Notes under the pieces: generated by a model
Seen by the model: only the letters and a program-made list of their open reading frames with translations
Database searches by the model: none
Told to the model about the DNA's origin: nothing
Shown: one piece after another, positions 1 through 64,000 of the stretch
Position numbering within the stretch: position 1 is the first letter of the stretch
Layout of the letters: each line of letters begins with the position of its first letter
Virus record (IMG/VR): IMGVR_UViG_3300045988_108820
Coordinates: 32,001 to 96,000 of that record
From: a virus
Strand: one strand, 5' to 3'
DNA length: 64,000 nucleotides
Made by a program: the position numbers and the translations under genes

Positions 1-702
1 TTTACTTTTTTTTACTAGAATACTTTTATATGAATAATTATTTAGTATGTAAGAAAATATGTCAATAATATTTATAAGAATAACAACATCAGTTCTTGAT
101 ATATTCTTTTTATCAGCACTAAATACTTTTATAAAGTTAATACCATTTTCTTTTAATTCTACATAAATGTATTTTCCAGTAGCACCACAAGCAAATTCTT
201 GTATTGTACAAGGATGGTTATCTATATAAATTTCTTTTTTACAAAATTGGTCTATTTTTGGATCAGAAATAAGAGTAGATAAATTTATTGGCATAGACAG
301 AGATGCTTTATTTAGTCTAAAAATCTGTCTAATACATTTATTATAAAGATCTTGAATTTCTTTATTAATACGAAGAAATTCTTTTGTTAGAATATCTGTA
401 TTTTTTGGAGAACAATCATAAAAGTCTTCAATAAGTTGTAACACCTTATGAAGTTCTTCTATGGATTCTGCTTCAGGAAATGCTCCTTCAAGAGACCCTC
501 TTATACCTTTAGATTTTAGGAATTCTTTTGGGTGCTCAATTCCTACTACATCAAAGAATTTTTTATTAGTTGTATTAGGTTCATCTGAGGCTAAGAATGC
601 TGAATGTGGAATAGCAATTACATGCCCATTAACTGTTACATTGGGAAGAATTAATGTAATTTTACTTCCATTCTCTAGAGTTTTAAATTTAAAATATTTC
701 AT
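1..702 (-). CDS. hypothetical protein (partial; C-terminus lies beyond window start)
   Basis: Reverse-strand ATG at 700-702. Hand translation MKYFKFKTLENGSKITLILPNV... is stop-free down to nt 1 (234 codons). It is missing from the ORF track only because no stop codon lies inside the window. Confidence 0.7.
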   Translation of the reverse strand, partial: MKYFKFKTLENGSKITLILPNVTVNGHVIAIPHSAFLASDEPNTTNKKFFDVVGIEHPKEFLKSKGIRGSLEGAFPEAESIEELHKVLQLIEDFYDCSPKNTDILTKEFLRINKEIQDLYNKCIRQIFRLNKASLSMPINLSTLISDPKIDQFCKKEIYIDNHPCTIQEFACGATGKYIYVELKENGINFIKVFSADKKNISRTDVVILINIIDIFSYILNNYSYKSILVKKSK

Positions 703-720
703 AATCTTTTTAAATTAATT

Positions 721-1164
721 TCACCATATATCCATTCGATAATTTCGAATTGTATAATAAAGGTTTTTACATTTTAGTTTATACACATCTCCTTTAAGCC
801 ACAGTTCCTTGCTCCATTCTTTTAAAAAATCACTTTGATCCAAAGGCATAAATCTGCCAATATTTTTAAGATTGACATATCGTGTGAATTTGTATTTAAC
901 AGGATGTATTGATATCATTTCCACATAGTCAACCTCTTCAGACAATACTTTAAGTAGGTATTCACAGATACGTAAATCACGTAATACATTGTTTTCACTA
1001 GTCACGTTGTTACCACTACTCCACCATTTTATCATTTTCTGAACTTTTCTAAGTTCAAGATGATAAAAGAATGTATAATCCCATTGTCTATCATTCCAAA
1101 TTACTCTGAAATAATAGATAAGATTTCCAATTCCTTGTTTGAATTTTCTATAATATTGTTTCAT
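721..1164 (-). CDS. hypothetical protein
   Basis: ORF track 721..1206. I trimmed the start to the ATG at 1162-1164 (MKQYYRKFKQ...) because the longer form would run into tRNA-Leu at 1180-1263. Confidence 0.6.
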   Translation of the reverse strand: MKQYYRKFKQGIGNLIYYFRVIWNDRQWDYTFFYHLELRKVQKMIKWWSSGNNVTSENNVLRDLRICEYLLKVLSEEVDYVEMISIHPVKYKFTRYVNLKNIGRFMPLDQSDFLKEWSKELWLKGDVYKLKCKNLYYTIRNYRMDIW

Positions 1165-1179
1165 TGTTAATTTAATTAG

Positions 1180-1263
1180 TACAGGAAGTGGGACTTGAAC
1201 CCACACGTTCTAATGAACATCAGAGCTTAAATCTGAGGTGTCTACCAATTCCACCATTCCTGC
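1180..1263 (-). tRNA. tRNA-Leu (anticodon TAA), class II with long variable arm
   Basis: Hand fold of the reverse strand: acceptor GCAGGAA/TTCCTGT, anticodon stem TCAGA/TCTGA with loop TTTAAGC, variable arm, T arm GTGGG-TTCAAGT-CCCAC. No encoded CCA. Confidence 0.85.
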
Positions 1264-1289
1264 AATACATAAAAATAAATAATAATTTG

Positions 1290-1360
1290 AGTCATGTGTG
1301 GGAATTGAACCCACGAATCAACATTGGAAGTGTTGCATTTTACCACTAAACTAACATGAC
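1290..1360 (-). tRNA. tRNA-Gly (anticodon TCC)
   Basis: Acceptor GTCATGT/ACATGAC, D stem GTTT/AAAT, anticodon stem CAACA/TGTTG with loop CTTCCAA, T arm GTGGG-TTCAATT-CCCAC. Confidence 0.9.
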
Positions 1361-1375
1361 ATATAGTTAATAATG

Positions 1376-1406
1376 CAAAGTTAATAATAATTTTATATGT
1401 AACAAA
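1376..1406 (-). promoter_or_regulatory. Bacteroidota-type promoter (-33 TTTG, -7 TAACTTTG) for the tRNA-Gly/Leu unit
   Basis: The reverse strand reads TTTG-N19-TAACTTTG. The -7 box ends 15 nt before the tRNA-Gly 5' end, the same geometry as the promoter at 7248-7278. Confidence 0.6.
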
Positions 1407-1562
1407 GTTTTAATTGAAAAGCTTAAGTAAATAAAGTAGAAAACCACTCTATCTTCACAGACCGAGTAGTACACATCATTGAAATATTTAAAAAACAAAT
1501 GTATTAGATTTCTTTTATAACTAACATTTACACATAACTAAACTATAAATAACTTTTATTAG

Positions 1563-1633
1563 CTGATCTTATTGGAGTTGAACCAATATCTATAGTTTTG
1601 GAGACTATTGTTTTACCGTTAAACTAAAGACCA
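1563..1633 (-). tRNA. tRNA-Trp (anticodon CCA)
   Basis: Acceptor TGGTCTT/AAGATCA (one G-U pair), D stem GTTT/AAAC, anticodon stem ATAGT/ACTAT with loop CTCCAAA, T arm ATTGG-TTCAACT-CCAAT. Confidence 0.88.
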
Positions 1634-1897
1634 GTTAAATAGGACAACCACTTAACCTATTATGGTACGATAAGTTTTTTTAATTACTCGCAGGGACGTA
1701 CTTTCAACTTAAACCCCGAAGTGGAAATTTTTATTTAGTTTTTATAATAATTAGTAATAATTTCAAAATCCTTTAAATTACTATACCTGGCTTCTATAAT
1801 AGTCATGCCAAAATACTTACTGAAATGTTTAGCGATTTTAATTGTTTCATAATAATTTAATTGATTTAGTTATTAATAAATGGTTAATTGTTTTGAG

Positions 1898-1971
1898 TAC
1901 TCCTTGTAGGACTTGAACCTACGACTCCCAAGGTATAAGCTTGGTGCTCTAACCGACTGAACTAAAGGAGT
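1898..1971 (-). tRNA. tRNA-Ile (anticodon TAT, reads ATA)
   Basis: Acceptor ACTCCTT/AAGGAGT, anticodon stem CCAAG/CTTGG with loop CTTATAC, T arm GTAGG-TTCAAGT-CCTAC. Confidence 0.88.
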
Positions 1972-1978
1972 AATTATA

Positions 1979-2035
1979 AACCTCTCAAGAGTACTATTTT
2001 TAATAATTAATTTAACTATTAAAACTTGAGAGGTT
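1979..2035 (-). other. long-loop hairpin (11-bp stem AACCTCTCAAG/CTTGAGAGGTT, about 35-nt loop) between gene 2224-2418 and tRNA-Ile
   Basis: Perfect 11-bp inverted repeat seen directly in the sequence. Its function (terminator or processing signal) is unknown. Confidence 0.35.
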
Positions 2036-2223
2036 TAAGTCAAACAGAGATACAATTAATAAAAGAATTTAATAAGAATAAATTACAGCTCATCTACATC
2101 TATCTGTTGATTTTGATATTTTAAAGTAATAAAATATCTCAGGGTTACTGACTTTTATTCACTACTATTAACCCTTTTTCGCTTAAATTCTTTTATCTTT
2201 AAAACTTTAGACTATTATTTCTA

Positions 2224-2418
2224 CTAAAGGTTGTCCCAGTAATGTTCATAATTACTATTTAATTCTTTCTCAATAAGTATAGCATCTTGAAGATAAGCTT
2301 TTAAAAATTGCGAACAATCATCAAATGAATTAATATTTCCTTCAAATTCAATATTTAACCATTGTTCACAATATTTTATATCTTCTCTTTGCTTTTCTGT
2401 TGATTTAAGAAGTCTCAT
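2224..2418 (-). CDS. hypothetical protein (64 aa)
   Basis: ORF track. It follows the upstream ORF after a 5-nt gap on the same strand. Confidence 0.55.
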   Translation of the reverse strand: MRLLKSTEKQREDIKYCEQWLNIEFEGNINSFDDCSQFLKAYLQDAILIEKELNSNYEHYWDNL

Positions 2419-2423
2419 CGTAA

Positions 2424-2732
2424 TTATAATTTTAATAACCTTTTAATTTTAGTCCATAATGAGCACTTTATAGATTTACTTTGTATGCCTTTGCCTGACT
2501 TTCTATTATTATAGATAGCATTTGGACTAACTACCATAAATGAAACTTTTAATTTTGAGGGATCTTTAGAAGGAGCTAGTACTTGATACCAATGTATTCT
2601 ACAAGCAGCTTCTGTCCTATTTAGATCTTTACTTACTTCCCTAAAAGCTTTATTAATGTTTTGAGGATAGGCTTCTATAGCCTGGACTAAAACTTTGTTT
2701 TCCTCATCAGTCCAATACTTTCTTTTTGTCAT
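2424..2732 (-). CDS. Myb/SANT-like single-repeat DNA-binding protein
   Basis: YWTDEENKVLVQAIEAYPQNINKAFREVSKDLNRTEAACRIHWYQVL fits the SANT/Myb pattern W-x2-EE-x2-L...RT-x3-C-x2-(R/H)W. Confidence 0.6.
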   Translation of the reverse strand: MTKRKYWTDEENKVLVQAIEAYPQNINKAFREVSKDLNRTEAACRIHWYQVLAPSKDPSKLKVSFMVVSPNAIYNNRKSGKGIQSKSIKCSLWTKIKRLLKL

Positions 2733-2768
2733 ACTTTATTACTTTGTTTCTTGTTTTTATTTATTTTG

Positions 2769-2840
2769 TACCCCTAGTAAGACTCGAACTTACATTTCAA
2801 GTTTAGGAAACTTGAGTTCTATCCTTTGAACTATAGGAGT
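2769..2840 (-). tRNA. tRNA-Arg (anticodon CCT)
   Basis: Acceptor ACTCCTA/TAGGGGT, D stem GTTC/GAAC, anticodon stem CAAGT/ACTTG with loop TTCCTAA, T arm GTAAG-TTCGAGT-CTTAC. Confidence 0.88.
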
Positions 2841-2846
2841 TAATAG

Positions 2847-2920
2847 TCTTCCCAGTGAGACTCGAACTCACAACTTATGCTTTAGAAGAGCATTACTCTA
2901 ATCCATTGAGTTATGGGAAG
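2847..2920 (-). tRNA. tRNA-Arg (anticodon TCT)
   Basis: Acceptor CTTCCCA/TGGGAAG, D stem ACTC/GAGT, anticodon stem ATGCT/AGCAT with loop CTTCTAA, T arm GTGAG-TTCGAGT-CTCAC. Confidence 0.9.
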
Positions 2921-2923
2921 ATA

Positions 2924-3038
2924 GTGCAGAGATTAGACTAAAAAATACTTAGTGCATTCTACTATGCTATCCATTCTATTGGCACAGGAGTTTGTCACCT
3001 GTTCTCTAAGTATTAGTTTTAGAAAAGAATCTCTGCAC
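2924..3038 (-). ncRNA. candidate structured RNA: 26-bp interrupted basal rod capped by three short hairpins (cloverleaf-like four-way junction)
   Basis: Nested perfect inverted repeats: GTGCAGAGATT (2924-2934)/AATCTCTGCAC (3028-3038), CTAAAA/TTTTAG, AATACTTAG/CTAAGTATT. Apical hairpins: GCAT..ATGC, CCA..TGG, ACAGG..CCTGT. It ends 3 nt from the tRNA-Arg(TCT) 5' end. Strand is inferred only from the flanking tRNAs. Confidence 0.45.
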
Positions 3039-3169
3039 ATGGCACGTGAATTTGTAATTTATAGGCAATACTAGACCTATAAATTTTGGTTCTACCTTTT
3101 ATTGTACAATTATTTTGATAGCCTGGAATTATTTGGATTTGGTAATTATAGTATTCTATTCCACCCATG

Positions 3170-3243
3170 TGGGCTAGTAGAGGATTGAACTCTAAACCTT
3201 CACAGTATCAGTGTGATGCTCTAACCAATTGAGCTACTAGCCT
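3170..3243 (-). tRNA. tRNA-Ile (anticodon GAT)
   Basis: AGGCTAG-TA-GCTC..GAGC, anticodon stem TCACA/TGTGA with loop CTGATAC, T arm TAGAG-TTCAATC-CTCTA, 3' acceptor strand CTAGCCC. This gives an A1-C72 mismatch. Confidence 0.85.
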
Positions 3244-3265
3244 ATAATGCTATTGTTTCACAACA

Positions 3266-3309
3266 ACAGCATTAATAAAACAGTATTAACAACCAAAACA
3301 GTATTAATA
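3266..3309. repeat. three direct copies of ACAG(C/T)ATTAA(T/C)A
   Basis: Copies at 3266-3277, 3280-3291 and 3298-3309, between the stop of gene 3344-3583 and the 5' end of tRNA-Ile(GAT). Confidence 0.5.
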
Positions 3310-3343
3310 AGACAAATTAACTTTAATGAAACCTACATAGATT

Positions 3344-3583
3344 CTATTCTTTATCTATTTTAAATAATTTATTGCATAAGTTAAAGCCTGAAATTATTTT
3401 GAGTTCAGGTTCAGTTATTAATAAAGCACAAGCTAATATTAATAAAGTATCTAATACTACTGTACTTAAGAAAATAAAATATCCCTTGTCTGCTATACTA
3501 TCTATACCACATATTGAAAACCATACTACTAGTATAGTAATCCACAATAAGATACCTTTTACAATTAATTTAATTCTTTTCAT
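3344..3583 (-). CDS. small membrane protein (two predicted TM helices)
   Basis: ORF track. Hydrophobic segments IKLIVKGILLWITILVVWFSICGI and YFIFLSTVVLDTLLILACALLI. Confidence 0.6.
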   Translation of the reverse strand: MKRIKLIVKGILLWITILVVWFSICGIDSIADKGYFIFLSTVVLDTLLILACALLITEPELKIISGFNLCNKLFKIDKE

Positions 3584-3878
3584 TGCTCTTGAAGTTTAGT
3601 TCTTTGTGTATTTGTTCTTTTATTTCTTTTGAAAGATATTGTTTATAAATTTTTCCAGTCCTCTTTGATTTTTTATTTACATAGACTGCCCCACTATTAG
3701 TAATATAAATAGGGTATTTATTACCACTTTTATCTTCCCAAATATATTTAGTTTGTTGTCCTTCACTCTTTGTAGTTTGAGAAGTTACAACTTTAAAGGT
3801 ATTACCTTCTCTTGTTACTTGAGCACAGCTTGTACAGCTTAATAAAGCTATAAACAAGCAGAAAATGAACTTTTTCAT
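3570..3878 (-). CDS. putative lipoprotein
   Basis: N-terminus MKKFIFCLFIALLSCTSC carries a signal peptide and lipobox (LLS-C). Confidence 0.65.
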   Translation of the reverse strand: MKKFIFCLFIALLSCTSCAQVTREGNTFKVVTSQTTKSEGQQTKYIWEDKSGNKYPIYITNSGAVYVNKKSKRTGKIYKQYLSKEIKEQIHKELNFKSNEKN

Positions 3879-3988
3879 TGTTTATTTTGTTTATTTTGTA
3901 TTATATACTTTATAAATATTACATAAGCTAACCATAATACTGCTATTTCTATTAATCCTAATATAGATTTTTGAAGTAAATAAATCAT
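3875..3988 (-). CDS. small hydrophobic peptide (37 aa)
   Basis: Hand-found ORF MIYLLQKSILGLIEIAVLWLAYVIFIKYIIQNKQNKQ. Its TGA overlaps the next gene's ATG (ATGA coupling). Confidence 0.4.
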   Translation of the reverse strand: MIYLLQKSILGLIEIAVLWLAYVIFIKYIIQNKQNKQ

Positions 3989-4072
3989 AATTTTAATTTT
4001 TTAAATCAGTAGAAATAGTTATATATTATTATTTTTACAAAGTTCTTGCAAAGGAAAAAGATAGATTGGAAT

Positions 4073-4117
4073 GGGAAAGATGATAGTTTATAAAATTTGC
4101 TTGACTATCATCTTCCC
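4073..4117 (-). terminator. strong hairpin downstream of gene 4129-4440
   Basis: GGGAAAGATGATAGT...ACTATCATCTTCCC: 14 bp with one bulge and a 16-nt loop, starting 12 nt after the stop codon. Confidence 0.6.
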
Positions 4118-4128
4118 AATATCAAATC

Positions 4129-4440
4129 TTAGAGACCAAGGTCTACATCTTCCCAAGAGCTATTACCTGGTTTGCAAAGCTTGAAGGTTCCTGACTCAAG
4201 CTCAACAACTTGCAAGCTGTCTTTCTGAGTAGCAATTTGCTGAGGTGTAAGCTCTCCAAGGTTAGAGCTGAAAGCTACAAGAGTAGTAACACCTTCAGAA
4301 TTAACAAAGGCACAAGACTTGAAAGGTTCACCAGTTTCCCTGTTTACAAAAGGAGCAACCTTCATCTTACCATGTGCTCTTGCAAAAGAAATCAAAGACC
4401 AAGAATTCTTAATACCTACATTCTGTGCTGTATTAGCCAT
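4129..4440 (-). CDS. hypothetical 103-aa protein, paralog A of a tandem pair
   Basis: ORF track. It aligns along its full length with the ORF at 5288-5599 (for example VAFSSNLGELTP, WEDVDLGL). Visibly higher G+C than its surroundings. It has its own upstream motif and its own terminator. Confidence 0.8.
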   Translation of the reverse strand: MANTAQNVGIKNSWSLISFARAHGKMKVAPFVNRETGEPFKSCAFVNSEGVTTLVAFSSNLGELTPQQIATQKDSLQVVELESGTFKLCKPGNSSWEDVDLGL

Positions 4441-4560
4441 AATAAACTATCCATTTCAGGACTACTGCATAAATTAAAGTATTATGCTACCTAGCTGCAT
4501 TACTAAATTAGATCATCAGAGACAGCTAACTTCTGATTAATCTTTTTCTATCAAAATATA

Positions 4561-4593
4561 GGTGGAGTTCTGTTTAGATTAGAACTTAACACA
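4561..4593 (-). promoter_or_regulatory. conserved upstream motif, copy 1 (candidate phage-specific promoter)
   Basis: The plus strand reads CAAAATATAGGTGGAGTTCTGTTTAGATTAGAA. The same block recurs at 5217-5249 and 5694-5729. It lies about 120 nt upstream of the ATG at 4440. Confidence 0.45.
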
Positions 4594-4816
4594 ATATAAA
4601 CTTATCACACTAAGCTATTGTTATGATTAGATTAGTTTAGTGTTAAATTACTAACACTATTAATATGGCATAACTTTTCTATTCTATGCAATAGTTTACA
4701 TGATTTAAACCTAACAATATTGCTCTAAGAAAGAAAAGAACCAAAAGAAAGAAACTATTATTTATTATTAATTTATATATTCCTAAAAGAAAGAAATATA
4801 TAAAGAAAGAAAAGGG

Positions 4817-4851
4817 TTTAAAAATAGTGTAAAGTTTGCACTCTACACTAT
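4817..4851 (-). terminator. rho-independent-type terminator after gene 4861-5160
   Basis: The reverse strand shows ATAGTGTA-12 nt-TACACTAT followed by TTTTT. Confidence 0.6.
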
Positions 4852-4860
4852 TTGTATTTA

Positions 4861-5160
4861 TCACTCACCTTTCAAGGTTGCAATGAGTTCATTCCTTACA
4901 TAGTTTGGCATCATTATGCAAGGGAAACTATCATTAAAGCTCATAGGACTCTCTACAACATGGAGGTCAAAGAAGCCCCTAGCACTAGAAGAAATAGATA
5001 TAGGAGTATTATCTCTTATAATTCCAAATTCTTCATAAGTAAGGTCTGTCTTAGTTATTTCAAGAACATCACCTTGAAACATAATAGTATCAAAAAGATA
5101 ATTTACAAGTTCATTACATACAAACTCTATAAGTTCATCACAGCTGTTCAAGACTCTCAT
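4861..5160 (-). CDS. hypothetical 99-aa protein (middle unit of the three-gene cassette)
   Basis: ORF track 4861..5181. I prefer the ATG at 5158-5160 (MRVLNSCDELIEF...). Confidence 0.6.
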   Translation of the reverse strand: MRVLNSCDELIEFVCNELVNYLFDTIMFQGDVLEITKTDLTYEEFGIIRDNTPISISSSARGFFDLHVVESPMSFNDSFPCIMMPNYVRNELIATLKGE

Positions 5161-5216
5161 AGTAAAGTATAGTTTCCACACTAGAGCAAACTAAAAAAGC
5201 TTTAAGTTATTTATAT

Positions 5217-5249
5217 CAAATTATAGGTGGAGTGTTGTTTGATTAGATA
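5217..5249 (-). promoter_or_regulatory. conserved upstream motif, copy 2
   Basis: The plus strand reads CAAATTATAGGTGGAGTGTTGTTTGATTAGAT. It sits directly after the terminator at 5251-5278 and about 56 nt upstream of the ATG at 5160. Confidence 0.45.
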
Positions 5250-5250
5250 A

Positions 5251-5278
5251 ATAAAAAGAGAGGAGCTAAGCTCCCCTC
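5251..5278 (-). terminator. rho-independent-type terminator after gene 5288-5599
   Basis: The reverse strand shows GAGGGGAGC-TTA-GCTCCTCTC followed by TTTTTATTT. Confidence 0.7.
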
Positions 5279-5287
5279 CCATCACTC

Positions 5288-5599
5288 TCAGAGTCCAAGG
5301 TCTACATCCTCCCAAGTGTCATGACCTGCCTTGCACAACTTGAAGTGTCCATTCTCCAGCTCAACCACTTGAAGTTCATCCTTCTGTGCTGCAATCTCTG
5401 CTGGAGTTAACTCACCAAGATTGCTACTAAAGGCTACCAAAGTTGTTACTTCATCAGAGTCAATGAATACACAACTCTTGAAATGCTCTCTGGTTTGCTT
5501 GTTGATGAATGGAGCTACTTTCATTCTGCCGTGAGTTTTAGCAAATGAGATTAATGACCGTGAGTTCTTGATACCTACTTCTGTTGCTGTTGTTGCCAT
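5288..5599 (-). CDS. hypothetical 103-aa protein, paralog B of a tandem pair
   Basis: ORF track. Full-length paralog of 4129-4440, also with elevated G+C. Confidence 0.8.
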   Translation of the reverse strand: MATTATEVGIKNSRSLISFAKTHGRMKVAPFINKQTREHFKSCVFIDSDEVTTLVAFSSNLGELTPAEIAAQKDELQVVELENGHFKLCKAGHDTWEDVDLGL

Positions 5600-5693
5600 A
5601 ATTATACATTTTAAGGGTTAATAATCAAAAGTATGTAAGAGTCATGCTAAGATTAGATACCTCAGCAAAGACCCCAGGGGATTATCCCCATTT

Positions 5694-5729
5694 CCAAAAG
5701 CTGGGTGGGGTGCTGTTGTAGATTATACC
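5694..5729 (-). promoter_or_regulatory. conserved upstream motif, copy 3
   Basis: The plus strand reads CCAAAAGCTGGGTGGGGTGCTGTTGTAGATTATACC, about 94 nt upstream of the ATG at 5599. Confidence 0.4.
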
Positions 5730-5778
5730 ACACTCCTACACATCAAATAAAAAAAAATAAAAAAAATTTCAAAAAAAA

Positions 5779-5810
5779 TTTGGTAATTACAAAAATTATC
5801 TATAACTTTG
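5779..5810 (+). promoter_or_regulatory. Bacteroidota-type promoter for the plus-strand tRNA array
   Basis: TTTG (5779-5782)-N20-TAACTTTG (5803-5810), preceded by long A-tracts. Confidence 0.65.
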
Positions 5811-5949
5811 CATAGTTAATTAATAATAATAGTCCCAACTATTAATAGTAATAACACTTAATGGGGCTTTAACCTTTCTGAGAGGTTGATGTTGTTTGTT
5901 GTTTGTGTTAATTAAACCTCCTTAATCTGGGAAGATGGAAGAGGTACAT

Positions 5950-6021
5950 GGAGCCATCATCTAATGGTTAGGATACAAGATTTTCAACCTTGAAATAGGG
6001 GTTCAATTCCCCTTGGCTCTT
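5950..6021 (+). tRNA. tRNA-Glu (anticodon TTC)
   Basis: GGAGCCA-TC-ATCT..GGAT, anticodon stem CAAGA/CCTTG (A-C at its base) with loop TTTTCAA, T arm AGGGG-TTCAATT-CCCCT, 3' acceptor strand TGGCTCT. Confidence 0.85.
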
Positions 6022-6025
6022 CAAT

Positions 6026-6099
6026 AGACTATGAAGTGTAATGGTTTTGCATACCACACTGTCAATGTGGTGGATGGGGTTCAATTCCCCCATAGTCTG
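6026..6099 (+). tRNA. tRNA-Asp (anticodon GTC); folds best with an 8-bp acceptor and 4-bp T stem
   Basis: AGACTATG/CATAGTCT, D stem GTGT/GCAT, anticodon stem CCACA/TGTGG with loop CTGTCAA, T arm GGGG-TTCAATT-CCCC. Confidence 0.8.
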
Positions 6100-6101
6100 C
6101 T

Positions 6102-6296
6102 ATGATAAAAATATTAAGAAAGGAGGGTTGGATATTAAACCCTAATGATAAAATAGTAAATGCTATTTTAAAAAGAGTAGAATTAAATAATGGAGAGTGT
6201 CCTTGTCAAAATGATAGTAGTGATAAGCATTGTCCATGTACAGATTATAGAGATAAAAACTTATGTCATTGTAATCTCTATATCAAGTCAGAGTAA
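6102..6296 (+). CDS. ferredoxin:thioredoxin reductase catalytic-subunit-like protein (64 aa)
   Basis: ILNPNDKIVNAILKRVELNNGECPC-x8-CPC-x8-CHC resembles the FTR catalytic chain signature (lnPd..v...gL...CPC-x16-CPC-x8-CHC), but the first spacer is shortened. The ATG lies 2 nt after the tRNA-Asp 3' end. Confidence 0.55.
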   Translation: MIKILRKEGWILNPNDKIVNAILKRVELNNGECPCQNDSSDKHCPCTDYRDKNLCHCNLYIKSE

Positions 6297-6318
6297 TATC
6301 TACTCTAGAACTAACTAA

Positions 6319-6391
6319 GGGGTGAGTGATGTAATTGGTAACATACTTCCTTTGCAAGGAAGAATTAAGGGTTCAAATCCCTCTTGCTCCA
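6319..6391 (+). tRNA. tRNA-Ala (anticodon TGC); G3-U70 present; folds best with an 8-bp acceptor and 4-bp T stem
   Basis: GGGGTGAG/CTTGCTCC, TG, D stem ATGT/ACAT, anticodon stem CTTCC/GGAAG with loop TTTGCAA, T arm AGGG-TTCAAAT-CCCT. Confidence 0.85.
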
Positions 6392-6415
6392 CAATATTAA
6401 CTATAATTTATTAAT

Positions 6416-6520
6416 ATGAAAAAGATTTTATCTTTATTTAAAAGGGGACTTAATGCCTATTTAAATGCATTAGCTAAATGTCCTTATGTACCGTCAGGAA
6501 CTATCCCAATGGGAGTTTAG
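6416..6520 (+). CDS. possible 34-aa peptide
   Basis: Hand-found ORF MKKILSLFKRGLNAYLNALAKCPYVPSGTIPMGV between tRNA-Ala and tRNA-Asn. No other support. Confidence 0.25.
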   Translation: MKKILSLFKRGLNAYLNALAKCPYVPSGTIPMGV

Positions 6521-6553
6521 TTCCTTTAATTTAGAATTAATACTATAATATAT

Positions 6554-6626
6554 TGGCATATAGTATAAAGGTTTATTACGATTGACTGTTAATCAATGAA
6601 TCAAGGTTCGAGTCCTTGTATGCCAG
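6554..6626 (+). tRNA. tRNA-Asn (anticodon GTT)
   Basis: TGGCATA/TATGCCA with discriminator G (as in bacterial tRNA-Asn), anticodon stem ATTGA/TCAAT with loop CTGTTAA, T arm CAAGG-TTCGAGT-CCTTG. Confidence 0.85.
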
Positions 6627-6647
6627 CATAGAAAAATAATATATAAT

Positions 6648-6878
6648 ATGTGGTTATTGGAAAGTAATAGATCTAAACACCTACTTTATGCAATACCTTC
6701 AGCCTATATAGGTACTATATTATTTAGTACTGGTTTAGCTTTTGGTATGGAGTTTAAAGATAAACAATATGGTGGTAAATTTGATTGGCTTGATATAGCT
6801 GCTACTATGATAGGTGGTATAGTTGGTCAATTATTGCAGGTTAGTATGATAAGTTTAATCTATTTAACATTTAATTAA
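6648..6878 (+). CDS. small membrane protein (two TM helices)
   Basis: ORF track. Hydrophobic segments LLYAIPSAYIGTILFSTGLAFG and IAATMIGGIVGQLLQVSMISLIYL. Confidence 0.55.
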   Translation: MWLLESNRSKHLLYAIPSAYIGTILFSTGLAFGMEFKDKQYGGKFDWLDIAATMIGGIVGQLLQVSMISLIYLTFN

Positions 6879-6879
6879 T

Positions 6880-6969
6880 ATGGAAGCACTTAATGTTATA
6901 ATTGGTATTGTAGGTAATGCAATAGTACTAGGTCTTATGTATTATTTTCTGGTAAAAAAGAAAGAATAA
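6880..6969 (+). CDS. possible 29-aa hydrophobic peptide
   Basis: Hand-found ORF MEALNVIIGIVGNAIVLGLMYYFLVKKKE. Its ATG lies 1 nt after the preceding stop codon. Confidence 0.35.
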   Translation: MEALNVIIGIVGNAIVLGLMYYFLVKKKE

Positions 6970-6979
6970 TACTTAGGAT

Positions 6980-7065
6980 GCCTCCATGTTGGAATTAGTA
7001 GACAAGTTAGACTTAAAATCTAATAATCAGTAATGATTATGTGGGTGCAAGTCCCACTGGAGGTA
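6980..7065 (+). tRNA. tRNA-Leu (anticodon TAA), second copy, class II; T loop TGCAAGT
   Basis: GCCTCCA/TGGAGGT, anticodon stem TTAGA/TCTAA with loop CTTAAAA, variable arm AATCA-GTAA-TGATT, T arm GTGGG-TGCAAGT-CCCAC (G where the near-universal U55 is expected). Confidence 0.8.
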
Positions 7066-7066
7066 C

Positions 7067-7131
7067 TATAGCAGCTCTTGAAGGGTGTAGAAAAGCATAG
7101 ACTTACTAGACTATTTAGACAATCTGCTATA
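7067..7131 (+). pseudogene. T-arm-less tRNA-Leu-derived tRNA-like element
   Basis: 8-bp acceptor-like stem TATAGCAG/CTGCTATA. The interior GTGTAGAAAAGCATAGACTTA parallels GGTAGACAGGCTAGACTTA of the neighbouring tRNA-Leu. It has no T arm and no closed anticodon stem. It is separated from each flanking tRNA by exactly 1 nt. Confidence 0.5.
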
Positions 7132-7132
7132 A

Positions 7133-7215
7133 ACCCACTTGCTGGAATTGGTAGACAGGCTAGACTTAGGATCTAGTATCTAAATGATGTAAGAGTTCAA
7201 GTCTCTTAGTGGGTA
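7133..7215 (+). tRNA. tRNA-Leu (anticodon TAG), class II
   Basis: ACCCACT/AGTGGGT, anticodon stem CTAGA/TCTAG with loop CTTAGGA, T arm AAGAG-TTCAAGT-CTCTT. Confidence 0.88.
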
Positions 7216-7247
7216 CTAAAAATAATTATAAAAAACTTATAAAAAAG

Positions 7248-7278
7248 TTTGTAATTTCAAATAAATTACTTATCTTTG
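7248..7278 (+). promoter_or_regulatory. Bacteroidota-type promoter ahead of tRNA-Thr/Met and the morphogenesis block
   Basis: TTTG (7248-7251)-N19-TATCTTTG (7271-7278). tRNA-Thr starts 15 nt downstream. Confidence 0.65.
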
Positions 7279-7292
7279 TAATTGTTGAAGAT

Positions 7293-7364
7293 GGTCTCTT
7301 AGTATAAAGGTTAATATCCTTGCTTTGTAACCAAGGGATGTAAGTTCGATTCTTACAGGGACCT
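7293..7364 (+). tRNA. tRNA-Thr (anticodon TGT)
   Basis: GGTCTCT/AGGGACC, D stem GTAT/ATAT, anticodon stem CTTGC/CCAAG (C-C at its base) with loop TTTGTAA, T arm GTAAG-TTCGATT-CTTAC. Confidence 0.85.
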
Positions 7365-7370
7365 CAATAT

Positions 7371-7443
7371 ACAGGGATGTTAGCAGTGGTAGCTAGTTAG
7401 CCTCATAAGCTAAAGGTCGTGGGTTCGACTCCCACTCCCTGAA
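7371..7443 (+). tRNA. tRNA with CAT anticodon (Met; initiator or Ile-lysidine identity not resolved)
   Basis: ACAGGGA/TCCCTGA with an A1-A72 mismatch, 3-nt connector, D stem TAGC/GCTA, anticodon stem TTAGC/GCTAA with loop CTCATAA, T arm GTGGG-TTCGACT-CCCAC. Confidence 0.8.
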
Positions 7444-7515
7444 CAAATTAAAATTAATAAATATATCTTCTTTGAAGAATACTTTATCTAGTGTATCATA
7501 TATAAAAATAACACT

Positions 7516-7719
7516 ATGGGAGACAAGAAAGAGTTTAATGATGAACCTGTTTTCTATTGTAAAAATTGTTTATCTTTAAAAATAAAGACAGTTCCAGGCA
7601 TGATAGAGTTAGACTACTGTGATGACTGTGGAGCAACTGATATATCTAAAACTGATATAGAAACATGGAGACAATTATATAAAGATAGATTTGGTTTTGA
7701 TTATTTAGATAAATTTTAA
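7516..7719 (+). CDS. small zinc-ribbon protein
   Basis: CKNC...17 aa...CDDC, a four-Cys ribbon. Confidence 0.6.
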   Translation: MGDKKEFNDEPVFYCKNCLSLKIKTVPGMIELDYCDDCGATDISKTDIETWRQLYKDRFGFDYLDKF

Positions 7720-7720
7720 T

Positions 7721-7951
7721 ATGGAAGAGAAAAAATTAACAGTAGAGCAGATTAAAGCTGCTGCAAATGAACAAATTGGTATTTTATATCAAAAGTTACA
7801 AGAAGCTAATTTAGCTAATACCTTTAAGAGACTTGATTATCTATTCAAGATAGTTGAAGGTAAATTTAATGAGGAACTAAAAAATAAAGCAATAGTAGAA
7901 ATTGACAATATTATATTTGGGTATCCTCAAGAAGATAAACAGGAGAAGTAA
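7721..7951 (+). CDS. hypothetical coiled-coil protein
   Basis: ORF track. Start lies 1 nt after the preceding stop. Confidence 0.55.
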   Translation: MEEKKLTVEQIKAAANEQIGILYQKLQEANLANTFKRLDYLFKIVEGKFNEELKNKAIVEIDNIIFGYPQEDKQEK

Positions 7952-7954
7952 ACA

Positions 7955-8341
7955 ATGATTGGGAAAGTTAATAATGTAATAGGACTTTCCCAGTCACCAT
8001 TAGGTGATGAGTTCTTTAAATACTGGTTTATATTTCTAAGACCATTACACCATCTCACTGATAGAGAAATAGATGTGATAGCATCTTTTACTAAACATAG
8101 ATACAACCTATCTAAAGTAATAACTGATAATAGCTTATTAGATACTGTTCTCATGAGTGAGGAAACTAAAAGAAAGGTCAGAGAAGATTGTAATATAACT
8201 TTAGCCCATTTTCAAGTTATCATGGGAAAATTAAGAAAGAATAAAGTTATTATAGACAATAAAATAAATCCTAAACTTATTCCTAATATAGATAAAGATT
8301 CAAAAGGTCTACAATTATTAGTTTTATTTCCAATAAAATGA
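7955..8341 (+). CDS. hypothetical protein, possible HTH (LTDREIDVIASF)
   Basis: ORF track. The LT-x-RE-x-x-V motif recalls LuxR/sigma region-4-type helices. Weak evidence. Confidence 0.5.
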   Translation: MIGKVNNVIGLSQSPLGDEFFKYWFIFLRPLHHLTDREIDVIASFTKHRYNLSKVITDNSLLDTVLMSEETKRKVREDCNITLAHFQVIMGKLRKNKVIIDNKINPKLIPNIDKDSKGLQLLVLFPIK

Positions 8342-8610
8342 ATAAGAGCATTATTCTAAATGCATCTAGAACTCTAAAAATATCACCTGATGTTGTTGAG
8401 AAAGTTTATAAAGCTTATTGGTTATATATAAAAACAACTATAGAAGCTTTACCATTAAAAGAGGAACTTGATGAAGAAAGTTTCTTAAAGTTGAGAACTA
8501 ATTTTAATATTCCGTCACTTGGAAAGTTGAATTGTACACTATCTAAATACAATGGAATTAAAAATAGGTTTAAGTTAATAAATATTATTAGAAATGCTAA
8601 AGATAAATAG
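8338..8610 (+). CDS. hypothetical protein (90 aa)
   Basis: ORF track, with a 4-nt overlap with the upstream gene. The N-terminal helix pattern faintly recalls HU/IHF, but the beta-arm motifs are absent. Confidence 0.5.
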   Translation: MNKSIILNASRTLKISPDVVEKVYKAYWLYIKTTIEALPLKEELDEESFLKLRTNFNIPSLGKLNCTLSKYNGIKNRFKLINIIRNAKDK

Positions 8611-9016
8611 TATTAAACCATTATTTAATAAAATAGTAACTACTTGTGATGTTTATACATCAGATAAAACACAAGGAGGTATTATTTTAAAAACAAATGG
8701 CACAATTAAGGAGTATCAAAGGGTTGAAGCAATTGGTTCAACTGTAAGAGATATAAAGGTTGGAGACCTAGTACTTATTAATCCTAAGAGATACATTGTT
8801 CCTCAACATAGAGAGAAAAAAGATGAATCTCTGAGAGGTATTATTAGTGATGAATTAACCATGGATGTTGATTTTCCTATGGTTGAATATGGTGGTAAAA
8901 AACACTTACTCATTTATGATCAAGACATTGATTATATTATTGATGGAGAGGAAGTTAAAGATGAGCAACCTAAGTCCTCATTGATACTCCCAGAGGACAA
9001 GAAAATTATTGTTTAA
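8594..9016 (+). CDS. GroES/gp31-like co-chaperonin
   Basis: IKPLFNKIVTT...TQGGIIL...RVEAIGSTVRDIKVGDLVLIN...HLLIYDQDIDYII parallels E. coli GroES IRPLHDRVIVK...SAGGIVL...GEVLAVG...VKVGDIVIFN...VLIMSESDILAIV. Confidence 0.6.
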   Translation: MLKINSIKPLFNKIVTTCDVYTSDKTQGGIILKTNGTIKEYQRVEAIGSTVRDIKVGDLVLINPKRYIVPQHREKKDESLRGIISDELTMDVDFPMVEYGGKKHLLIYDQDIDYIIDGEEVKDEQPKSSLILPEDKKIIV

Positions 9017-9021
9017 TATAT

Positions 9022-9051
9022 AAGCTCATGATTAAATTCATGAGCTTTTTT
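9022..9051 (+). terminator. rho-independent-type terminator
   Basis: AAGCTCATG-ATTAAATT-CATGAGCTT followed by TTTT. Confidence 0.6.
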
Positions 9052-9066
9052 AGTTTTTACTTTGAT

Positions 9067-9240
9067 ATGAAGAAATGCAGTAAATGTAATAGACTTTTAC
9101 CAGAAAGTTCTTTTAAACTTAGGAAAGGTAAACTATATTATATGTGCAGAGAATGCGAAAAAGAGTACATGAGAGATAATCATATGAATATTATAAAATT
9201 AGCTAACTATTTGATAAAGGATGAAACTGTTCAGATATGA
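9067..9240 (+). CDS. small zinc-ribbon protein (57 aa)
   Basis: ORF track 9028..9240. I moved the start to the ATG at 9067 (MKKCSKCNRL...CRECEKEY) because the longer form would begin inside the terminator hairpin. Confidence 0.55.
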   Translation: MKKCSKCNRLLPESSFKLRKGKLYYMCRECEKEYMRDNHMNIIKLANYLIKDETVQI

Positions 9241-9769
9241 AGGATATAAAGTAGTTATATCTGAGGAAGCTTTTGCTTTAAAAGTATTTAGACAAATATG
9301 GAATAGAGATAGGAGTGTAAATAAAGATAAAGCTATTATGGAGTTAGGTTATATATACTTTATTTCAGATCCTAGAAGTGACTACCAATATATAGTAGAT
9401 GAAGAAGAGAGGTCTAAAGCTATTATTGAAGGTGAAGGATTACCAAGTAATTGGAAACCTGATAAAATAATTGTAGAAGCTATTAATTTTTATAAAAGTT
9501 TAAAATCCACCTCTGCTCTCCTATTAGAAGATACTAGAGCTGTTATAGATAATGTTAGAAAAACATTGAGAGAGTTTTCTTTTGATGATATGGAAGATAA
9601 GGATAGAGTAAATGCCATTAAAAGTGTGGCATCTACTATAGCTACTATACCTAAGTTAATTAAAGATTTAGATGAAGCAGAAAGAGCTGTTACTTCTGAA
9701 ATGCAGAATGTAACTGGTAAAGTTAGGGGACAAAAAGAAAAGTCATTATTAGAGGATGGTATATTATGA
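9221..9769 (+). CDS. hypothetical protein (182 aa)
   Basis: ORF track, within the operon upstream of the terminase. Confidence 0.6.
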   Translation: MKLFRYEGYKVVISEEAFALKVFRQIWNRDRSVNKDKAIMELGYIYFISDPRSDYQYIVDEEERSKAIIEGEGLPSNWKPDKIIVEAINFYKSLKSTSALLLEDTRAVIDNVRKTLREFSFDDMEDKDRVNAIKSVASTIATIPKLIKDLDEAERAVTSEMQNVTGKVRGQKEKSLLEDGIL

Positions 9770-10032
9770 TGAATATAATAAATAGTATAAATAATGTATT
9801 AACAAAGGGAGAATTATTATTACATATAGAACCAACTTCCACAGCTATAAAATCTGTGTTGAAAATTAACTATAAATTGTACATTCTAACTAAAGATAAT
9901 GAATCTCCAAAAGAGATTCTTTTCTTCTCTAGTACTCTAACACCTGGGAATGTAATAAGTGATTTAGATGAATGGGCTACTCAAGAGATACTTAAATTTG
10001 TTATACATGGAGGGTTAAGAGATTATGAATAA
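9766..10032 (+). CDS. hypothetical protein (88 aa)
   Basis: ORF track, with 4-nt and 8-nt overlaps with its neighbours. Confidence 0.55.
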   Translation: MMNIINSINNVLTKGELLLHIEPTSTAIKSVLKINYKLYILTKDNESPKEILFFSSTLTPGNVISDLDEWATQEILKFVIHGGLRDYE

Positions 10033-13000
10033 ATACCAAACAGAGTATTCTAAAGAATATATAGAGTCATTACCTAAAGAAGTTCAAGAACAATACTATG
10101 ACTTTATAACTAGTGTACCTTATATATCAAAGCTACTTTCTGATAATAGAAAGTATGCTAAAGATTTACCTAGAGATAATGAGGGAAAGATAATAATAGA
10201 TGTTACAGAACCACATATTTTAGAAAATACAGATTACTTTAGACCTAGTGCTATTCATTATCAACAATATGGTTGTTACACTAAATTAAAACCTAATGCT
10301 AATCCTAATAGTGAATATGGTAAATGGATTAGAGAAGAGGTTAGAAGGTGTTGGGAAGGTTATATTAGACCAGAAGATGGAGAATGGATAACAGGGGATA
10401 TGTATTTCTTTCTTAACTATTGTCCTATACAATTAATTAAAAAAGATAGTAATGGTAAGTCTATTAGAACTATTGACTTTCCTAAATTTTGGGATGGACA
10501 TTATTATAAATTTCATTATTTAAATCAATGTAGAAATGAAGGACATCATGCCGCAGAATTAGCTAGTAGAGGTAAGGGAAAAGCACACCCTTATAGCCAA
10601 AAAATATTAACTCCTTTTGGATGGAAATACTGGGGAGACATACAAATTGGTGACTATATTTATGGAGATAATGGAGAATTAACAAAAGTAGTAGATATTC
10701 CTTATGATGAAGTGTCTGATATATACACTGTTACTTTATTAGATGGTAGAAAAGTACAATGTACAAATGGGCATTTATTTAAAGTAAAGAATCATAAAAC
10801 AAAAAGAATAGAAATAAAACCTCTAATTGAAATTATTAAAGATTACAAGAGTACTAGAAAAGTATCTAATAAAACCCCAAATGGTATAGAATATAATTAT
10901 AGAATACCAAAAATTACTAATGCTGTTTACTTCCCTTCAAAGAGAGTACCAATAGACCCTTATACTTTAGGTTTGTTACTAGGTGATGGGTGCTTTAGAG
11001 TAATCTCAGCAAAGAACTATGTACTATTTACTTGTGATAAAGAAGATTATTACACTTATGAAGAAAACATACCTTACAAGATAGATAAAGTAACAAATAA
11101 TAATTATACTCATGCTATAAGATTTTCTGTAGAACCTTTAATTAATTATAAATTATATGGATTAAAATCAGAGCATAAATTTATACCTAGAGACTACCTA
11201 GTAAATGATAGAAATGTGAGATTAGAAATACTTAGAGGACTTATGGATTCAGATGGAACAGTGGATAAAACTTCTGGTATTCCTGTCTTTAGTACTACAT
11301 CTGAGAAATTAAAGGAGGATTTTATATTCTTATGTAGGTCTCTAGGATATAATGTATCTTGTTCTTTACATGATTCAAAATTTAATAATATAACATATAA
11401 AAGTCATTATAGAATTAGAGTTATAACAAATGACCCTATCTTTAAATTAGGAAGGAAATTAAAGTTACTTAATAATTTTACTTCTAGCTATGCTAAAAGT
11501 AAGAGAGATTATACTACAATTATAGATATTCAATACTCACATAAAGAACAAGCAAAGTGTATAACAGTTAATAACGAGTCACATTGTTATATAATAGGAG
11601 ATTTTGTAGTAACTCATAATTCATATAGTGCAGCATCAATGTTAGCTAAAAGATTTATACTAGGAGAATCTAATGATGTAAAGAAGAAAGTACAATGTGT
11701 TGCTACAGCTAGTGAGAGAAAATATATTCAAGGAGCTAACCAACTACTTGATATGTTTCAATACTACATTGATTTCTGTGCTAACAATACAGAGTTTCCT
11801 AGACAAAGAATCACTTCCTCTTTACAGAATTTAGCATGGACTATGGGCTATGTAGACTCTGAAACTAATACTAGGAGGGGAACTGAAAATAGTGTTATAG
11901 GTATTACTTCTAAGGATGATGAATCTAAGCTTAGAGGTTCTAGAGGTGTATTGTATCTTCTAGAAGAAGCAGGTTCATTTCCTAGACTATTAAATTTGTA
12001 TCAAGTGCTAAGACCATCTGTAGAAGATGGTAATAGTGTTTGGGGATTAATTTATTTATATGGTACAGCTGGTGATAGTGATTCTGACTTTAGTTCTATG
12101 CAAGAATTAATGTATAACCCTAAAGGTTATAATATTAAAGCAATAAATAATGTTTATGATAAAGAGGGTCAAGGAAGAAAGCAGTTTACATACTTTTTTC
12201 CTGGTTATATGAATAGAGCTGATTGTTATGATAAAGATGGAAATAGTGATGTCAATAAAGCCCTTATTGAAATACTTTTAGATAGGTATAAAGTAAAGTA
12301 TAATAGTACTGATATTAATGCAATTACTAAGAGAATTGCAGAAATTCCTATAACTCCACAAGAAGCTATATTAAAGACTAAAGATAATATATTCCCTATC
12401 ACAGAGTTAACTAAGAGACTTAATGAAATTGATAATAATCCTAATTTCTTTGATGATATTTATGTTGGAGATTTAGCTTTTAATAAACAAGGTAAAGTAG
12501 AGTTTAATGCTACAACTACAGACACTCCTATAAGAGACTTTCCTACTAAAGATAATAAAGTACAAGGAGCAATAGAAATATATGAAATGCCCCAAGAGAT
12601 ACATGGTAAAGTTCCTAATGAAAGATATATTTTATCACTAGATAACTATGAAAATGATCAAGCCCAATCAATGTCATTGGGTAGTGTATTTGTGCTAGAT
12701 CTATGGACTGATAGAATTGTAGCAGAATATACAGGAAGACCTATGTTTGTTGATGATTTAAATGAAATATGTAGAAAGTTATGTTTATTTTATAATGGTA
12801 AAGTGATGGTAGAAAATAATAAGAAAAATACCTTTGCCTACTTTAGTAAAATGAATAGTTTACATCTAATGGCTGATACTCCAGAATATCTTAAGAATAA
12901 ACAAATATTAAAAGTCAACACATTTGGTAATGCAAGTAAGGGATGTCCTGCTACAGTACCTGTGATTAATTTTTCTATGGAAAGATTAAGAGATTGGCTA

Positions 13001-13276
13001 CTAAAACCTGTAACTGTAACAGAAGAATCTAATGGGGAATCAATATCTACTACAATCCCCAATCTACACTTTCTAAAGAATAGAGCTTTAATTAAAGAAT
13101 TAATGCTTTATAATCCTGCTATTAATGTAGATAGAATTATGTCTATGTGTCAACTCATGTTATATAGAGAAGAAAAGATGATTCTTTATCAAGGAGAACC
13201 TAGAAGAGCAGAGAAAAGAATTGATTCTACTTATCTAGGAAATGATCCATTCTTTAATAAAAACTATAAACAGTAA
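10025..13276 (+). CDS. terL: terminase large subunit, interrupted by an intein
   Basis: Removing residues 187-532 rejoins the Walker A motif ASRGKGK|SYSAAS. A Walker B-like GVLYLLEEAG follows downstream. The gene sits directly upstream of the portal. The extein is 737 aa. Confidence 0.9.
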   Translation: MNKYQTEYSKEYIESLPKEVQEQYYDFITSVPYISKLLSDNRKYAKDLPRDNEGKIIIDVTEPHILENTDYFRPSAIHYQQYGCYTKLKPNANPNSEYGKWIREEVRRCWEGYIRPEDGEWITGDMYFFLNYCPIQLIKKDSNGKSIRTIDFPKFWDGHYYKFHYLNQCRNEGHHAAELASRGKGKAHPYSQKILTPFGWKYWGDIQIGDYIYGDNGELTKVVDIPYDEVSDIYTVTLLDGRKVQCTNGHLFKVKNHKTKRIEIKPLIEIIKDYKSTRKVSNKTPNGIEYNYRIPKITNAVYFPSKRVPIDPYTLGLLLGDGCFRVISAKNYVLFTCDKEDYYTYEENIPYKIDKVTNNNYTHAIRFSVEPLINYKLYGLKSEHKFIPRDYLVNDRNVRLEILRGLMDSDGTVDKTSGIPVFSTTSEKLKEDFIFLCRSLGYNVSCSLHDSKFNNITYKSHYRIRVITNDPIFKLGRKLKLLNNFTSSYAKSKRDYTTIIDIQYSHKEQAKCITVNNESHCYIIGDFVVTHNSYSAASMLAKRFILGESNDVKKKVQCVATASERKYIQGANQLLDMFQYYIDFCANNTEFPRQRITSSLQNLAWTMGYVDSETNTRRGTENSVIGITSKDDESKLRGSRGVLYLLEEAGSFPRLLNLYQVLRPSVEDGNSVWGLIYLYGTAGDSDSDFSSMQELMYNPKGYNIKAINNVYDKEGQGRKQFTYFFPGYMNRADCYDKDGNSDVNKALIEILLDRYKVKYNSTDINAITKRIAEIPITPQEAILKTKDNIFPITELTKRLNEIDNNPNFFDDIYVGDLAFNKQGKVEFNATTTDTPIRDFPTKDNKVQGAIEIYEMPQEIHGKVPNERYILSLDNYENDQAQSMSLGSVFVLDLWTDRIVAEYTGRPMFVDDLNEICRKLCLFYNGKVMVENNKKNTFAYFSKMNSLHLMADTPEYLKNKQILKVNTFGNASKGCPATVPVINFSMERLRDWLLKPVTVTEESNGESISTTIPNLHFLKNRALIKELMLYNPAINVDRIMSMCQLMLYREEKMILYQGEPRRAEKRIDSTYLGNDPFFNKNYKQ
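10583..11620 (+). mobile_element. intein (346 aa) with a LAGLIDADG homing-endonuclease domain, inserted in the TerL P-loop
   Basis: N-terminus AHPYSQKILTPFGW (Ala1 in place of Cys/Ser), block B TNGH, LAGLIDADG motifs LGLLLGDGCF and LRGLMDSDGTV, block F-like AKCITV, C-terminus VVTHN followed by Ser+1. Confidence 0.85.
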
Positions 13277-13297
13277 ATTTAGTAGAAAGTAGTAAAT

Positions 13298-13333
13298 AAT
13301 TCACTTAGATTATTGTCTGAGTGAATTTTTTTA
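13298..13333 (+). terminator. terminator after terL
   Basis: AATTCACT-14 nt-AGTGAATT followed by TTTTT. Confidence 0.55.
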
Positions 13334-13343
13334 TATAACTTTG
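13312..13343 (+). promoter_or_regulatory. Bacteroidota-type promoter ahead of the portal gene
   Basis: ATTG-N20-TAACTTTG (13336-13343). The -33 element lies in the terminator loop. Confidence 0.55.
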
Positions 13344-13365
13344 TGAAGTTAAATAAATAAGAATT

Positions 13366-15774
13366 ATGAGTGAATTTTTGCAATTTCCACCTCAGCAACT
13401 TCCTATGAGTAAGAAGACAAAGAAATGGAGAAAGCAGATTCTTGATTGGGGTTCTAATAGGGCTACTATCAGTAGTTCATTAGTTAGGAAAAGTGTAATA
13501 CATAAAAAGATTAATTATGATCTACTCAATGGTATAATACACCTTAATGATATGATGACTATAATTAATCCAGATAATATACAAGCACAGTTTATTCCTA
13601 ATAAAATTCAACATTACCCTATTATGAATTCTAAACTCAATGTCTTGAGAGGTGAAGAGTCTAAAAGGGTCTTTGACTTTAGAGTTGTTATCACCAACCC
13701 TAATTCCATCTCAGAAATTGAGAATAATAAGAAGCAAGCTTTACTCCAAGATATACAACAAGCAGTTGCTGATGAGTCACAATCAGAGGAAGAATTTAAT
13801 GCTAGATTAGAGAAACTGAATGATTATTATACATTTGAATGGCAAGATATGAGAGAAGTAAGAGCCAATGCTTTACTTAATCATTATGCTAAGGAGTATA
13901 ATATGCCCCTTATATTTAATAAGGGATTCATGGATGCTATGACAGTTGCTGAAGAAATTTATCAATGTGATATTGTAGGAGGTGAACCTGTTATTGAAAA
14001 GCTTAATCCAAATAAAGTTAGAATTTATAAATCAGGATATTCTAATAGAATAGAAGATGCTGATGTTATTGTAGTGGAAGACTACTGGAGTCCTGGCAGA
14101 ATAATTGATACCTATTATGATGTATTATCTAATAAAGATAGAGAATATATAGAAAATTTACCAGATTCTACAGGAGAAAGTGGAAGTGAATCTACTTACT
14201 TTTCTAACCCTAGAAATGAATTTATTAGGGTAGAAGATACATCACTTGGAGATGCTGTCTATAAAGATGGTTTCTTCTGGTCTCCAACAGGAGAAGGAAA
14301 TAGTTCCATGAATTCTATGTTACCTTATGATATAGAAGGTAATATCAGAGTAGTTAGAATGTTTTGGAAATCTAGAAGGAGAATTAAGAAAATTAAATAT
14401 TATGATGAGAATGGTGAAGAACAGTTTAAGTTTAGAGATGAAAACTATGTAGTCAACACTGATTTAGGAGAAGAAGAACAAATACTTTATGTTAATGAAG
14501 CTTGGGAAGGTACTAAGATAGGTGAAGATATCTATGTTAATATGAGACCAAGAGTAGTTCAATATAATAGATTAAGTAATCCTTCAAGATGTCACTTTGG
14601 TATCATAGGTTCTATTTATAATCTTAATGACGATAGACCTTTTTCATTAGTGGATATGATGAAACCTTTTAACTATCTCTATGATGCTATCCATGATAGA
14701 TTAAATAAGTTATTAGCTAAAAACTGGGGTAGAATAGTAACTCTAGATTTAGCTAAAGTTCCTACTGGATGGGATGTAGAGAAATGGCTCTATTTTGCAA
14801 AGACAAATAACATTGCAGTAGTAGATAGTTTCAAAGAAGGTAATATTGGTGCAGCTACAGGTAAGTTAGCTGGTGCTATGAATAATGCTTCTAGTGGAGT
14901 TATTGATGCTGAGCTTGGTAATTCTATACAACAGAATATTAATTTACTTGAGTTTATCAAGATGGAAATGTCTGATGTAGCAGGTATTTCTAAGCAAAGA
15001 GAAGGTCAGATTTCAAATAGAGAAACTGTAGGTGGTGTAGAAAGAGCTACATTACAATCTTCACATATTACTGAGTGGCTATTTGTAATCCATGAGGATG
15101 TTAAGAAAAGGGCTTTAGAGTGCTTTCTTGAGACAGCTAAGATAGCTCTTAGAGGTAGAAGTAAGAAGTTCCAATATATTCTTTCTGATGGCTCTATGAA
15201 GGTTATGGATATTGATGGTGATGAATTTGCTGAGGCTGATTATGGTCTTGTGGTTGATAATAGTAATGCTATACAAGAGTTACAACAAAAGATGGATATG
15301 CTAGCTCAGGCAGCCCTACAAAATCAAACATTAAATTTCTCTACTATTATGAAACTATATAATAGTTGTTCTATGGCTGAGAAGCAGAGAATAGTTGAAA
15401 GAAATGAACAAGAACTGATACAAAGACAGCAAGAAGCACAACAGCAACAGCTTCAACAGCAGCAACAACAAGCTGAAATGGAAGCCCAAGCTAAGGAACA
15501 AGAGATGCAGTTGAAAGATACAATGAATCAAAGGGATAATGAAACTAAGATTCTAGTAGCTACAATATCTGCTAACTCAAATCAAGAAAGTGATGATGGT
15601 GTTCAAGAACAACCATTTTCAGAGGAAGCTAGAGCTAATCTACTTGAGAAGATGAGACAATTTGATCAAAAAATGAAATTAGATAGAGAAAAACTAGAAT
15701 TGGATAAATATAAGTCTAGAGAGGATATTAGACTAAAAGAAAAATCATTAAATAAGAAAACTAATATTAAATAA
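13366..15774 (+). CDS. portal protein
   Basis: 802 aa, immediately downstream of terL. Size and position are as in crAss-like phages. The C-terminal tail is Q/E-rich coiled coil (QQQLQQQQQQ). Assigned by position only, with no motif evidence. Confidence 0.7.
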   Translation: MSEFLQFPPQQLPMSKKTKKWRKQILDWGSNRATISSSLVRKSVIHKKINYDLLNGIIHLNDMMTIINPDNIQAQFIPNKIQHYPIMNSKLNVLRGEESKRVFDFRVVITNPNSISEIENNKKQALLQDIQQAVADESQSEEEFNARLEKLNDYYTFEWQDMREVRANALLNHYAKEYNMPLIFNKGFMDAMTVAEEIYQCDIVGGEPVIEKLNPNKVRIYKSGYSNRIEDADVIVVEDYWSPGRIIDTYYDVLSNKDREYIENLPDSTGESGSESTYFSNPRNEFIRVEDTSLGDAVYKDGFFWSPTGEGNSSMNSMLPYDIEGNIRVVRMFWKSRRRIKKIKYYDENGEEQFKFRDENYVVNTDLGEEEQILYVNEAWEGTKIGEDIYVNMRPRVVQYNRLSNPSRCHFGIIGSIYNLNDDRPFSLVDMMKPFNYLYDAIHDRLNKLLAKNWGRIVTLDLAKVPTGWDVEKWLYFAKTNNIAVVDSFKEGNIGAATGKLAGAMNNASSGVIDAELGNSIQQNINLLEFIKMEMSDVAGISKQREGQISNRETVGGVERATLQSSHITEWLFVIHEDVKKRALECFLETAKIALRGRSKKFQYILSDGSMKVMDIDGDEFAEADYGLVVDNSNAIQELQQKMDMLAQAALQNQTLNFSTIMKLYNSCSMAEKQRIVERNEQELIQRQQEAQQQQLQQQQQQAEMEAQAKEQEMQLKDTMNQRDNETKILVATISANSNQESDDGVQEQPFSEEARANLLEKMRQFDQKMKLDREKLELDKYKSREDIRLKEKSLNKKTNIK

Positions 15775-15775
15775 T

Positions 15776-16399
15776 ATGAGAAAATTTGCAGGAATTATTG
15801 AATCTACAACAGTAGCTCCTCCTACTAATTGTTTATGGATTAAAGGTAATGATGCTTTATATTTTACTAATGGTAAATGGGTATCTCTTTTAGCTGAAGA
15901 CAGTGCAGATAGAATAGAGCTTGAAACTAAAGTAGATGATTTAGATAAAGAGGTTGGACAAATTAAGAAAGATTTATCTGTTTTTGGTTCAGAACAGGGT
16001 GTAGTAGAATTAGCTATAGGCAATACTCCAGAAATAAAGGCAGCTAACTTAGATAAATTAAAGACTATTCAATCTAATGACCATACATTTTTCACTGATA
16101 TTAACTATGGTTATGGTACTGCATCTTGGTTACCTACTACAGGAGGTAATGCTCTTATTATAACTAACGAAGGTCATGCAGTTAAATATTCTATAGCTGC
16201 TGATGGTGAAGTTACTAAATTAAGTGAATTTACTTTAGGGGAATATACTTTACCTAAAGCTACTAAAACTACATTGGGAGGTATTAAAGCTATTATTAAT
16301 GTAGCTAATCTGGCTGAGGATGCTACTATTGCACAAGTTGTAGGAGCAGTTAATACATTATTAGGACAATTTAGAAATTGTGGTTTAATACAATTGTAA
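15776..16399 (+). CDS. fibre-like virion protein (207 aa)
   Basis: N-terminal PPTNCLWIKGNDALYFTNGKW motif, followed by a coiled coil, then a Gly/Ala/Thr-rich C-terminus. Adjacent to the portal. Confidence 0.5.
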   Translation: MRKFAGIIESTTVAPPTNCLWIKGNDALYFTNGKWVSLLAEDSADRIELETKVDDLDKEVGQIKKDLSVFGSEQGVVELAIGNTPEIKAANLDKLKTIQSNDHTFFTDINYGYGTASWLPTTGGNALIITNEGHAVKYSIAADGEVTKLSEFTLGEYTLPKATKTTLGGIKAIINVANLAEDATIAQVVGAVNTLLGQFRNCGLIQL

Positions 16400-16403
16400 T
16401 ATT

Positions 16404-19400
16404 ATGTTTTTTACTAGAGAAGATATAGAAAAAATTCACCAAGGCTTATTAAGATCTGGTATTAAAGACAGTGAATTACCAGAAACTATTAATGTTAATA
16501 GTGATGATACTTTAGCTGTGGTTCAAGATGGTAAAAATAAAAAGATTAATATTGAAGAATTCCTTAATAATATATCTCTTTTTAAGAAAGAAGGCTTTAT
16601 CAATATTACTGATAGATTTAACAAACATTCAATGTCATTAATGGAGGCTATTCAAACTGTACCAACTCATCAGAGAATAGATGGTTTGGTTATTACATTT
16701 GAGGATATTAATGGAGATTGGAGAATCTATCAGTTTAGAGGAGATGCAGTAGATTTCTTTGCTGAAAATAAATGGACTGATTTATATGACTATACTAATT
16801 ATATAGTAAAATCTATTACTCCAGATGAAGAAGATTTAACAGTATCTAAACCTGATAAAAATGGTAATGCTATAGTATCTTTAAAGGATAGAGCTTATGA
16901 TGAACCAAACTTTAGTGGGAAAGGTTATACGATACTTAGAAAGAATATTCAAACAATAGATGGGGTTAGAGGGAATATTCTTACTGACGATATGATAGAT
17001 GAATTTAATACTATATATGAAATTAGATATGACTTTGATTTAAATGGTAAGGAGATTACTATACCAAGAAATTGTGTATTAAAATTCAATGGAGGTAGTT
17101 TAAACAATGGTATTATAAATGGAAATTATGCAGAAATAGAAGCTGAAGCCTTAGATAATGTTCTTATTAATATAAAATACACTTCTCCTGTAAATTTTAA
17201 TAAACTCTATACTTATTATATTATTCCTAAAGTATGGGGTATTATTGAGGGATACATAGAGAAGGGAGAAGATGGACATTATACAGAAGAACAATATGAT
17301 ATAATGTATAATAATGGAGTAGGATTTACTAAAGCTATTGAATATGCCTCTAATAAGGGATTTAATAAAGTAGTATTTCCTAAAGGTAAATATTGTTTTA
17401 CACCATTTGACTCTGTTGTTAAATTTAGAAATTCTAACAGTATTTGGATTCATGATTTATATAATTTTGATATAGATTTAAATAGTTCAGAATTATATTT
17501 TCTAATAGATAGTACACAAAAAAGTAAATATGTTACTTTCAATTATGGTTCCATTTATGACATAAGAGGTAATTTAATAGGAATTACTACTTGCGAAAAT
17601 CTTAATATTCATAATGGAGTTATAATAGGAGATAGGCTTATTAGAACTTATACTAATAAAAATGAAAAAGGGGTTGAACAAACTTATGGTATAGTAGTAA
17701 GTGGCATTAATATTAATATTAAAATAAATGATATTGATGTTAGTAACTTTATGGGGGATGGTATTGCAGCCTTTATGAATAATATGGTACAAGTAGATTA
17801 TAAAGTAAATACTCTATCTAAGAGTACTGACAACTTACTTAGGAAAAAGTCTGAGAAACTGTATTATATTCTGAATGGTCAAATTGCTACCAATATTAAT
17901 TTAACATTTAAACAAGTAGGTTCTTCAATTACTGATTTTATAGATACAGATTCCTTAATTACTAATAATTATTTGAAACATAACCTGCTTAAAAGATATA
18001 GGAAGTCTTTTAGACTTGCTGGTAATGGAGGTTATACAAGATTAGCTAATTGCTATTGCCCTAATATAGATGTACTCGTATATGATAGTAATGCGGAAGA
18101 TGCTAAAGTTATTAGAATTATCCCGTGCTCTTTTCTTGAAGATTTTCAATTATATGAATATGAAAGATATATAAAATTACAGTTTATAAAAGATTTCGAT
18201 ATTCCTGATGAAGGAATTACAAGTAATCTTGTGGTTACTGTGAAAGGAGCTGATGGATTAACTATTAAAAATTGTTATATTCACAATAATCATAGAGGAA
18301 ATTTTACTGGAAGTATAAATAATACTACTATTAGAAAATGTATATTTGAAAAAGCTCTTACTTACAATCAAGATGTAGGTATTATAGATTACCCAGATAG
18401 TACTAATTATCATATAGATATTGAAGATTCTTTTTGTCGTAAAGTTACTATACATGATTGTGATTTTATAGGAATTGCTAAAGCAGAATTACTTTTCGGA
18501 TGCTATGATTTATCTTTTTATAATAATAGATGTAATCAGATGCCGACTATTTATAATAATATTAGTACTAATATTTATAATAATATATTTAAAAAAGGAT
18601 CAATCTTTGGGTTAGGTGTAAAAATATTTACAGAGGGAACTATAGGTGGAAGAAATAAATTACAAAGGTGTATTAATATACATGATAACTATATATATAG
18701 TTTAAACTTAAACACTGTATCATTGGATTTTATAAAAAACACAACTGTGTTATTTAACAATAACACGGGAGTTGTAAAAAGCTTTACTACTTATAACTTT
18801 AGTTCAACGGTAGAATCAGTTGCAAAATATATATTAGAAAATAATAATTTTATAGCTACAAATAATTATTTTTTCTTCTGTGACGATAACTATACAACTA
18901 TCATTACTCTTGGAAAGTGGGTAAATAATTTCTTTCTTAATAAGTTTGGAAATTTTGATAGGTATCAGTTTATAATAACTGCTGGGGATTTTATTGACAA
19001 TGTTGTTGACCTTACAGATTGTAGGATAAAATTAGGAGAATTTAGAAACAATACAATTACAAGACAAAAGTTCATTGGTTATTCTGAACTAGTAAGAAAC
19101 GCTGAAAATGACTATATGTATAAAAGTTTTAGTAACCTTGTTATAAAAAATTTACAGATAGACCCTCAGAGTAATATACCTAGTAACTCTGTTATAGAAT
19201 TTATAGACTGTGATATTACAATAAGTATTGATTATACATATCTACTAAGAAATGATAATACAACCCTTATATTTAATAGATGTAATTTCAATACAGATAA
19301 ATCTTATATTGTTAGAAATAGTATAAAGAAAGATGTAAACTGTAGATTAATTTTAAAAGATTGTACTCTTAATAATAAACCATGGTCTACTGATGTAGTA

Positions 19401-19562
19401 TTTGTATCAGGTGAGAAAAATCCAGTATGTATAAAAAGAGGGTCTTCTACTCAAAGACCTTTATATGCAGAAGATGACTTCTTATATTATGATACTACTT
19501 TAAAAAAGTATATAAGATGGAATGGAGAAGAGTGGGTTAATTCTGATGGAACAACATTATAA
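16404..19562 (+). CDS. tail spike / fibre with predicted right-handed beta-helix (possible depolymerase)
   Basis: 1052 aa. Asn/Ile-rich periodic segments (for example NCYIHNNHRGNFTGSINNTTIRKC). The C-terminus GSSTQRPLYAEDDFLYYDTTLKKYIRWNGEEWVNSDG is typical of Bacteroides-phage fibre tips. Confidence 0.6.
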   Translation: MFFTREDIEKIHQGLLRSGIKDSELPETINVNSDDTLAVVQDGKNKKINIEEFLNNISLFKKEGFINITDRFNKHSMSLMEAIQTVPTHQRIDGLVITFEDINGDWRIYQFRGDAVDFFAENKWTDLYDYTNYIVKSITPDEEDLTVSKPDKNGNAIVSLKDRAYDEPNFSGKGYTILRKNIQTIDGVRGNILTDDMIDEFNTIYEIRYDFDLNGKEITIPRNCVLKFNGGSLNNGIINGNYAEIEAEALDNVLINIKYTSPVNFNKLYTYYIIPKVWGIIEGYIEKGEDGHYTEEQYDIMYNNGVGFTKAIEYASNKGFNKVVFPKGKYCFTPFDSVVKFRNSNSIWIHDLYNFDIDLNSSELYFLIDSTQKSKYVTFNYGSIYDIRGNLIGITTCENLNIHNGVIIGDRLIRTYTNKNEKGVEQTYGIVVSGININIKINDIDVSNFMGDGIAAFMNNMVQVDYKVNTLSKSTDNLLRKKSEKLYYILNGQIATNINLTFKQVGSSITDFIDTDSLITNNYLKHNLLKRYRKSFRLAGNGGYTRLANCYCPNIDVLVYDSNAEDAKVIRIIPCSFLEDFQLYEYERYIKLQFIKDFDIPDEGITSNLVVTVKGADGLTIKNCYIHNNHRGNFTGSINNTTIRKCIFEKALTYNQDVGIIDYPDSTNYHIDIEDSFCRKVTIHDCDFIGIAKAELLFGCYDLSFYNNRCNQMPTIYNNISTNIYNNIFKKGSIFGLGVKIFTEGTIGGRNKLQRCINIHDNYIYSLNLNTVSLDFIKNTTVLFNNNTGVVKSFTTYNFSSTVESVAKYILENNNFIATNNYFFFCDDNYTTIITLGKWVNNFFLNKFGNFDRYQFIITAGDFIDNVVDLTDCRIKLGEFRNNTITRQKFIGYSELVRNAENDYMYKSFSNLVIKNLQIDPQSNIPSNSVIEFIDCDITISIDYTYLLRNDNTTLIFNRCNFNTDKSYIVRNSIKKDVNCRLILKDCTLNNKPWSTDVVFVSGEKNPVCIKRGSSTQRPLYAEDDFLYYDTTLKKYIRWNGEEWVNSDGTTL

Positions 19563-19802
19563 TATATAGATTTAAGAAATTATGTTTAAAAGCTTAAATT
19601 ATAAATATAATAAAATGAATAGAAGAAAAGTATAGTAGAAAGGCAGTTTGAACCTATAAATTTGACTTAATTAATTATACTAACAATATTATTCTGTCAG
19701 GAGTTAAGTCAAGAGAAGACATAACTAAGTACAAAGACTATCTTGACAAAGTGAAAATAAAAGAAAAAAGTACCAAAAGTTCTTGGTAAATAAATATAAT
19801 CT

Positions 19803-19835
19803 ACTTACACTCTTGTGTAAGTGGATTATTTATTA
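19803..19835 (+). terminator. terminator hairpin after the tail-spike region
   Basis: ACTTACAC-TCTT-GTGTAAGT followed by a T-rich tract. Confidence 0.5.
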
Positions 19836-19843
19836 TATATTTG
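19812..19843 (+). promoter_or_regulatory. Bacteroidota-type promoter for the lysis cassette
   Basis: CTTG-N20-TATATTTG (19836-19843). The ATG at 19848 lies only 5 nt downstream, so the mRNA would be leaderless or nearly so. Confidence 0.5.
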
Positions 19844-19847
19844 CAGT

Positions 19848-20240
19848 ATGAAAAGATTAGTATTTATTGTAATAACTATCTTATTATTTTCAGCATGTAG
19901 AACCATTACAAAAACTATAGAAGTTCCTGTTGAAATACCTGTAGAAGTTGTAAAGAAGGAATATATACATGATACTAAAATAGATAGTATATATATCAGA
20001 GATAGTATTGATAGATGGCAAAAAGGTGATACCTTATATATTACTAAATGGCATACAAAGTTCAAGTATATAAATAAGGTAGATACTATAGTTAAGACTG
20101 ACTCTATTCCAAAGATAGTGCCAGTAGTGAAGGAAGTAGAAGTAAACCACATCTATTGGTGGCAAAAGACCTTAATGTGGGCAGGGGGTATATTATCAAT
20201 TTGTATAATAATCTCTTTAATTTATAATTTTAAAAAATAA
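19848..20240 (+). CDS. lipoprotein with C-terminal TM helix (unimolecular spanin candidate)
   Basis: MKRLVFIVITILLFSAC carries a signal peptide and lipobox. The C-terminus WAGGILSICIIISLIYNF is a TM segment. The GTG start in the ORF track (19821) lies upstream of the promoter. Confidence 0.55.
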   Translation: MKRLVFIVITILLFSACRTITKTIEVPVEIPVEVVKKEYIHDTKIDSIYIRDSIDRWQKGDTLYITKWHTKFKYINKVDTIVKTDSIPKIVPVVKEVEVNHIYWWQKTLMWAGGILSICIIISLIYNFKK

Positions 20241-20611
20241 TGATTGATGTTGATATATTAATAACAGGAGGAGTTGGATTAGTAACAAGTGCAGTTTCTA
20301 GTTGGACAGCTTGGTTTTTTGCAAGAAAGAAATATAATTCAGAGGTAGATTTAAATCTTGTAGAAAAGATGGAGAAGTCATTAGAATTTTATAGAAATCT
20401 TTCAGATGATAATAAAGCAAGACTTGAAGAGATAACAGAGAGGAATAATGAACTTGAGAAAGAAGTTGCAGAATTAAGGAAGCAAGTTCTTAATCTTACT
20501 ATGAATATATGTATGGATTTAACTTGTTCTCACAGAATTAAAGAAATAACTAAGAGAAATGGGAAAAATAAAAGTAGGCTCGATGAAACAACTAGCCCTA
20601 GTAGAGGGTGA
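20240..20611 (+). CDS. N-terminal TM plus coiled-coil protein (holin/spanin-like)
   Basis: ILITGGVGLVTSAVSSWTAWFFA TM segment followed by a heptad-rich helix. Confidence 0.5.
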   Translation: MIDVDILITGGVGLVTSAVSSWTAWFFARKKYNSEVDLNLVEKMEKSLEFYRNLSDDNKARLEEITERNNELEKEVAELRKQVLNLTMNICMDLTCSHRIKEITKRNGKNKSRLDETTSPSRG

Positions 20612-20759
20612 TATTAATTTATTATCTAAGAATGAAGTTTTAATCTCAAGAGAAGAAGGATATACAATTCTTAGGAAGAAATTAGACTCTGGGAATATAG
20701 AAACATTTGTAATAGTACCATTAAAAGATTTTAATAGAAATGGAGATAGTAGTAGATAG
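20559..20759 (+). CDS. hypothetical 66-aa ORF overlapping both neighbours
   Basis: ORF track only. It overlaps the upstream gene by 53 nt and the downstream gene by 20 nt. Confidence 0.3.
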   Translation: MGKIKVGSMKQLALVEGDINLLSKNEVLISREEGYTILRKKLDSGNIETFVIVPLKDFNRNGDSSR

Positions 20760-21219
20760 AAGATTTAAGAAACCCACTTATACAATAAGTAATCTAACTA
20801 TTAATGGTAAGTGGTTCTGTAATGTAATAGAAGATACTGATAGAGACTTGGACAATACAATGTCTCCTTCATATATTAGAAAGGTAAAGGATGTAAATGG
20901 GAATGGATTAAATGATGATTCTATTACAGCTATTCCAAGAGGTACTTATAAAGTTACACTTGATGTAGTATCTCCAAAGTTTAACAAAAAGGAGTATTAT
21001 AGAAAATATTGTGGAGGAAAGGTTCCTAGAATACTTAATGTTCCTGGTTTTGATGGTATATTAATGCATTGTGGGTCTAGTGCCAAAAGCAGTGCTGGTT
21101 GTCTAATCTTAGGTTATAATAAGATTAAAGGGGGAGTAGTAGATTCCCAAAAGGCTTTTGAATTAGTGTATAGAGAGTTAATGAAAGATAAAAATAATCT
21201 AACAATTAAAATCTTATAA
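20740..21219 (+). CDS. putative peptidoglycan L,D-peptidase (YkuD-like; DUF5675-type) endolysin
   Basis: IPRGTYKVTLD...PRILNVPGFDGILMHCGSSAKSSAGCLILG matches, from memory, the ...VPGF.gI.iH.GN...DT.GCIlvG signature of the crAss-phage L,D-carboxypeptidase/transpeptidase family. Confidence 0.55.
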   Translation: MEIVVDRRFKKPTYTISNLTINGKWFCNVIEDTDRDLDNTMSPSYIRKVKDVNGNGLNDDSITAIPRGTYKVTLDVVSPKFNKKEYYRKYCGGKVPRILNVPGFDGILMHCGSSAKSSAGCLILGYNKIKGGVVDSQKAFELVYRELMKDKNNLTIKIL

Positions 21220-21221
21220 TT

Positions 21222-21323
21222 ATGGCTAAAAGTGGTAAGAAGAGACCAAAACCAATGTCTCCTAAAGCAGGAGTGGGTAAAGGAACTAAATATGGTTGTG
21301 GTGGAAAAATTAAGAAGAAGTAG
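21222..21323 (+). CDS. possible 33-aa highly basic peptide
   Basis: Hand-found ORF MAKSGKKRPKPMSPKAGVGKGTKYGCGGKIKKK. Its ATG lies 2 nt after the endolysin stop. It overlaps the start of the next ORF in another frame. Confidence 0.35.
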   Translation: MAKSGKKRPKPMSPKAGVGKGTKYGCGGKIKKK

Positions 21324-21684
21324 TTTCCATAAGCTATTACTGTTAGTGTTGAAATATATACCAATGGTAATAGCTTTATGCTATATGCTTAATACAATAC
21401 TTTATATAGAACCATTAAGTAATATAGCAGGAGTGTCTCTATTAACATGGATATTCTTATATTTAGTTTCTATTGCATTTGAGTTTTGCTCTTATCATAG
21501 AATGTTTCTTTGGTATATTCTAATAGATGACATATTAAATATAACTGATTACTATTGGAATATACCAATTAGCACTGATAATTTAATCAGAATACATAAT
21601 ATATTAGCAGGAATAACATTATTTGTAGTATTAGTTCTTTATGTTAAAAGTAATAAAATCACTATTAGAAAGAATAATAAATGA
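21292..21684 (+). CDS. multi-pass membrane protein (holin candidate)
   Basis: ORF track 21232 (GTG start). I prefer the ATG at 21292. Three to four hydrophobic helices. Confidence 0.5.
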   Translation: MVVVEKLRRSSFHKLLLLVLKYIPMVIALCYMLNTILYIEPLSNIAGVSLLTWIFLYLVSIAFEFCSYHRMFLWYILIDDILNITDYYWNIPISTDNLIRIHNILAGITLFVVLVLYVKSNKITIRKNNK

Positions 21685-21970
21685 TATAGATTGTGGTAAT
21701 AGTAATATCACAGAAGATGAAGCTATGGAAATAATAAAAGTTATTAAGTCTTACACAGATAAGACTCAGAAACTTAGTAAATGCCAAGCATGTCAGAAAC
21801 TTAATGTGAGTAGGGCTACCTTTGATAATTTAGTTAGAGAAGGTATTATACCTAGAGGAGAAAAGGTTATGGGTTTTAAAGAATTATTTTGGGAAGAAAG
21901 GACTCTAGATGAAGTAATAAAGAGTAGAAGAAATGGTAACAAAGAAAACAATCAAAGTTCCAATCTATGA
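21641..21970 (+). CDS. excisionase/MerR-type HTH DNA-binding protein
   Basis: LSKCQACQKLNVSRATFDNLVREGIIPRGEKV fits the Xis/AlpA-like HTH pattern. Confidence 0.55.
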   Translation: MLKVIKSLLERIINDIDCGNSNITEDEAMEIIKVIKSYTDKTQKLSKCQACQKLNVSRATFDNLVREGIIPRGEKVMGFKELFWEERTLDEVIKSRRNGNKENNQSSNL

Positions 21971-22271
21971 TTATAGAGTAATTATCATAGTAGTAGATAC
22001 TTGGGAAGAAGCACATGAACTCTATCCAAGTATAAAATGTAAAACAAGAGCCTGTGTGCTTGAAGGCCCAGACTATTCTATTATAGCTGTTCCACCTCAT
22101 AAGACTAATTTAATAGTCCATGAATGTGTTCATTTAAAAAACTGCATTTGGAATTACATAGGATATAAACCAGAAGCAAATAATGATGAAGTAGATGCTT
22201 ATTTAGTAGAATATCTATTTGACCAAGTATCAAAAGTTGTAGCTAAACATAACTTAGAAACTCAATGCTAA
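21933..22271 (+). CDS. small HExxH zinc-metallopeptidase-like protein
   Basis: LIVHECVHLKN carries the HExxH motif. 112 aa. Overlaps the HTH gene by 38 nt. Confidence 0.5.
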   Translation: MVTKKTIKVPIYDYRVIIIVVDTWEEAHELYPSIKCKTRACVLEGPDYSIIAVPPHKTNLIVHECVHLKNCIWNYIGYKPEANNDEVDAYLVEYLFDQVSKVVAKHNLETQC

Positions 22272-22284
22272 ATATATAATTTAT

Positions 22285-22321
22285 AACACTCTTAAAGTTA
22301 ATGCTTTAGGAGTGTTTTTTT
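22285..22321 (+). terminator. rho-independent-type terminator
   Basis: AACACTCTTAAAG-TTAATG-CTTTAGGAGTGTT followed by TTTTTT. Confidence 0.7.
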
Positions 22322-22339
22322 ATTCATTAGTATCATTAT

Positions 22340-22367
22340 GTTTCTTGATAAAGTTTATATACCTTTG
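22340..22367 (+). promoter_or_regulatory. possible weak promoter (-7 box TACCTTTG, poor -33)
   Basis: TACCTTTG at 22360-22367. The upstream element is only TG. Confidence 0.3.
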
Positions 22368-22434
22368 CTTTGTAAGCTTACAAAAAATAAATATTTTATA
22401 AACTATCAATTGAGAAACATTATGGAGAAAACTT

Positions 22435-22611
22435 ATGTTTTTGACACAGCTGAAGTTCATCAATACATTTGAGCATGAAAAGAACCACTTGGAGATGCAC
22501 ATCTGTGAGGCATTAGATATTAATCCTTATTCAGAGGAAGCTGCACACTTGAGTGGTGACTTAGCTCAATTAATTCTTGAAGAAGCCTTATATTCTATTG
22601 TGGAACTTTAG
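22435..22611 (+). CDS. hypothetical acidic 58-aa protein in an insulated mini-unit
   Basis: Hand-found ORF MFLTQLKFINTFEHEKNHLEMHICEALDINPYSEEAAHLSGDLAQLILEEALYSIVEL. It is below the ORF-track length cut-off and is flanked by terminators on both sides. Confidence 0.45.
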   Translation: MFLTQLKFINTFEHEKNHLEMHICEALDINPYSEEAAHLSGDLAQLILEEALYSIVEL

Positions 22612-22612
22612 T

Positions 22613-22641
22613 AAAAAGGAGTACTTGTTAGTACTCCTTTT
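22613..22641 (+). terminator. rho-independent-type terminator
   Basis: AAAGGAGTACT-TGTT-AGTACTCCTTT followed by T. Confidence 0.7.
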
Positions 22642-22669
22642 GCTATATTATAAATAACTTTATTATATA

Positions 22670-22701
22670 CTTGTCTAACCTATTTATTCTTATTAATTTT
22701 G
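22670..22701 (+). promoter_or_regulatory. Bacteroidota-type promoter for the scaffold/capsid operon
   Basis: CTTG-N20-TAATTTTG (22694-22701). Confidence 0.6.
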
Positions 22702-22729
22702 CAAAGAAGTTTAATAAGGAGTATAATAT

Positions 22730-23869
22730 ATGGAAGGTTTATCATTAGATAATATAATGACTGGAGAAGAGGCAGCAGCTCTCTTTGATCCAGAAACTAA
22801 GCAAGAAGGAACTGAGGAAACTCCCTCAAAGAATTCTGATGAAAATGAAAAGGAAAGTAAAGAAACTACTGAGGTTGTAGATGTAGATACCTTATTTACA
22901 GATAAGCCAGAGAGCGTAGGTAGTGAAGATCATAAGGGAAAGGAAGATACCTCTTCTAAAGAGGAAACTTCTCCCAACTTCTACTCTTCCATTGCCAAAA
23001 CCTTTGCAGAAGATGGTGTCTTCCAAGACCTTAATGATGAAGCTATTTCTAAGGTTAAAGATGCAGAGTCCTTTATGGATTTAGTAGAGGAGCAAATTCA
23101 ATCTAAGCTTGATGAAAGGCAAAAAAGAATTGACCAAGCTCTTAATGCAGGGATAGAACCTACACAAGTTCAGAGATTTGAGAATAACATCAAAATATTG
23201 AATAGTATTACTGATGAAGCTATCTCTGAAGAAGGTGAGAAAGGTGAAAATCTTAGAAAAAACATCATCTATGAGGACTATATTCAGAAGGGCTTCTCCA
23301 AAGAGAGAGCTATTAAAGCAGTTGAAAGATCTATAACTGCTGGTACTGATATAGAAGATGCTAAAGAAGCTCTACAAAGTTGCAAAGAACAAGTAACCAA
23401 AGCTTATAATAATGCAGTTAAAGAAGCAGAGGAAGTAAAGGCAAAGGAAGAAAAAGAGCTAAAAGAGCAAGCAGAAGCTCTTAAAAAATCAATTCTTTCT
23501 GATAAGAAACCTTTTGGTGACTTAGAGATAGATAAGAACACTAGACAAAGAGTATTTGATGCTATTTCTAAACCAGTATTTACTGATCCTGAAACAGGAG
23601 AAAGACTTACGGCAATTCAAAAGTTTGAAGCTGATAATCATAATGATTTTATGAAGTATGTTGGTCTTACTTATGTATTGACTGATGGTTTCAAATCACT
23701 TGATGGTTTAGTTAAAGGTAAAGTGAAGAAGGAAATTGGTAAGGGTCTAAAGGAGTTAGAACATACCTTAAATAACACTGCTAGAAACTCAGATGGTACA
23801 CTTAAATTTACAAGTGGTGTAAACTCAGACCCAGAATCTGCATTTAGTAGATTTACACTTGATATTTAA
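22730..23869 (+). CDS. putative scaffolding protein
   Basis: 379 aa, very acidic and helical (E/K-rich), immediately upstream of the capsid gene. Confidence 0.5.
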   Translation: MEGLSLDNIMTGEEAAALFDPETKQEGTEETPSKNSDENEKESKETTEVVDVDTLFTDKPESVGSEDHKGKEDTSSKEETSPNFYSSIAKTFAEDGVFQDLNDEAISKVKDAESFMDLVEEQIQSKLDERQKRIDQALNAGIEPTQVQRFENNIKILNSITDEAISEEGEKGENLRKNIIYEDYIQKGFSKERAIKAVERSITAGTDIEDAKEALQSCKEQVTKAYNNAVKEAEEVKAKEEKELKEQAEALKKSILSDKKPFGDLEIDKNTRQRVFDAISKPVFTDPETGERLTAIQKFEADNHNDFMKYVGLTYVLTDGFKSLDGLVKGKVKKEIGKGLKELEHTLNNTARNSDGTLKFTSGVNSDPESAFSRFTLDI

Positions 23870-23884
23870 TATTTAATAACTATT

Positions 23885-25390
23885 ATGGCTGGACAATTAG
23901 GTAAGTTTCAGATGGTTGGTTTTGATGGCTGGAAAGGTTTGTCAAAATTAAACCATATTTCAGCTATCTATGGTATGGGTGCTCAAAAAGCATCTAATAT
24001 GATGGTTGAGTTGTTAGCTTCTAAGATGGGTAATACTCTTGACACATTTCTGAGTAGACTCCCTATAAAGGAATTTGAAGATGATTCAGAGTATTATTGG
24101 GATATTATTTCTAGTGCAAGAAAGAATATTCCTTTGGTAGAAGCTAGAGATGAGGATGGTAAGAAAGTTGAACTAGGTGATAATCCTGTAGGTGTTGGTA
24201 CTACTCCTTTCTATTTAGTATTTGCAGAAGATTATTTCGCAGATGGCGAGGTGATTTTTGGTAGTTTAAATCAAGTATATCCTATTAGAGTACTTGGTGA
24301 TGCAAGAATGGAAGGTACTAATGCTGTGTATCGCTGTGAAGTGATGGGTGGTATTACTACAGGTGTTCCTTCTGAAAGACTACAAACTGGTGAAAGATTC
24401 TCTGTAGGTTTTGCTCCTGTTGAAAAGGAATTAAGCCGCAAGGTTGGAGATATTAGATTTAATACTCCTGTAAGTATGCGTAATGAGTGGACTACTATTA
24501 GACTTCAACACAAGGTTTCAGGTGCAATGCTTAATAGAAAACTTGCTGTTGGTATTCCTATGAAGGACACTTCTACAAATAAGACAGTGATTGCTAACTT
24601 ATGGATGCATAATGTAGACTGGACATTTGAAAAACAATGGAGTGATTACAAGAATATTGCAACAGCTTGGGGTACTTCTAACCGTAATACTAATGGTGAA
24701 TATCTAAACTTTGGTAAGAGTGGTGAAGCTATTAGAATGGGTGATGGTTTATTTGCTCAAATGGAAGTAGCTAACACTTACTACTATAATACATTCTCAT
24801 TAAAGATGATTGAAGATGCACTTTATGAATTAAGTGCAAATGCTTTAGACATCAAGGAAAGGGTGTTTGTTCTTAGAACAGGTATGAGAGGAGCATCTCT
24901 ATTTAGCAAAGCAGTTGGTGATATTGTTTCTGGATGGACTCAATTTACAGTAAATGCTGATAACTTGGGTATTGTACAAAAGACTAATAATGTACAACAT
25001 CAGACCTCCCTTGCAGCAGGTTATCAATTTACTGAATTTAGAGCACCTAATGGTGTGATTCTAAAGATTGAAGTTGATAAGTTCTATGATGATCCTGTAC
25101 AAAATAAGATTCAGCACCCACTTGGTGGTCCTGCAAGTTCTTATAGATTTGATATTATGGATATTGGTTCTATGGATCAACCTAATATCTTTAAGTGTCA
25201 AATCAAGGGAGAGCCAGAATATAGAGGTTATCAATCTGGTATGAGAAATCCTTTCACTGGAGCTATGAGTAATGACTTTATGTCTCATGATGAAGATAGT
25301 GCAACTATACACAAGATGACTACATTTGGTGTATGTGTACTAGATCCAACTAGAACAATGTCATTTATTCCTGCTGTGTTGCAAGGTTAA
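23885..25390 (+). CDS. major capsid protein
   Basis: 501 aa. It follows the scaffold-like ORF and is itself followed by a GC-rich hairpin. Size and position are as in crAss-like phages. Assigned by position and composition only. Confidence 0.7.
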   Translation: MAGQLGKFQMVGFDGWKGLSKLNHISAIYGMGAQKASNMMVELLASKMGNTLDTFLSRLPIKEFEDDSEYYWDIISSARKNIPLVEARDEDGKKVELGDNPVGVGTTPFYLVFAEDYFADGEVIFGSLNQVYPIRVLGDARMEGTNAVYRCEVMGGITTGVPSERLQTGERFSVGFAPVEKELSRKVGDIRFNTPVSMRNEWTTIRLQHKVSGAMLNRKLAVGIPMKDTSTNKTVIANLWMHNVDWTFEKQWSDYKNIATAWGTSNRNTNGEYLNFGKSGEAIRMGDGLFAQMEVANTYYYNTFSLKMIEDALYELSANALDIKERVFVLRTGMRGASLFSKAVGDIVSGWTQFTVNADNLGIVQKTNNVQHQTSLAAGYQFTEFRAPNGVILKIEVDKFYDDPVQNKIQHPLGGPASSYRFDIMDIGSMDQPNIFKCQIKGEPEYRGYQSGMRNPFTGAMSNDFMSHDEDSATIHKMTTFGVCVLDPTRTMSFIPAVLQG

Positions 25391-25401
25391 ATATAACTTA
25401 T

Positions 25402-25427
25402 AGGGGGAATTAAGTTTCCCCCTTTAA
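25402..25427 (+). terminator. hairpin after the capsid gene (attenuator/terminator)
   Basis: GGGGGAA-TTAAGT-TTCCCCC followed by TTTAATT. Confidence 0.55.
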
Positions 25428-25440
25428 TTAAATAAAATAT

Positions 25441-26337
25441 ATGGCAAAGGAAGATAAAATTAATGAGGAAAAACCTTTAGTTAATTGTCTAAAGAATGAG
25501 CAAATAATCATAAGATATTTGCCTAGACAGAGTAGAATGGTAACTAACCCTAAACATGTACTATTTGGAGGAATGGCAGAGAATGCTACAAGAACTTTTG
25601 TAGTTCCTATGTTGTCTTCTGGTAGATATGTTAATGTTCTTACAGATAGTGAAAAGGATTTCCTTGAAGAATTAATGGGATTACCTCCAAATGCACTTTC
25701 TATATATAAGAAAGTAGATAACTTTTGGGATGATGCTAATGAAGCTGGTATATCTAAAGTAACATTAAGAAAGCAAGATAATTATCTTAACTTAGCTAAT
25801 GTAGAAGATTATATTAGATATAAAATTCTACTAGCTAATAAAGACTATATTGCTCCTTCTCTAGAAGCTTTGGAAACTAACCCTAAGGCAACTTATCAAT
25901 TTGTAATTCTTACAGAAGACTCAGAAACCCAATCTGCTAAGAAGGGTATGACAACTTTAATGCAATGTTATACTGCTTATGGTAAGATTGAAGATGAAGT
26001 TGATACTCTTAGAGTTATTGTTGAAACTCTTACTGGTGTAAGAGTCCATAAGAATACTAAAAAAGAGTTCTTACAAACTAAGGTAAATGAGTTAATACAA
26101 GGTAACAGTAAGATGTTCTTAAAAGTTGCTACAGACCCTATGTTATCAACTAAAGTTCTTATCAGAAGATGTGTTGAAGAAGGATTAATAGCTCATAGAG
26201 GTAATCAGTACTACATTAAAGATGGTAATATCCCTATGTGTGAAGATGGAGAACCTACTTTAAATGTAGCAGCACAATGGATTAACTTACCAAAGAATCA
26301 AGAAATTAAGCTTAGTCTAGAAGCTAAACTTAAATAA
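25441..26337 (+). CDS. virion-module protein (298 aa), function unknown
   Basis: ORF track, in the head-gene operon. Confidence 0.6.
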   Translation: MAKEDKINEEKPLVNCLKNEQIIIRYLPRQSRMVTNPKHVLFGGMAENATRTFVVPMLSSGRYVNVLTDSEKDFLEELMGLPPNALSIYKKVDNFWDDANEAGISKVTLRKQDNYLNLANVEDYIRYKILLANKDYIAPSLEALETNPKATYQFVILTEDSETQSAKKGMTTLMQCYTAYGKIEDEVDTLRVIVETLTGVRVHKNTKKEFLQTKVNELIQGNSKMFLKVATDPMLSTKVLIRRCVEEGLIAHRGNQYYIKDGNIPMCEDGEPTLNVAAQWINLPKNQEIKLSLEAKLK

Positions 26338-26353
26338 TATAAATTGAAAGCCC

Positions 26354-27133
26354 ATGACCAATGAAGAATTTAGTAATGAATTTGATGTTCTTTACAATAA
26401 TATAACTAGTAATCAGGCTCCTGGGCTTGATGAATATGAGAAAAGTGTTTTCTTAACTAAGGCACAATCTGAAATACTGAGAGAATATTTTAACTATAGA
26501 GTAGATAATACTAATGGAGGTTTTGATGGGAGTCAAAAAAGACAATATGACTTTTCATTCCTAATTAAAACTGCTAAATTAGAAGCTAATGTTTCTAATG
26601 AGGGGGATGAGAACTATATTCCTAAGATGGATAATAGAGGCTCCCTATTTAACTTCCCAGAGGATTACTTTCTTAGTATCAATGAGGTTATTAGGGATGA
26701 TGCATCTAGTAATAAGTTTTACTCTGTAGTCTCAATAAGTTATTCTGATTATCAAAGATTAATGACTAAACCTTATGCTTATCCACCTAAAAGAATGGCA
26801 TGGAGGTTATTCATTGGAACAATACAAAAGACTTTAGAAGATACTTCTAAAGTAATAGTTCCTGTGGCAGAGATTATAGGAAAATTTGTTGGAGATCCAA
26901 CTACTTGGGACTACACTCTTAGATATGTAAAGAAACCTAGTCCAATTATTCTTATTAATTTAACTGATGATGACTTATCAATTGAAGGTGAAAAAGTAAA
27001 AACTCCTTGTGAGTTTCCTTCTCAATTACATCAAGAGATCCTTGAAAGAGCTGTGTCATTAGCTAAAATAGCATATCAGGCAGGTTCTACTGCTACTATT
27101 GCAGCACAATCTAGTAAAAATAATCAACAATAG
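26354..27133 (+). CDS. virion-module protein, tandem paralog 1 (259 aa)
   Basis: The N-terminus MTNEEFSNEFDVLYNN...LDEYEKSVFLTKAQSE matches the next ORF. The C-terminal LHQEILERAVSLA matches LHRTILEGAVALA in that ORF. Confidence 0.65.
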   Translation: MTNEEFSNEFDVLYNNITSNQAPGLDEYEKSVFLTKAQSEILREYFNYRVDNTNGGFDGSQKRQYDFSFLIKTAKLEANVSNEGDENYIPKMDNRGSLFNFPEDYFLSINEVIRDDASSNKFYSVVSISYSDYQRLMTKPYAYPPKRMAWRLFIGTIQKTLEDTSKVIVPVAEIIGKFVGDPTTWDYTLRYVKKPSPIILINLTDDDLSIEGEKVKTPCEFPSQLHQEILERAVSLAKIAYQAGSTATIAAQSSKNNQQ

Positions 27134-27138
27134 TAATT

Positions 27139-27825
27139 ATGACTACAGAGGAATTTAGTAATGAATTTGATGTCCTACTTAATAGCTATATTACTATTAA
27201 CCAAGATTCATTTAAACTAGATGAATATGAGAAATCAGTTCTTCTAACTGAATCACAAGAAGCTGTAATTAAGGAATTATATAATGGAAAACTAGCAGGG
27301 GAAGGATTTGAAGAAACAGAAGAAATTAGAAGAGGACTAGATAGTTTAGTCAACACTCTAGAACTAACATCTAAAGATATTTCAAAACCTAAGATGTCAG
27401 ATAAATCTCAGTTTTTTCAACTGCCAACAGATATATGGTTTATTACCTATGAATCAGCACTTTTATCAGATGAGTCTTTAGGATGTAAAAATAATACTAG
27501 AGTAATTGTAATTCCTATAAGACAGGATGAGTACCATAGTGTAGAAAGTAATCCCTTCAGAGGACCTTCAGATAAAAGAGTTTTAAGAATAGACACTGGC
27601 TCCTCAATAGTAGAACTTATATCTAAATATAATATTAAGAGCTATTTTGTAAAGTATCTTAGTAAACCTAAACCTATTATTTTACAGGACATCTCAAATG
27701 AGAATTTAACAATAAATGGTGAGAAATTAAAGATGGAGTGTAAATTAAATGAATCTTTACACAGAACCATCTTAGAGGGAGCTGTAGCTTTAGCCATTAA
27801 GAGACTTCCCTCGAAGAATGTATAA
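27139..27825 (+). CDS. virion-module protein, tandem paralog 2 (228 aa)
   Basis: MTTEEFSNEFDVLLNS...LDEYEKSVLLTESQEA; paralog of 26354-27133. Confidence 0.65.
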   Translation: MTTEEFSNEFDVLLNSYITINQDSFKLDEYEKSVLLTESQEAVIKELYNGKLAGEGFEETEEIRRGLDSLVNTLELTSKDISKPKMSDKSQFFQLPTDIWFITYESALLSDESLGCKNNTRVIVIPIRQDEYHSVESNPFRGPSDKRVLRIDTGSSIVELISKYNIKSYFVKYLSKPKPIILQDISNENLTINGEKLKMECKLNESLHRTILEGAVALAIKRLPSKNV

Positions 27826-27842
27826 CTTAAACTAATTTAAAG

Positions 27843-28910
27843 ATGGCAGTTTTTTCTGTAAATCAAAACAGACAGCTTTATGTAGCAAATGCTTATAAAG
27901 CAACAGTAGCAGGAACTGACCCTGCTGGTACAATATCAGTTAAGGCTGATAAAGCAAAAAAGTATTTTTATTTTCCTTATGTAGGTGTTGATAACCTCAT
28001 GAGAAGTGATCTAATTGATGTAGATAAGGTAATGTATGCTAAGGCTACAGATGCTGATGCTCTAGCAATGAAGCTAAAATCAGTACTTGTAACTCTAGAT
28101 TCAGCAGTTAATGGTGGTGAACCTATCTCAGGTCAGGATTATATACTAAGGATAGCCTTTAGACAGTATTTTGGTAATTCAGATGGTAATATGTACTTTA
28201 AGCATGGTGCTGTTCATGGCTTTGCTGGTATGACTGCTTCTGTATTCTATGCTAAAATGGCACAGTCTTTAGCTCTTAACTTTAGTAGAGAAAGAGTTAA
28301 ACCTCTAGCTATTCACTTAGTAAGTGGTGACCTTGCAGATGGAGGCACTGATGAAGGTGAGGTGTTGCCAACTTCAGTTATTGCTAAAAAGAAGAGTGAT
28401 ACAAGTGATTTTGATCCTTTTACTACAACTTACACTGGTATTTTAATTGAGGAAGTAGAACAAGATTGGGTTCTTGGAACTAAAAAGCAAGTGCCTGTTT
28501 ACTTTGATGTATATCCTTCTACTGTTATTAGTGGTGGTGATGAAGTAATTTGGGGAACAGCTGAAGAGGTTGCTAGTAAAGAATCTATAGGTAATGGTCA
28601 TAATATTGCAGATCTTGAGTATTTCTGTATGGGTGAAAGAGGTGATCAATATAGAAATATTGGTTGGCCTAATGTAATTAAAACTAAGTATTTAGTAGAT
28701 CCTGAAAAGAAATATAATATCATTGATATACATTATGCTTATGTAGGTGATGGTGTCAGTGTACAGAAGTCAGAGAAAGATATTACTATTGTAGTACCAA
28801 AGGTTGGTGCTAATAATCAAGCTAGTAATAAACTGACTAATGATATTATTGCTGCAATAAACACAGCTACTGGTCTTAATATTGCTACACTTGATAATTC
28901 AGCAGGTTAA
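27843..28910 (+). CDS. abundant-type virion protein (355 aa; possibly an auxiliary capsid or other head protein)
   Basis: ORF track. Slightly elevated G+C and a strong terminator immediately downstream. The specific role is a positional inference only. Confidence 0.5.
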   Translation: MAVFSVNQNRQLYVANAYKATVAGTDPAGTISVKADKAKKYFYFPYVGVDNLMRSDLIDVDKVMYAKATDADALAMKLKSVLVTLDSAVNGGEPISGQDYILRIAFRQYFGNSDGNMYFKHGAVHGFAGMTASVFYAKMAQSLALNFSRERVKPLAIHLVSGDLADGGTDEGEVLPTSVIAKKKSDTSDFDPFTTTYTGILIEEVEQDWVLGTKKQVPVYFDVYPSTVISGGDEVIWGTAEEVASKESIGNGHNIADLEYFCMGERGDQYRNIGWPNVIKTKYLVDPEKKYNIIDIHYAYVGDGVSVQKSEKDITIVVPKVGANNQASNKLTNDIIAAINTATGLNIATLDNSAG

Positions 28911-28924
28911 GCTAGTATAAATTC

Positions 28925-28957
28925 AAAGTAGATGTGATGAGCATCTACTTTTTTTAT
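28925..28957 (+). terminator. rho-independent-type terminator
   Basis: AAAGTAGATG-TGATGAG-CATCTACTTT followed by TTTTT. Confidence 0.7.
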
Positions 28958-28974
28958 TTTAATACATTACTAAT

Positions 28975-29622
28975 ATGATACACTATAACAATTTATATAT
29001 AACTGAGGATAGCAAGTATTTAGTAATAGATGTAGCTATAGATGAAGATTCTACCTATGATGATGTTTATCTGTATAGAATAGCTATAGACACTCAAGAT
29101 ACTTACATTACTAATGGTCCTAGTAATAATGCTAAAATTATCTTCCTAGATGAAGGTGATATAGAAAAACCTAGTATGAATGGTATTGAGGAAGTTAAAA
29201 ATAGTGGTAAAGATTCTAAAAAAGTAAAGCATACTAAACTAACTCTATCTGCTAAAGATTTAGGAGTTAATTTAAATAAGGATATGCTATTCATCTATAG
29301 TACAGCTTCAGGGTTTATACCAGAAGATAAACCAGATGTTCTCAAATATATAACTGATACAATACTTAATGTAGTTGTTAATACTTATGAAGTGTACAAA
29401 AGTATTATCCCTTTAATTAAGGAGATTGGTGAATTATGTAAGGATCCTATATCATTTATTGATAGAGAATTACAAATCAAAGCTGTAGAATACTCTATAA
29501 AAAATAGTAATTATCTATTAGCTATTAAATATTGGAAGAAATACTTTATGGATAATACAATTACATCCTCATCTAATAAATGTAACTGCAATGGAAACTC
29601 TCAATGTTCTTGCATTAGATAG
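28975..29622 (+). CDS. hypothetical virion-module protein with Cys-rich C-terminus
   Basis: ORF track. The C-terminus is SSSNKCNCNGNSQCSCIR. Confidence 0.55.
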   Translation: MIHYNNLYITEDSKYLVIDVAIDEDSTYDDVYLYRIAIDTQDTYITNGPSNNAKIIFLDEGDIEKPSMNGIEEVKNSGKDSKKVKHTKLTLSAKDLGVNLNKDMLFIYSTASGFIPEDKPDVLKYITDTILNVVVNTYEVYKSIIPLIKEIGELCKDPISFIDRELQIKAVEYSIKNSNYLLAIKYWKKYFMDNTITSSSNKCNCNGNSQCSCIR

Positions 29623-29929
29623 TATTAATAAAATAATGAGTAGATTATCTAAAATTGGGTATTTAAACAAATGCTTTATTTACCCAGTATTAGCCTTAGT
29701 TTATTTATGTGATATATTAAATAAATATGGTCAATATGTATCAGAAGATGACTATAAATATATCACTAAAGCTATTCAAAATCTCTCTGATAATTCCTGT
29801 CTAATTGCTTTACCAGATTTCTATGAATTAAAGAATTCTCATCTACCACAATATAATCCACTGATAAGTAGAATTAGTGAGGACTCTCTAAGTAGATTAG
29901 CAGAAGATAATTCATTAAGACTATTATAA
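29591..29929 (+). CDS. hypothetical protein (start may be the ATG at 29636)
   Basis: ORF track. The longer form overlaps the upstream gene by 32 nt. Confidence 0.5.
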   Translation: METLNVLALDSINKIMSRLSKIGYLNKCFIYPVLALVYLCDILNKYGQYVSEDDYKYITKAIQNLSDNSCLIALPDFYELKNSHLPQYNPLISRISEDSLSRLAEDNSLRLL

Positions 29930-29950
29930 TATAATTAAATAAAAGATTAT

Positions 29951-30000
29951 TCTCTTGTGTATAAGACTTGTATTTATTATCTTTGCACAAGAGAGTTTTT
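29951..30000 (+). terminator. long-loop hairpin plus T-tract that encloses the next promoter
   Basis: TCTCTTGTG (29951-29959) pairs with CACAAGAGA (29986-29994), followed by GTTTTTATTTT. Confidence 0.45.
29954..29985 (+). promoter_or_regulatory. Bacteroidota-type promoter
   Basis: CTTG-N20-TATCTTTG (29978-29985). The extended box TATCTTTGCACAAG is identical to the one at 37240. Confidence 0.6.
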
Positions 30001-30013
30001 ATTTTATACAGAT

Positions 30014-30739
30014 ATGACTTATAGAGAAATAATTTATATGTGCTTAGATGCACTAAAGATTACCTCAGATGATGCTATATTCAATGAAGATCATATATTG
30101 TTTCTTGTAAATAAATATAGAAATCTATTACTTCAACAAAAATATTCAGACATTAGAAATGCAGTTCTTGAAAGTAACTATCAAACACTTTGTCTAGATT
30201 TAGAAATAGATAATACTAAAAGTGTTAGTATATGTAATGAGGAGATACTCAGAAGTAGTAATAAGATACCAAAATTATTGAATGTTGGAAATACAGAAGT
30301 TACTTTAGATGACTATTATATTGGAGAAATAGCATTAGTATCCCCAAACAGAATGAGATATGTTGGTCATAATAGATGGTTACAAAATGCAATATATTGT
30401 TCAATATACTCTGATGATCATCTATATTTTAAATCAGCTAATTCTCAACATCTAAATTTAGAAACAGTGAGGCTAAAAGGTGTTTTTGAGGACCCAATTG
30501 AGGCATACAAATTATCCTGTGACTGCAATTCTAAAAATATGTGTGATTACCTAGACTTAACACTCCCATTGGAGGATGGTCTTGTTCCTAAATTATTAGA
30601 ATTAATAGTGCAATTTATAACTGCTGGTATTTATAAACCAGAAGATACTGAGAATAATGCAAAAGATGATTTATCCTCAATGATGCAGTTTATAAGAAGT
30701 AATATGAAATCCAATCTACAGAAACAAATAGAAGGCTAA
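30014..30739 (+). CDS. tail/connector-module protein (241 aa)
   Basis: ORF track 29957 (GTG start). I trimmed to the ATG at 30014, downstream of the promoter. Confidence 0.55.
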   Translation: MTYREIIYMCLDALKITSDDAIFNEDHILFLVNKYRNLLLQQKYSDIRNAVLESNYQTLCLDLEIDNTKSVSICNEEILRSSNKIPKLLNVGNTEVTLDDYYIGEIALVSPNRMRYVGHNRWLQNAIYCSIYSDDHLYFKSANSQHLNLETVRLKGVFEDPIEAYKLSCDCNSKNMCDYLDLTLPLEDGLVPKLLELIVQFITAGIYKPEDTENNAKDDLSSMMQFIRSNMKSNLQKQIEG

Positions 30740-31272
30740 TGGATGATTTTAGGAAAGAAATGCTTAAAATAAATGAATCAAGAGTTCATAAAGTAAAGAA
30801 TTCTTTAGGTGTTTACGATGCTTATAAATGGATAAGGAAGAATGAATGGTTAGGAATGAGTCCTATATCAGAACATGATTTTTATGCAATTATAAGAACT
30901 GTAAATAAAGCTCTTGCTAATAAATTTCTATACTCAGGCTCTATTAAATTACCATTAAGAATGGGAGAAATTGTATTAAGGAAATATAAACCTAGTATAA
31001 CTTTACAAGATGGTAAGATTAAAACTAATTTACCTATTGATTGGGATTCTACTTTACAATTATGGTCAGAAGATAAAGAGTCTTATAAAAAGAGAACTTT
31101 AATTAGAATAGAAGAAAAAGAGATATTTAAAGTACTTTATGATAAGAGTAAAGCACTATACAATAATAAATCCTTCTATGCATTTAGTCTTAATAGAGAC
31201 ATTAAGACAGCTCTTAAGAAACAATTAAAAAATGGATTATTAGATGCATTTATGTTATGTGGGAAGACTTAA
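30739..31272 (+). CDS. hypothetical protein (177 aa)
   Basis: ORF track, with a 1-nt overlap (TAATG) with the upstream gene. Confidence 0.55.
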   Translation: MDDFRKEMLKINESRVHKVKNSLGVYDAYKWIRKNEWLGMSPISEHDFYAIIRTVNKALANKFLYSGSIKLPLRMGEIVLRKYKPSITLQDGKIKTNLPIDWDSTLQLWSEDKESYKKRTLIRIEEKEIFKVLYDKSKALYNNKSFYAFSLNRDIKTALKKQLKNGLLDAFMLCGKT

Positions 31273-31274
31273 GT

Positions 31275-31997
31275 ATGAAAGATAGAGCATCTCTTATCAA
31301 AATAGCTGTAGACAATGGAGTATATGACATTAATGAAATAAGAGGTAGCTATAACCAATATAAAAATGGAGGATATAAACCATCTGCTTCCATAAGAAAG
31401 ACAATAACAAATTGGGAGGGAAGGTCAATGAGAACTAATAGATCATTTGAAGCTGAAGCTAGAGACTTTAATAGAGCATTACCTAAAGGGGCTTTACAAA
31501 GATTAACTCAGCAACAACTTGATGGTCTTTATAGCTATAGTTATAATGTAGGTTCAGGCAATTTTAGAAGTAGAGTTGTACCTACTCTTGCAAAGTATTT
31601 AGCAGGAATGGCTTCTACACAGGATGTACAAAAAGCTATGTGGGCATCTGGAGATACTAGGCTTAGGGGATTAGCCAGAAGAAGAGCAGCTGAAAGAAGG
31701 ATGTTTGGTAGTAGTTCTTCACCAACAATTGCTCAAAGTGCTATTATTCCTGAGACTGTACAAGACTTTAACCCATATTCCTTAGTCTATGAAGAAGCAC
31801 CAGAGATTCCACCACTTAAATTTAATGAAGGTATAGTTGCTCCAGATATACCTAATTCAGAAGAACTAGATACTAAAGATACAATAGATGATACTAATAC
31901 TCCTGAACCAGATTATGGATCAATTGAACAATTATCTAATATATTAGATATGATACATACATCTAGGAGTCCTAGGGAAATAAATATTAATATATAA
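31275..31997 (+). CDS. lysozyme-like (GH24-type C-terminal half) virion-associated protein
   Basis: WEGRS...LTQQQLDGLYSYSYNVGSGNFRSR...RLRGLARRRAAERRMF resembles the phage lysozyme pattern EG...L.q.Q.dAL.Sf.fN.G.g....GL..RR..E..lF. The start was moved to the ATG after the upstream stop. Confidence 0.5.
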   Translation: MKDRASLIKIAVDNGVYDINEIRGSYNQYKNGGYKPSASIRKTITNWEGRSMRTNRSFEAEARDFNRALPKGALQRLTQQQLDGLYSYSYNVGSGNFRSRVVPTLAKYLAGMASTQDVQKAMWASGDTRLRGLARRRAAERRMFGSSSSPTIAQSAIIPETVQDFNPYSLVYEEAPEIPPLKFNEGIVAPDIPNSEELDTKDTIDDTNTPEPDYGSIEQLSNILDMIHTSRSPREININI

Positions 31998-32683
31998 TGG
32001 AAAGATATATATCAATAAAAGAAGTTTTAGATAACTTACTTGACAATCCATTACTACAGGATTTGACTCTTGAAAGAGTTGTCAACTATACAATTGATTT
32101 TATACGAAAGGTAGGTATGCCTAAAGTATATATAGAGAAAACAGCAAATCTTGAAGTTAAAGAATATAGAGCATTACTTCCTTGTGATTTTCATAAAATG
32201 ATTCAAGTGAGAACTTTTAAGGAGGGTTGTAGTCAAACATTTAGAAGTTCTACTGATAATTTTCATTTCTCTAATAATAAGAGGAACTCACATGACTTAA
32301 CCTATAAATTACAAGGTCAGGTTATTTATACCTCTATAAAAGATGGTACAATAGAAATAGCTTACCAAGCTATTCCTGTTGATTGTGATGGTTATCCAAT
32401 GATAGCTGATAATAGTTCCTTTAGGGAAGCATTAGAGCTTTACATTACAAAGAGAAGATATAAAGTACTATTTGATATAGGTAAAATTAGAGGTGATGTT
32501 TATAGTTCTACTTGTCAAGATTATGCCTTTGCTGTAGGTCAAGCTCAAACAAGTTTAATAATGCCTACAATTGATGAAATGGAATCAATTACTAACTCTT
32601 GGAATACATTAATTCCTAGAGTTACAGAGCATAGAATGGGATTTATTAATAATGGTTCAAAGGAGACCCTTAAACAACAATAA
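31997..32683 (+). CDS. tail-module protein (228 aa)
   Basis: ORF track, with an ATGA-type overlap. Confidence 0.55.
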   Translation: MERYISIKEVLDNLLDNPLLQDLTLERVVNYTIDFIRKVGMPKVYIEKTANLEVKEYRALLPCDFHKMIQVRTFKEGCSQTFRSSTDNFHFSNNKRNSHDLTYKLQGQVIYTSIKDGTIEIAYQAIPVDCDGYPMIADNSSFREALELYITKRRYKVLFDIGKIRGDVYSSTCQDYAFAVGQAQTSLIMPTIDEMESITNSWNTLIPRVTEHRMGFINNGSKETLKQQ

Positions 32684-35600
32684 TGATGAGGCAAGATTTT
32701 CATGTTTTTCAAGGTATGAGGCAGGATAATCATCCTATTAGACAAGAATCTAAATACCTATGGGAAGCACATAATATAAGATTTACAGCTAGGGATGATA
32801 GTACATTATTATCTATGACCAATGAGAAGGGAACTAAGATTATTACCAAATTAATAGTAGGTTCTTATATAGGTCATTGTGTAGTAGGAAATTATTTAGT
32901 AGTCTTCACTGTTGGTAATAAAAATAGTACTTTAAATTATATATATAGAATAGAAAAGAAAGCAGATGGTTGGGTAATTACTATATTGTATATTGGCAAT
33001 TTAAATATGGATGTAGAACATCCTATACAAGCATTAGGTATCTATGAAGGGGAATTAGTTCAAAAGGTATATTGGGTAGATGGAAAGAATCAACCAAGGT
33101 CTATTAATATAGTAGCTAATAGATTATTATTTAAAGACAAAGATATTATGGAGTTGTCTGATGCAGATAAAAATAATCTATATCCAGAAGGTTGCTTTGA
33201 TTTTACTCAAGAATTACTTTTAAATGAAGAAATAACAGTCACTAGAGAAGAGGGTGGTGGAGCATTCTCTCCAGGAACTATACAATATGCTTTTTCATAT
33301 TATAATAGACATGGACAAGAAAGTAATTTATTCTACACTACTGAACTTCTTAATATATCCTTTCCTACTAGAGGTGGAAGTCCAGAGGATGTAGTTAGTA
33401 ATACCTTTCATATCTCTATCAAGAACCCTGAATCTAATTTTCAATATCTTAGAATTTATTCTATTCACAGGACATCAGTAGATGCAACTCCTATAGTAAA
33501 GATAGTAACTGATATAGAAATAACTGGAAGTAATGAAATAACTTATGTAGATACAGGACTTACTGGATCTAATATAGATCCAACAAAGATGCTATATATT
33601 GGTGGAGAATCTATTATAGCTGGAACTATAGCTGAGAAAGATAATACATTATTCTTAGGTAACATAGAATTAAAGAGAGATAGTATTCCTGACTCTATAA
33701 AAAATACTCTAAAAGATTCTGTAGCTAATAATAAAGTATCAATAGGAACTAGAACAATAGAACTTAATAGTGTTGATGATTCAGAAGCTATTTATGAGTA
33801 TAGTAATCAACTTGCTGCTGGTAATACATCATCATTTAAAGTAGGTGACACCTATAGACTTGGTATTCAGTTTCAACATAAGACAGGTAAATGGTCTGAA
33901 CCTCTATGGTTAGGTAACTATGATGTTCCTAGAGATATTAAGCCACATAGAGATGGTGATAACATTGTAGTTCCAAAAATGACATTTAGTCTAGATAATG
34001 ATACAAAGAGTACTCTATCAAGTTTAGAATATAAAAGAGCTAGGGCATTAGTAGTATTACCATCTATTTATGATAGAATGGTATTAGCTCAAGGTATATT
34101 ATGTCCTACTGTATTCTCTATTAAAGATAGAGTTTCTAATACACCATTTGCCCAATCCTCTTGGTTCTTCAGACCAATGTCTGAGAGTACAAATAATCTT
34201 ACTGATATAGAAAAAGGATCTACAGTATCATTTGCTCATCTAGATCTATTAAAGTCAGGGAGTGATAGAGGAGCTGAAATTCAAAATATGATTTCAACAC
34301 CTTTTTCTACTGCAAATAGTGATGCAAAACAAGATAGAGCTACTAATAATAATGCATTCTTTGTTGACCAATCTATAATTACTATGCACTCTCCTGATAT
34401 AGAGTTTGATGATAGTACAAAACAAGCTTTAGAGGAAGGAGATTTTGAGCTTAATATAGTTGGATTAACAGAGTTTAAATCAAATGCAGGAGATATTTCT
34501 ATACAGACATCTTCAGCAGTACCAGCTCCTAATGATAATGGTTTCTTTCACAAATCATTCCTTACTACTAATTATGAAAACAAAGGAATGGTTGCAGGTA
34601 TGTTCTATAAAAGTCATCTTATAGATGATAAAGATAGTGGAAAAACTCTCTATGCTTATAATGCTACACAGAAGAGTTGGGAATTAAATTGGCTAGTATA
34701 TCCTTGGCAGAGATCAGGTTCATTAAATAATGACATTGTTAGACCAGAGTCTGGGGGAGCTAGAACTTCAGTATTAAAAAGAAAAGTTATTTCAAATATT
34801 AGATTCTCTCCAGATGTAAAATGGTTGAGTAAATCTTGGAGTTCAGGAGATAAAAATGGTATTACACCAGTCTCTATTTTCAATAGTAATGAGGTATCAC
34901 TTATAAAGATACCTACTCCAAAGAATTCAGGTATTAGAGCATTGAATTATTATGGTAATGTTGATACTTTGATTACTACAGATAGTGAATACACTTTCTA
35001 TGTAACACCTAATACAGGTGTGGATTTACAAGGTTCTGGAGTAATAGTCAACCCATTCACAAAGATTCCACTTCAAAGTATTAAAACTAATTATAGTGAT
35101 AATCTTGCAGGAGATTTTAAAGAGCAATTAAAAACTACTAATGAACCTGTAAGAATGAAATATAAATCTACACCTCATGCAGTTTTCGCTTTTAATTATT
35201 TAAATAATTCATCTCCAGTTATTTTACCTAGAATGAATAACTTAAATAAATATATAGGAACTAATGAGGTCCCATTTTGGTCTAATGTAGATCCAGAGAT
35301 ACCAAATCAATATAGAGATGTTGATATTCAAGAGGTTTATCCTATTTCTGGTAGTCCTAAAGAAGTAGAAAATGCAGTAATTAAAAATTTAGAGAGTAAT
35401 TATGGTGATACACTCCCAGATGATTGTGCTATATGCACTTGTTCAGTAAGGAGTCAAGATACTAACTATGCAGATTTATATGTAGCTGTACAGGGAGGTA
35501 AATGGAAAAAAGTAACTGAAGATAGCCCAGACTTAAAACTAGGTAATATTTATTATTACAAAGGAGGAAATATATATTGGAAGGTTGTTTATCATGGTTC

Positions 35601-37161
35601 TGGTAGAGTACTATATAAAATAGGTGAAACTACTTCATATTCTGTAAAACAAGATAATATTGATATTTCAGAAACAAAGCCTTGTTTATATATGGCTGAG
35701 TTAAGAAGAAAATCAAAACCTACTAATATGTTTGGGGGAGATACTGATGAAGCTCTTAGAAATAATTCTTGGATACCTGCTGGTCCTATTGTTCCACTTG
35801 ACTCTAAAATTGAGTTTAGATATGGAGATACATATTATCAAAGGTATGACTGTTTAAAGACTTATTCCTTTACAGAGGAGGATGAAAATAGTGTAATAGA
35901 AATTGCCTCCTTTATGTGTGAATCTAGAATTAATCTAGACGGAAGATATGATAGGAATAGGGGTCAAATTAGTAATCTAAATATGTCTCCTATTAATTTT
36001 AATTTAATGAACCCTATCTATTCTCAGAGAGATAATTTCTTTAACTATAGAATACTTGATAAAGAGTACTATAGAAACAATAAATATCCTACTCAAATAT
36101 TATGGTCATTAGAAAAGTCATATCTAGAGGATATAGATACATGGGCTAATGTGACCTTAGCTAATTCTATAGATTTAAGTGGCAGTGCAGGATCTATTAC
36201 ATCCCTTGAAACATTTAATGATACTTTAATAGCTTTCCAAGAGCAATCTATAAGTCAGATTTTGTTTAATAGTAGAGTTCAAATACCTACATCAGATGGT
36301 ACTCCTATAGAAATCACTAATAATTATAAGGTTGAAGGAACTAGACCAATTAGTAATGTTATAGGATGTCAAGATAAATTCTCTATAGCAAAATCTCCAA
36401 GTGGTTTATATTTTATAGATAATAATGCTGATATATTATACTTATATAATGGTCAACTGCAAGATATAAGCACACAGTTTGGTGGAAAGTTTTGGTTAAG
36501 AAAATATCATGCAAATGAGAAATGGAATATTAATAGTAAGTCATCTGTAAGATTAAGTTATGATCCAAAGAATAAAGATTTATATCTAAGTCCCATTGGA
36601 GACACTAATAATGAAAATACTTTATGTTATTCAGAACAAATGGGTCAATTTACATCCTTAATGAGTTATAGTAAAGCTATTATGTTCCCAATTGATAATA
36701 GTTTCTACTCTATTACTAGTTCAAATGGTACTACAAAATTATGGGAGAACTTTAAAGGAAATTATAATCAATTTTTTGATGAGATAAAGTTACCTAGATT
36801 TACTTATATTTGTAATGAAGATGTTTCATATACAAAAATATTTGATACTATTGAGTATAGAGCAGATGTTTATAACAAAGAGGGATTATTAATTCATAAT
36901 AAATCTTTTGATTGGATTAAAGCAGCAAATGAATATCAAGATACAGGTGAGAAGACTTTAAGTCAGGCTAGAAGAACTATAAATGATATATCATTAAGAA
37001 AGAAATTTAGAGTATGGAGAGGACAGATACCTAGACAAGGAAGAGAGAGAATTAGAAATCCTTGGACTTCAATTAGTTTAGGTTTTAAAAAGTCTTTAAA
37101 TGAGAATGATAATATGTTTCATTTTATATTACATGATATTTCAACAAAGTACACAATCTAA
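32683..37161 (+). CDS. large tail structural protein (1492 aa)
   Basis: ORF track. Size and position fit a tail gene block. Confidence 0.6.
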   Translation: MMRQDFHVFQGMRQDNHPIRQESKYLWEAHNIRFTARDDSTLLSMTNEKGTKIITKLIVGSYIGHCVVGNYLVVFTVGNKNSTLNYIYRIEKKADGWVITILYIGNLNMDVEHPIQALGIYEGELVQKVYWVDGKNQPRSINIVANRLLFKDKDIMELSDADKNNLYPEGCFDFTQELLLNEEITVTREEGGGAFSPGTIQYAFSYYNRHGQESNLFYTTELLNISFPTRGGSPEDVVSNTFHISIKNPESNFQYLRIYSIHRTSVDATPIVKIVTDIEITGSNEITYVDTGLTGSNIDPTKMLYIGGESIIAGTIAEKDNTLFLGNIELKRDSIPDSIKNTLKDSVANNKVSIGTRTIELNSVDDSEAIYEYSNQLAAGNTSSFKVGDTYRLGIQFQHKTGKWSEPLWLGNYDVPRDIKPHRDGDNIVVPKMTFSLDNDTKSTLSSLEYKRARALVVLPSIYDRMVLAQGILCPTVFSIKDRVSNTPFAQSSWFFRPMSESTNNLTDIEKGSTVSFAHLDLLKSGSDRGAEIQNMISTPFSTANSDAKQDRATNNNAFFVDQSIITMHSPDIEFDDSTKQALEEGDFELNIVGLTEFKSNAGDISIQTSSAVPAPNDNGFFHKSFLTTNYENKGMVAGMFYKSHLIDDKDSGKTLYAYNATQKSWELNWLVYPWQRSGSLNNDIVRPESGGARTSVLKRKVISNIRFSPDVKWLSKSWSSGDKNGITPVSIFNSNEVSLIKIPTPKNSGIRALNYYGNVDTLITTDSEYTFYVTPNTGVDLQGSGVIVNPFTKIPLQSIKTNYSDNLAGDFKEQLKTTNEPVRMKYKSTPHAVFAFNYLNNSSPVILPRMNNLNKYIGTNEVPFWSNVDPEIPNQYRDVDIQEVYPISGSPKEVENAVIKNLESNYGDTLPDDCAICTCSVRSQDTNYADLYVAVQGGKWKKVTEDSPDLKLGNIYYYKGGNIYWKVVYHGSGRVLYKIGETTSYSVKQDNIDISETKPCLYMAELRRKSKPTNMFGGDTDEALRNNSWIPAGPIVPLDSKIEFRYGDTYYQRYDCLKTYSFTEEDENSVIEIASFMCESRINLDGRYDRNRGQISNLNMSPINFNLMNPIYSQRDNFFNYRILDKEYYRNNKYPTQILWSLEKSYLEDIDTWANVTLANSIDLSGSAGSITSLETFNDTLIAFQEQSISQILFNSRVQIPTSDGTPIEITNNYKVEGTRPISNVIGCQDKFSIAKSPSGLYFIDNNADILYLYNGQLQDISTQFGGKFWLRKYHANEKWNINSKSSVRLSYDPKNKDLYLSPIGDTNNENTLCYSEQMGQFTSLMSYSKAIMFPIDNSFYSITSSNGTTKLWENFKGNYNQFFDEIKLPRFTYICNEDVSYTKIFDTIEYRADVYNKEGLLIHNKSFDWIKAANEYQDTGEKTLSQARRTINDISLRKKFRVWRGQIPRQGRERIRNPWTSISLGFKKSLNENDNMFHFILHDISTKYTI

Positions 37162-37164
37162 TTT

Positions 37165-37206
37165 AATAGGGATATAAGAGAAGTCTTATGTCCCTATTAT
37201 TTTTAT
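37165..37206 (+). terminator. rho-independent-type terminator
   Basis: AATAGGGATATAAG-AGAAGT-CTTATGTCCCTATT followed by ATTTTTA. Confidence 0.65.
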
Positions 37207-37215
37207 ATTTAGGTT

Positions 37216-37247
37216 CTTGATAATATCACTCATTTTATATATCTTTG
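37216..37247 (+). promoter_or_regulatory. Bacteroidota-type promoter for the large cargo/tail gene operon
   Basis: CTTG-N20-TATCTTTG (37240-37247). Confidence 0.6.
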
Positions 37248-37267
37248 CACAAGTAAACTAATAAGTT

Positions 37268-39994
37268 ATGGCTAATAGAATTAATAATAGAAGATATAAT
37301 AAGTTATTAAGTTATAGAAATAACTACTTTGTAGGAGGAGGACACATGTTTGCTCCTTATTATCAGACACCACCAATATTAGGGGGTATGGGTGGAGCAC
37401 AGAATCCTACTCAAGGATATGAGCCTACAGGAATTCCATCTAATACATCTAGTACTAATGGAGGATTATTTGGTAATCTAGGAACTTCAATTGTAAATGG
37501 TTTTAAATCAGGTGCTCTTAATGGTTTAGCTGGTGGACTAGGAAATATTGCAGGAGGTGCAATAGGAGGAGGAATGTCTAGTGGTGTTGGAAGTGCTATG
37601 ACTAGTCTAAGTGGCTTAGCTAGTGCTATTCCAGGACCTTGGGGTGCTATTTCCTCAGCAGGTTTAGGAGTACTTGGAGGCTTAACAAATAGAATGTTTG
37701 GTTCTAAATTGAATAAAGAGAATATTGCCGATGTTGAGGGTAATATTAATAGACTTAACAGCCTACAAGCAGATGCTAATAGCTTTGATACTTTAGCTGA
37801 TATTTGGGGTAACACATCTATGGGAAGTAACTTTACTAATAGTTATATTGGTAAAGATGGATGGTTTTCTAATAAAGCAAAAAAGAAAGCTAAACAATTG
37901 AGGAACCAAATGGAGTTAGCTAATGCTTATGCTGAAAATGCACTTCAAAATAATGCTCATAATATTTCAGAAACTACTATGAATAACTTAGAAGCAAATT
38001 ATGCAGCTCTTGGAGGATTTCTAAATCAATATGCTGATGGTGGTAGTATATATATTAAACCTGAAAATAGAGGAAAATTTAATGCTACTAAAAAAAGAAC
38101 TGGAAAAACTACAGAAGAGTTGACACATAGTAAAAATTCATTAACTAGAAAAAGAGCAATCTTTGCTCAGAATGCAGCAAAATGGCACCATGCTTTTGGT
38201 GGTGAATTAAATACTAATGGAGCAGACTTTCCAACTGGATTAACCTTCATTGGTAATGGGGGTTTACATGAAGATAACCCTTATGAAGGTGTACCAATGG
38301 GTGTAGATCCAGAAGGTACTCCTAACTTAGTTGAAGAAGGAGAGGTTATATATAATGACTATGTATTTAGTAATAGATTGACTGTTCCTAAGACTATAAG
38401 ATCTAAATATAAGTTAAAGGGAGATAAGGATTTAACCTTTGCTGATGCTGTTAAGCAAATCTCTAAAGGTGCTACAGAAAGACCTAATGATCCTATTAGT
38501 CAAGAAACTTTACATGAGATAATGTCTGATTTAGCTCAGACCCAAGAAGGTGTTAGAGAAGAAGCTAGTGAGGGTAATAAATTTGCAAAAGGTGGTATCT
38601 TAGGTAACTTATATGAAGGTGATGGTTCAGCATGGCAAGTGCTAAATAGAAATAATAAAACCAAAGGTCTTAACTTTGGAGATCCTAAATTTAATCCTTA
38701 TACTAAGAGTGGAGATATTGATTGGAATATAATGTATGGTAAAGATAGTCCTTACATGAAAAGAAGACAATATGTTCTAGATAATTGGGAAAGTGAAGGA
38801 GTTAAAAATTGGCTTTCTAAATATGTAGAAGGAGTTAATGCTTATAATAGAGATAGAAAAGGCTATAAGCCTATGTCTGTTAATGATATTACTAAAGATG
38901 TATTTGAACACAGAACTTTTGATAAAAGTTGGGGAGGAATGCATTCAGGTATTGATTATGCAGGAGACCCATCTGTAAATAGAGCTAATAGATATTTTCT
39001 TAGAAGTAAAGATGATAGTGGAAAATATGCTATAACTCCTATGGAAACTACCCCATGGAAAGGTTTTGCTCAAAGTGGTGAATACCAAGGTCTCAAATAT
39101 GAAGAAGCTTTCCCAGATTATAAAGAGGTAGGAAGTGAAGAGAGACCTCTTGATAAGAGTACAAATACTATATACACTGATTATTATTATGATACTATTC
39201 CAAAAGAGAAAGCTCCTGAAGAACCTAAAAAACTACCTCCATTAAATTTAGGTAGAAGCAATGAGGATCTTAGATATATTCCTGCAATAGGTTTAGGTTT
39301 AGCATCACTAACAGATGCACTAGGATTAACTAATAAACCAGATTATTCTGAAGCAGCTCAGATAGAAGCAACTACAAGAGGTGGCTCTTATAGACCTGTA
39401 TCTTGGAGTCCAATTGGTAATAAACTTGGTTATAGACCATTTGATAGAGATTACTATACTAATAAACTTAGTGCAGAAGCTAGTGCTTTAAGAAGATCTT
39501 TAGCTAATCAAAGTGGTGGTAATAGTGGTAGAGCAATAGCAGGTTTATTAGCTGCTGACTATAATGCTCAAGATAAACTTGGTGAATTATTCAGAAAATC
39601 AGAAGAATATAATTTAGAACAAAGACAGAAGATTGAAGACTTTAATAGAGCTACTAATCAAGCTAATTCTCAAGGTATGCTTCAAGCTGATATGGCTAAT
39701 CAACAAGCTTATGCAAATGCAAGAGAAAGTAACCTTAGGGGTATTTTAGCAGCTGCTGAAATGAGACAAAAAGCTAGATTATCTGCTGAAGCTGCTAAAT
39801 CTGCTAATTTAAGTGGATTCCTACAGGCTATAGGAGATATAGGGTATGAAAATAAATCACTTAATATGATAAGAGCATTAATGGAAGCTGGTCTTGTACC
39901 AGTATCAGACTCTATACAAGACCTTTATGCCGCATCTTCAGCTAAAAAGAGATTAACCTCTAATGGTAAAACTAATAAAAAGGGAGGTAAGTAA
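37268..39994 (+). CDS. large virion protein with Gly-rich N-terminal region (908 aa; ejection/internal protein candidate)
   Basis: GGLFGNLGTSIVNGFKSGALNGLAGGLGNIAGGAIGGGMSSGVGSA is glycine-zipper-like. The C-terminal part is coiled coil. Confidence 0.55.
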   Translation: MANRINNRRYNKLLSYRNNYFVGGGHMFAPYYQTPPILGGMGGAQNPTQGYEPTGIPSNTSSTNGGLFGNLGTSIVNGFKSGALNGLAGGLGNIAGGAIGGGMSSGVGSAMTSLSGLASAIPGPWGAISSAGLGVLGGLTNRMFGSKLNKENIADVEGNINRLNSLQADANSFDTLADIWGNTSMGSNFTNSYIGKDGWFSNKAKKKAKQLRNQMELANAYAENALQNNAHNISETTMNNLEANYAALGGFLNQYADGGSIYIKPENRGKFNATKKRTGKTTEELTHSKNSLTRKRAIFAQNAAKWHHAFGGELNTNGADFPTGLTFIGNGGLHEDNPYEGVPMGVDPEGTPNLVEEGEVIYNDYVFSNRLTVPKTIRSKYKLKGDKDLTFADAVKQISKGATERPNDPISQETLHEIMSDLAQTQEGVREEASEGNKFAKGGILGNLYEGDGSAWQVLNRNNKTKGLNFGDPKFNPYTKSGDIDWNIMYGKDSPYMKRRQYVLDNWESEGVKNWLSKYVEGVNAYNRDRKGYKPMSVNDITKDVFEHRTFDKSWGGMHSGIDYAGDPSVNRANRYFLRSKDDSGKYAITPMETTPWKGFAQSGEYQGLKYEEAFPDYKEVGSEERPLDKSTNTIYTDYYYDTIPKEKAPEEPKKLPPLNLGRSNEDLRYIPAIGLGLASLTDALGLTNKPDYSEAAQIEATTRGGSYRPVSWSPIGNKLGYRPFDRDYYTNKLSAEASALRRSLANQSGGNSGRAIAGLLAADYNAQDKLGELFRKSEEYNLEQRQKIEDFNRATNQANSQGMLQADMANQQAYANARESNLRGILAAAEMRQKARLSAEAAKSANLSGFLQAIGDIGYENKSLNMIRALMEAGLVPVSDSIQDLYAASSAKKRLTSNGKTNKKGGK

Positions 39995-41286
39995 TGCAGT
40001 TAGTTATAGATAGTAAATTTAGACCATTTTCCTATGATGAGCTTGTAAAGCCTCTTACACAATATAAAGAGGCTTATGATAAAGTGGAAGCACAATATTC
40101 TGATTTAGTTTCACAAACGGAACAATGGAAAGATATTGCGAATAGAACAAAAAGTCCTGAAGCTTATGCAATGTATAGTAAGTATGCTAATGACTTAAAT
40201 AATATAGTAGATGATTTTAGTAGAGGTATGACTTTACAAAATAGAAGTCAACTTATGTCTATGAAGAGAAGGTATGCTAGTGAAATACAACCTATTGCAA
40301 GAGCTAGTGAAGCTATGAAAGAAGCTAATGACCTTAGAGTAAAGTCTGGTCCTGATTCTATATTTGAGGTAGGAGAATATAATTCACTAGATCAATTTCT
40401 TCATGGTAAAACAGCTAATAATAGATCTCAAAGTAGAGATGCTCTTACTAAGAGAACAGCAGCTATGACAGAAGCTGCTATGGCTTCAGCAATGAAAGAT
40501 CCAGAGTTCAAAAAAGCATTGGGAGATCAATATTGGATGTTAACACAGCACACAGGAGGTTCTTATGCAGACCTTAAAGCTGCTATAGCCAATAATCCTC
40601 AAGCACAAAATAGATTTGCTGAAATTAAAGCTCAGGTGATGAAAGAAGCTGGTTATGATAGATATGATGCTATGGGTAAGCAAGCTATAGAGAGTGCTAT
40701 TAATACAGGTTTATATGCAGGTCTAGATAAACCAGTTAGGTCATTCCAAGCTAATCAAGCTTATCTTAACCCATTACAAGCTGAACAATTGTCTCAAGCT
40801 AAGACTGAGTTTGAGTGGAAGAAACAAGCTAGAAGACCTCTACCTCTTGGGAATGGTAACTATCTTGACCCAGTTTCAGGTCTTACCTTTACTGAAGATA
40901 ATAAAGGTAAGAGAACTTATAATTTTTCTGGTAAGGGTTCTGGTAAGGGTTCTAATAAGGGTAGTTCTGGAGATGGTGATAATAGATCTACAAGAAAAGT
41001 TAATAGATTAGCTAAACCTATAAAGGTTAAAGTGGGTGGTGGAAATCCTATAGAAGAATATGGTGATACTGTAGAACCTACTGGTACAAAGGTACCATTT
41101 AATAAGTTAACTGGTGCAGCTAGGGACATTGCTAAACAATATATGAATGATGATACTTCAGAGGGTTATGATATTTATATTGAAACACCAGGTACATGGG
41201 AATGGCATTCTCATCAGAGAATGTACATAATACCAAGAAAAGTTGAAAGTATTGATAAAGAGGATGAAGGTGAAAATGATATTTAA
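39994..41286 (+). CDS. virion-module protein (430 aa)
   Basis: ORF track, with a TAATG overlap. Confidence 0.55.
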   Translation: MQLVIDSKFRPFSYDELVKPLTQYKEAYDKVEAQYSDLVSQTEQWKDIANRTKSPEAYAMYSKYANDLNNIVDDFSRGMTLQNRSQLMSMKRRYASEIQPIARASEAMKEANDLRVKSGPDSIFEVGEYNSLDQFLHGKTANNRSQSRDALTKRTAAMTEAAMASAMKDPEFKKALGDQYWMLTQHTGGSYADLKAAIANNPQAQNRFAEIKAQVMKEAGYDRYDAMGKQAIESAINTGLYAGLDKPVRSFQANQAYLNPLQAEQLSQAKTEFEWKKQARRPLPLGNGNYLDPVSGLTFTEDNKGKRTYNFSGKGSGKGSNKGSSGDGDNRSTRKVNRLAKPIKVKVGGGNPIEEYGDTVEPTGTKVPFNKLTGAARDIAKQYMNDDTSEGYDIYIETPGTWEWHSHQRMYIIPRKVESIDKEDEGENDI

Positions 41287-41296
41287 ATTTTAATCT

Positions 41297-44200
41297 ATGT
41301 TTACAGAAATTTTAAGAGGTCTTAAAGGTCTTAAAGGTCTCAGGGGTCTTGAAGGTCTTTCCCAACAAGAAAGAGATGCTTGGAGAAGAGTTAATGCAAG
41401 TAAACTCGAAGGTAAGTCTGCTCAATATGAAGATAGATTGTATGCAAATCAACAATTTGTCAAGAAATTTGGAATGGATGCCTTTAACTCCTTTAATAGG
41501 GACCAAAGAGACTATATATATAAGGATACAATAGTAAATGAACTTTATACTGATCTTTATAGCCCCTATACTGATAAAGTAGGAACTGATGGTAAATATA
41601 TAGTTGACCCTAATAAGGGAATGGGGAGTGAAGCAGAATTTAAAAAGTATTATGCTATGGATGCAGACTCAAAATTGGAATTAATTAGAAGTGGTTGGAA
41701 ACCTACTCCTCAAATTGAGTCTGAATTAAAGAAAGAGCGTGATATGAAATTAGCAGCAATAAATAATTCTAATGCTTGGGTTGGTGCTCCTAGCTATGCT
41801 CAAGGAGGTGTAACAGCTAGTTTTATTTTTAGAGAACCAATACACGAAGAGCTTTCTAGATCCGAGAATAATAAAATTTTGGAAGGAATTTATGCTAGAG
41901 ATTTAAAGAAAAGGGAGGATGAACTTCAACCTGAAATAGATGACTACTATTTAAATACTATAGGAAAACTAAGCGACTCAGAGGTGAAATCCCAATTTAT
42001 GAAAGCTTTAACTCCCAGTGATACTAATATTGGTAATTCACAATTGCTTGCATTTTTTCATGATGGTAAAAATGTAGAAGACGAAGTAAAGAATTTTAGC
42101 ATAGATGATATGAGGATGTATCTAGCTAAGTTCAAAGTCCTTAATGATAGATTAGGAGCTGGTGCAGCCTACACTGCATTAGATAATTATGCTAAGGAAT
42201 ATATAAGTGATCATCAAGGAAACCTCACTTATGCAGGATTACTAGCAAAAGATATTGGTATAAGTGTGCTGTCTTATACTGCTGATAAAGTAAATAGTAT
42301 AAGGCAACTATTTAATACTGGTAAAGGAAAATCTGTAGTATGGATCGATAATAAAGGTAATGTAGTTGCTCCAGATCAAGTTAAAACAGCAAAGAATGGA
42401 GATAAATATTATATCAATGATGATGGAGAAGTTACTGCAATAAAGCAGACTAAAATGAGTGTTACAGACTTAGATTATTTAGGTAAAGATGCTGAAGGTA
42501 ATACTAGAAGTGACTTCCTAAATAATCAGTTTTGGGCAGATGCTGAACAATATGGTACTCTTGATTCTGATGAAATAAAACAATATAAAAAGTTAGGAGC
42601 ATCTCCTTACAAAGTTGTATATAAACCAGGTGATGATTCAGATTTACTGTATGAAACTATTAAAATGACATCATTTGCTATAGCCGATGCTGCTTCTATG
42701 CTTATTCCAGGATACGGAGAAACTGTGGGTGCTGCAATGCAAACAACTAAAGCAGCTTCTTTATTAAGTAAGGCAATTAGTACTCTTGGTAAGGGTATAT
42801 ATTATACAAGTAAATTAGCAAAAGCTGTTCAACCTACAATTAGTGCTACAGCTATTGGACATGCCTATGGTAGAGGTGTATTTGGGGAGAGTCTAGCTCA
42901 AAATATGCAACAACTAGAAGAATATGCTTACACCTTTGCTCAGAAAAATTTTCATGATAATTATTATAGTAATAAACAGTTTAAGGATCAAGTAGACAAA
43001 GATGTACAAACTGAATTTAATAAACTAAAGAATATACAAAAGGCTGAGTTAAACACATCGGAGGGAAATAAAGAAATAGCTAACCAAGGACTCACTGATG
43101 AGGCTCTTATGGAAAAAGCTAAGCAGATTGTTCATAGTACTTACATTGATAGAGGTGTTAAAGATATTCAAAATTCTGATGATTATTTTGATATGGTTGG
43201 CAAGGCTTCAGAAAGTGCAAGTGATGCAGCTATGACAGCTGCTATTACAGACGGTGCTAAGTATATGTTAGTTAATAATTTTGGATATAGAAAATTTCTA
43301 TTTAATACTGCTGCTGATAGAGCTGCATCTTCTGCAAGAAGATTAGCTCGAAATTTATCTGAAAAGGAGAGCAGAAGATTACTCTTTAAAAGTCTTATTG
43401 ATGGAAATAAGTTAAAAACTATTGGGAAGATAACAGCATCTCAAGCATGGGGAGGTGCATGGACTAACTTTACTGATGAAATGCAATCTTGGGGTGGTAA
43501 ACAAATAAATCAGGATAGATTCTCTTCTTATTTAAGTGGTTTTTATAATGGTCAAGCTTCAGATGATATCTATGGTGCTATAGATGCAGTAACTTCATAT
43601 TTTAATGGTGCTATGGCTTCCTTAGCTAAAGGCACAACTTGGAAGGCAGGATTTGTTGGTGCTACTGGTTCATTAACTTCATTCGCTCCTAATGTTGCTT
43701 CAATAACTACTACTATTGGTACAAAAAGAGGTAGAGAAGCTTGGAGAAAAGCTTCTTTAGGAGAAAGAGCCAATATGATTTTTAATAATGGAGTTCTTAA
43801 TGAATACTATGGAAAGAAACAGGGTGAATCAGAAATAAAAAGGTATGTAGATGTAGTTAATAAATTACTTGATGAACAAGATAACTTTTCTATATTAAAA
43901 AGTGCTGTAGCTCTAGATAGAGCTTCTATTGATGTAAGTAATCAGGAAGATAAAAATGCTATCACATTCCTAAAAGCGGTAAATGCAATATCACTATTAC
44001 ATCAATTTCAGAGTGATAGTGGTATTAAAGATCAGTCTAGTTCTAGAATAAAAAGATGGTTAAAGAATAAATTTGGTGAAGGTGAAAACACTTTAGGGGC
44101 TGTTGCTAGTCAATCTACTATACTTACTAAGGCTTTATCAGAAATAGAAGATTTAGTTAATGGAAATCTAAGTGAAGAATCTGCAAAGAGTTATCTATCT

Positions 44201-47200
44201 GAATACTATGCTAAAAACCCAACAGTAGAACAATCAGAGGATAATAATAAAAGAGCTTTAGAGGAGATGTCCCAAAATGCTAAAACTCTCCAAGAGGCTG
44301 AAAATACTTGGCAAGATATTAATTCTAAGCTTGATATGGTTGAGAAGGATAGAGGTTCCAAAATATCTTCTAATGTTAGAAGTAGACTACTTGAAAGAGC
44401 GGCACTTGATGGTTTCTTATCAGAAAGGTTAGATGCTCTGGAGGATAAAATTTCAGGTAATAGAATTAACACTTCTACTGAATCAACTGCTGAGACCTGG
44501 GGTACTAAGGAAGCTATTAAGGAACAAGTTCTATCTATGGAAAGAACTGAGAGGGATCTTAATAAGGATATAATTGTTGCAAAGAATAGATTAGATAATG
44601 CCACTACTAAGTTAAATGAGTATAAAAAGACTCATGATATTGAGAACTTAGATGATATAGCTACTACAGAGTACATAGGTTTACTAAATAATGTTGAAGC
44701 TGCCAAACTACAGTATGAATATACTACTAATTCTATGGATAAGCTCAAATCTAGGCAAGAAAAGATGAAAGCTATGAGTAAAGAGGAATCATCAAGAGTT
44801 TTATCTAAGAATGAAATACTGGCATTGCCCTCAGAAGCTAGAGCTAGAATGCTTAATGATTTGAATAGAAGTAATTATTCAAAGGAGCAACTTGAACAAA
44901 TAGATGCTCTTAAGAATGAACTAACTCTAAAGGATCCATCATTACTACAATCTATACAAGATCAAGCTAGGCTCTTAAAGCAGAAAAATGCTAATGCTAG
45001 TGCCTATGAAATGATGTTAGAGAATCCAGAGGCAGCTTATACAGAATTTGAAGCTCAAGATGGTGTAGATGCTACTATATCTAGAGATTTATTCTTTAGA
45101 AGGTATAGTGAGAGCATTAATAATGTGATAAGAAAATTGAGTAGTCTGAGTAATATAAAAGATATAAGTCAAGATGATATAAGGGAAGCAATATATAAAA
45201 ATCTTAGAGTCTTACATCCCAAGATACTTGATTACTTAGACACAACTCTACCCAATGAAAAAGGTTTAGAATTTATTCCTTTATATAGCAATGAGATAGT
45301 AAAGGCTAAAGAATGGTCTAATATGCTTACAGATATAAGTAAGGCTGTTGACCAAATGAACTTTGACGATTCAACTAAGAAAGTATTCAGTGACAATATA
45401 GGTAATCTTATTGATAAAGCTTCTACAAGAAAGCAAGCTATGGATATTTTAGAGCAAGTTAGTAACTCTACTGATGTTTCAAACTCAGATCAAGCTAACT
45501 TTAGGAAGTTACTGAATATAATCAATGGTGTTGAAGAACAAAGAAATGCTACTACTACAGAGACTAAAGAAGAAAAAAAAGCTAGACAGGAATCTCAAGA
45601 GACTCAAGCAAAGCAAGAGGAAAAGAGAGTAAAGGATGCTGAAGATAAAGCACAAGAAGCTATTGAAGTAACAGAAAAAGAAGCATCAAATGATAAAAAT
45701 GCTCAAGAAGCTTATCAAGAAACAGAAAAAGAGAAATCCAATGAACAAAATGCTCAAGAGACTTACACTGAAACTAAACAAGAGAGAAGAAATCAAGAAG
45801 AAGCTAATAAGCAATTAAATACTTATGAGCAGACTGACGAAGATATAGCTAGAGATAAAGCTATAGAAGAACAAAGAAAAGAGGGTGTGGACTTTTCATC
45901 AGGAACTATAGACTTTGAGAGTCCTGATTGGGAAAAACAAGTAGAACAAGCAGAGGCAGAAGGACATAAAATAGAAGAAGGATTTGTTAGTAAAGATACT
46001 ACTGATGTTACTGATCAAGGAAATAGAGAGTCTATGCAACCTAGTGAAGTTTTAGCAGGAAATTATTTTCATAGATATGATGTAGATGCTCTAATAGAAG
46101 ATAAAAAAGAGGTAGTTAGCTATGGTAGAAAGGGAGATATATTAGATAGAATATTAAAGTGGTTTGAAAATGCAGGAATCAAACTTCAGGAGATAGTAGA
46201 TACTGAAGTGGGAGACATTATGAAAACTAAGCCTGAAGTACATCTACTATATGTAAATCCTAAAACTACTGCTACTGATGATGCTTGCTTTAGTGACACC
46301 GCTATGTTAGCAGTAGAATATACTGACAAAATATCTAAAATACATAATAATGATAGGGGGGGAGTAATTACTGCTAATGGTAAGCAATATCTAATAATAG
46401 GTACTCTAGGATTCAATAATAGAGAGCAACAAAGCAATTATGTAAGTGTGCATAATCCAGCAAAAGGCTCAAGACTTAAATATTTTACAGCTAATCCTAA
46501 TGAACGATTCTATATCCTTCCAACTGCTCATACCGAGATAGCTGAGATGACATCAGGAAGAATAACAAGACAATTAGAGAGTGATTCAGAGGTAAAAATT
46601 AGACCTGTTACAGAACTCTTATCTGAACCTAATAGAAATCCTAAGGGATTAAAACTCCAAGATCTTAAGTGGGGTATAATGTTTGAAGATGGTTTACATT
46701 ATGCAAATGTTTCTCCTAGAAATACTGTGTACCCTCCTAGAGATACCCTAAGTAACTTAGGTGCTGTATTTTTACTAATTGAAACTGCTAATGGTAATTA
46801 TATACCAGTAGCAATAAGATCTACAATGCTCTCTGATTTACAAGATGGTACATTAAAGACTCAATTAAATAATCTATTTAATGAATTAAGTTCTACTAAA
46901 TATTCAGATAGATTAGGTGCTATTAATCAACTTGTAAAATTACTTAATATAAATGAGAAGGGAGATAATATACTCATAGGAATGGATGATAAAGCAACTG
47001 TTAGTACAGTTAAGAATGGTACTGTATTAAGGACATTCAATTTGAAAGATGCTAACTTTAGTAGAATGGACTTAATTAATGCTATTTTTGAGCTTAATCC
47101 TAGAGTTAATATTACTTTATCTACTCTAAGTGATCCTGTACAGTTAAAAATGTATGCAGAAGCAGGTGCTTTGAACACTGATATAGCTAAATTAGGAACA

Positions 47201-49015
47201 TCCAATGCAAGTTATACAGTGTACTCAATGGATGCTAATGGTAATCCAATTAAGACTAAGCCAATAGAGAATAGAGATCCAAGTACAGAAGCTAATAGTG
47301 ACTTAAACAAAGCTGACTATAAGAAGAAACACTCTGTATATTATAGAGGTTCTCAATATAGAGAGAAGAATGGAAAGTGGTATAATACTAATTGGAAAGA
47401 AGTAACAGATCCTATATTACTTAGTCAAATTAAATGGACTAGCTATATTAGAGTAAATGATTTGACTCCTAATTTAGTTGGTAATGATATGTTTGGTAAT
47501 AAGAATAATGAATATTACATTATTAATTCTAATCCTACAAATGCAAAAGTGATTAAAGTACTTAGTAATGGTATTGTAGCTGAACTTAACATAAATGATT
47601 CTAGAGTAATAATAGAGAAAGTACAAAATAGAGATATTCAAGCAACTAGAGAAAAAGCAGCTAAAGAAGAGAAAGAAAGACTTATGCATATTGAAAACTC
47701 TATGGACTATGATAATGCAGAAGCGGCTGGTGAGGGTGAAGATGTTACTAAGGTTAATGAGATTAGTGGAGCTAATTTAACTGAGGAACAAATTATTGCA
47801 CAAGGTAATGGGGATTTCCAACTTGACTCTAAACCTCAACCAACAGATACTGAGCTTAAGGCACAAGCTATGGTAGATAGAATAACCTCTGATTCTCATG
47901 ACATCATTCTAGATGAAAAGAGAGGTGTATATGTAGATTCCACAGGCAAAGAAAGAGCTAGAGTTACATCAGTAATTCAAGCTACTGAAGGTACTGAGAG
48001 ATTTGACCCAAATAGTCCTTGGATTACTCCTTCTACTAATGTGGGAACAGGAATGGATAACTTTGTAAGAGACTTCTTTGCTAGTAAATTGGGAAGTTTA
48101 GATAGCCTTCAGGAGAGGTATCCTAATGCCACAACTGCTCAACTACAAGCCTTTGAGAAACAGCTCCAAGAGTTCAAGGCTAAGCTTGATAAAGCTGGTT
48201 TAACAGTAGTTCCAAGGGATGTTACTGTCACTGGGGAAGTTGAAGTTACAGATACTAATGGTAAGAAATATAAATTACCTGTAGCAGGAACTCTAGACTT
48301 GCTTGCCTATGACAAAGATGGTAACTTCTATATCTTTGATATGAAGACAAATCATAGTACTCCTAATGCTAAAAAAGCTGCAAAGTGGAACAAACAGTTA
48401 TCTTTATATAAGCAGTTCTTAGAAGAAAAGTATGGTGTTAGTGTAAAAGAGACTTCTATAATTCCAATAGAAGTGAAGTACCCAGCTCCTAAAGGATGGA
48501 GAAATGGAAAAACTGTATATAGAGCAGATGAAAAAACTAATCAACTCTATTATCAGACAGAGGATAATTCTGGAGCATTAACCTCTAGTACTCCATATAG
48601 AGATGCTAAACCAATCTTACACTCTAACATACCAATCTCAACTAGTCCTGTAAAGATAGAGTATAGTTTACTAACTGATTCTGAGAAAGCATTATTATCT
48701 CCTGTGGTAGATGGAACATTTAATTCATCTACAGGTACTACTAACATTGAGAATAAAAATAAGAACAAAGACATTAATAAGACAGGTGACATTTCACTAG
48801 CTGAATTACAAGCTAGTACAAATGCTAAACCTACTAATGTAAGTTCTATGCTTAAAAATAGAAACTATAGTAAAAAGGTAAGAGGAATACTAAAAGAGAA
48901 AGGTTTTAATGGTAAAATGTCTGAGGTAGAAGCTTGGTTAAAAGAGCATAATATGCCTATAAGTAATATAAAAGACATAGATTCTTGGATTGATATGTTA
49001 CAAAACTGTAGATAA
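41297..49015 (+). CDS. giant virion (cargo-type) protein, 2572 aa, with a C-terminal PD-(D/E)xK nuclease domain
   Basis: Uninterrupted ORF. See the domain feature at 47900-48480. Confidence 0.75.
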   Translation: MFTEILRGLKGLKGLRGLEGLSQQERDAWRRVNASKLEGKSAQYEDRLYANQQFVKKFGMDAFNSFNRDQRDYIYKDTIVNELYTDLYSPYTDKVGTDGKYIVDPNKGMGSEAEFKKYYAMDADSKLELIRSGWKPTPQIESELKKERDMKLAAINNSNAWVGAPSYAQGGVTASFIFREPIHEELSRSENNKILEGIYARDLKKREDELQPEIDDYYLNTIGKLSDSEVKSQFMKALTPSDTNIGNSQLLAFFHDGKNVEDEVKNFSIDDMRMYLAKFKVLNDRLGAGAAYTALDNYAKEYISDHQGNLTYAGLLAKDIGISVLSYTADKVNSIRQLFNTGKGKSVVWIDNKGNVVAPDQVKTAKNGDKYYINDDGEVTAIKQTKMSVTDLDYLGKDAEGNTRSDFLNNQFWADAEQYGTLDSDEIKQYKKLGASPYKVVYKPGDDSDLLYETIKMTSFAIADAASMLIPGYGETVGAAMQTTKAASLLSKAISTLGKGIYYTSKLAKAVQPTISATAIGHAYGRGVFGESLAQNMQQLEEYAYTFAQKNFHDNYYSNKQFKDQVDKDVQTEFNKLKNIQKAELNTSEGNKEIANQGLTDEALMEKAKQIVHSTYIDRGVKDIQNSDDYFDMVGKASESASDAAMTAAITDGAKYMLVNNFGYRKFLFNTAADRAASSARRLARNLSEKESRRLLFKSLIDGNKLKTIGKITASQAWGGAWTNFTDEMQSWGGKQINQDRFSSYLSGFYNGQASDDIYGAIDAVTSYFNGAMASLAKGTTWKAGFVGATGSLTSFAPNVASITTTIGTKRGREAWRKASLGERANMIFNNGVLNEYYGKKQGESEIKRYVDVVNKLLDEQDNFSILKSAVALDRASIDVSNQEDKNAITFLKAVNAISLLHQFQSDSGIKDQSSSRIKRWLKNKFGEGENTLGAVASQSTILTKALSEIEDLVNGNLSEESAKSYLSEYYAKNPTVEQSEDNNKRALEEMSQNAKTLQEAENTWQDINSKLDMVEKDRGSKISSNVRSRLLERAALDGFLSERLDALEDKISGNRINTSTESTAETWGTKEAIKEQVLSMERTERDLNKDIIVAKNRLDNATTKLNEYKKTHDIENLDDIATTEYIGLLNNVEAAKLQYEYTTNSMDKLKSRQEKMKAMSKEESSRVLSKNEILALPSEARARMLNDLNRSNYSKEQLEQIDALKNELTLKDPSLLQSIQDQARLLKQKNANASAYEMMLENPEAAYTEFEAQDGVDATISRDLFFRRYSESINNVIRKLSSLSNIKDISQDDIREAIYKNLRVLHPKILDYLDTTLPNEKGLEFIPLYSNEIVKAKEWSNMLTDISKAVDQMNFDDSTKKVFSDNIGNLIDKASTRKQAMDILEQVSNSTDVSNSDQANFRKLLNIINGVEEQRNATTTETKEEKKARQESQETQAKQEEKRVKDAEDKAQEAIEVTEKEASNDKNAQEAYQETEKEKSNEQNAQETYTETKQERRNQEEANKQLNTYEQTDEDIARDKAIEEQRKEGVDFSSGTIDFESPDWEKQVEQAEAEGHKIEEGFVSKDTTDVTDQGNRESMQPSEVLAGNYFHRYDVDALIEDKKEVVSYGRKGDILDRILKWFENAGIKLQEIVDTEVGDIMKTKPEVHLLYVNPKTTATDDACFSDTAMLAVEYTDKISKIHNNDRGGVITANGKQYLIIGTLGFNNREQQSNYVSVHNPAKGSRLKYFTANPNERFYILPTAHTEIAEMTSGRITRQLESDSEVKIRPVTELLSEPNRNPKGLKLQDLKWGIMFEDGLHYANVSPRNTVYPPRDTLSNLGAVFLLIETANGNYIPVAIRSTMLSDLQDGTLKTQLNNLFNELSSTKYSDRLGAINQLVKLLNINEKGDNILIGMDDKATVSTVKNGTVLRTFNLKDANFSRMDLINAIFELNPRVNITLSTLSDPVQLKMYAEAGALNTDIAKLGTSNASYTVYSMDANGNPIKTKPIENRDPSTEANSDLNKADYKKKHSVYYRGSQYREKNGKWYNTNWKEVTDPILLSQIKWTSYIRVNDLTPNLVGNDMFGNKNNEYYIINSNPTNAKVIKVLSNGIVAELNINDSRVIIEKVQNRDIQATREKAAKEEKERLMHIENSMDYDNAEAAGEGEDVTKVNEISGANLTEEQIIAQGNGDFQLDSKPQPTDTELKAQAMVDRITSDSHDIILDEKRGVYVDSTGKERARVTSVIQATEGTERFDPNSPWITPSTNVGTGMDNFVRDFFASKLGSLDSLQERYPNATTAQLQAFEKQLQEFKAKLDKAGLTVVPRDVTVTGEVEVTDTNGKKYKLPVAGTLDLLAYDKDGNFYIFDMKTNHSTPNAKKAAKWNKQLSLYKQFLEEKYGVSVKETSIIPIEVKYPAPKGWRNGKTVYRADEKTNQLYYQTEDNSGALTSSTPYRDAKPILHSNIPISTSPVKIEYSLLTDSEKALLSPVVDGTFNSSTGTTNIENKNKNKDINKTGDISLAELQASTNAKPTNVSSMLKNRNYSKKVRGILKEKGFNGKMSEVEAWLKEHNMPISNIKDIDSWIDMLQNCR
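41318..41362 (+). repeat. five tandem 9-nt repeats (GGTCTTAAA-like) encoding GLK-GLK-GLR-GLE-GLS
   Basis: Read directly: ggtcttaaa ggtcttaaa ggtctcagg ggtcttgaa ggtctttcc, at codons 8-22 of the giant ORF. Confidence 0.8.
45650..45802 (+). repeat. about three tandem 51-nt (17-aa) coding repeats in an E/K/Q-rich linker
   Basis: AQEAIEVTEKEASNDKN / AQEAYQETEKEKSNEQN / AQETYTETKQERRNQEE. Confidence 0.6.
47900..48480 (+). other. PD-(D/E)xK (RecB/Cas4-like) nuclease domain within the 2572-aa protein
   Basis: GTGMDNFVRDFF ... GTLDLLAYD (Asp codon at 48296-48298) ... IFDMKT (D-M-K at 48338-48346) ... QLSLYKQ. This gives the motif order D...(D/E)xK...QxxxY. Confidence 0.6.
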
Positions 49016-49020
49016 AAAAG

Positions 49021-49047
49021 AAAGCCAGTAGGAATTCTACTGGCTTT
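49021..49047. terminator. bidirectional terminator at the convergence point of the two large operons
   Basis: AAAGCCAGTAG-GAATT-CTACTGGCTTT, with A/T tracts on both sides, lying between the stops at 49015 (+) and 49058 (-). Confidence 0.7.
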
Positions 49048-49057
49048 TATTATATTA

Positions 49058-52000
49058 TTACTTTTGTAAATTGTTCTTTTCAAACACTTGGAATACACCA
49101 TTATCAGTATCCATTTCATTAAGTTGTTCAATTTGTCCGTAAAATGGAATTAAATACTTTTGAATGTTTCTAAAGTATTTATTTTCCCCCTTATGCTTAC
49201 CAGACTTAATTGTGTCATTAATATCTCCAATACCAGCAAATGGGTATAAAAAGGAATTAACTACATTAGATGCAGCTATAGGACTGTTTATTAGAGTATT
49301 CATTTCCATAGGAATACCCCATGGAGTTGAACCATTTATATCTGTAATAGCTCTCTTTGTTTGATATATCCACATCCTTGTCCAAAATTCTTTCTTATGG
49401 TCATCAGGTTCACCGAGAGCAAATGATAATGTAAGAAGACTAGATAATACAAGTATTTCAGATAGTGCTCTTCTACAATTAGCTTTTTGCATAGGATTCA
49501 TCTCATTCCAATGCAACATTGATTCTCTTTGAAACCTAAATATATCCCCAGCCATAGCATAAGCAAACTTAGAAGCTGTGTTATAATATCCCTCTCTATT
49601 TTCTCCAAGAGTAGCATCATAATGAGAACTCCTAAATCTTCTAGAGTAGTGTTCAACCATCCATTGCCTTAAATTCATTATAAATCTACCAGCCATGTGT
49701 TGATGAATTAAACCTTTGTCTTCTTCATTCATAGCACCATGGGTAGTTTGATTTACATATCTAATTCTTTTTCTAATCTTCTCTAAAAAGGCATCATCAA
49801 TAGGAACTTCTTGACCATTATCATCAGTATATGTAGCATTTTTATCAATTATTAGTTCAGAATTACCATCTACCTTATTACCTACAGAGAATACATCATA
49901 AAGGGATTTAGTTTTTCCATTTATTTTAATCTTAGTATTATGTAATACAGCATACATATTTACAAAGTGAATTAAGTGTTCACCTGCCCCATAACCTATG
50001 AATGAGAAGTTCTTTCCCAAAAGATGTCTTAGTGGTCCTCTGTAATATCTTTGATGCTGTAATTCTCCAAAATTTTCATTTAATGGATCAAATATTTGTG
50101 CTAACAATACTGATTTACTATTAGTATTATTAGTCATAAAGTCCATTATTCTTCCTACAGAGCCTTTAATATTATCACCAAAAACTTTCTTATGTGCCCA
50201 TGCATAATCAATAGGATTATAAAACTCCATAGCCCCAGACTCTACTAACATTTGAAGTTCACCTACTAGGTAGTTAGATATAGCTCCTTTAACATTAACA
50301 GCCAAACTCTTTAAAGAAGTATATGCAAGTAGATTCTTCAGTAACATGTGATATTTTCCAGGGTTTTTAATATTAACACCATATATAAATTTATCAACAA
50401 ATCCATCAACAATACCAATAGTATTAGAATTACTTGCAAAAGCTCTTAATTGTTTATAAACCCTAATACCTGTATCTTCTACCATATCTAGACTTTTATA
50501 GTTCCTTCCAGCAGCTACTTCTTGGTCTTTAATAAAATCAGCCATAAATTCAACAGTGTCTTTAATATTATTCATAGCCTCATAGTTTATTGCAGTTCCT
50601 GCTAAGTGTTGTATAGCACTAGAGAAATCTTTCAGTAGTTCTCCTTTATCTTTAATCTTATTGATATAGAATATAGGTATTTGTCTAAATGGAGTATTAT
50701 CTAATGCTCCACTAACTATGTTATATTCTTCTCCATTTACTATACCATTATTTGCATATCTATCATCATCTTCTCTTATAGTAGTAAAGTCTTTAAGTTT
50801 TGTTCTAATAGCTTTTATTAAATCTCTAAGACTTCCCTTCTTAACAGCAGCTTTCATAGCATCCACAAAGGATCTCCTAATTTGAGGAGGTACAAATTGT
50901 CTTTGAGCATAATTAGGTAATAAGGTTCCTAATTCTCCTTTTATTTGCATCATTGTTTCATAATACTCCTGTTGCTCACTAGTTAATTTAGGAAATGCTT
51001 TTCTATATGTGGAATTAGGAACTCTCTCAGTTCTGCCACTTACTAAATCTACAACTCTATCCTCTGTATTAGCTTCTTCCCAATTTTTTATAGCTTCATC
51101 TACAGATAGACCTCTAGTTCCTTGCCCTATTAATCCTTTTCTAAAATTAGCTCTAGCTTTATAATAAGCAGTCCAATCAATATCACTTATGATATAACCA
51201 TTAGGCTCATACATAAAGTCACTCTTAAAACCTGCTTTTCTGAGTTTATGTTCTGCTCTTCTTATTCTAAGAGATATAGCATTCATCTTAGCATCCCTAG
51301 AAGATTGAGCATCTCTTATAATGTTACCCATAGTAGCAATTAATGGGTTAGAAACTCTTCCAATACTATATAAATAGTCATAGATAGTAGAGTCTTTTTC
51401 AGCCATTTCAACTATATTAACTACAGACATGCCATTAGAAAGTTTATCTCCTAAATATTCAGTAGCTATAGTAGTCATAGTATTTAGTCTTAACTCCCTT
51501 AGAGTTTTATCATGTTTATCAAAGAATTCTACTAGTTTAGTAGCTTGATCTTTTATAATTTGTTTATCAGTATCACTAAGTCTTTCATCTGAGATAATAC
51601 TATCAATATTAGACAATGATGTAAGAATGCTTTTATAACCATCAGTAATAGATTTAACCTGCATTAGTGACTTAGCTATAGCAGAAGCTCTCTCTAGATT
51701 ACTTCCAGATTGTGGAGTATTCTGGAGGATTTTTTCCACTTCTTGTATTTGTGTAGATGCTTCACTAAGAAATCCTAGAATACCAACATAGTATCTATTA
51801 CTATTAATTTCCTTCATAAGTGTATGCAAAGACTGTTCCAATCTAGTAGTTTCAGGGGTTATTCCCTGCTCTGCTTTCATCTTTTTGAGCTGTCTTTGTA
51901 ATGTTATAGCAGCTTCTGATGCTGCTTGAGATAAACTCCTTATATTATTTCCAACTAGTACTACTTCATTAAAGTCTAGATTATATTTCTTATTTAGTGC

Positions 52001-52903
52001 TTTTATTGTATCTTCTATCTTACCTTCTTCTGAATTTCCAATTGCCTGTTCTACACTCTCTATTTGTTGTGAAACTGCATTAATATCAAGTCCATTATAC
52101 TTTTTACAATTATTTAATGTAGCATCTATTAAGGCTTTTTGAGAAGCTGTTACTCCACCAACTCTATAAGAGTCATATATTTTTTGAGCAACTTCTTCCA
52201 ATGTGCCAAACATTTGCTTAAGTCTTTGTACTTGACTACTTGATTCATTAAATACTAGAAGGTCTTTAATCTCTTTTCTGTCAAGAAACTTATTATCAGT
52301 AAATTGTACATTATGCATTTGAAGTATAGCATTTCTAGCATTAGCTGCATTATATACTGATTTATTAACATCAGCAGATTCAATGTCTATACCAACATTA
52401 TTTAAAGATTGTTTTAATATATCCCATTGTTGTAGTTGCTTTTCAACTTGAGCACTTCTTAATTGTGTTCTTGAGTTTCTCACATCTACTACAATATTAA
52501 ATTTATCTCCTCCAGAATAGACAGCAGCTACAGTACCTTTACTAGAATTATTATGACGCTGTGCTATATCAAGGGCATCTTTAGCATTAGTATAATCAAT
52601 AGGATTTCCTGAGAAATCAGTAGCTCCTATTGTTCTTGATACTTCACTTACCTTTCCTTCTGTAGATTCCCTAATAAATGACATTACATCTAGGTACTTT
52701 TCTACATCTGCAATCTTATGTTCACCTTGGTCATTTCTAGAATAACCTAGGCTATCCATCTGTGCAGCTACCCCCGATTGGAGGTAGACTGCATAGATGT
52801 AATTAGCCTTTGGTCTATTCCCTGTGACTTTAAGTAACTCCTTATAGAGTTTACTAGGTTTACCCTGTATTGTAGGGTATAATTCACATGAATTTTTAGC
52901 CAT
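49058..52903 (-). CDS. large virion/cargo-type protein (1281 aa), co-transcribed with the RNAP polyprotein
   Basis: Uninterrupted ORF. Its ATG directly abuts the stop of the upstream 3115-aa ORF. Confidence 0.7.
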   Translation of the reverse strand: MAKNSCELYPTIQGKPSKLYKELLKVTGNRPKANYIYAVYLQSGVAAQMDSLGYSRNDQGEHKIADVEKYLDVMSFIRESTEGKVSEVSRTIGATDFSGNPIDYTNAKDALDIAQRHNNSSKGTVAAVYSGGDKFNIVVDVRNSRTQLRSAQVEKQLQQWDILKQSLNNVGIDIESADVNKSVYNAANARNAILQMHNVQFTDNKFLDRKEIKDLLVFNESSSQVQRLKQMFGTLEEVAQKIYDSYRVGGVTASQKALIDATLNNCKKYNGLDINAVSQQIESVEQAIGNSEEGKIEDTIKALNKKYNLDFNEVVLVGNNIRSLSQAASEAAITLQRQLKKMKAEQGITPETTRLEQSLHTLMKEINSNRYYVGILGFLSEASTQIQEVEKILQNTPQSGSNLERASAIAKSLMQVKSITDGYKSILTSLSNIDSIISDERLSDTDKQIIKDQATKLVEFFDKHDKTLRELRLNTMTTIATEYLGDKLSNGMSVVNIVEMAEKDSTIYDYLYSIGRVSNPLIATMGNIIRDAQSSRDAKMNAISLRIRRAEHKLRKAGFKSDFMYEPNGYIISDIDWTAYYKARANFRKGLIGQGTRGLSVDEAIKNWEEANTEDRVVDLVSGRTERVPNSTYRKAFPKLTSEQQEYYETMMQIKGELGTLLPNYAQRQFVPPQIRRSFVDAMKAAVKKGSLRDLIKAIRTKLKDFTTIREDDDRYANNGIVNGEEYNIVSGALDNTPFRQIPIFYINKIKDKGELLKDFSSAIQHLAGTAINYEAMNNIKDTVEFMADFIKDQEVAAGRNYKSLDMVEDTGIRVYKQLRAFASNSNTIGIVDGFVDKFIYGVNIKNPGKYHMLLKNLLAYTSLKSLAVNVKGAISNYLVGELQMLVESGAMEFYNPIDYAWAHKKVFGDNIKGSVGRIMDFMTNNTNSKSVLLAQIFDPLNENFGELQHQRYYRGPLRHLLGKNFSFIGYGAGEHLIHFVNMYAVLHNTKIKINGKTKSLYDVFSVGNKVDGNSELIIDKNATYTDDNGQEVPIDDAFLEKIRKRIRYVNQTTHGAMNEEDKGLIHQHMAGRFIMNLRQWMVEHYSRRFRSSHYDATLGENREGYYNTASKFAYAMAGDIFRFQRESMLHWNEMNPMQKANCRRALSEILVLSSLLTLSFALGEPDDHKKEFWTRMWIYQTKRAITDINGSTPWGIPMEMNTLINSPIAASNVVNSFLYPFAGIGDINDTIKSGKHKGENKYFRNIQKYLIPFYGQIEQLNEMDTDNGVFQVFEKNNLQK

Positions 52904-55900
52904 TTAGCAAAGTTTTTTATATTCTTCTTCTATAGTTTTTTCATCAAATTTAATTCCAAGAACTTCAAGTCTAGATTTCATGAACTTCTTAACTTGTGAT
53001 TCAATAGCCTTCTTAAACTCATTGTCCATATTTTTATAATTTTGGATAGTACTTTCTGCATCTGCAAGTGTTTTACCCTTCGTCATATATATTTGGTGTA
53101 ATAAGTCTATTTGCTCTTGTTCACTATTAGTAGATTCATCTAACTTAGTTTCTCTATCCACATCTGGATTATTAATCTCTGATTTTGTATTATCTTCCAA
53201 GGATACTGAAGGAATCTCAAGAGGTTTCTCAATTCCATCAATGCTAATCTCTAGATAGTCTTTGTTACTTCCAAGAGGATTAATTTCTTTGTACTCAATA
53301 GATTCATCTTTTGATAGAACTTGCTGATATAATTTATCAACATTATCTACTCTCATTTTAAAATATTGAGTTTTCTGAAGATCTTTAACATCACTCTCTT
53401 TATATACTTCAAAGTTACCATTCTCAAGCTTTCTCATAACAAGATTTTTCTTTCTAGGAACAAGCTTGTTATTGTCCCAGTTATTTCTAATAAACTGGTC
53501 AAGGACTATCTCAGGTGTGCTACTTGGGAGTACTCTAAATGTATCAACATAACTACTAAGTCTCTCTTTCACATATACAGGAACTAAACTCATAAAGGTT
53601 TTAGGAGAAAATCCTATTCCAGCTCTAAAGAAACAGTACTTAAAGAGTTTTTCAGATAATTCTGGATTCACTCTATGAAGGTCAATCCAAGCACTACTTA
53701 GTCTTTCTTTTTGTAGAATATCAAGACCAGTAATATCAACCTGAAGAGTGGCTCTACCTCCTTTATCAGTTCCATATTTTATAGACTGAATGAGAAGATT
53801 ATTTTTATACTGTTCTTTGTAGTTTTTCTCCATAAACTCCTTAGGGAACTCTGATATAGTTTTACCTAAATCATTTGATTTTACTACATTACCTGCTACA
53901 ACAAGATAGGACTGATAGAAGTCACTTAAACTACTAAGAATTTTTCTATCACCGAGAATAACATCACCTATTGGATTTTCACTAGCATAAGTGAGGATAT
54001 TTCTAAATCCTGTACTATTAGCTGGCATACTACTAAATAAGCCTTGTGCTATTCCTAATGTTTTTCTAAATTGATTTAGAATAGGATGTGCAAGGAAGAT
54101 ATCATTAATACTAATTTCCTCTCCATCTGAGCCAAGAATATTACTCTCAGAAGAAAGCTTTTCCATTTTATGCTCGGTGATTAAATTATCAATAATCAAT
54201 GGACCCACTGCACTACTTATTGAGTTAAATCTAGTAGCAAATGTAGGCATCCTCATAGCGTCAGCAAGTCTTTGAAAGTTTCTAAATGACTTAAGAACTT
54301 TGTATTCAATTCTTGAATCCCTTGATTTTACACCTTTAATTAATTGCTCTCTAGTAAGTTCTTCTTCATTAAGTAAACTATTCTCATCAATATTTAGATC
54401 TTTCTCTATTTTCTTTATCCTATTTTCAACTACTTTACTTAAAGAAGTAAATCCTGTGATATTTTCACTACTAAATTGATTAAGAACATCTGATATAACT
54501 CTTTGAGATAAGAAGAGAGCAGCATCATCAAAAGGCATTCCAAGTCTTACAAGAGTATTAAGAATATTAGCTGTATTACTATTAATATTCATCAAGTTAA
54601 GTACAGGATCTTTAACAGCATCAGCTGCACTAGCAACTAAACTACCAAGTACTTTACCAACTGATTGTCCACTATTATCAAGTCTAACATCAATAGGCAT
54701 ATTACCTCCAAAAGTCATATCTGCTACAGTAAATGGTCTAGTAAGGTTACATGCATTATCTACATTCATCATATATCCTTCATTCTCTATTACTGCATGA
54801 GCAGTTCTATTAACTGCAAAGATACCAATAAGAGAACCAGCAGCACTATTTTGTTTGTAGAATTGTATATGAGTATCAATAAACATAAGATTCTTATCTT
54901 TACTACTTAAATCCTTGAGTTCATCAATAGACATCTTACTTAATTCATCATAGCTTTTGTCAGTAGTTCTAAGAGCAGTTACAAGATAACCCATTCTCTT
55001 TTGTGGGTCAAAGCCACCTGGATTTAGCATTTCTGCACAACTAGTTTCATGTGTTAATACCTCATAAGTCATATCAACAATCTTATTATTTCTATAAGTT
55101 CTTCCTTCTGTAGGTTTATTAACAGTAAAAGCATTTTGTAAATATAACTTAAGTAACTTACTATAAGAATTACTAGGAATTGACATGAATCCTTCAGCTG
55201 TCTTTTGATTAACTAGAGAGGCTCTATCAAATGGGTCTTCAAGAAATTGTCTAACCAAATCATTAAGTTTGCTTTTAACATTATAACTTAGTTTCCCTTT
55301 TTGAGACTCAACTAGAGAATCATATAATATTTTATGAAGAGCAGATTTAGTAATTTTATTTTTAGAAATACTGTAATCTTTTCTCATAAGATACTCCTTA
55401 TCAACATCAAAGTCTGAACCTGTGAGTAGTGTAATATCACTAGGTAACATAATACCATCACCAGCTTCTCTAGGTAAGAAACCCACAATCTTCAAAGGAG
55501 CCATACTATATTTAGCTTCAGTAGGAATTCTATAGCCAATCATCTTTAATAAATCAGGGTCAAGAGCTTCCAATGCTTCTATGCTAATGTTACCATTCTT
55601 ATCAGCGAATTGACTGAATAGATTGTTAGCATATATAGGAGCAAATACCTCAAAGTAAGCAATACCTCCTTGATTTTCTTTTATATAATCTTTATAGGAC
55701 ATTGTACCTTCAGAAACCTTTAATCCTTTGTATTTAGCATTAAATTTATCAGTTTGAGAAAGTTCTTTCTTTATAGGATTTTTTTCATATTCTGCTCTTG
55801 TTTTTAATAAACCTCCATTCTTGTCTTTAAATCTAATATTAAGTTCTCTAGAAGTACCAAAGTTAGTAACCTGTACAACAGGACCACCAGCTATTTCTTG

Positions 55901-58900
55901 TTTATTAACTCTATTCTTTATAACAGAGTTGACTAATTGTTCAACTCTTTTACTCTGAATAGGATCTCCAAGAGGTATTCTAAATCTACCATTTTCATCA
56001 ACCGAACAAGCTTGTAAGAGATCTATACCATATCTAGGACTGGATAATATTTCTCTTTGTAATATCTTACTAAGAGCTATATTTCTATCTTTTGTATTAG
56101 TACTTTGAAGACCTAGAGCACTCTCTAAACCACTTATACTATCTTCAATATTATCTGCAATAGTTTGTTCATACTCAGACTTAAATTCATCAGCAGATAT
56201 TTTTTTACCTTCAACTTCATAGGTTGCATCATTTCCAAAGCTATCTTTTGTAGCAAGTTCTGATACTACAATATATCTCAATTGGGAGCCATGAACTTGC
56301 TCATGATTCTTAAAGTGCTCAGGCACTTCTTGTTGTAAACAATAGTCTTCAAAAGGTAGCTCTTGAACATAAGTTTGATTATATTTACCTGTTTTGGTAT
56401 CTATAGTCACATCCTCAAGTTTTCCAGTCTCTTGGTTAGTTCTTTGGATTGTTTTAGGAGCTGTCTCATATATACAAGCCTCCATAACAGCTTTGGCTTT
56501 AGCTTCTCCATTGACATCATTAATATATTTATTAAGATTAATTCTGCCCATTAAGCCAGACTTTACAGTTGACTCAAACTGAACAGTATCAATACCATCT
56601 GTCTTATAGTTACCATCTTCATCATAGTGACTTTCTTCCATTACTTCATAGATTGCTCTAAGTAGGTTTGGTCTACCAGTGTTCTCATTTTGAAGAATAG
56701 CATCAGCCATTATAAGAAGATATTCAGAGTTTTTATTCTGTACAGGTATTTTAAGCTTATCAAGGGGAGCATTAGGTACACCAGAAGACTTTTCTATTTG
56801 ACTATAAACAAAGGGCTTTAGTGGTTGAAACGCTACACTTAGATCACTATAATTGTAATCTCCCTTTCTAAGTTTTTGATATATTTCTTCTGCCTTTTTA
56901 CTCCATTTACCAAAAATAAATGCTTTCTTTCTATATGATGTTGGAGAAGAATATCCTTGAGCATCTGCTACATTTATTTTTCTAAATGCACCATCTTTAC
57001 CTACAAGAGAGTCTTTTAATACTCTATAACCATCTTTTTCAGCTTCTGGAGCTTCAGCTATCTTTCTATCAAAAACAATTGATACATTGTCAATGATATT
57101 AGATACAAAGTCATCCCAGTCTTTAAGATAGAAGGTTCTTTCCTTTCCATCAGAGACTTTACTACCTTCATAGTCTGTAGCATCTACATTACCTCTTATA
57201 CCTGGAGCATGGATTTGTGCTAATCTCTTTTGTAAATCTTCTGCATCCTTATAATAGGCAATATCAGTTACAGTTAATTCCATTATGTTCATAGCTGCAA
57301 AAGTATCATTCCAAACAAAGTTTTCAAGATTAGATTTAATCTCTTCCTCTGTAGTACCAATACCTGAGATTTTCTTAGCTCCTTCCATAAGACCAGAGTT
57401 AATCCAATTCTCTACAATGGATTTAGCTCTAGTGTCTAAAGTATCAAAGATAGCTTTATTAGCAAGTTCATATAACTTAGCTTCATCTACTTCTTTACCA
57501 TTGATTTTATTGTTTATAAGTTTACCTAATTCACTATTCTTTTTATCTCCAGTAAGATAATCATTCATAAAGTCAAGGAAGCAGAACTTTTTACCATTTT
57601 TATCAAAATTCTTTATGAATCTTGGACCTTTACTATCGAGGTTTCTCATCAGTACGGTTTGGATTCTACTTAACTCTTGATTAAATATGTCCATCATACC
57701 ATCTGTAATAGTTTCTCTATAGTTAATACCTCTTTCACTATAAAACCTTATGAATTCAGAAGATGGCTTATTAGATAACATAGGCACCCTAAACCAAGCA
57801 GGTACTCTTGATTGTTTATCATTTGCACCTTCTGAAAAATACTCTGTAAGTAATGAGAGTGCATACTCCATATCACTCATATTCTTCATATAATTGTGCT
57901 TATTGAAACTGAGTTGTACTTTATGTTTAAAAACACTTCTAGCTTTACTATCAGTAGCTAAAGTTCTAAGCCAACTGTTTCTCCAACCTCTTTCAATATC
58001 TGTGCCTTCATGAAACCATGGTTGGTTTGCATACTCCTCGGTCAGAAAGTCATCAAAAGCCTGTCCCTCTTGACTAAATTTTTGCATTAACTTAGACATA
58101 TAAGAAGGAGTTACATAACTTTGATACATTTTACCATTATCATAAAAGGCAGAAATTGCAATATCTTCTAAGTGTTCTGTGATAGGCTTTAAGAACTCTC
58201 TCATATTACCATTGATACTATCTTTAGCCTTAAACTTGAAAGGTTCATAAGAAGCATTATCAAGATTATTTTCAAAAGATCTTATCATGTATCCTAAAGC
58301 ACTATACATCTTTTTAAAAGTTTCACTCGTAAGATTACTCTTTACCATATCAGGAGTTACATAATAACCAAATAAGCTTGAAATATAATCTAAAGTATTA
58401 GCAACTTCATCTTTATCAACTTCTTTAGATAAATCATATCCTGTATGCCTAAACTTTTCAAGACTGTCATAAGCAGATTTAAGTTCTCCAAATGATTTTT
58501 TATTTATACCCTCAGTAGTAAATAATGGATGTTCTCCTATTTTATACTGAGTTGTGACTTGCGTCATGGCTTCACTAAGAGCAGGATTTTCATTTACTGA
58601 AATACTTTTATATTTTCCATCTTCTTCAATTACTGTTGAATATGATTGAAATGGCTTAAAGAATGTTCCGTAGAATTGACTCTGAAAATCAGTCTCTTTA
58701 CCAGAAGTATCAGATAATCTATCAATAAGTTGTTTAACCCAAGGATTATCTTTCTGCTTTCCTTGTAATTTAGTTATTGCACTAGCCAAACTTAATGAGC
58801 CTTGTGTCCATCTAAGTATAGAATTAGTTGCTTCTCTTACATTTATTCTTTCATTGATACCAAACTCTGATTGTACATTGTTCCCATCTTTATCAAGAAT

Positions 58901-61900
58901 ATAACATTTAAGTAAGGCTTTCCTAACCAATTGAGACATAGTTTCAAGTATATCTTGACATCTAGATTCTAATTGCCAATGCTCTTGAAGATTACCTTCA
59001 ATTTCTTCCACACTTGCCTGGTCATTAGATTCATTAAAGTTATCTGCATCACCCACAAGATCTTCATTGACTTCATTAACTTTCCCATCAGGTGTGGATA
59101 CTATACTAAAATCTTCAAAGTTTAAGAATGAACTTTGTGCAAGTAACATTACAGCTTGCCAATTATCAGTAATAGCAGTAGCTTTATCTATTGTATCAAA
59201 GTTGTCAAAGTCATTATGTTCAGGAGAAAACTTCTGTCTGCACATTTCAATTATATTGTCAACTCCAATAGTTCTAACTACATCTGCTCTAGTCATAGAG
59301 GCAAAATCTTTGTCAGTACCATCCTTATTTTTAAACCTATCACCATAGATAGTTTTAGCTGCCTCTGGATTTTCTTGCAATTCAGTAATATGGTCTGAAA
59401 TCCAATATACAGCTTGTTCAGCTATATGTCTTACTTCTGTTGCAGAAAGGAGACTATCTCCTAAAAGGTTGTCTATTTGTTGCATCTTATCTTGTTGTTT
59501 TAATGTATATAAATCTTGTTCTTTTTCTTTTCTATCTATCTGTGAAGTTTCTTCTTGAGTACCATCTTCAGTATTAGCTACTTGAACATTAGTAGTAGTT
59601 TGTAGATTATTATCCTGAGACTCTTGCTTATTTAATCTAATACCTTTCTCTAGTTCTATTCTATGAATAGCATCTAAAGTAGCTCTCTTCTCTACTTCTA
59701 TTTTGTTAGGTGAAAGCCAATCTATTGCATAAGGAACTAAACTACCATAAGTATCTCTTATATCTCCTTCATAATAGTCTTTACCACTATCCTCCCAATA
59801 CTTATGACTTAATTCATGATATGTTACTAAATTTTTAGCATCTTCATCAGTTTGAATTATTTCTCTTAGTCTTTCTTCTGTATATCCTTCCTTTGCTAAT
59901 TCTTTAAAGACTACCCTTTTTTGTTCTGATGTGCTACTAGGGACTTCACCTTTAATATATTTAAAAACATCTTCTTTACTAAGATTCCTAGCAACTACTA
60001 TATTACCACTCCTAGTAAATCCAAGTTTTCCATTTAATATTTTCTCATCAGTAGTTTCATTTATAGGAGCTTGAAATTTAGAGTACTCTTCAAAAGTTCC
60101 ATCACTCTTAAGATAATCACTACTACCTTTGGAGTAATCATAAATACCCCCTCTTAAGTTTTTATTAGCAGAATTAAAATACTCTTGTGAAATAGAAATA
60201 ATTTCCTCTAAAGCTGAATCTTTTATATCTATTCCTTGAGATTTAAACATTTTATTAAATAAATTAGTAAGATAATTTATAAATCTCTTAAAAGCATTTT
60301 CTTTCTTACCTAACTTTATTTTACTTAATTCTACTTGAAAGGCTCTATCTGTTAAAGCTACAGCTACAAATTCTTTAGCATTAGTTAATCCATACCACTC
60401 AGTTCCCTTTAATTGTTCTTCACATTGTAGATATAGATTCCATACATTATTAGAAAATTCTGTTTGTACTTTATTAAAGTTCTTTATTTTAGACCAAGAA
60501 GGGTGATAATTTAAAATCTCAGCAGTAACAGCATGAATTAATTCGTGAGTTAATACCTTCATAATACCTCCCTTTACATTAGCTTTATCATCTGTCATTA
60601 GATAATCTAATAATAAAGCAGGATTAATTCTTATTGTAGCTGTTCTAAAATTATCTTGTTTTCTACTAGCTATACCATCTAAATTAGAGTCTATAAGTAT
60701 ATTTATAGGAATATTATTATTTCTTAATATCTCAACTACTTGTTTAAATAATTGGTGATATGGATTAGTAGGTTTTACTTTACTTAAAAACTCATCAATT
60801 AAAGAGTTATTTAGAGTAATACCTTCCTGCTTTAATATAGCTATAGCTCTCTCTCCCTCTATAGCATTCTCAATAGAGTCCCCTGATATATAGTCTTCCC
60901 TATTAAGCAATTCTAACTCCTTATTAATTTCTTCTTGTCTTGAGAAAGCTTGCTTTTTATGCCATTTATCTATTAAATTATCAGCTAACTTAGGGTTTTT
61001 TAATTCTGATAAAACATTATCTAGTTCTTTTAAATTGTGAATTATATTACCCTTATCATCAACTTTTATTCTAGTATTATAGCTTTTATTAAATCCAGCT
61101 GCCTTTCTTCTTAATGCTCCTACTTTTCTTTCTAATGGAAGATTTTTAAAGTCTTCTTTAGCTATATCCATTAGACTTAGAACATTACTAAGATTTTCTC
61201 TCTCTTTCTCTATAGACTTTATTCTATCATCTATTTTACTCTGTAATTGTGTCTTAGATTCTCCCTTATAAGAAATTCCAAGAGCTGATTTTTCTTCATT
61301 ATAATAATCTATTCTATCATCAGTTCTGGAGAAGGTTCCTATATTACTCTCAGCTGATTTAATTTGATTTGGGGTTGGAACAACTATTTCTTCATATCTC
61401 CCCTCAGCACCTGAATATAACACACCATCATATTCTTCCGTATTACCTATTCCCCTATTAAAGTTTTCAGCTAATTCCACATTTTTAATAGCTTCTTTCA
61501 TACTTATATTAGGATCTGTCCCTGCTCTTAATGGTTTTTTTATATTTACAAATAATTTCATTATATTACCATATTGAGCAGCTTTATTCTCTACGGAAGA
61601 TAAATATAATCCTTTACCATAGTATCCATCATCTGTGTTTTTACCAAACATTTTAGTATCTAGTATATTCCACTTACTATTGGTACCATGATAAACAACT
61701 AAAGGTTCACCATTTTCATCTACTACTTTAGAAGCATTCTCTGGGTCATTTTCCCAATCACCAAACCAACCTTTAAATTCTTTAGTTCTAACCTGAGCAT
61801 ATTGTCTTTCATCAAGATTAGACTTTTTACCGTTAGGAGCTAATAAATTACCTTCTGAGTCTCTTTTAGCATTAGATAAAATATACTTATATTCTGACTC

Positions 61901-62251
61901 AAATGTGGGATTTCCTATCATTAAATCATAAGTTCCATTTTTTCTCTCTACAATAGAAATACTATCCTTTCCAAATATTTTAACTGCATTGTTATACTCC
62001 TCATTAGCTAAGATTAGTGTGGGAAAGTTAATAGGAGATGAGTATTGCTTCTCCCATACTTCAATCATATTATGGTCTCCAGTAAAAGACTTTGGCTTGA
62101 GTAAATTATTTACTTCTTCTGCACTTGGAAATCTATCACTATTCTCAGAATTTTGTATCTTATGAATAATTAGTTCTAGAGCAGATGAGGATATATCTAC
62201 CTCATCAAGTAAAGTTTTAAACTCTCTTGAATTAATATTAACACAACTCAT
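52904..62251 (-). CDS. giant polyvalent protein containing the virion RNA polymerase (3115 aa)
   Basis: GYRIPTEAKYSMAPLKIVGFLPREAGDGIMLPSDITLLTGSDFDVDKEYLM aligns by eye with the catalytic double-psi beta-barrel of multisubunit RNAP beta-prime ([46 protein letters not shown]). The size and the N-terminal accessory domains fit crAss-like virion RNAPs. Confidence 0.85.
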   Translation of the reverse strand: MSCVNINSREFKTLLDEVDISSSALELIIHKIQNSENSDRFPSAEEVNNLLKPKSFTGDHNMIEVWEKQYSSPINFPTLILANEEYNNAVKIFGKDSISIVERKNGTYDLMIGNPTFESEYKYILSNAKRDSEGNLLAPNGKKSNLDERQYAQVRTKEFKGWFGDWENDPENASKVVDENGEPLVVYHGTNSKWNILDTKMFGKNTDDGYYGKGLYLSSVENKAAQYGNIMKLFVNIKKPLRAGTDPNISMKEAIKNVELAENFNRGIGNTEEYDGVLYSGAEGRYEEIVVPTPNQIKSAESNIGTFSRTDDRIDYYNEEKSALGISYKGESKTQLQSKIDDRIKSIEKERENLSNVLSLMDIAKEDFKNLPLERKVGALRRKAAGFNKSYNTRIKVDDKGNIIHNLKELDNVLSELKNPKLADNLIDKWHKKQAFSRQEEINKELELLNREDYISGDSIENAIEGERAIAILKQEGITLNNSLIDEFLSKVKPTNPYHQLFKQVVEILRNNNIPINILIDSNLDGIASRKQDNFRTATIRINPALLLDYLMTDDKANVKGGIMKVLTHELIHAVTAEILNYHPSWSKIKNFNKVQTEFSNNVWNLYLQCEEQLKGTEWYGLTNAKEFVAVALTDRAFQVELSKIKLGKKENAFKRFINYLTNLFNKMFKSQGIDIKDSALEEIISISQEYFNSANKNLRGGIYDYSKGSSDYLKSDGTFEEYSKFQAPINETTDEKILNGKLGFTRSGNIVVARNLSKEDVFKYIKGEVPSSTSEQKRVVFKELAKEGYTEERLREIIQTDEDAKNLVTYHELSHKYWEDSGKDYYEGDIRDTYGSLVPYAIDWLSPNKIEVEKRATLDAIHRIELEKGIRLNKQESQDNNLQTTTNVQVANTEDGTQEETSQIDRKEKEQDLYTLKQQDKMQQIDNLLGDSLLSATEVRHIAEQAVYWISDHITELQENPEAAKTIYGDRFKNKDGTDKDFASMTRADVVRTIGVDNIIEMCRQKFSPEHNDFDNFDTIDKATAITDNWQAVMLLAQSSFLNFEDFSIVSTPDGKVNEVNEDLVGDADNFNESNDQASVEEIEGNLQEHWQLESRCQDILETMSQLVRKALLKCYILDKDGNNVQSEFGINERINVREATNSILRWTQGSLSLASAITKLQGKQKDNPWVKQLIDRLSDTSGKETDFQSQFYGTFFKPFQSYSTVIEEDGKYKSISVNENPALSEAMTQVTTQYKIGEHPLFTTEGINKKSFGELKSAYDSLEKFRHTGYDLSKEVDKDEVANTLDYISSLFGYYVTPDMVKSNLTSETFKKMYSALGYMIRSFENNLDNASYEPFKFKAKDSINGNMREFLKPITEHLEDIAISAFYDNGKMYQSYVTPSYMSKLMQKFSQEGQAFDDFLTEEYANQPWFHEGTDIERGWRNSWLRTLATDSKARSVFKHKVQLSFNKHNYMKNMSDMEYALSLLTEYFSEGANDKQSRVPAWFRVPMLSNKPSSEFIRFYSERGINYRETITDGMMDIFNQELSRIQTVLMRNLDSKGPRFIKNFDKNGKKFCFLDFMNDYLTGDKKNSELGKLINNKINGKEVDEAKLYELANKAIFDTLDTRAKSIVENWINSGLMEGAKKISGIGTTEEEIKSNLENFVWNDTFAAMNIMELTVTDIAYYKDAEDLQKRLAQIHAPGIRGNVDATDYEGSKVSDGKERTFYLKDWDDFVSNIIDNVSIVFDRKIAEAPEAEKDGYRVLKDSLVGKDGAFRKINVADAQGYSSPTSYRKKAFIFGKWSKKAEEIYQKLRKGDYNYSDLSVAFQPLKPFVYSQIEKSSGVPNAPLDKLKIPVQNKNSEYLLIMADAILQNENTGRPNLLRAIYEVMEESHYDEDGNYKTDGIDTVQFESTVKSGLMGRINLNKYINDVNGEAKAKAVMEACIYETAPKTIQRTNQETGKLEDVTIDTKTGKYNQTYVQELPFEDYCLQQEVPEHFKNHEQVHGSQLRYIVVSELATKDSFGNDATYEVEGKKISADEFKSEYEQTIADNIEDSISGLESALGLQSTNTKDRNIALSKILQREILSSPRYGIDLLQACSVDENGRFRIPLGDPIQSKRVEQLVNSVIKNRVNKQEIAGGPVVQVTNFGTSRELNIRFKDKNGGLLKTRAEYEKNPIKKELSQTDKFNAKYKGLKVSEGTMSYKDYIKENQGGIAYFEVFAPIYANNLFSQFADKNGNISIEALEALDPDLLKMIGYRIPTEAKYSMAPLKIVGFLPREAGDGIMLPSDITLLTGSDFDVDKEYLMRKDYSISKNKITKSALHKILYDSLVESQKGKLSYNVKSKLNDLVRQFLEDPFDRASLVNQKTAEGFMSIPSNSYSKLLKLYLQNAFTVNKPTEGRTYRNNKIVDMTYEVLTHETSCAEMLNPGGFDPQKRMGYLVTALRTTDKSYDELSKMSIDELKDLSSKDKNLMFIDTHIQFYKQNSAAGSLIGIFAVNRTAHAVIENEGYMMNVDNACNLTRPFTVADMTFGGNMPIDVRLDNSGQSVGKVLGSLVASAADAVKDPVLNLMNINSNTANILNTLVRLGMPFDDAALFLSQRVISDVLNQFSSENITGFTSLSKVVENRIKKIEKDLNIDENSLLNEEELTREQLIKGVKSRDSRIEYKVLKSFRNFQRLADAMRMPTFATRFNSISSAVGPLIIDNLITEHKMEKLSSESNILGSDGEEISINDIFLAHPILNQFRKTLGIAQGLFSSMPANSTGFRNILTYASENPIGDVILGDRKILSSLSDFYQSYLVVAGNVVKSNDLGKTISEFPKEFMEKNYKEQYKNNLLIQSIKYGTDKGGRATLQVDITGLDILQKERLSSAWIDLHRVNPELSEKLFKYCFFRAGIGFSPKTFMSLVPVYVKERLSSYVDTFRVLPSSTPEIVLDQFIRNNWDNNKLVPRKKNLVMRKLENGNFEVYKESDVKDLQKTQYFKMRVDNVDKLYQQVLSKDESIEYKEINPLGSNKDYLEISIDGIEKPLEIPSVSLEDNTKSEINNPDVDRETKLDESTNSEQEQIDLLHQIYMTKGKTLADAESTIQNYKNMDNEFKKAIESQVKKFMKSRLEVLGIKFDEKTIEEEYKKLC
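55400..55414 (-). other. DxDxD metal-binding motif (DFDVD, aa 2280-2284) of the RNAP catalytic barrel
   Basis: Reverse-strand codons GAC TTT GAT GTT GAT. Confidence 0.8.
59804..59818 (-). other. second HExxH motif (HELSH, aa 812-816)
   Basis: Sequence context LVTYHELSHKYWEDSG. Confidence 0.45.
60533..60547 (-). other. HExxH zincin motif (HELIH, aa 569-573), MPTase-PolyVal-like
   Basis: KVLTHELIHAVTAEIL, with a downstream NAKEFVAVALTD (candidate third ligand Glu). Confidence 0.6.
61367..61789 (-). other. ADP-ribosyltransferase domain (ART-PolyVal-like, aa ~155-295)
   Basis: TKEFKGWFGDWEN...SKVVDENGEPLVVYHGT...GKGLYLSS...RYEEIVVPTPNQIKSAESNIGTF is the H-Y-E type pattern typical of ART domains in phage polyvalent proteins. 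Confidence 0.65.
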
Positions 62252-62276
62252 ATAATTTTTAATTAAGATTTTAGTA

Positions 62277-62308
62277 CAAAGTTAATTAAATTTTGCTTAG
62301 TTATCAAA
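62277..62308 (-). promoter_or_regulatory. Bacteroidota-type promoter for the RNAP operon
   Basis: The reverse strand reads TTTG-N20-TAACTTTG. The -7 box ends 26 nt upstream of the ATG at 62251. Confidence 0.6.
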
Positions 62309-62336
62309 TATATAAGAACAAAAGTTGATTGTTTTA

Positions 62337-62370
62337 AGAAAAAAATAGGGAAGAGTATAAACTCTTCCCT
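62337..62370 (-). terminator. rho-independent-type terminator after gene 62377-62595
   Basis: The reverse strand shows AGGGAAGAGT-TTAT-ACTCTTCCCT followed by ATTTTTTT. Confidence 0.7.
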
Positions 62371-62376
62371 TATTAT

Positions 62377-62595
62377 TTATTTATCTGAAATATTAATTGG
62401 ACCAGATGTTTTATAATCTTCAACTCTGTAGGAATCTATAATCAATTCTCCACAGTCTGTTATCCAATCAATCTGTTCTTCTTCAGATGAAGATTTAAAT
62501 TTATTATAATCTTCTTCACTTAACTCAAGTTTAAAATGACCACTTCTAAGAAAGCCTTGAACATAGTCACAGTTTAATGTTATTATTTTAGACAT
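62377..62595 (-). CDS. hypothetical protein (72 aa)
   Basis: ORF track. Confidence 0.55.
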   Translation of the reverse strand: MSKIITLNCDYVQGFLRSGHFKLELSEEDYNKFKSSSEEEQIDWITDCGELIIDSYRVEDYKTSGPINISDK

Positions 62596-62597
62596 AA

Positions 62598-63218
62598 TTA
62601 AATACTATTAGGATAATACAATAAAGTTCCCATAGAGTTCTTATGAACATCTACATCAGGAAAGTCACTACTAAACTCTTTAAAATTAAAGGGTTTAACA
62701 AGTAGGTGACAACCCTGTTTTGTTGGTATAATACCTTTAAGATATAATTCTTCTCTAGTGTTATAGAATGGTATTGTAGGATCTAACTTAAAATAGTTAT
62801 CAAACCACTCTAAGAGTAATTTCTTTATTTCTACATCATCAACATCTACAATCCATACAGGATTCTTTGAAGTTAATGCTCCTGCCGCACTATTAAGAGT
62901 TTTTCTTGGGTTCTGAATATTACCCTCACATACTAATGAAACCAGCTTTACTAACATAAGTTTTTGTAACCTTTCAAAGCTTTTTGGACTTACATTAATA
63001 TATGCTCTTGCTCCATAATGCTCACAAAGAAGAATCACCTCAGGCATTACTTTCCTAAGATGTTCTTCATCCCTTATAAAATAGGTTTTAATAGCTTCTT
63101 CCTTTACCTTTTCATCCTTATGGTCTTTTGCTCTACATACTATTTGCATGTGACAAAATACTTTTGGATCATCTTTTGGCAGTAAAAGAGCTATTAGTTC
63201 TAGATTATTAATTACCAT
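62598..63218 (-). CDS. hypothetical protein (206 aa)
   Basis: ORF track, overlapping the upstream gene by 11 nt. I recognised no motif. Confidence 0.6.
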   Translation of the reverse strand: MVINNLELIALLLPKDDPKVFCHMQIVCRAKDHKDEKVKEEAIKTYFIRDEEHLRKVMPEVILLCEHYGARAYINVSPKSFERLQKLMLVKLVSLVCEGNIQNPRKTLNSAAGALTSKNPVWIVDVDDVEIKKLLLEWFDNYFKLDPTIPFYNTREELYLKGIIPTKQGCHLLVKPFNFKEFSSDFPDVDVHKNSMGTLLYYPNSI

Positions 63219-63771
63219 ATTCCGTCTTTCTATAAGATTTTAACTCTTTTTTGTAAGCTTCTGTATTAACATAGCCACAACAATTAAGTTCTCTACAAAA
63301 ACCACTATACACACAGTTGGGAACCATCTTATCAGCCATAACCTCATCTTGCTTGGCAATCTCAGATTTAACAGCTCTCCATGCTTCTTGTGTTTCTTTA
63401 GATGCACATCTACATAGTCTTTTTCTACTAATATTAATCAGAGTTTGGGCATTGACTACAAAGTCTTGATCATTCTCAGAGCCTTGTGGAAGTTCATCTC
63501 TACTACAATTAAGTTTTCTTCTATCTTCTCTTTGAGTATGAATAAAAGGTAACATGTGTTCATGTCTTAGCAAATGAACTCCAACCCATTGTCTAAGATT
63601 TTTAAAATGAATACAATATTCAATAAGTTTGATAGGACTATGTTCTGCAAGAAGAACCTTTGCCTTCCAAGTATTACTCGGTTCCTTATGCAAAGACTCT
63701 TTACCAATAGTCCTTCTAGCTGCATCTAGTGCTCTACTCCAAGGAGTTTCCTGTACTACTGTTACTTCCAT
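63208..63771 (-). CDS. divergent ThyX-like (flavin-dependent thymidylate synthase-like) protein
   Basis: YCIHFKNLRQWVGVHLLRHEHMLPFIHTQREDR resembles the ThyX core ...ql.RHR..s...qSqRY, and NAQTLINISRKRLCRCASKETQEAW resembles N.R.l.hf..lR....AQ.EIR. However RHR is RHE here and the protein is short (187 aa). Confidence 0.4.
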   Translation of the reverse strand: MEVTVVQETPWSRALDAARRTIGKESLHKEPSNTWKAKVLLAEHSPIKLIEYCIHFKNLRQWVGVHLLRHEHMLPFIHTQREDRRKLNCSRDELPQGSENDQDFVVNAQTLINISRKRLCRCASKETQEAWRAVKSEIAKQDEVMADKMVPNCVYSGFCRELNCCGYVNTEAYKKELKSYRKTEYGN

Positions 63772-63935
63772 ATTCTTTAATCTTATTATTAATAACCTCT
63801 GACTTTACAATCCCATATCAAGTTTCTAACACTTCCTCTCAGTAAAGATACAATCACATTTACTACATTTATATGCATGAAATGCAGTTCCATGCTTAAT
63901 TACTTTAATCATTATTTTCTTTATAATTTAATTCA

Positions 63936-64000
63936 TTATACGAGCGGATATGCTTCTTTGATTAAATCTTTAAAGCATTCTTTAAACCTTTCTGCCATTT
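63936..64000 (-). CDS. 3' end of an ORF entering from beyond the window end (or a 20-aa ORF)
   Basis: The reverse strand reads ...MAERFKECFKDLIKEAYPLV then stop. The upstream extent cannot be seen. Confidence 0.2.
   Translation of the reverse strand, partial: MAERFKECFKDLIKEAYPLV

Follow-up and report, generated by a model that had tools for sequence, protein, structure and literature searches.

Architecture and gene context of the open reading frame

The 64,000-nucleotide stretch of viral DNA analysed here (the window) contains an open reading frame (ORF) whose probable product is a polyvalent cargo protein: the virion two-barrel RNA polymerase (RNAP; crAss/QDE-1-type) of a Pamirivirus-like Steigviridae phage, made in one piece with an effector cassette. 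The ORF occupies 52904..62251 on the minus strand, begins with ATG, and specifies 3115 amino acids plus a stop codon. In the predicted protein, a cassette of approximately 900 residues separates an N-terminal leader (aa 1-135) from the polymerase body (aa 902-3115) and comprises an ADP-ribosyltransferase (ART) domain, a spacer, a gluzincin, an HExSH...E domain, and a disordered linker. Polyvalent proteins carry at least two biochemically unrelated effector domains per polypeptide and are encoded with the virion or late genes of phages (Iyer et al. 2017, PMC5512222). Indeed, the ART, gluzincin, HExSH domain, and RNAP all lie within one ORF of the cargo/transcription gene block. Our analysis confirmed that this architecture is real, but also that it recurs in crAss-like phages and was largely anticipated.

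A first-pass annotation, made from the letters of the window, had described four modules in this ORF, and profile evidence bore it out: an ART-PolyVal domain, a zincin carrying HELIH, another conserved domain with HExxH, and a crAss-type two-barrel RNAP with DFDVD. All of the motifs it quoted were found at the residues given: FKGWFGDWEN at 159-168, VVYHGT at 185-190, GKGLYLSS at 212-219, EEIVVPTPNQIKSA at 287-300, HELIH at 569-573, HELSH at 812-816, and DFDVD at 2280-2284, the last being the sole DxDxD in the ORF. The HExxH pattern occurs three times, as compared with 0.03 occurrences expected from composition.

The gene is placed in the cargo/transcription block and is preceded by a host-type promoter. 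Specifically, a Bacteroidota-type promoter-like site, TTTG-N20-TAACTTTG, is located at 62277..62308 (minus strand), 25 nt upstream of the ATG and exactly where a host-type promoter had been noted. Such sites occur six times in the window versus 1.34 expected, and this one is kept at the same position upstream of the orthologues in two relatives, cr116_1 and the IMG/VR contig L008. At the other end, the stop codon of the RNAP gene abuts the next ATG (TAA ATG), such that the operon does continue without a gap into a 1281-aa ORF (49058..52903, minus strand). This ORF encodes a gp65-like, RNAP-associated cargo protein without the zincin: it is homologous to cr85_1 gp054, which is in turn homologous to phi14:2 gp65, but contains no HExxH and had no match in Pfam or the PDB.

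RNA polymerase body

The polymerase body (aa 902-3115; 52907..59548, minus strand) matched the structure of phi14:2 gp66 (6VR4; E 3.1e-22) in five aligned segments within gp66 860-2042, which cover gp66 residues 860-1033, 1109-1263, and 1323-2042 and extend over its barrels and the connector. The DFDVD motif (55400..55414, minus strand), previously proposed to mark the polymerase, aligned with DFDID at gp66 1361-1365, GSDFDVDKEY lying opposite GSDFDIDKMY. The DFDID motif of gp66 is catalytic (bioRxiv 10.1101/2020.03.07.982082). Among relatives, the body is 90% identical to cr116_1 gp051+gp049 and to L008, and 25-34% identical to cr85_1 gp053, which is annotated as 'putative RNA polymerase [phiCrAss001]'. 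The gp66 enzyme transcribes the early genes, the host RNAP transcribes the middle and late genes, and orthologues of gp65, gp66, and gp67 are present in virions (bioRxiv 10.1101/2020.03.07.982082); the RNAP-associated proteins of PhiCrAss001 were likewise seen in virions by mass spectrometry (PMC10172136).

The third HExxH of the ORF, HEQVH at residue 1983, falls in this region. It was rejected as a zincin as it lies within the RNAP body and is missing from the aligned gp66 segment.

Two HExxH modules

Module A (aa 469-732; 60056..60847, minus strand) contains HELIH at 569-573 and E627 in YGLTNAKEFVAVAL and is, as judged from its family profile, an LF-like gluzincin of the gp65 and ejection-protein type. 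Across the 23 aligned sequences, which for the most part share 22-42% identity with the window copy, H569, E570, and H573 are invariant, as are a Y, a G, two F, and a Q, and E627 is present in at least 90%. The profile matched the published 'zincin-like' domain of phi14:2 gp65 (aa 194-351; 2e-28) and, in the PDB, 8vb2_A (the tetrameric PhiM1 ejection protein gp48; 6e-10), 9sfn_G ('Internal virion protein'; 1.5e-9), anthrax LF (2l0r; 0.021), projannalysin (0.068), and Spartan (1.2). The helix bearing E627 aligned with the YGRTNEAEFFAEAF helix of LF. The solved relatives 8vb2_A and 9sfn_G carry no peptidase annotation. Sub-threshold matches were to SprT-like families in 10 of the 23 members and to M90, M91, and ATLF in others.

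The family profile alone succeeded in this assignment: a phmmer search of PDB sequences with aa 440-900 returned no match. An AF2 model of aa 440-900, built from an eight-sequence alignment, was poor (pLDDT 62), and its best Foldseek match in the PDB, anthrax LF 6zxj_I, was non-significant (E 0.53). This low-confidence model placed strands at 77-81 and 99-103, the HExxH helix at 120-141, and a helix with E627 at 186-195 (model numbering). Search depth mattered, in that an exhaustive HMMER search yielded 86 matches versus 7 close ones from a word-indexed homologue search with aa 320-899. A DarB-like protein of Serratia phage Parlo, found by tblastn with aa 569-693, was considered as a bridge to known families and set aside, the matched region also being without a Pfam domain. 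The first-pass annotation had called a zincin at HELIH and suggested MPTase-PolyVal for checking. The zincin call stood, with a conserved HExxH and downstream Glu and the match to gp65 at 2e-28, but the family did not: PF18818 was unmatched at permissive E-values by the whole protein, by fragments of 333-416 aa, and by the members of either module, within the limit that the HMMER filters drop most matches above E ~0.1.

The kinship of module A bears on what the zincins do. One or both modules, especially A, might serve ejection or envelope penetration as part of the ejectosome, either by cleaving peptidoglycan peptides or envelope proteins or structurally, instead of cutting the polyprotein; we consider this a possible but minority explanation. 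The best solved relatives of module A sit in podovirus ejection or internal virion proteins (8vb2_A and 9sfn_G), and peptidoglycan digestion has been listed as an alternative role of the gp65 zincin (bioRxiv 10.1101/2020.03.07.982082). Moreover, the N4 virion RNAP (vRNAP), with its HExxH domain, is reportedly packaged unprocessed (PMC5512222), and self-cleavage is therefore no safe default. However, Pfam searches of the whole protein and of fragments detected no peptidoglycan-binding or lytic domain, and RNAP function requires that the protein reach the cytoplasm. That the catalytic Glu is so strictly conserved speaks for an enzymatic role, on whatever substrate.

Module B (aa 733-869; 59645..60055, minus strand) is an unclassified HExSH...E domain with HELSH at 812-816, E854, and TSxQK at 774-778. 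It corresponds to a conserved domain of approximately 125 residues in 36 sequences that are 28-72% identical to the window copy, most of them 30-46%. Across this alignment, S775, Q777, V781, H812, E813, H816, and E854 are invariant, and D821, Y826, and R856-A857-T858 occur in at least 90%. The AF2 model of the domain was of high confidence (pLDDT 94.3), and a Foldseek search of the PDB with it returned no fold match (best E 1.1). Among PDB sequences, the profile came closest to unrelated proteins (best E 0.17), and no Pfam family reached its cut-off, with weak matches to M91, YgjP, and M78 in two to four of the 36 members. BFVD yielded just two phage proteins, that of cr116_1 and a further one named RNA polymerase; a single-sequence search for related loci found one close relative. 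When the two modules were compared using hhalign, the HExxH helix alone aligned (3.6% probability), so we treat them as unrelated or undetectably related. The earlier call of a second HExxH module thus holds as a conserved domain with invariant H812, E813, H816, and E854, but not as an identified peptidase: the motif pattern is what speaks for that label, with neither a Pfam zincin family nor a solved fold behind it, and we infer it on that footing.

ADP-ribosyltransferase domain

The ART-PolyVal domain (Pfam PF18760) spans aa 178-307 (61331..61720, minus strand), a range that covers model positions 1-140 of 140. With the family cut-off at 31.2 bits, it scored 72.2 bits in the whole protein and 78.3 bits in the N-terminal fragment (E 9.5e-20 to 1.2e-21), and it also matched PHROG 30335 and 21376. 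The ART had been predicted from motifs at aa ~155-295; its presence was upheld, its boundaries were not. In the ART-PolyVal family, of the Tox-ART-HYD2 clade, the active site consists of a His on strand 1, a Tyr on strand 2, and an Asp on strand 5 (PMC5512222). Alignment with eight other crass ARTs revealed an intact triad in the window protein: H188 (VVYHGT), Y216 (GLYLSS), and E288 (YEEIVVP), the third residue being Glu here and D or E among relatives.

The ART core is only 32-36% identical to the cores of cr116_1 and L008, whose RNAP bodies are 90% identical, and is 63% identical to that of cr85_1 gp056. The pre-ART linker (aa 136-177; 61721..61846, minus strand; SNLxERQYAQVRTKxFKxWFGDWE...ASKVV), which forms the upstream flank, is 71-83% identical in the very relatives whose cores are 32-36% identical, and a remnant of its motif persists in phi14:2 gp66 at aa 48-85. 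With its flanks conserved, the core acts like an interchangeable cassette that appears to have been swapped between near-identical phages, which suggests an arms race over the ART target.

What that target might be is a second point on which readings diverge. The literature searched yielded no ART-PolyVal member with a characterized activity or substrate, which leaves room for an ART that modifies nucleic acid or the phage RNAP or cargo, or that acts as an NADase against NAD+-dependent defence, instead of modifying a host protein. Members of the ART superfamily do modify DNA, RNA, and small molecules besides proteins (PMC5512222; PMC9503650), and the fusion sets the ART beside a DNA- and RNA-handling enzyme. 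Nevertheless, Iyer et al. placed the Tox-ART-HYD2 clade beside the protein-modifying ARTs (PMC5512222), and the same ART also occurs on a non-RNAP cargo protein, so coupling to RNAP is not required. On balance, a target other than a host protein seems distinctly unlikely.

It is more improbable still that the N-terminal modules are catalytically dead relics whose only use to the RNAP is as a spacer or as a scaffold for packaging or ejection. Some relatives do have substitutions in the ART site, with F or W at the Tyr position in cr116_1, ctcc615, and P0019 and R at the His position in P0003, and phi14:2 gp66, which lacks the ART, retains only a vestigial FGDW...EDGEPL. In the window protein, however, the H-Y-E triad is intact, and HExxH and the downstream Glu are invariant or nearly so in both HExxH modules across 23-36 sequences that mostly share 22-46% identity with the window copy, which would be unexpected for relics.

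Recurrence and movement of the modules

The leader (aa 1-135; 61847..62251, minus strand) is always found at residue 1 of related RNAP polypeptides. It matched residues 1 to ~120 of P0024, P0023, P0019, P0028, P0008, P0022, P0020, and P0039, and is 65% identical to that of cr116_1. The helical spacer between the ART and module A (aa 321-468; 60848..61291, minus strand) is conserved in cr116_1, L008, P0008, and P0009 and had no family match. The low-complexity linker that precedes the polymerase body (aa 870-901; 59549..59644, minus strand; AF2 pLDDT <50) is a variable slot with extra inserts in relatives: cr116_1 has ~165 additional residues at this position. In other relatives, a cpYpsA/PF12694 module follows module A.

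Module A, module B, and/or the ART occur N-terminally in many crAss-type RNAP polypeptides, and at least four others carry an ART. The layout of the window protein is shared by cr116_1 and L008. In P0019 the order is N-terminal leader, ART, module B, RNAP, and in P0016 it is ART, module A, RNAP, with the ART match in two parts. P0024, P0023, and P0028 have the leader, module A, and RNAP, and five further polypeptides have module B and RNAP. The same modules also occur outside the polymerase: cr85_1 and ctcc615 bear an ART and an HExxH at the C-terminus of a cargo protein of ~2500 aa, and phi14:2 has zincin A on gp65. The 2572-aa and 1281-aa cargo ORFs of the window contain neither an ART nor an HExxH module. 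These layouts show that modules move between co-packaged proteins of the transcription block across crassviruses. The first-pass annotation had singled out the covalent linkage as notable. The fusion is real, but it is less special than supposed, in that it recurs in crAss-type RNAPs and has a published N4-like analogue.

That the giant ORF might be an assembly or annotation artefact, or a join of normally separate proteins, is barely credible and largely refuted: the cr116_1 gene is indeed annotated as two CDS, but this split stems from a group I intron, itself containing a LAGLIDADG ORF, inserted in the DFD|VD codons. The window gene and the independent L008 gene encode 3115 and 3110 aa without interruption and share one layout, and several other RNAP representatives span 3000-3800 aa.

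The distribution of the modules invites a broader proposal, which we offer tentatively and consider less probable than the polyvalent-polymerase reading itself. The vRNAP N-terminus would be a polymorphic effector slot in which ART cassettes are exchanged via linker junctions, and module B would represent a metalloenzyme fold that is new to the literature and largely confined to vRNAP N-termini. The recombination junctions would be the upstream FKxWFGDWE...VVDENGEPL and downstream NQIKSA..GTFSRTxDRIDY linkers, with cassettes passing between phages and between co-packaged cargo proteins, as in polymorphic toxin systems. Module B might, for example, be a protease that releases or activates a self-inhibited polymerase after ejection.

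Proposed role and significance

Returning to the polyvalent virion polymerase that we favour, homologues and the literature suggest the following course of events. The gene would be transcribed late by the host RNAP from its Bacteroidota-type promoter, and the protein would be packed in the capsid and ejected with the DNA. Once ejected, the RNAP would transcribe the early genes, the ART may modify a host target using NAD+ in the manner of T4 Alt, and the zincin or zincins may cut the polyprotein, switch on the RNAP, or have targets among envelope or host proteins. ADP-ribosylation of the host by the putative ART and self-processing by the candidate peptidase modules were both raised in the first-pass annotation and are kept here as what such a protein could do. 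Zincin-RNAP fusions had already been described for crAss-like phages, along with the proposal that the zincin cleaves the polyprotein (bioRxiv 10.1101/2020.03.07.982082, citing Yutin 2018). The need of crAss-like phages for the host RNAP in transcribing middle and late genes constrains any shutdown of that enzyme by the ART.

Among human gut viruses, crAss-like phages are the most abundant, and the first minutes of their infection depend on proteins co-injected with the DNA. A predicted injected RNAP can combine a putative host-modifying ART with two metal-site domains in a single chain. Across crassviruses, such modules appear to migrate between three co-packaged cargo proteins, and the ART core to be replaced even where the polymerases are 90% identical. 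The modules are concrete candidates in three questions: by what means crassviruses gain control of Bacteroidota cells, what the ART-PolyVal family acts on, and what activates a self-inhibited virion RNAP, a matter that the study of the gp66 structure did not settle (bioRxiv 10.1101/2020.03.07.982082). The analysis also defines a conserved HExSH...E domain without family or fold assignment. A full-text literature search, outside which lay the domain figures of Yutin et al. 2018 and Drobysheva et al. 2021, turned up no account of a crAss RNAP bearing an ART. With polyvalent virion proteins and crAss zincin-RNAP fusions already published, the gain is incremental, not conceptual.

Comparison with known systems

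Phage phi14:2 has the same gene block as the window phage and belongs to the same family, Steigviridae. Its gp66 is homologous to the RNAP body (E 3e-22), with the catalytic DFDID opposite DFDVD, and aa 194-351 of its gp65 are homologous to module A (E 2e-28). The arrangement differs: phi14:2 keeps its zincin apart from the RNAP, on gp65, which lies downstream of it, whereas that of the window is fused to the RNAP N-terminus, and gp66 (2180 aa) is without the ART and module B, the vestigial FGDW...EDGEPL motif being all that remains. Both gp65 and gp66 of phi14:2 are annotated from virion MS/MS.

The closest relatives, cr116_1 gp051+gp049 (NC_055882, Pamirivirus faecium) and IMGVR_UViG_3300045988_037647, have the same module order and share the promoter motif. 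Identity to the window protein is 90% for the RNAP, 67-77% for module A, and 77-78% for module B, but only 32-36% for the ART core. The cr116_1 protein is named 'ART-PolyVal-like domain-containing protein' in UniProt; unlike the window protein, it has two extra inserts, and its gene is split at DFD|VD by the group I intron.

In other crassviruses, cr85_1 gp056 and ctcc615 AXF52200 ('putative RNAP associated protein fused to zincin protease') contain an ART-PolyVal domain (79 and 57 bits) preceded by an HExxH. These modules are C-terminal on another cargo protein, with the HExxH ahead of the ART; neither the module A nor the module B profile detected this HExxH region. The cr85_1 RNAP itself, gp053 (2401 aa), is bare, unlike that of the window. 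PhiM1 gp48 (8VB2) and anthrax LF can be aligned with module A over the HExxH helix and over the YG(L/R)TNxxEFxAEA Glu-helix; both are other carrier proteins, the likeness extends over ~130 residues, and the LF match is weak (E 0.021).

T4 Alt offers a functional analogy, as an ART that is carried in the head, injected with the DNA, and modifies host proteins (PMC5512222). It belongs to another ART clade (R-S-E versus H-Y-D/E in the window protein) and is not fused to a polymerase. The vRNAPs of N4-like phages (Schitoviridae), such as Roseovarius Plymouth podovirus 1, are closer in plan: an injected RNAP is fused to an ART of the ART-PolyVal type and an MPTase and is encoded with virion genes, and the same logic has been proposed, namely that several early activities are delivered together (PMC5512222). 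However, the N4-like polymerase is an unrelated, T7-like single-subunit enzyme, whereas that of the window has two double-psi beta-barrels. The HExxH domain of N4 is C-terminal to the RNAP, and its similarity to module A reaches only E~2. The N4-like and crAss-type fusions of ART, zincin, and RNAP look like convergent architectures.

RNAP polyprotein and its operon

The window came from a crAss-like phage, the closest record being the uncultured phage cr116_1 (NC_055882; Steigviridae, Asinivirinae, Pamirivirus). Across nt 883-9348 of the window's virion RNA polymerase (RNAP) gene, the two were 86.8% identical in nucleotide sequence. The RNAP polyprotein ORF (52904-62251, minus strand) encodes 3115 aa, and every motif quoted in the first-pass annotation occurred at the residues given there. 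The polyvalent RNAP is real and was correctly read. The protein contains three HExxH motifs, versus 0.03 expected from composition, and one DxDxD. Its TAA directly abuts the ATG of the 1281-aa ORF, in agreement with the gapless run described. At ~48000-50000, where plus-strand structural and cargo genes meet the minus-strand RNAP operon, GC skew and AT skew flip sign, as expected for a gene-orientation switch in convergent transcription.

The RNAP gene is preceded by a promoter-like site, TTTG-N20-TAACTTTG (62277-62308, minus strand), which matches the Bacteroidota -33/-7 promoter pattern. The motif was also present at the equivalent position 5' of the orthologues in cr116_1 and one IMG/VR contig, L008 (IMGVR_UViG_3300045988_037647), bearing out the proposed host-type promoter. 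Six sites in the window carried the pattern, versus 1.34 expected. Using TTTG-N19-21-TAnnTTTG and judging placement against a list of ORFs of at least 80 aa, further matches were located outside the listed ORFs at 1376-1406 (-), 5779-5810 (+), 7248-7278 (+), and 22440-22471 (+), and, at 49132-49162 (+), antisense within the 1281-aa ORF. The first four are candidate host-RNAP promoters. Host RNAP is reported to transcribe a crAss-like phage's middle and late genes (bioRxiv 10.1101/2020.03.07.982082), and the site ahead of the RNAP ORF fits such transcription.

A phmmer search of the PDB with the RNAP returned a sole match, 6VR4 (phi14:2 gp66; E 3e-22). The aligned segments covered gp66 860-2042 and paired GSDFDVDKEY of the window with GSDFDIDKMY, which includes the gp66 catalytic motif, DFDID 1361-1365 (bioRxiv 10.1101/2020.03.07.982082). 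The DFDVD protein belongs to the crAss-type virion RNAPs. Its body (aa ~902-3115, about 2200 aa) is the same size as gp66 (2180 aa) and is parted from the N-terminal cassette by a disordered, low-complexity linker (aa 870-901). This segment (59549-59644) is a variable slot between the second HExxH module and the RNAP, holding ~165 extra residues in cr116_1.

The third HExxH, HEQVH at 1983 (aa 1979-1983 region, 56303-56317), lies within the RNAP body. It was retained in close relatives (P0024, P0023, P0019, P0028, and L008), was missing from the aligned gp66 segment, and is probably not a zincin-type metal site. In cr116_1, an insert of ~840 nt (12436-13275) splits the RNAP gene inside the catalytic motif, DFD|VD; the equivalent window position is 55406/55407, where codon 2282 adjoins codon 2283. 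The insert encodes a 215-aa LAGLIDADG-type ORF (LLIGLLIGDG), flanked on either side by group I intron halves in Rfam, which scored 34.7 and 32.3 bits (E 7e-7 and 3.5e-6, respectively). Neither the window nor L008 has the intron.

Two distinct HExxH modules

An exhaustive HMMER search of 1.84 billion representatives recovered 86 relatives of aa 320-899, which split into two separate modules. Module A (aa ~469-732) contains the first HExxH, at which Pfam gave only sub-threshold zincin matches (SprT-like, DUF3810, M90). In a 23-sequence alignment, H569, E570, and H573 were invariant, as were Y620, G621, F628, F638, and Q639; together with E627, kept in at least 90%, the latter form the motif YGLxNxxEFxAEALTNxxFQ. 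The module A profile matched phi14:2 gp65 aa 194-351 around HEIMH (E 2e-28), the PhiM1 tetrameric ejection protein gp48 (8vb2_A; E 6e-10), an 'Internal virion protein' (9sfn_G; E 1.5e-9), anthrax lethal factor, with its Glu helix YGRTNEAEFFAEAF aligned (E 0.021), and projannalysin (E 0.068). An AF2 model of aa 440-900 (pLDDT 62) was too poor for a significant fold match. Based on the gp65 profile match, module A is identified as the known gp65 zincin domain, fused to RNAP in the window, and the zincin proposed at this motif was upheld.

Module B (aa 733-869) contains the second HExxH. A domain of ~125 aa was common to 36 sequences, whose identity to the window copy was 28-72% (30-46% for most). 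Residues S775, Q777, V781, H812, E813, H816, and E854 were invariant, and D821, Y826, and R856-A857-T858 were kept in at least 90%. The second HExxH is not a chance motif. Module B also exists alone, as one complete 146-aa gene. Using the 36-sequence alignment, AF2 modelled it with a pLDDT of 94.3; the model runs from a beta-hairpin through three helices to the HExxH helix, followed by a loop and the helix bearing E854. Module B had no Pfam family, no PDB sequence match, and no PDB fold match (best E 1.1); in BFVD its sole matches were the protein of cr116_1 and a second phage protein, which bears the name 'RNA polymerase'. Kinship to module A was not detectable. The second HExxH module of the first-pass annotation stands as a conserved domain with invariant HExxH and E854, but it could not be assigned to any recognised zincin family. 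Our best guess from the HExxH...E pattern is a metal-dependent hydrolase.

ART domain and proposed cassette exchange

The proposed ART-PolyVal-type domain was recovered by Pfam over aa 178-307, with the whole model covered (72-78 bits; cut-off 31.2); two PHROGs of giant phage proteins matched the same stretch. Iyer et al. (PMC5512222) place the ART-PolyVal active site on strands 1, 2, and 5, with His, Tyr, and Asp, respectively. Alignment of nine crass ARTs placed H188, Y216, and E288 of the window protein at these positions, the acidic one varying between D and E among the relatives.

Identity to cr116_1 was 65% in the leader, 71% in the pre-ART linker, 32% in the ART core, 63% in the spacer, 77% in module A, 78% in module B, and 90% in the RNAP. 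In L008, the third sister genome, the ORF spans 3110 aa; its RNAP is 90% and its ART core 36% identical to the window's. Across the three phages, RNAP bodies are 90% identical and ART cores (61331-61720 in the window) 32-36%. The C-terminal ART of cr85_1 gp056, from another genus and another carrier protein, was 63% identical to the window core, and the flanks FKxWFGDWE...VVDENGEPL and NQIKSA..GTFSRTxDRIDY were conserved. The divergent core, conserved flanks, and gp056 match suggest that the ART is replaced as a cassette, in the way known from polymorphic effector systems.

Phi14:2 gp66 (aa 48-85) shares with window aa 148-187 the FGDW...NEDGEPL motif, which precedes the ART in the window; Pfam detected no ART beside it in gp66. 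In gp66, the motif may have been left behind when a cassette was lost, or it may be a conserved element of the junction. The leader (aa 1-135; 61847-62251), which was assigned to no family, recurs as ~120 aa at residue 1 of many differently composed RNAP polypeptides and may serve as a signal for packaging or ejection.

Recurrence and sharing of modules

The covalent ART/peptidase-RNAP linkage highlighted in the first-pass annotation is present but not special to this phage. Many representatives bearing module A or B were crAss-type RNAP polypeptides with N-terminal modules, their ART calls confirmed by Pfam. Architectures included Nterm-ART-module B-RNAP (P0019, 3236 aa), ART-module A-RNAP with the ART match split in two (P0016, 3659 aa), Nterm-module A-RNAP (P0024, P0023, and P0028; 3063-3847 aa), module B-RNAP (P0037, P0021, P0025, P0029, and P0041; 2690-2973 aa), and Nterm...module A-module B-RNAP (P0008, 2729 aa). 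In the metagenomic proteins P0003-P0005, a cpYpsA/SLOG-like domain (PF12694, GGQTGVD motif) follows module A in place of module B.

Convergent to the RNAP operon is a gp47/gp67-like cargo ORF (41297-49015, plus strand; 2572 aa) with a PD-(D/E)XK nuclease near its end (aa 2284-2395; 23.8 bits in Pfam against a cut-off of 22). Neither this ORF nor the gp65-like 1281-aa ORF contains HExxH. In cr85_1 and ctcc615, the RNAP is bare and a cargo protein of ~2500 aa has HExxH and ART-PolyVal as its C-terminus, whereas the window counterpart of that protein lacks such a tail. Similarly, phi14:2 carries zincin A on gp65, whereas the window has it fused to RNAP. From this differing placement in cr85_1, ctcc615, phi14:2, and the window, we infer that the three co-packaged proteins draw on a common pool of accessory modules.

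Proposed function

The identities of the domains, the conservation of their catalytic residues, the promoter motif, and the recurrence and mobility of the modules were observed directly in the sequences. Beyond these, we propose that host RNAP would express the polyprotein gene late and that the product would be packaged as capsid cargo, ejected, and refolded, and would then transcribe early genes. Orthologues have been detected in virions of phi14:2 (bioRxiv 10.1101/2020.03.07.982082) and PhiCrAss001 (PMC10172136). By analogy with T4 Alt, the ART would ADP-ribosylate some target in the host.

The zincin may process or activate the polyprotein or RNAP. This idea is not new: the gp66 paper described a self-inhibited structure and asked whether proteolysis activates the RNAP (bioRxiv 10.1101/2020.03.07.982082). 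A serious rival is that module A serves an envelope or ejectosome role instead, because its profile relates it to ejection proteins of unrelated podoviruses; the N4 vRNAP, in which an HExxH domain is likewise present, is reportedly packaged without cleavage (PMC5512222).

Comparison with known systems

In the literature searched, of which coverage was partial, we found no paper on an ART carried by a crAss RNAP, on module B as a family, or on module shuffling or ART cassette exchange. The UniProt label of the cr116_1 orthologue already names an ART-PolyVal-like domain. For crAss phages, earlier work describes virion RNAPs, their zincin partner, and fusions into polyproteins (bioRxiv 10.1101/2020.03.07.982082). 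Fusions of ART, MPTase, and vRNAP are published for N4-like phages (PMC5512222), whose polymerase is unrelated to the crAss type.
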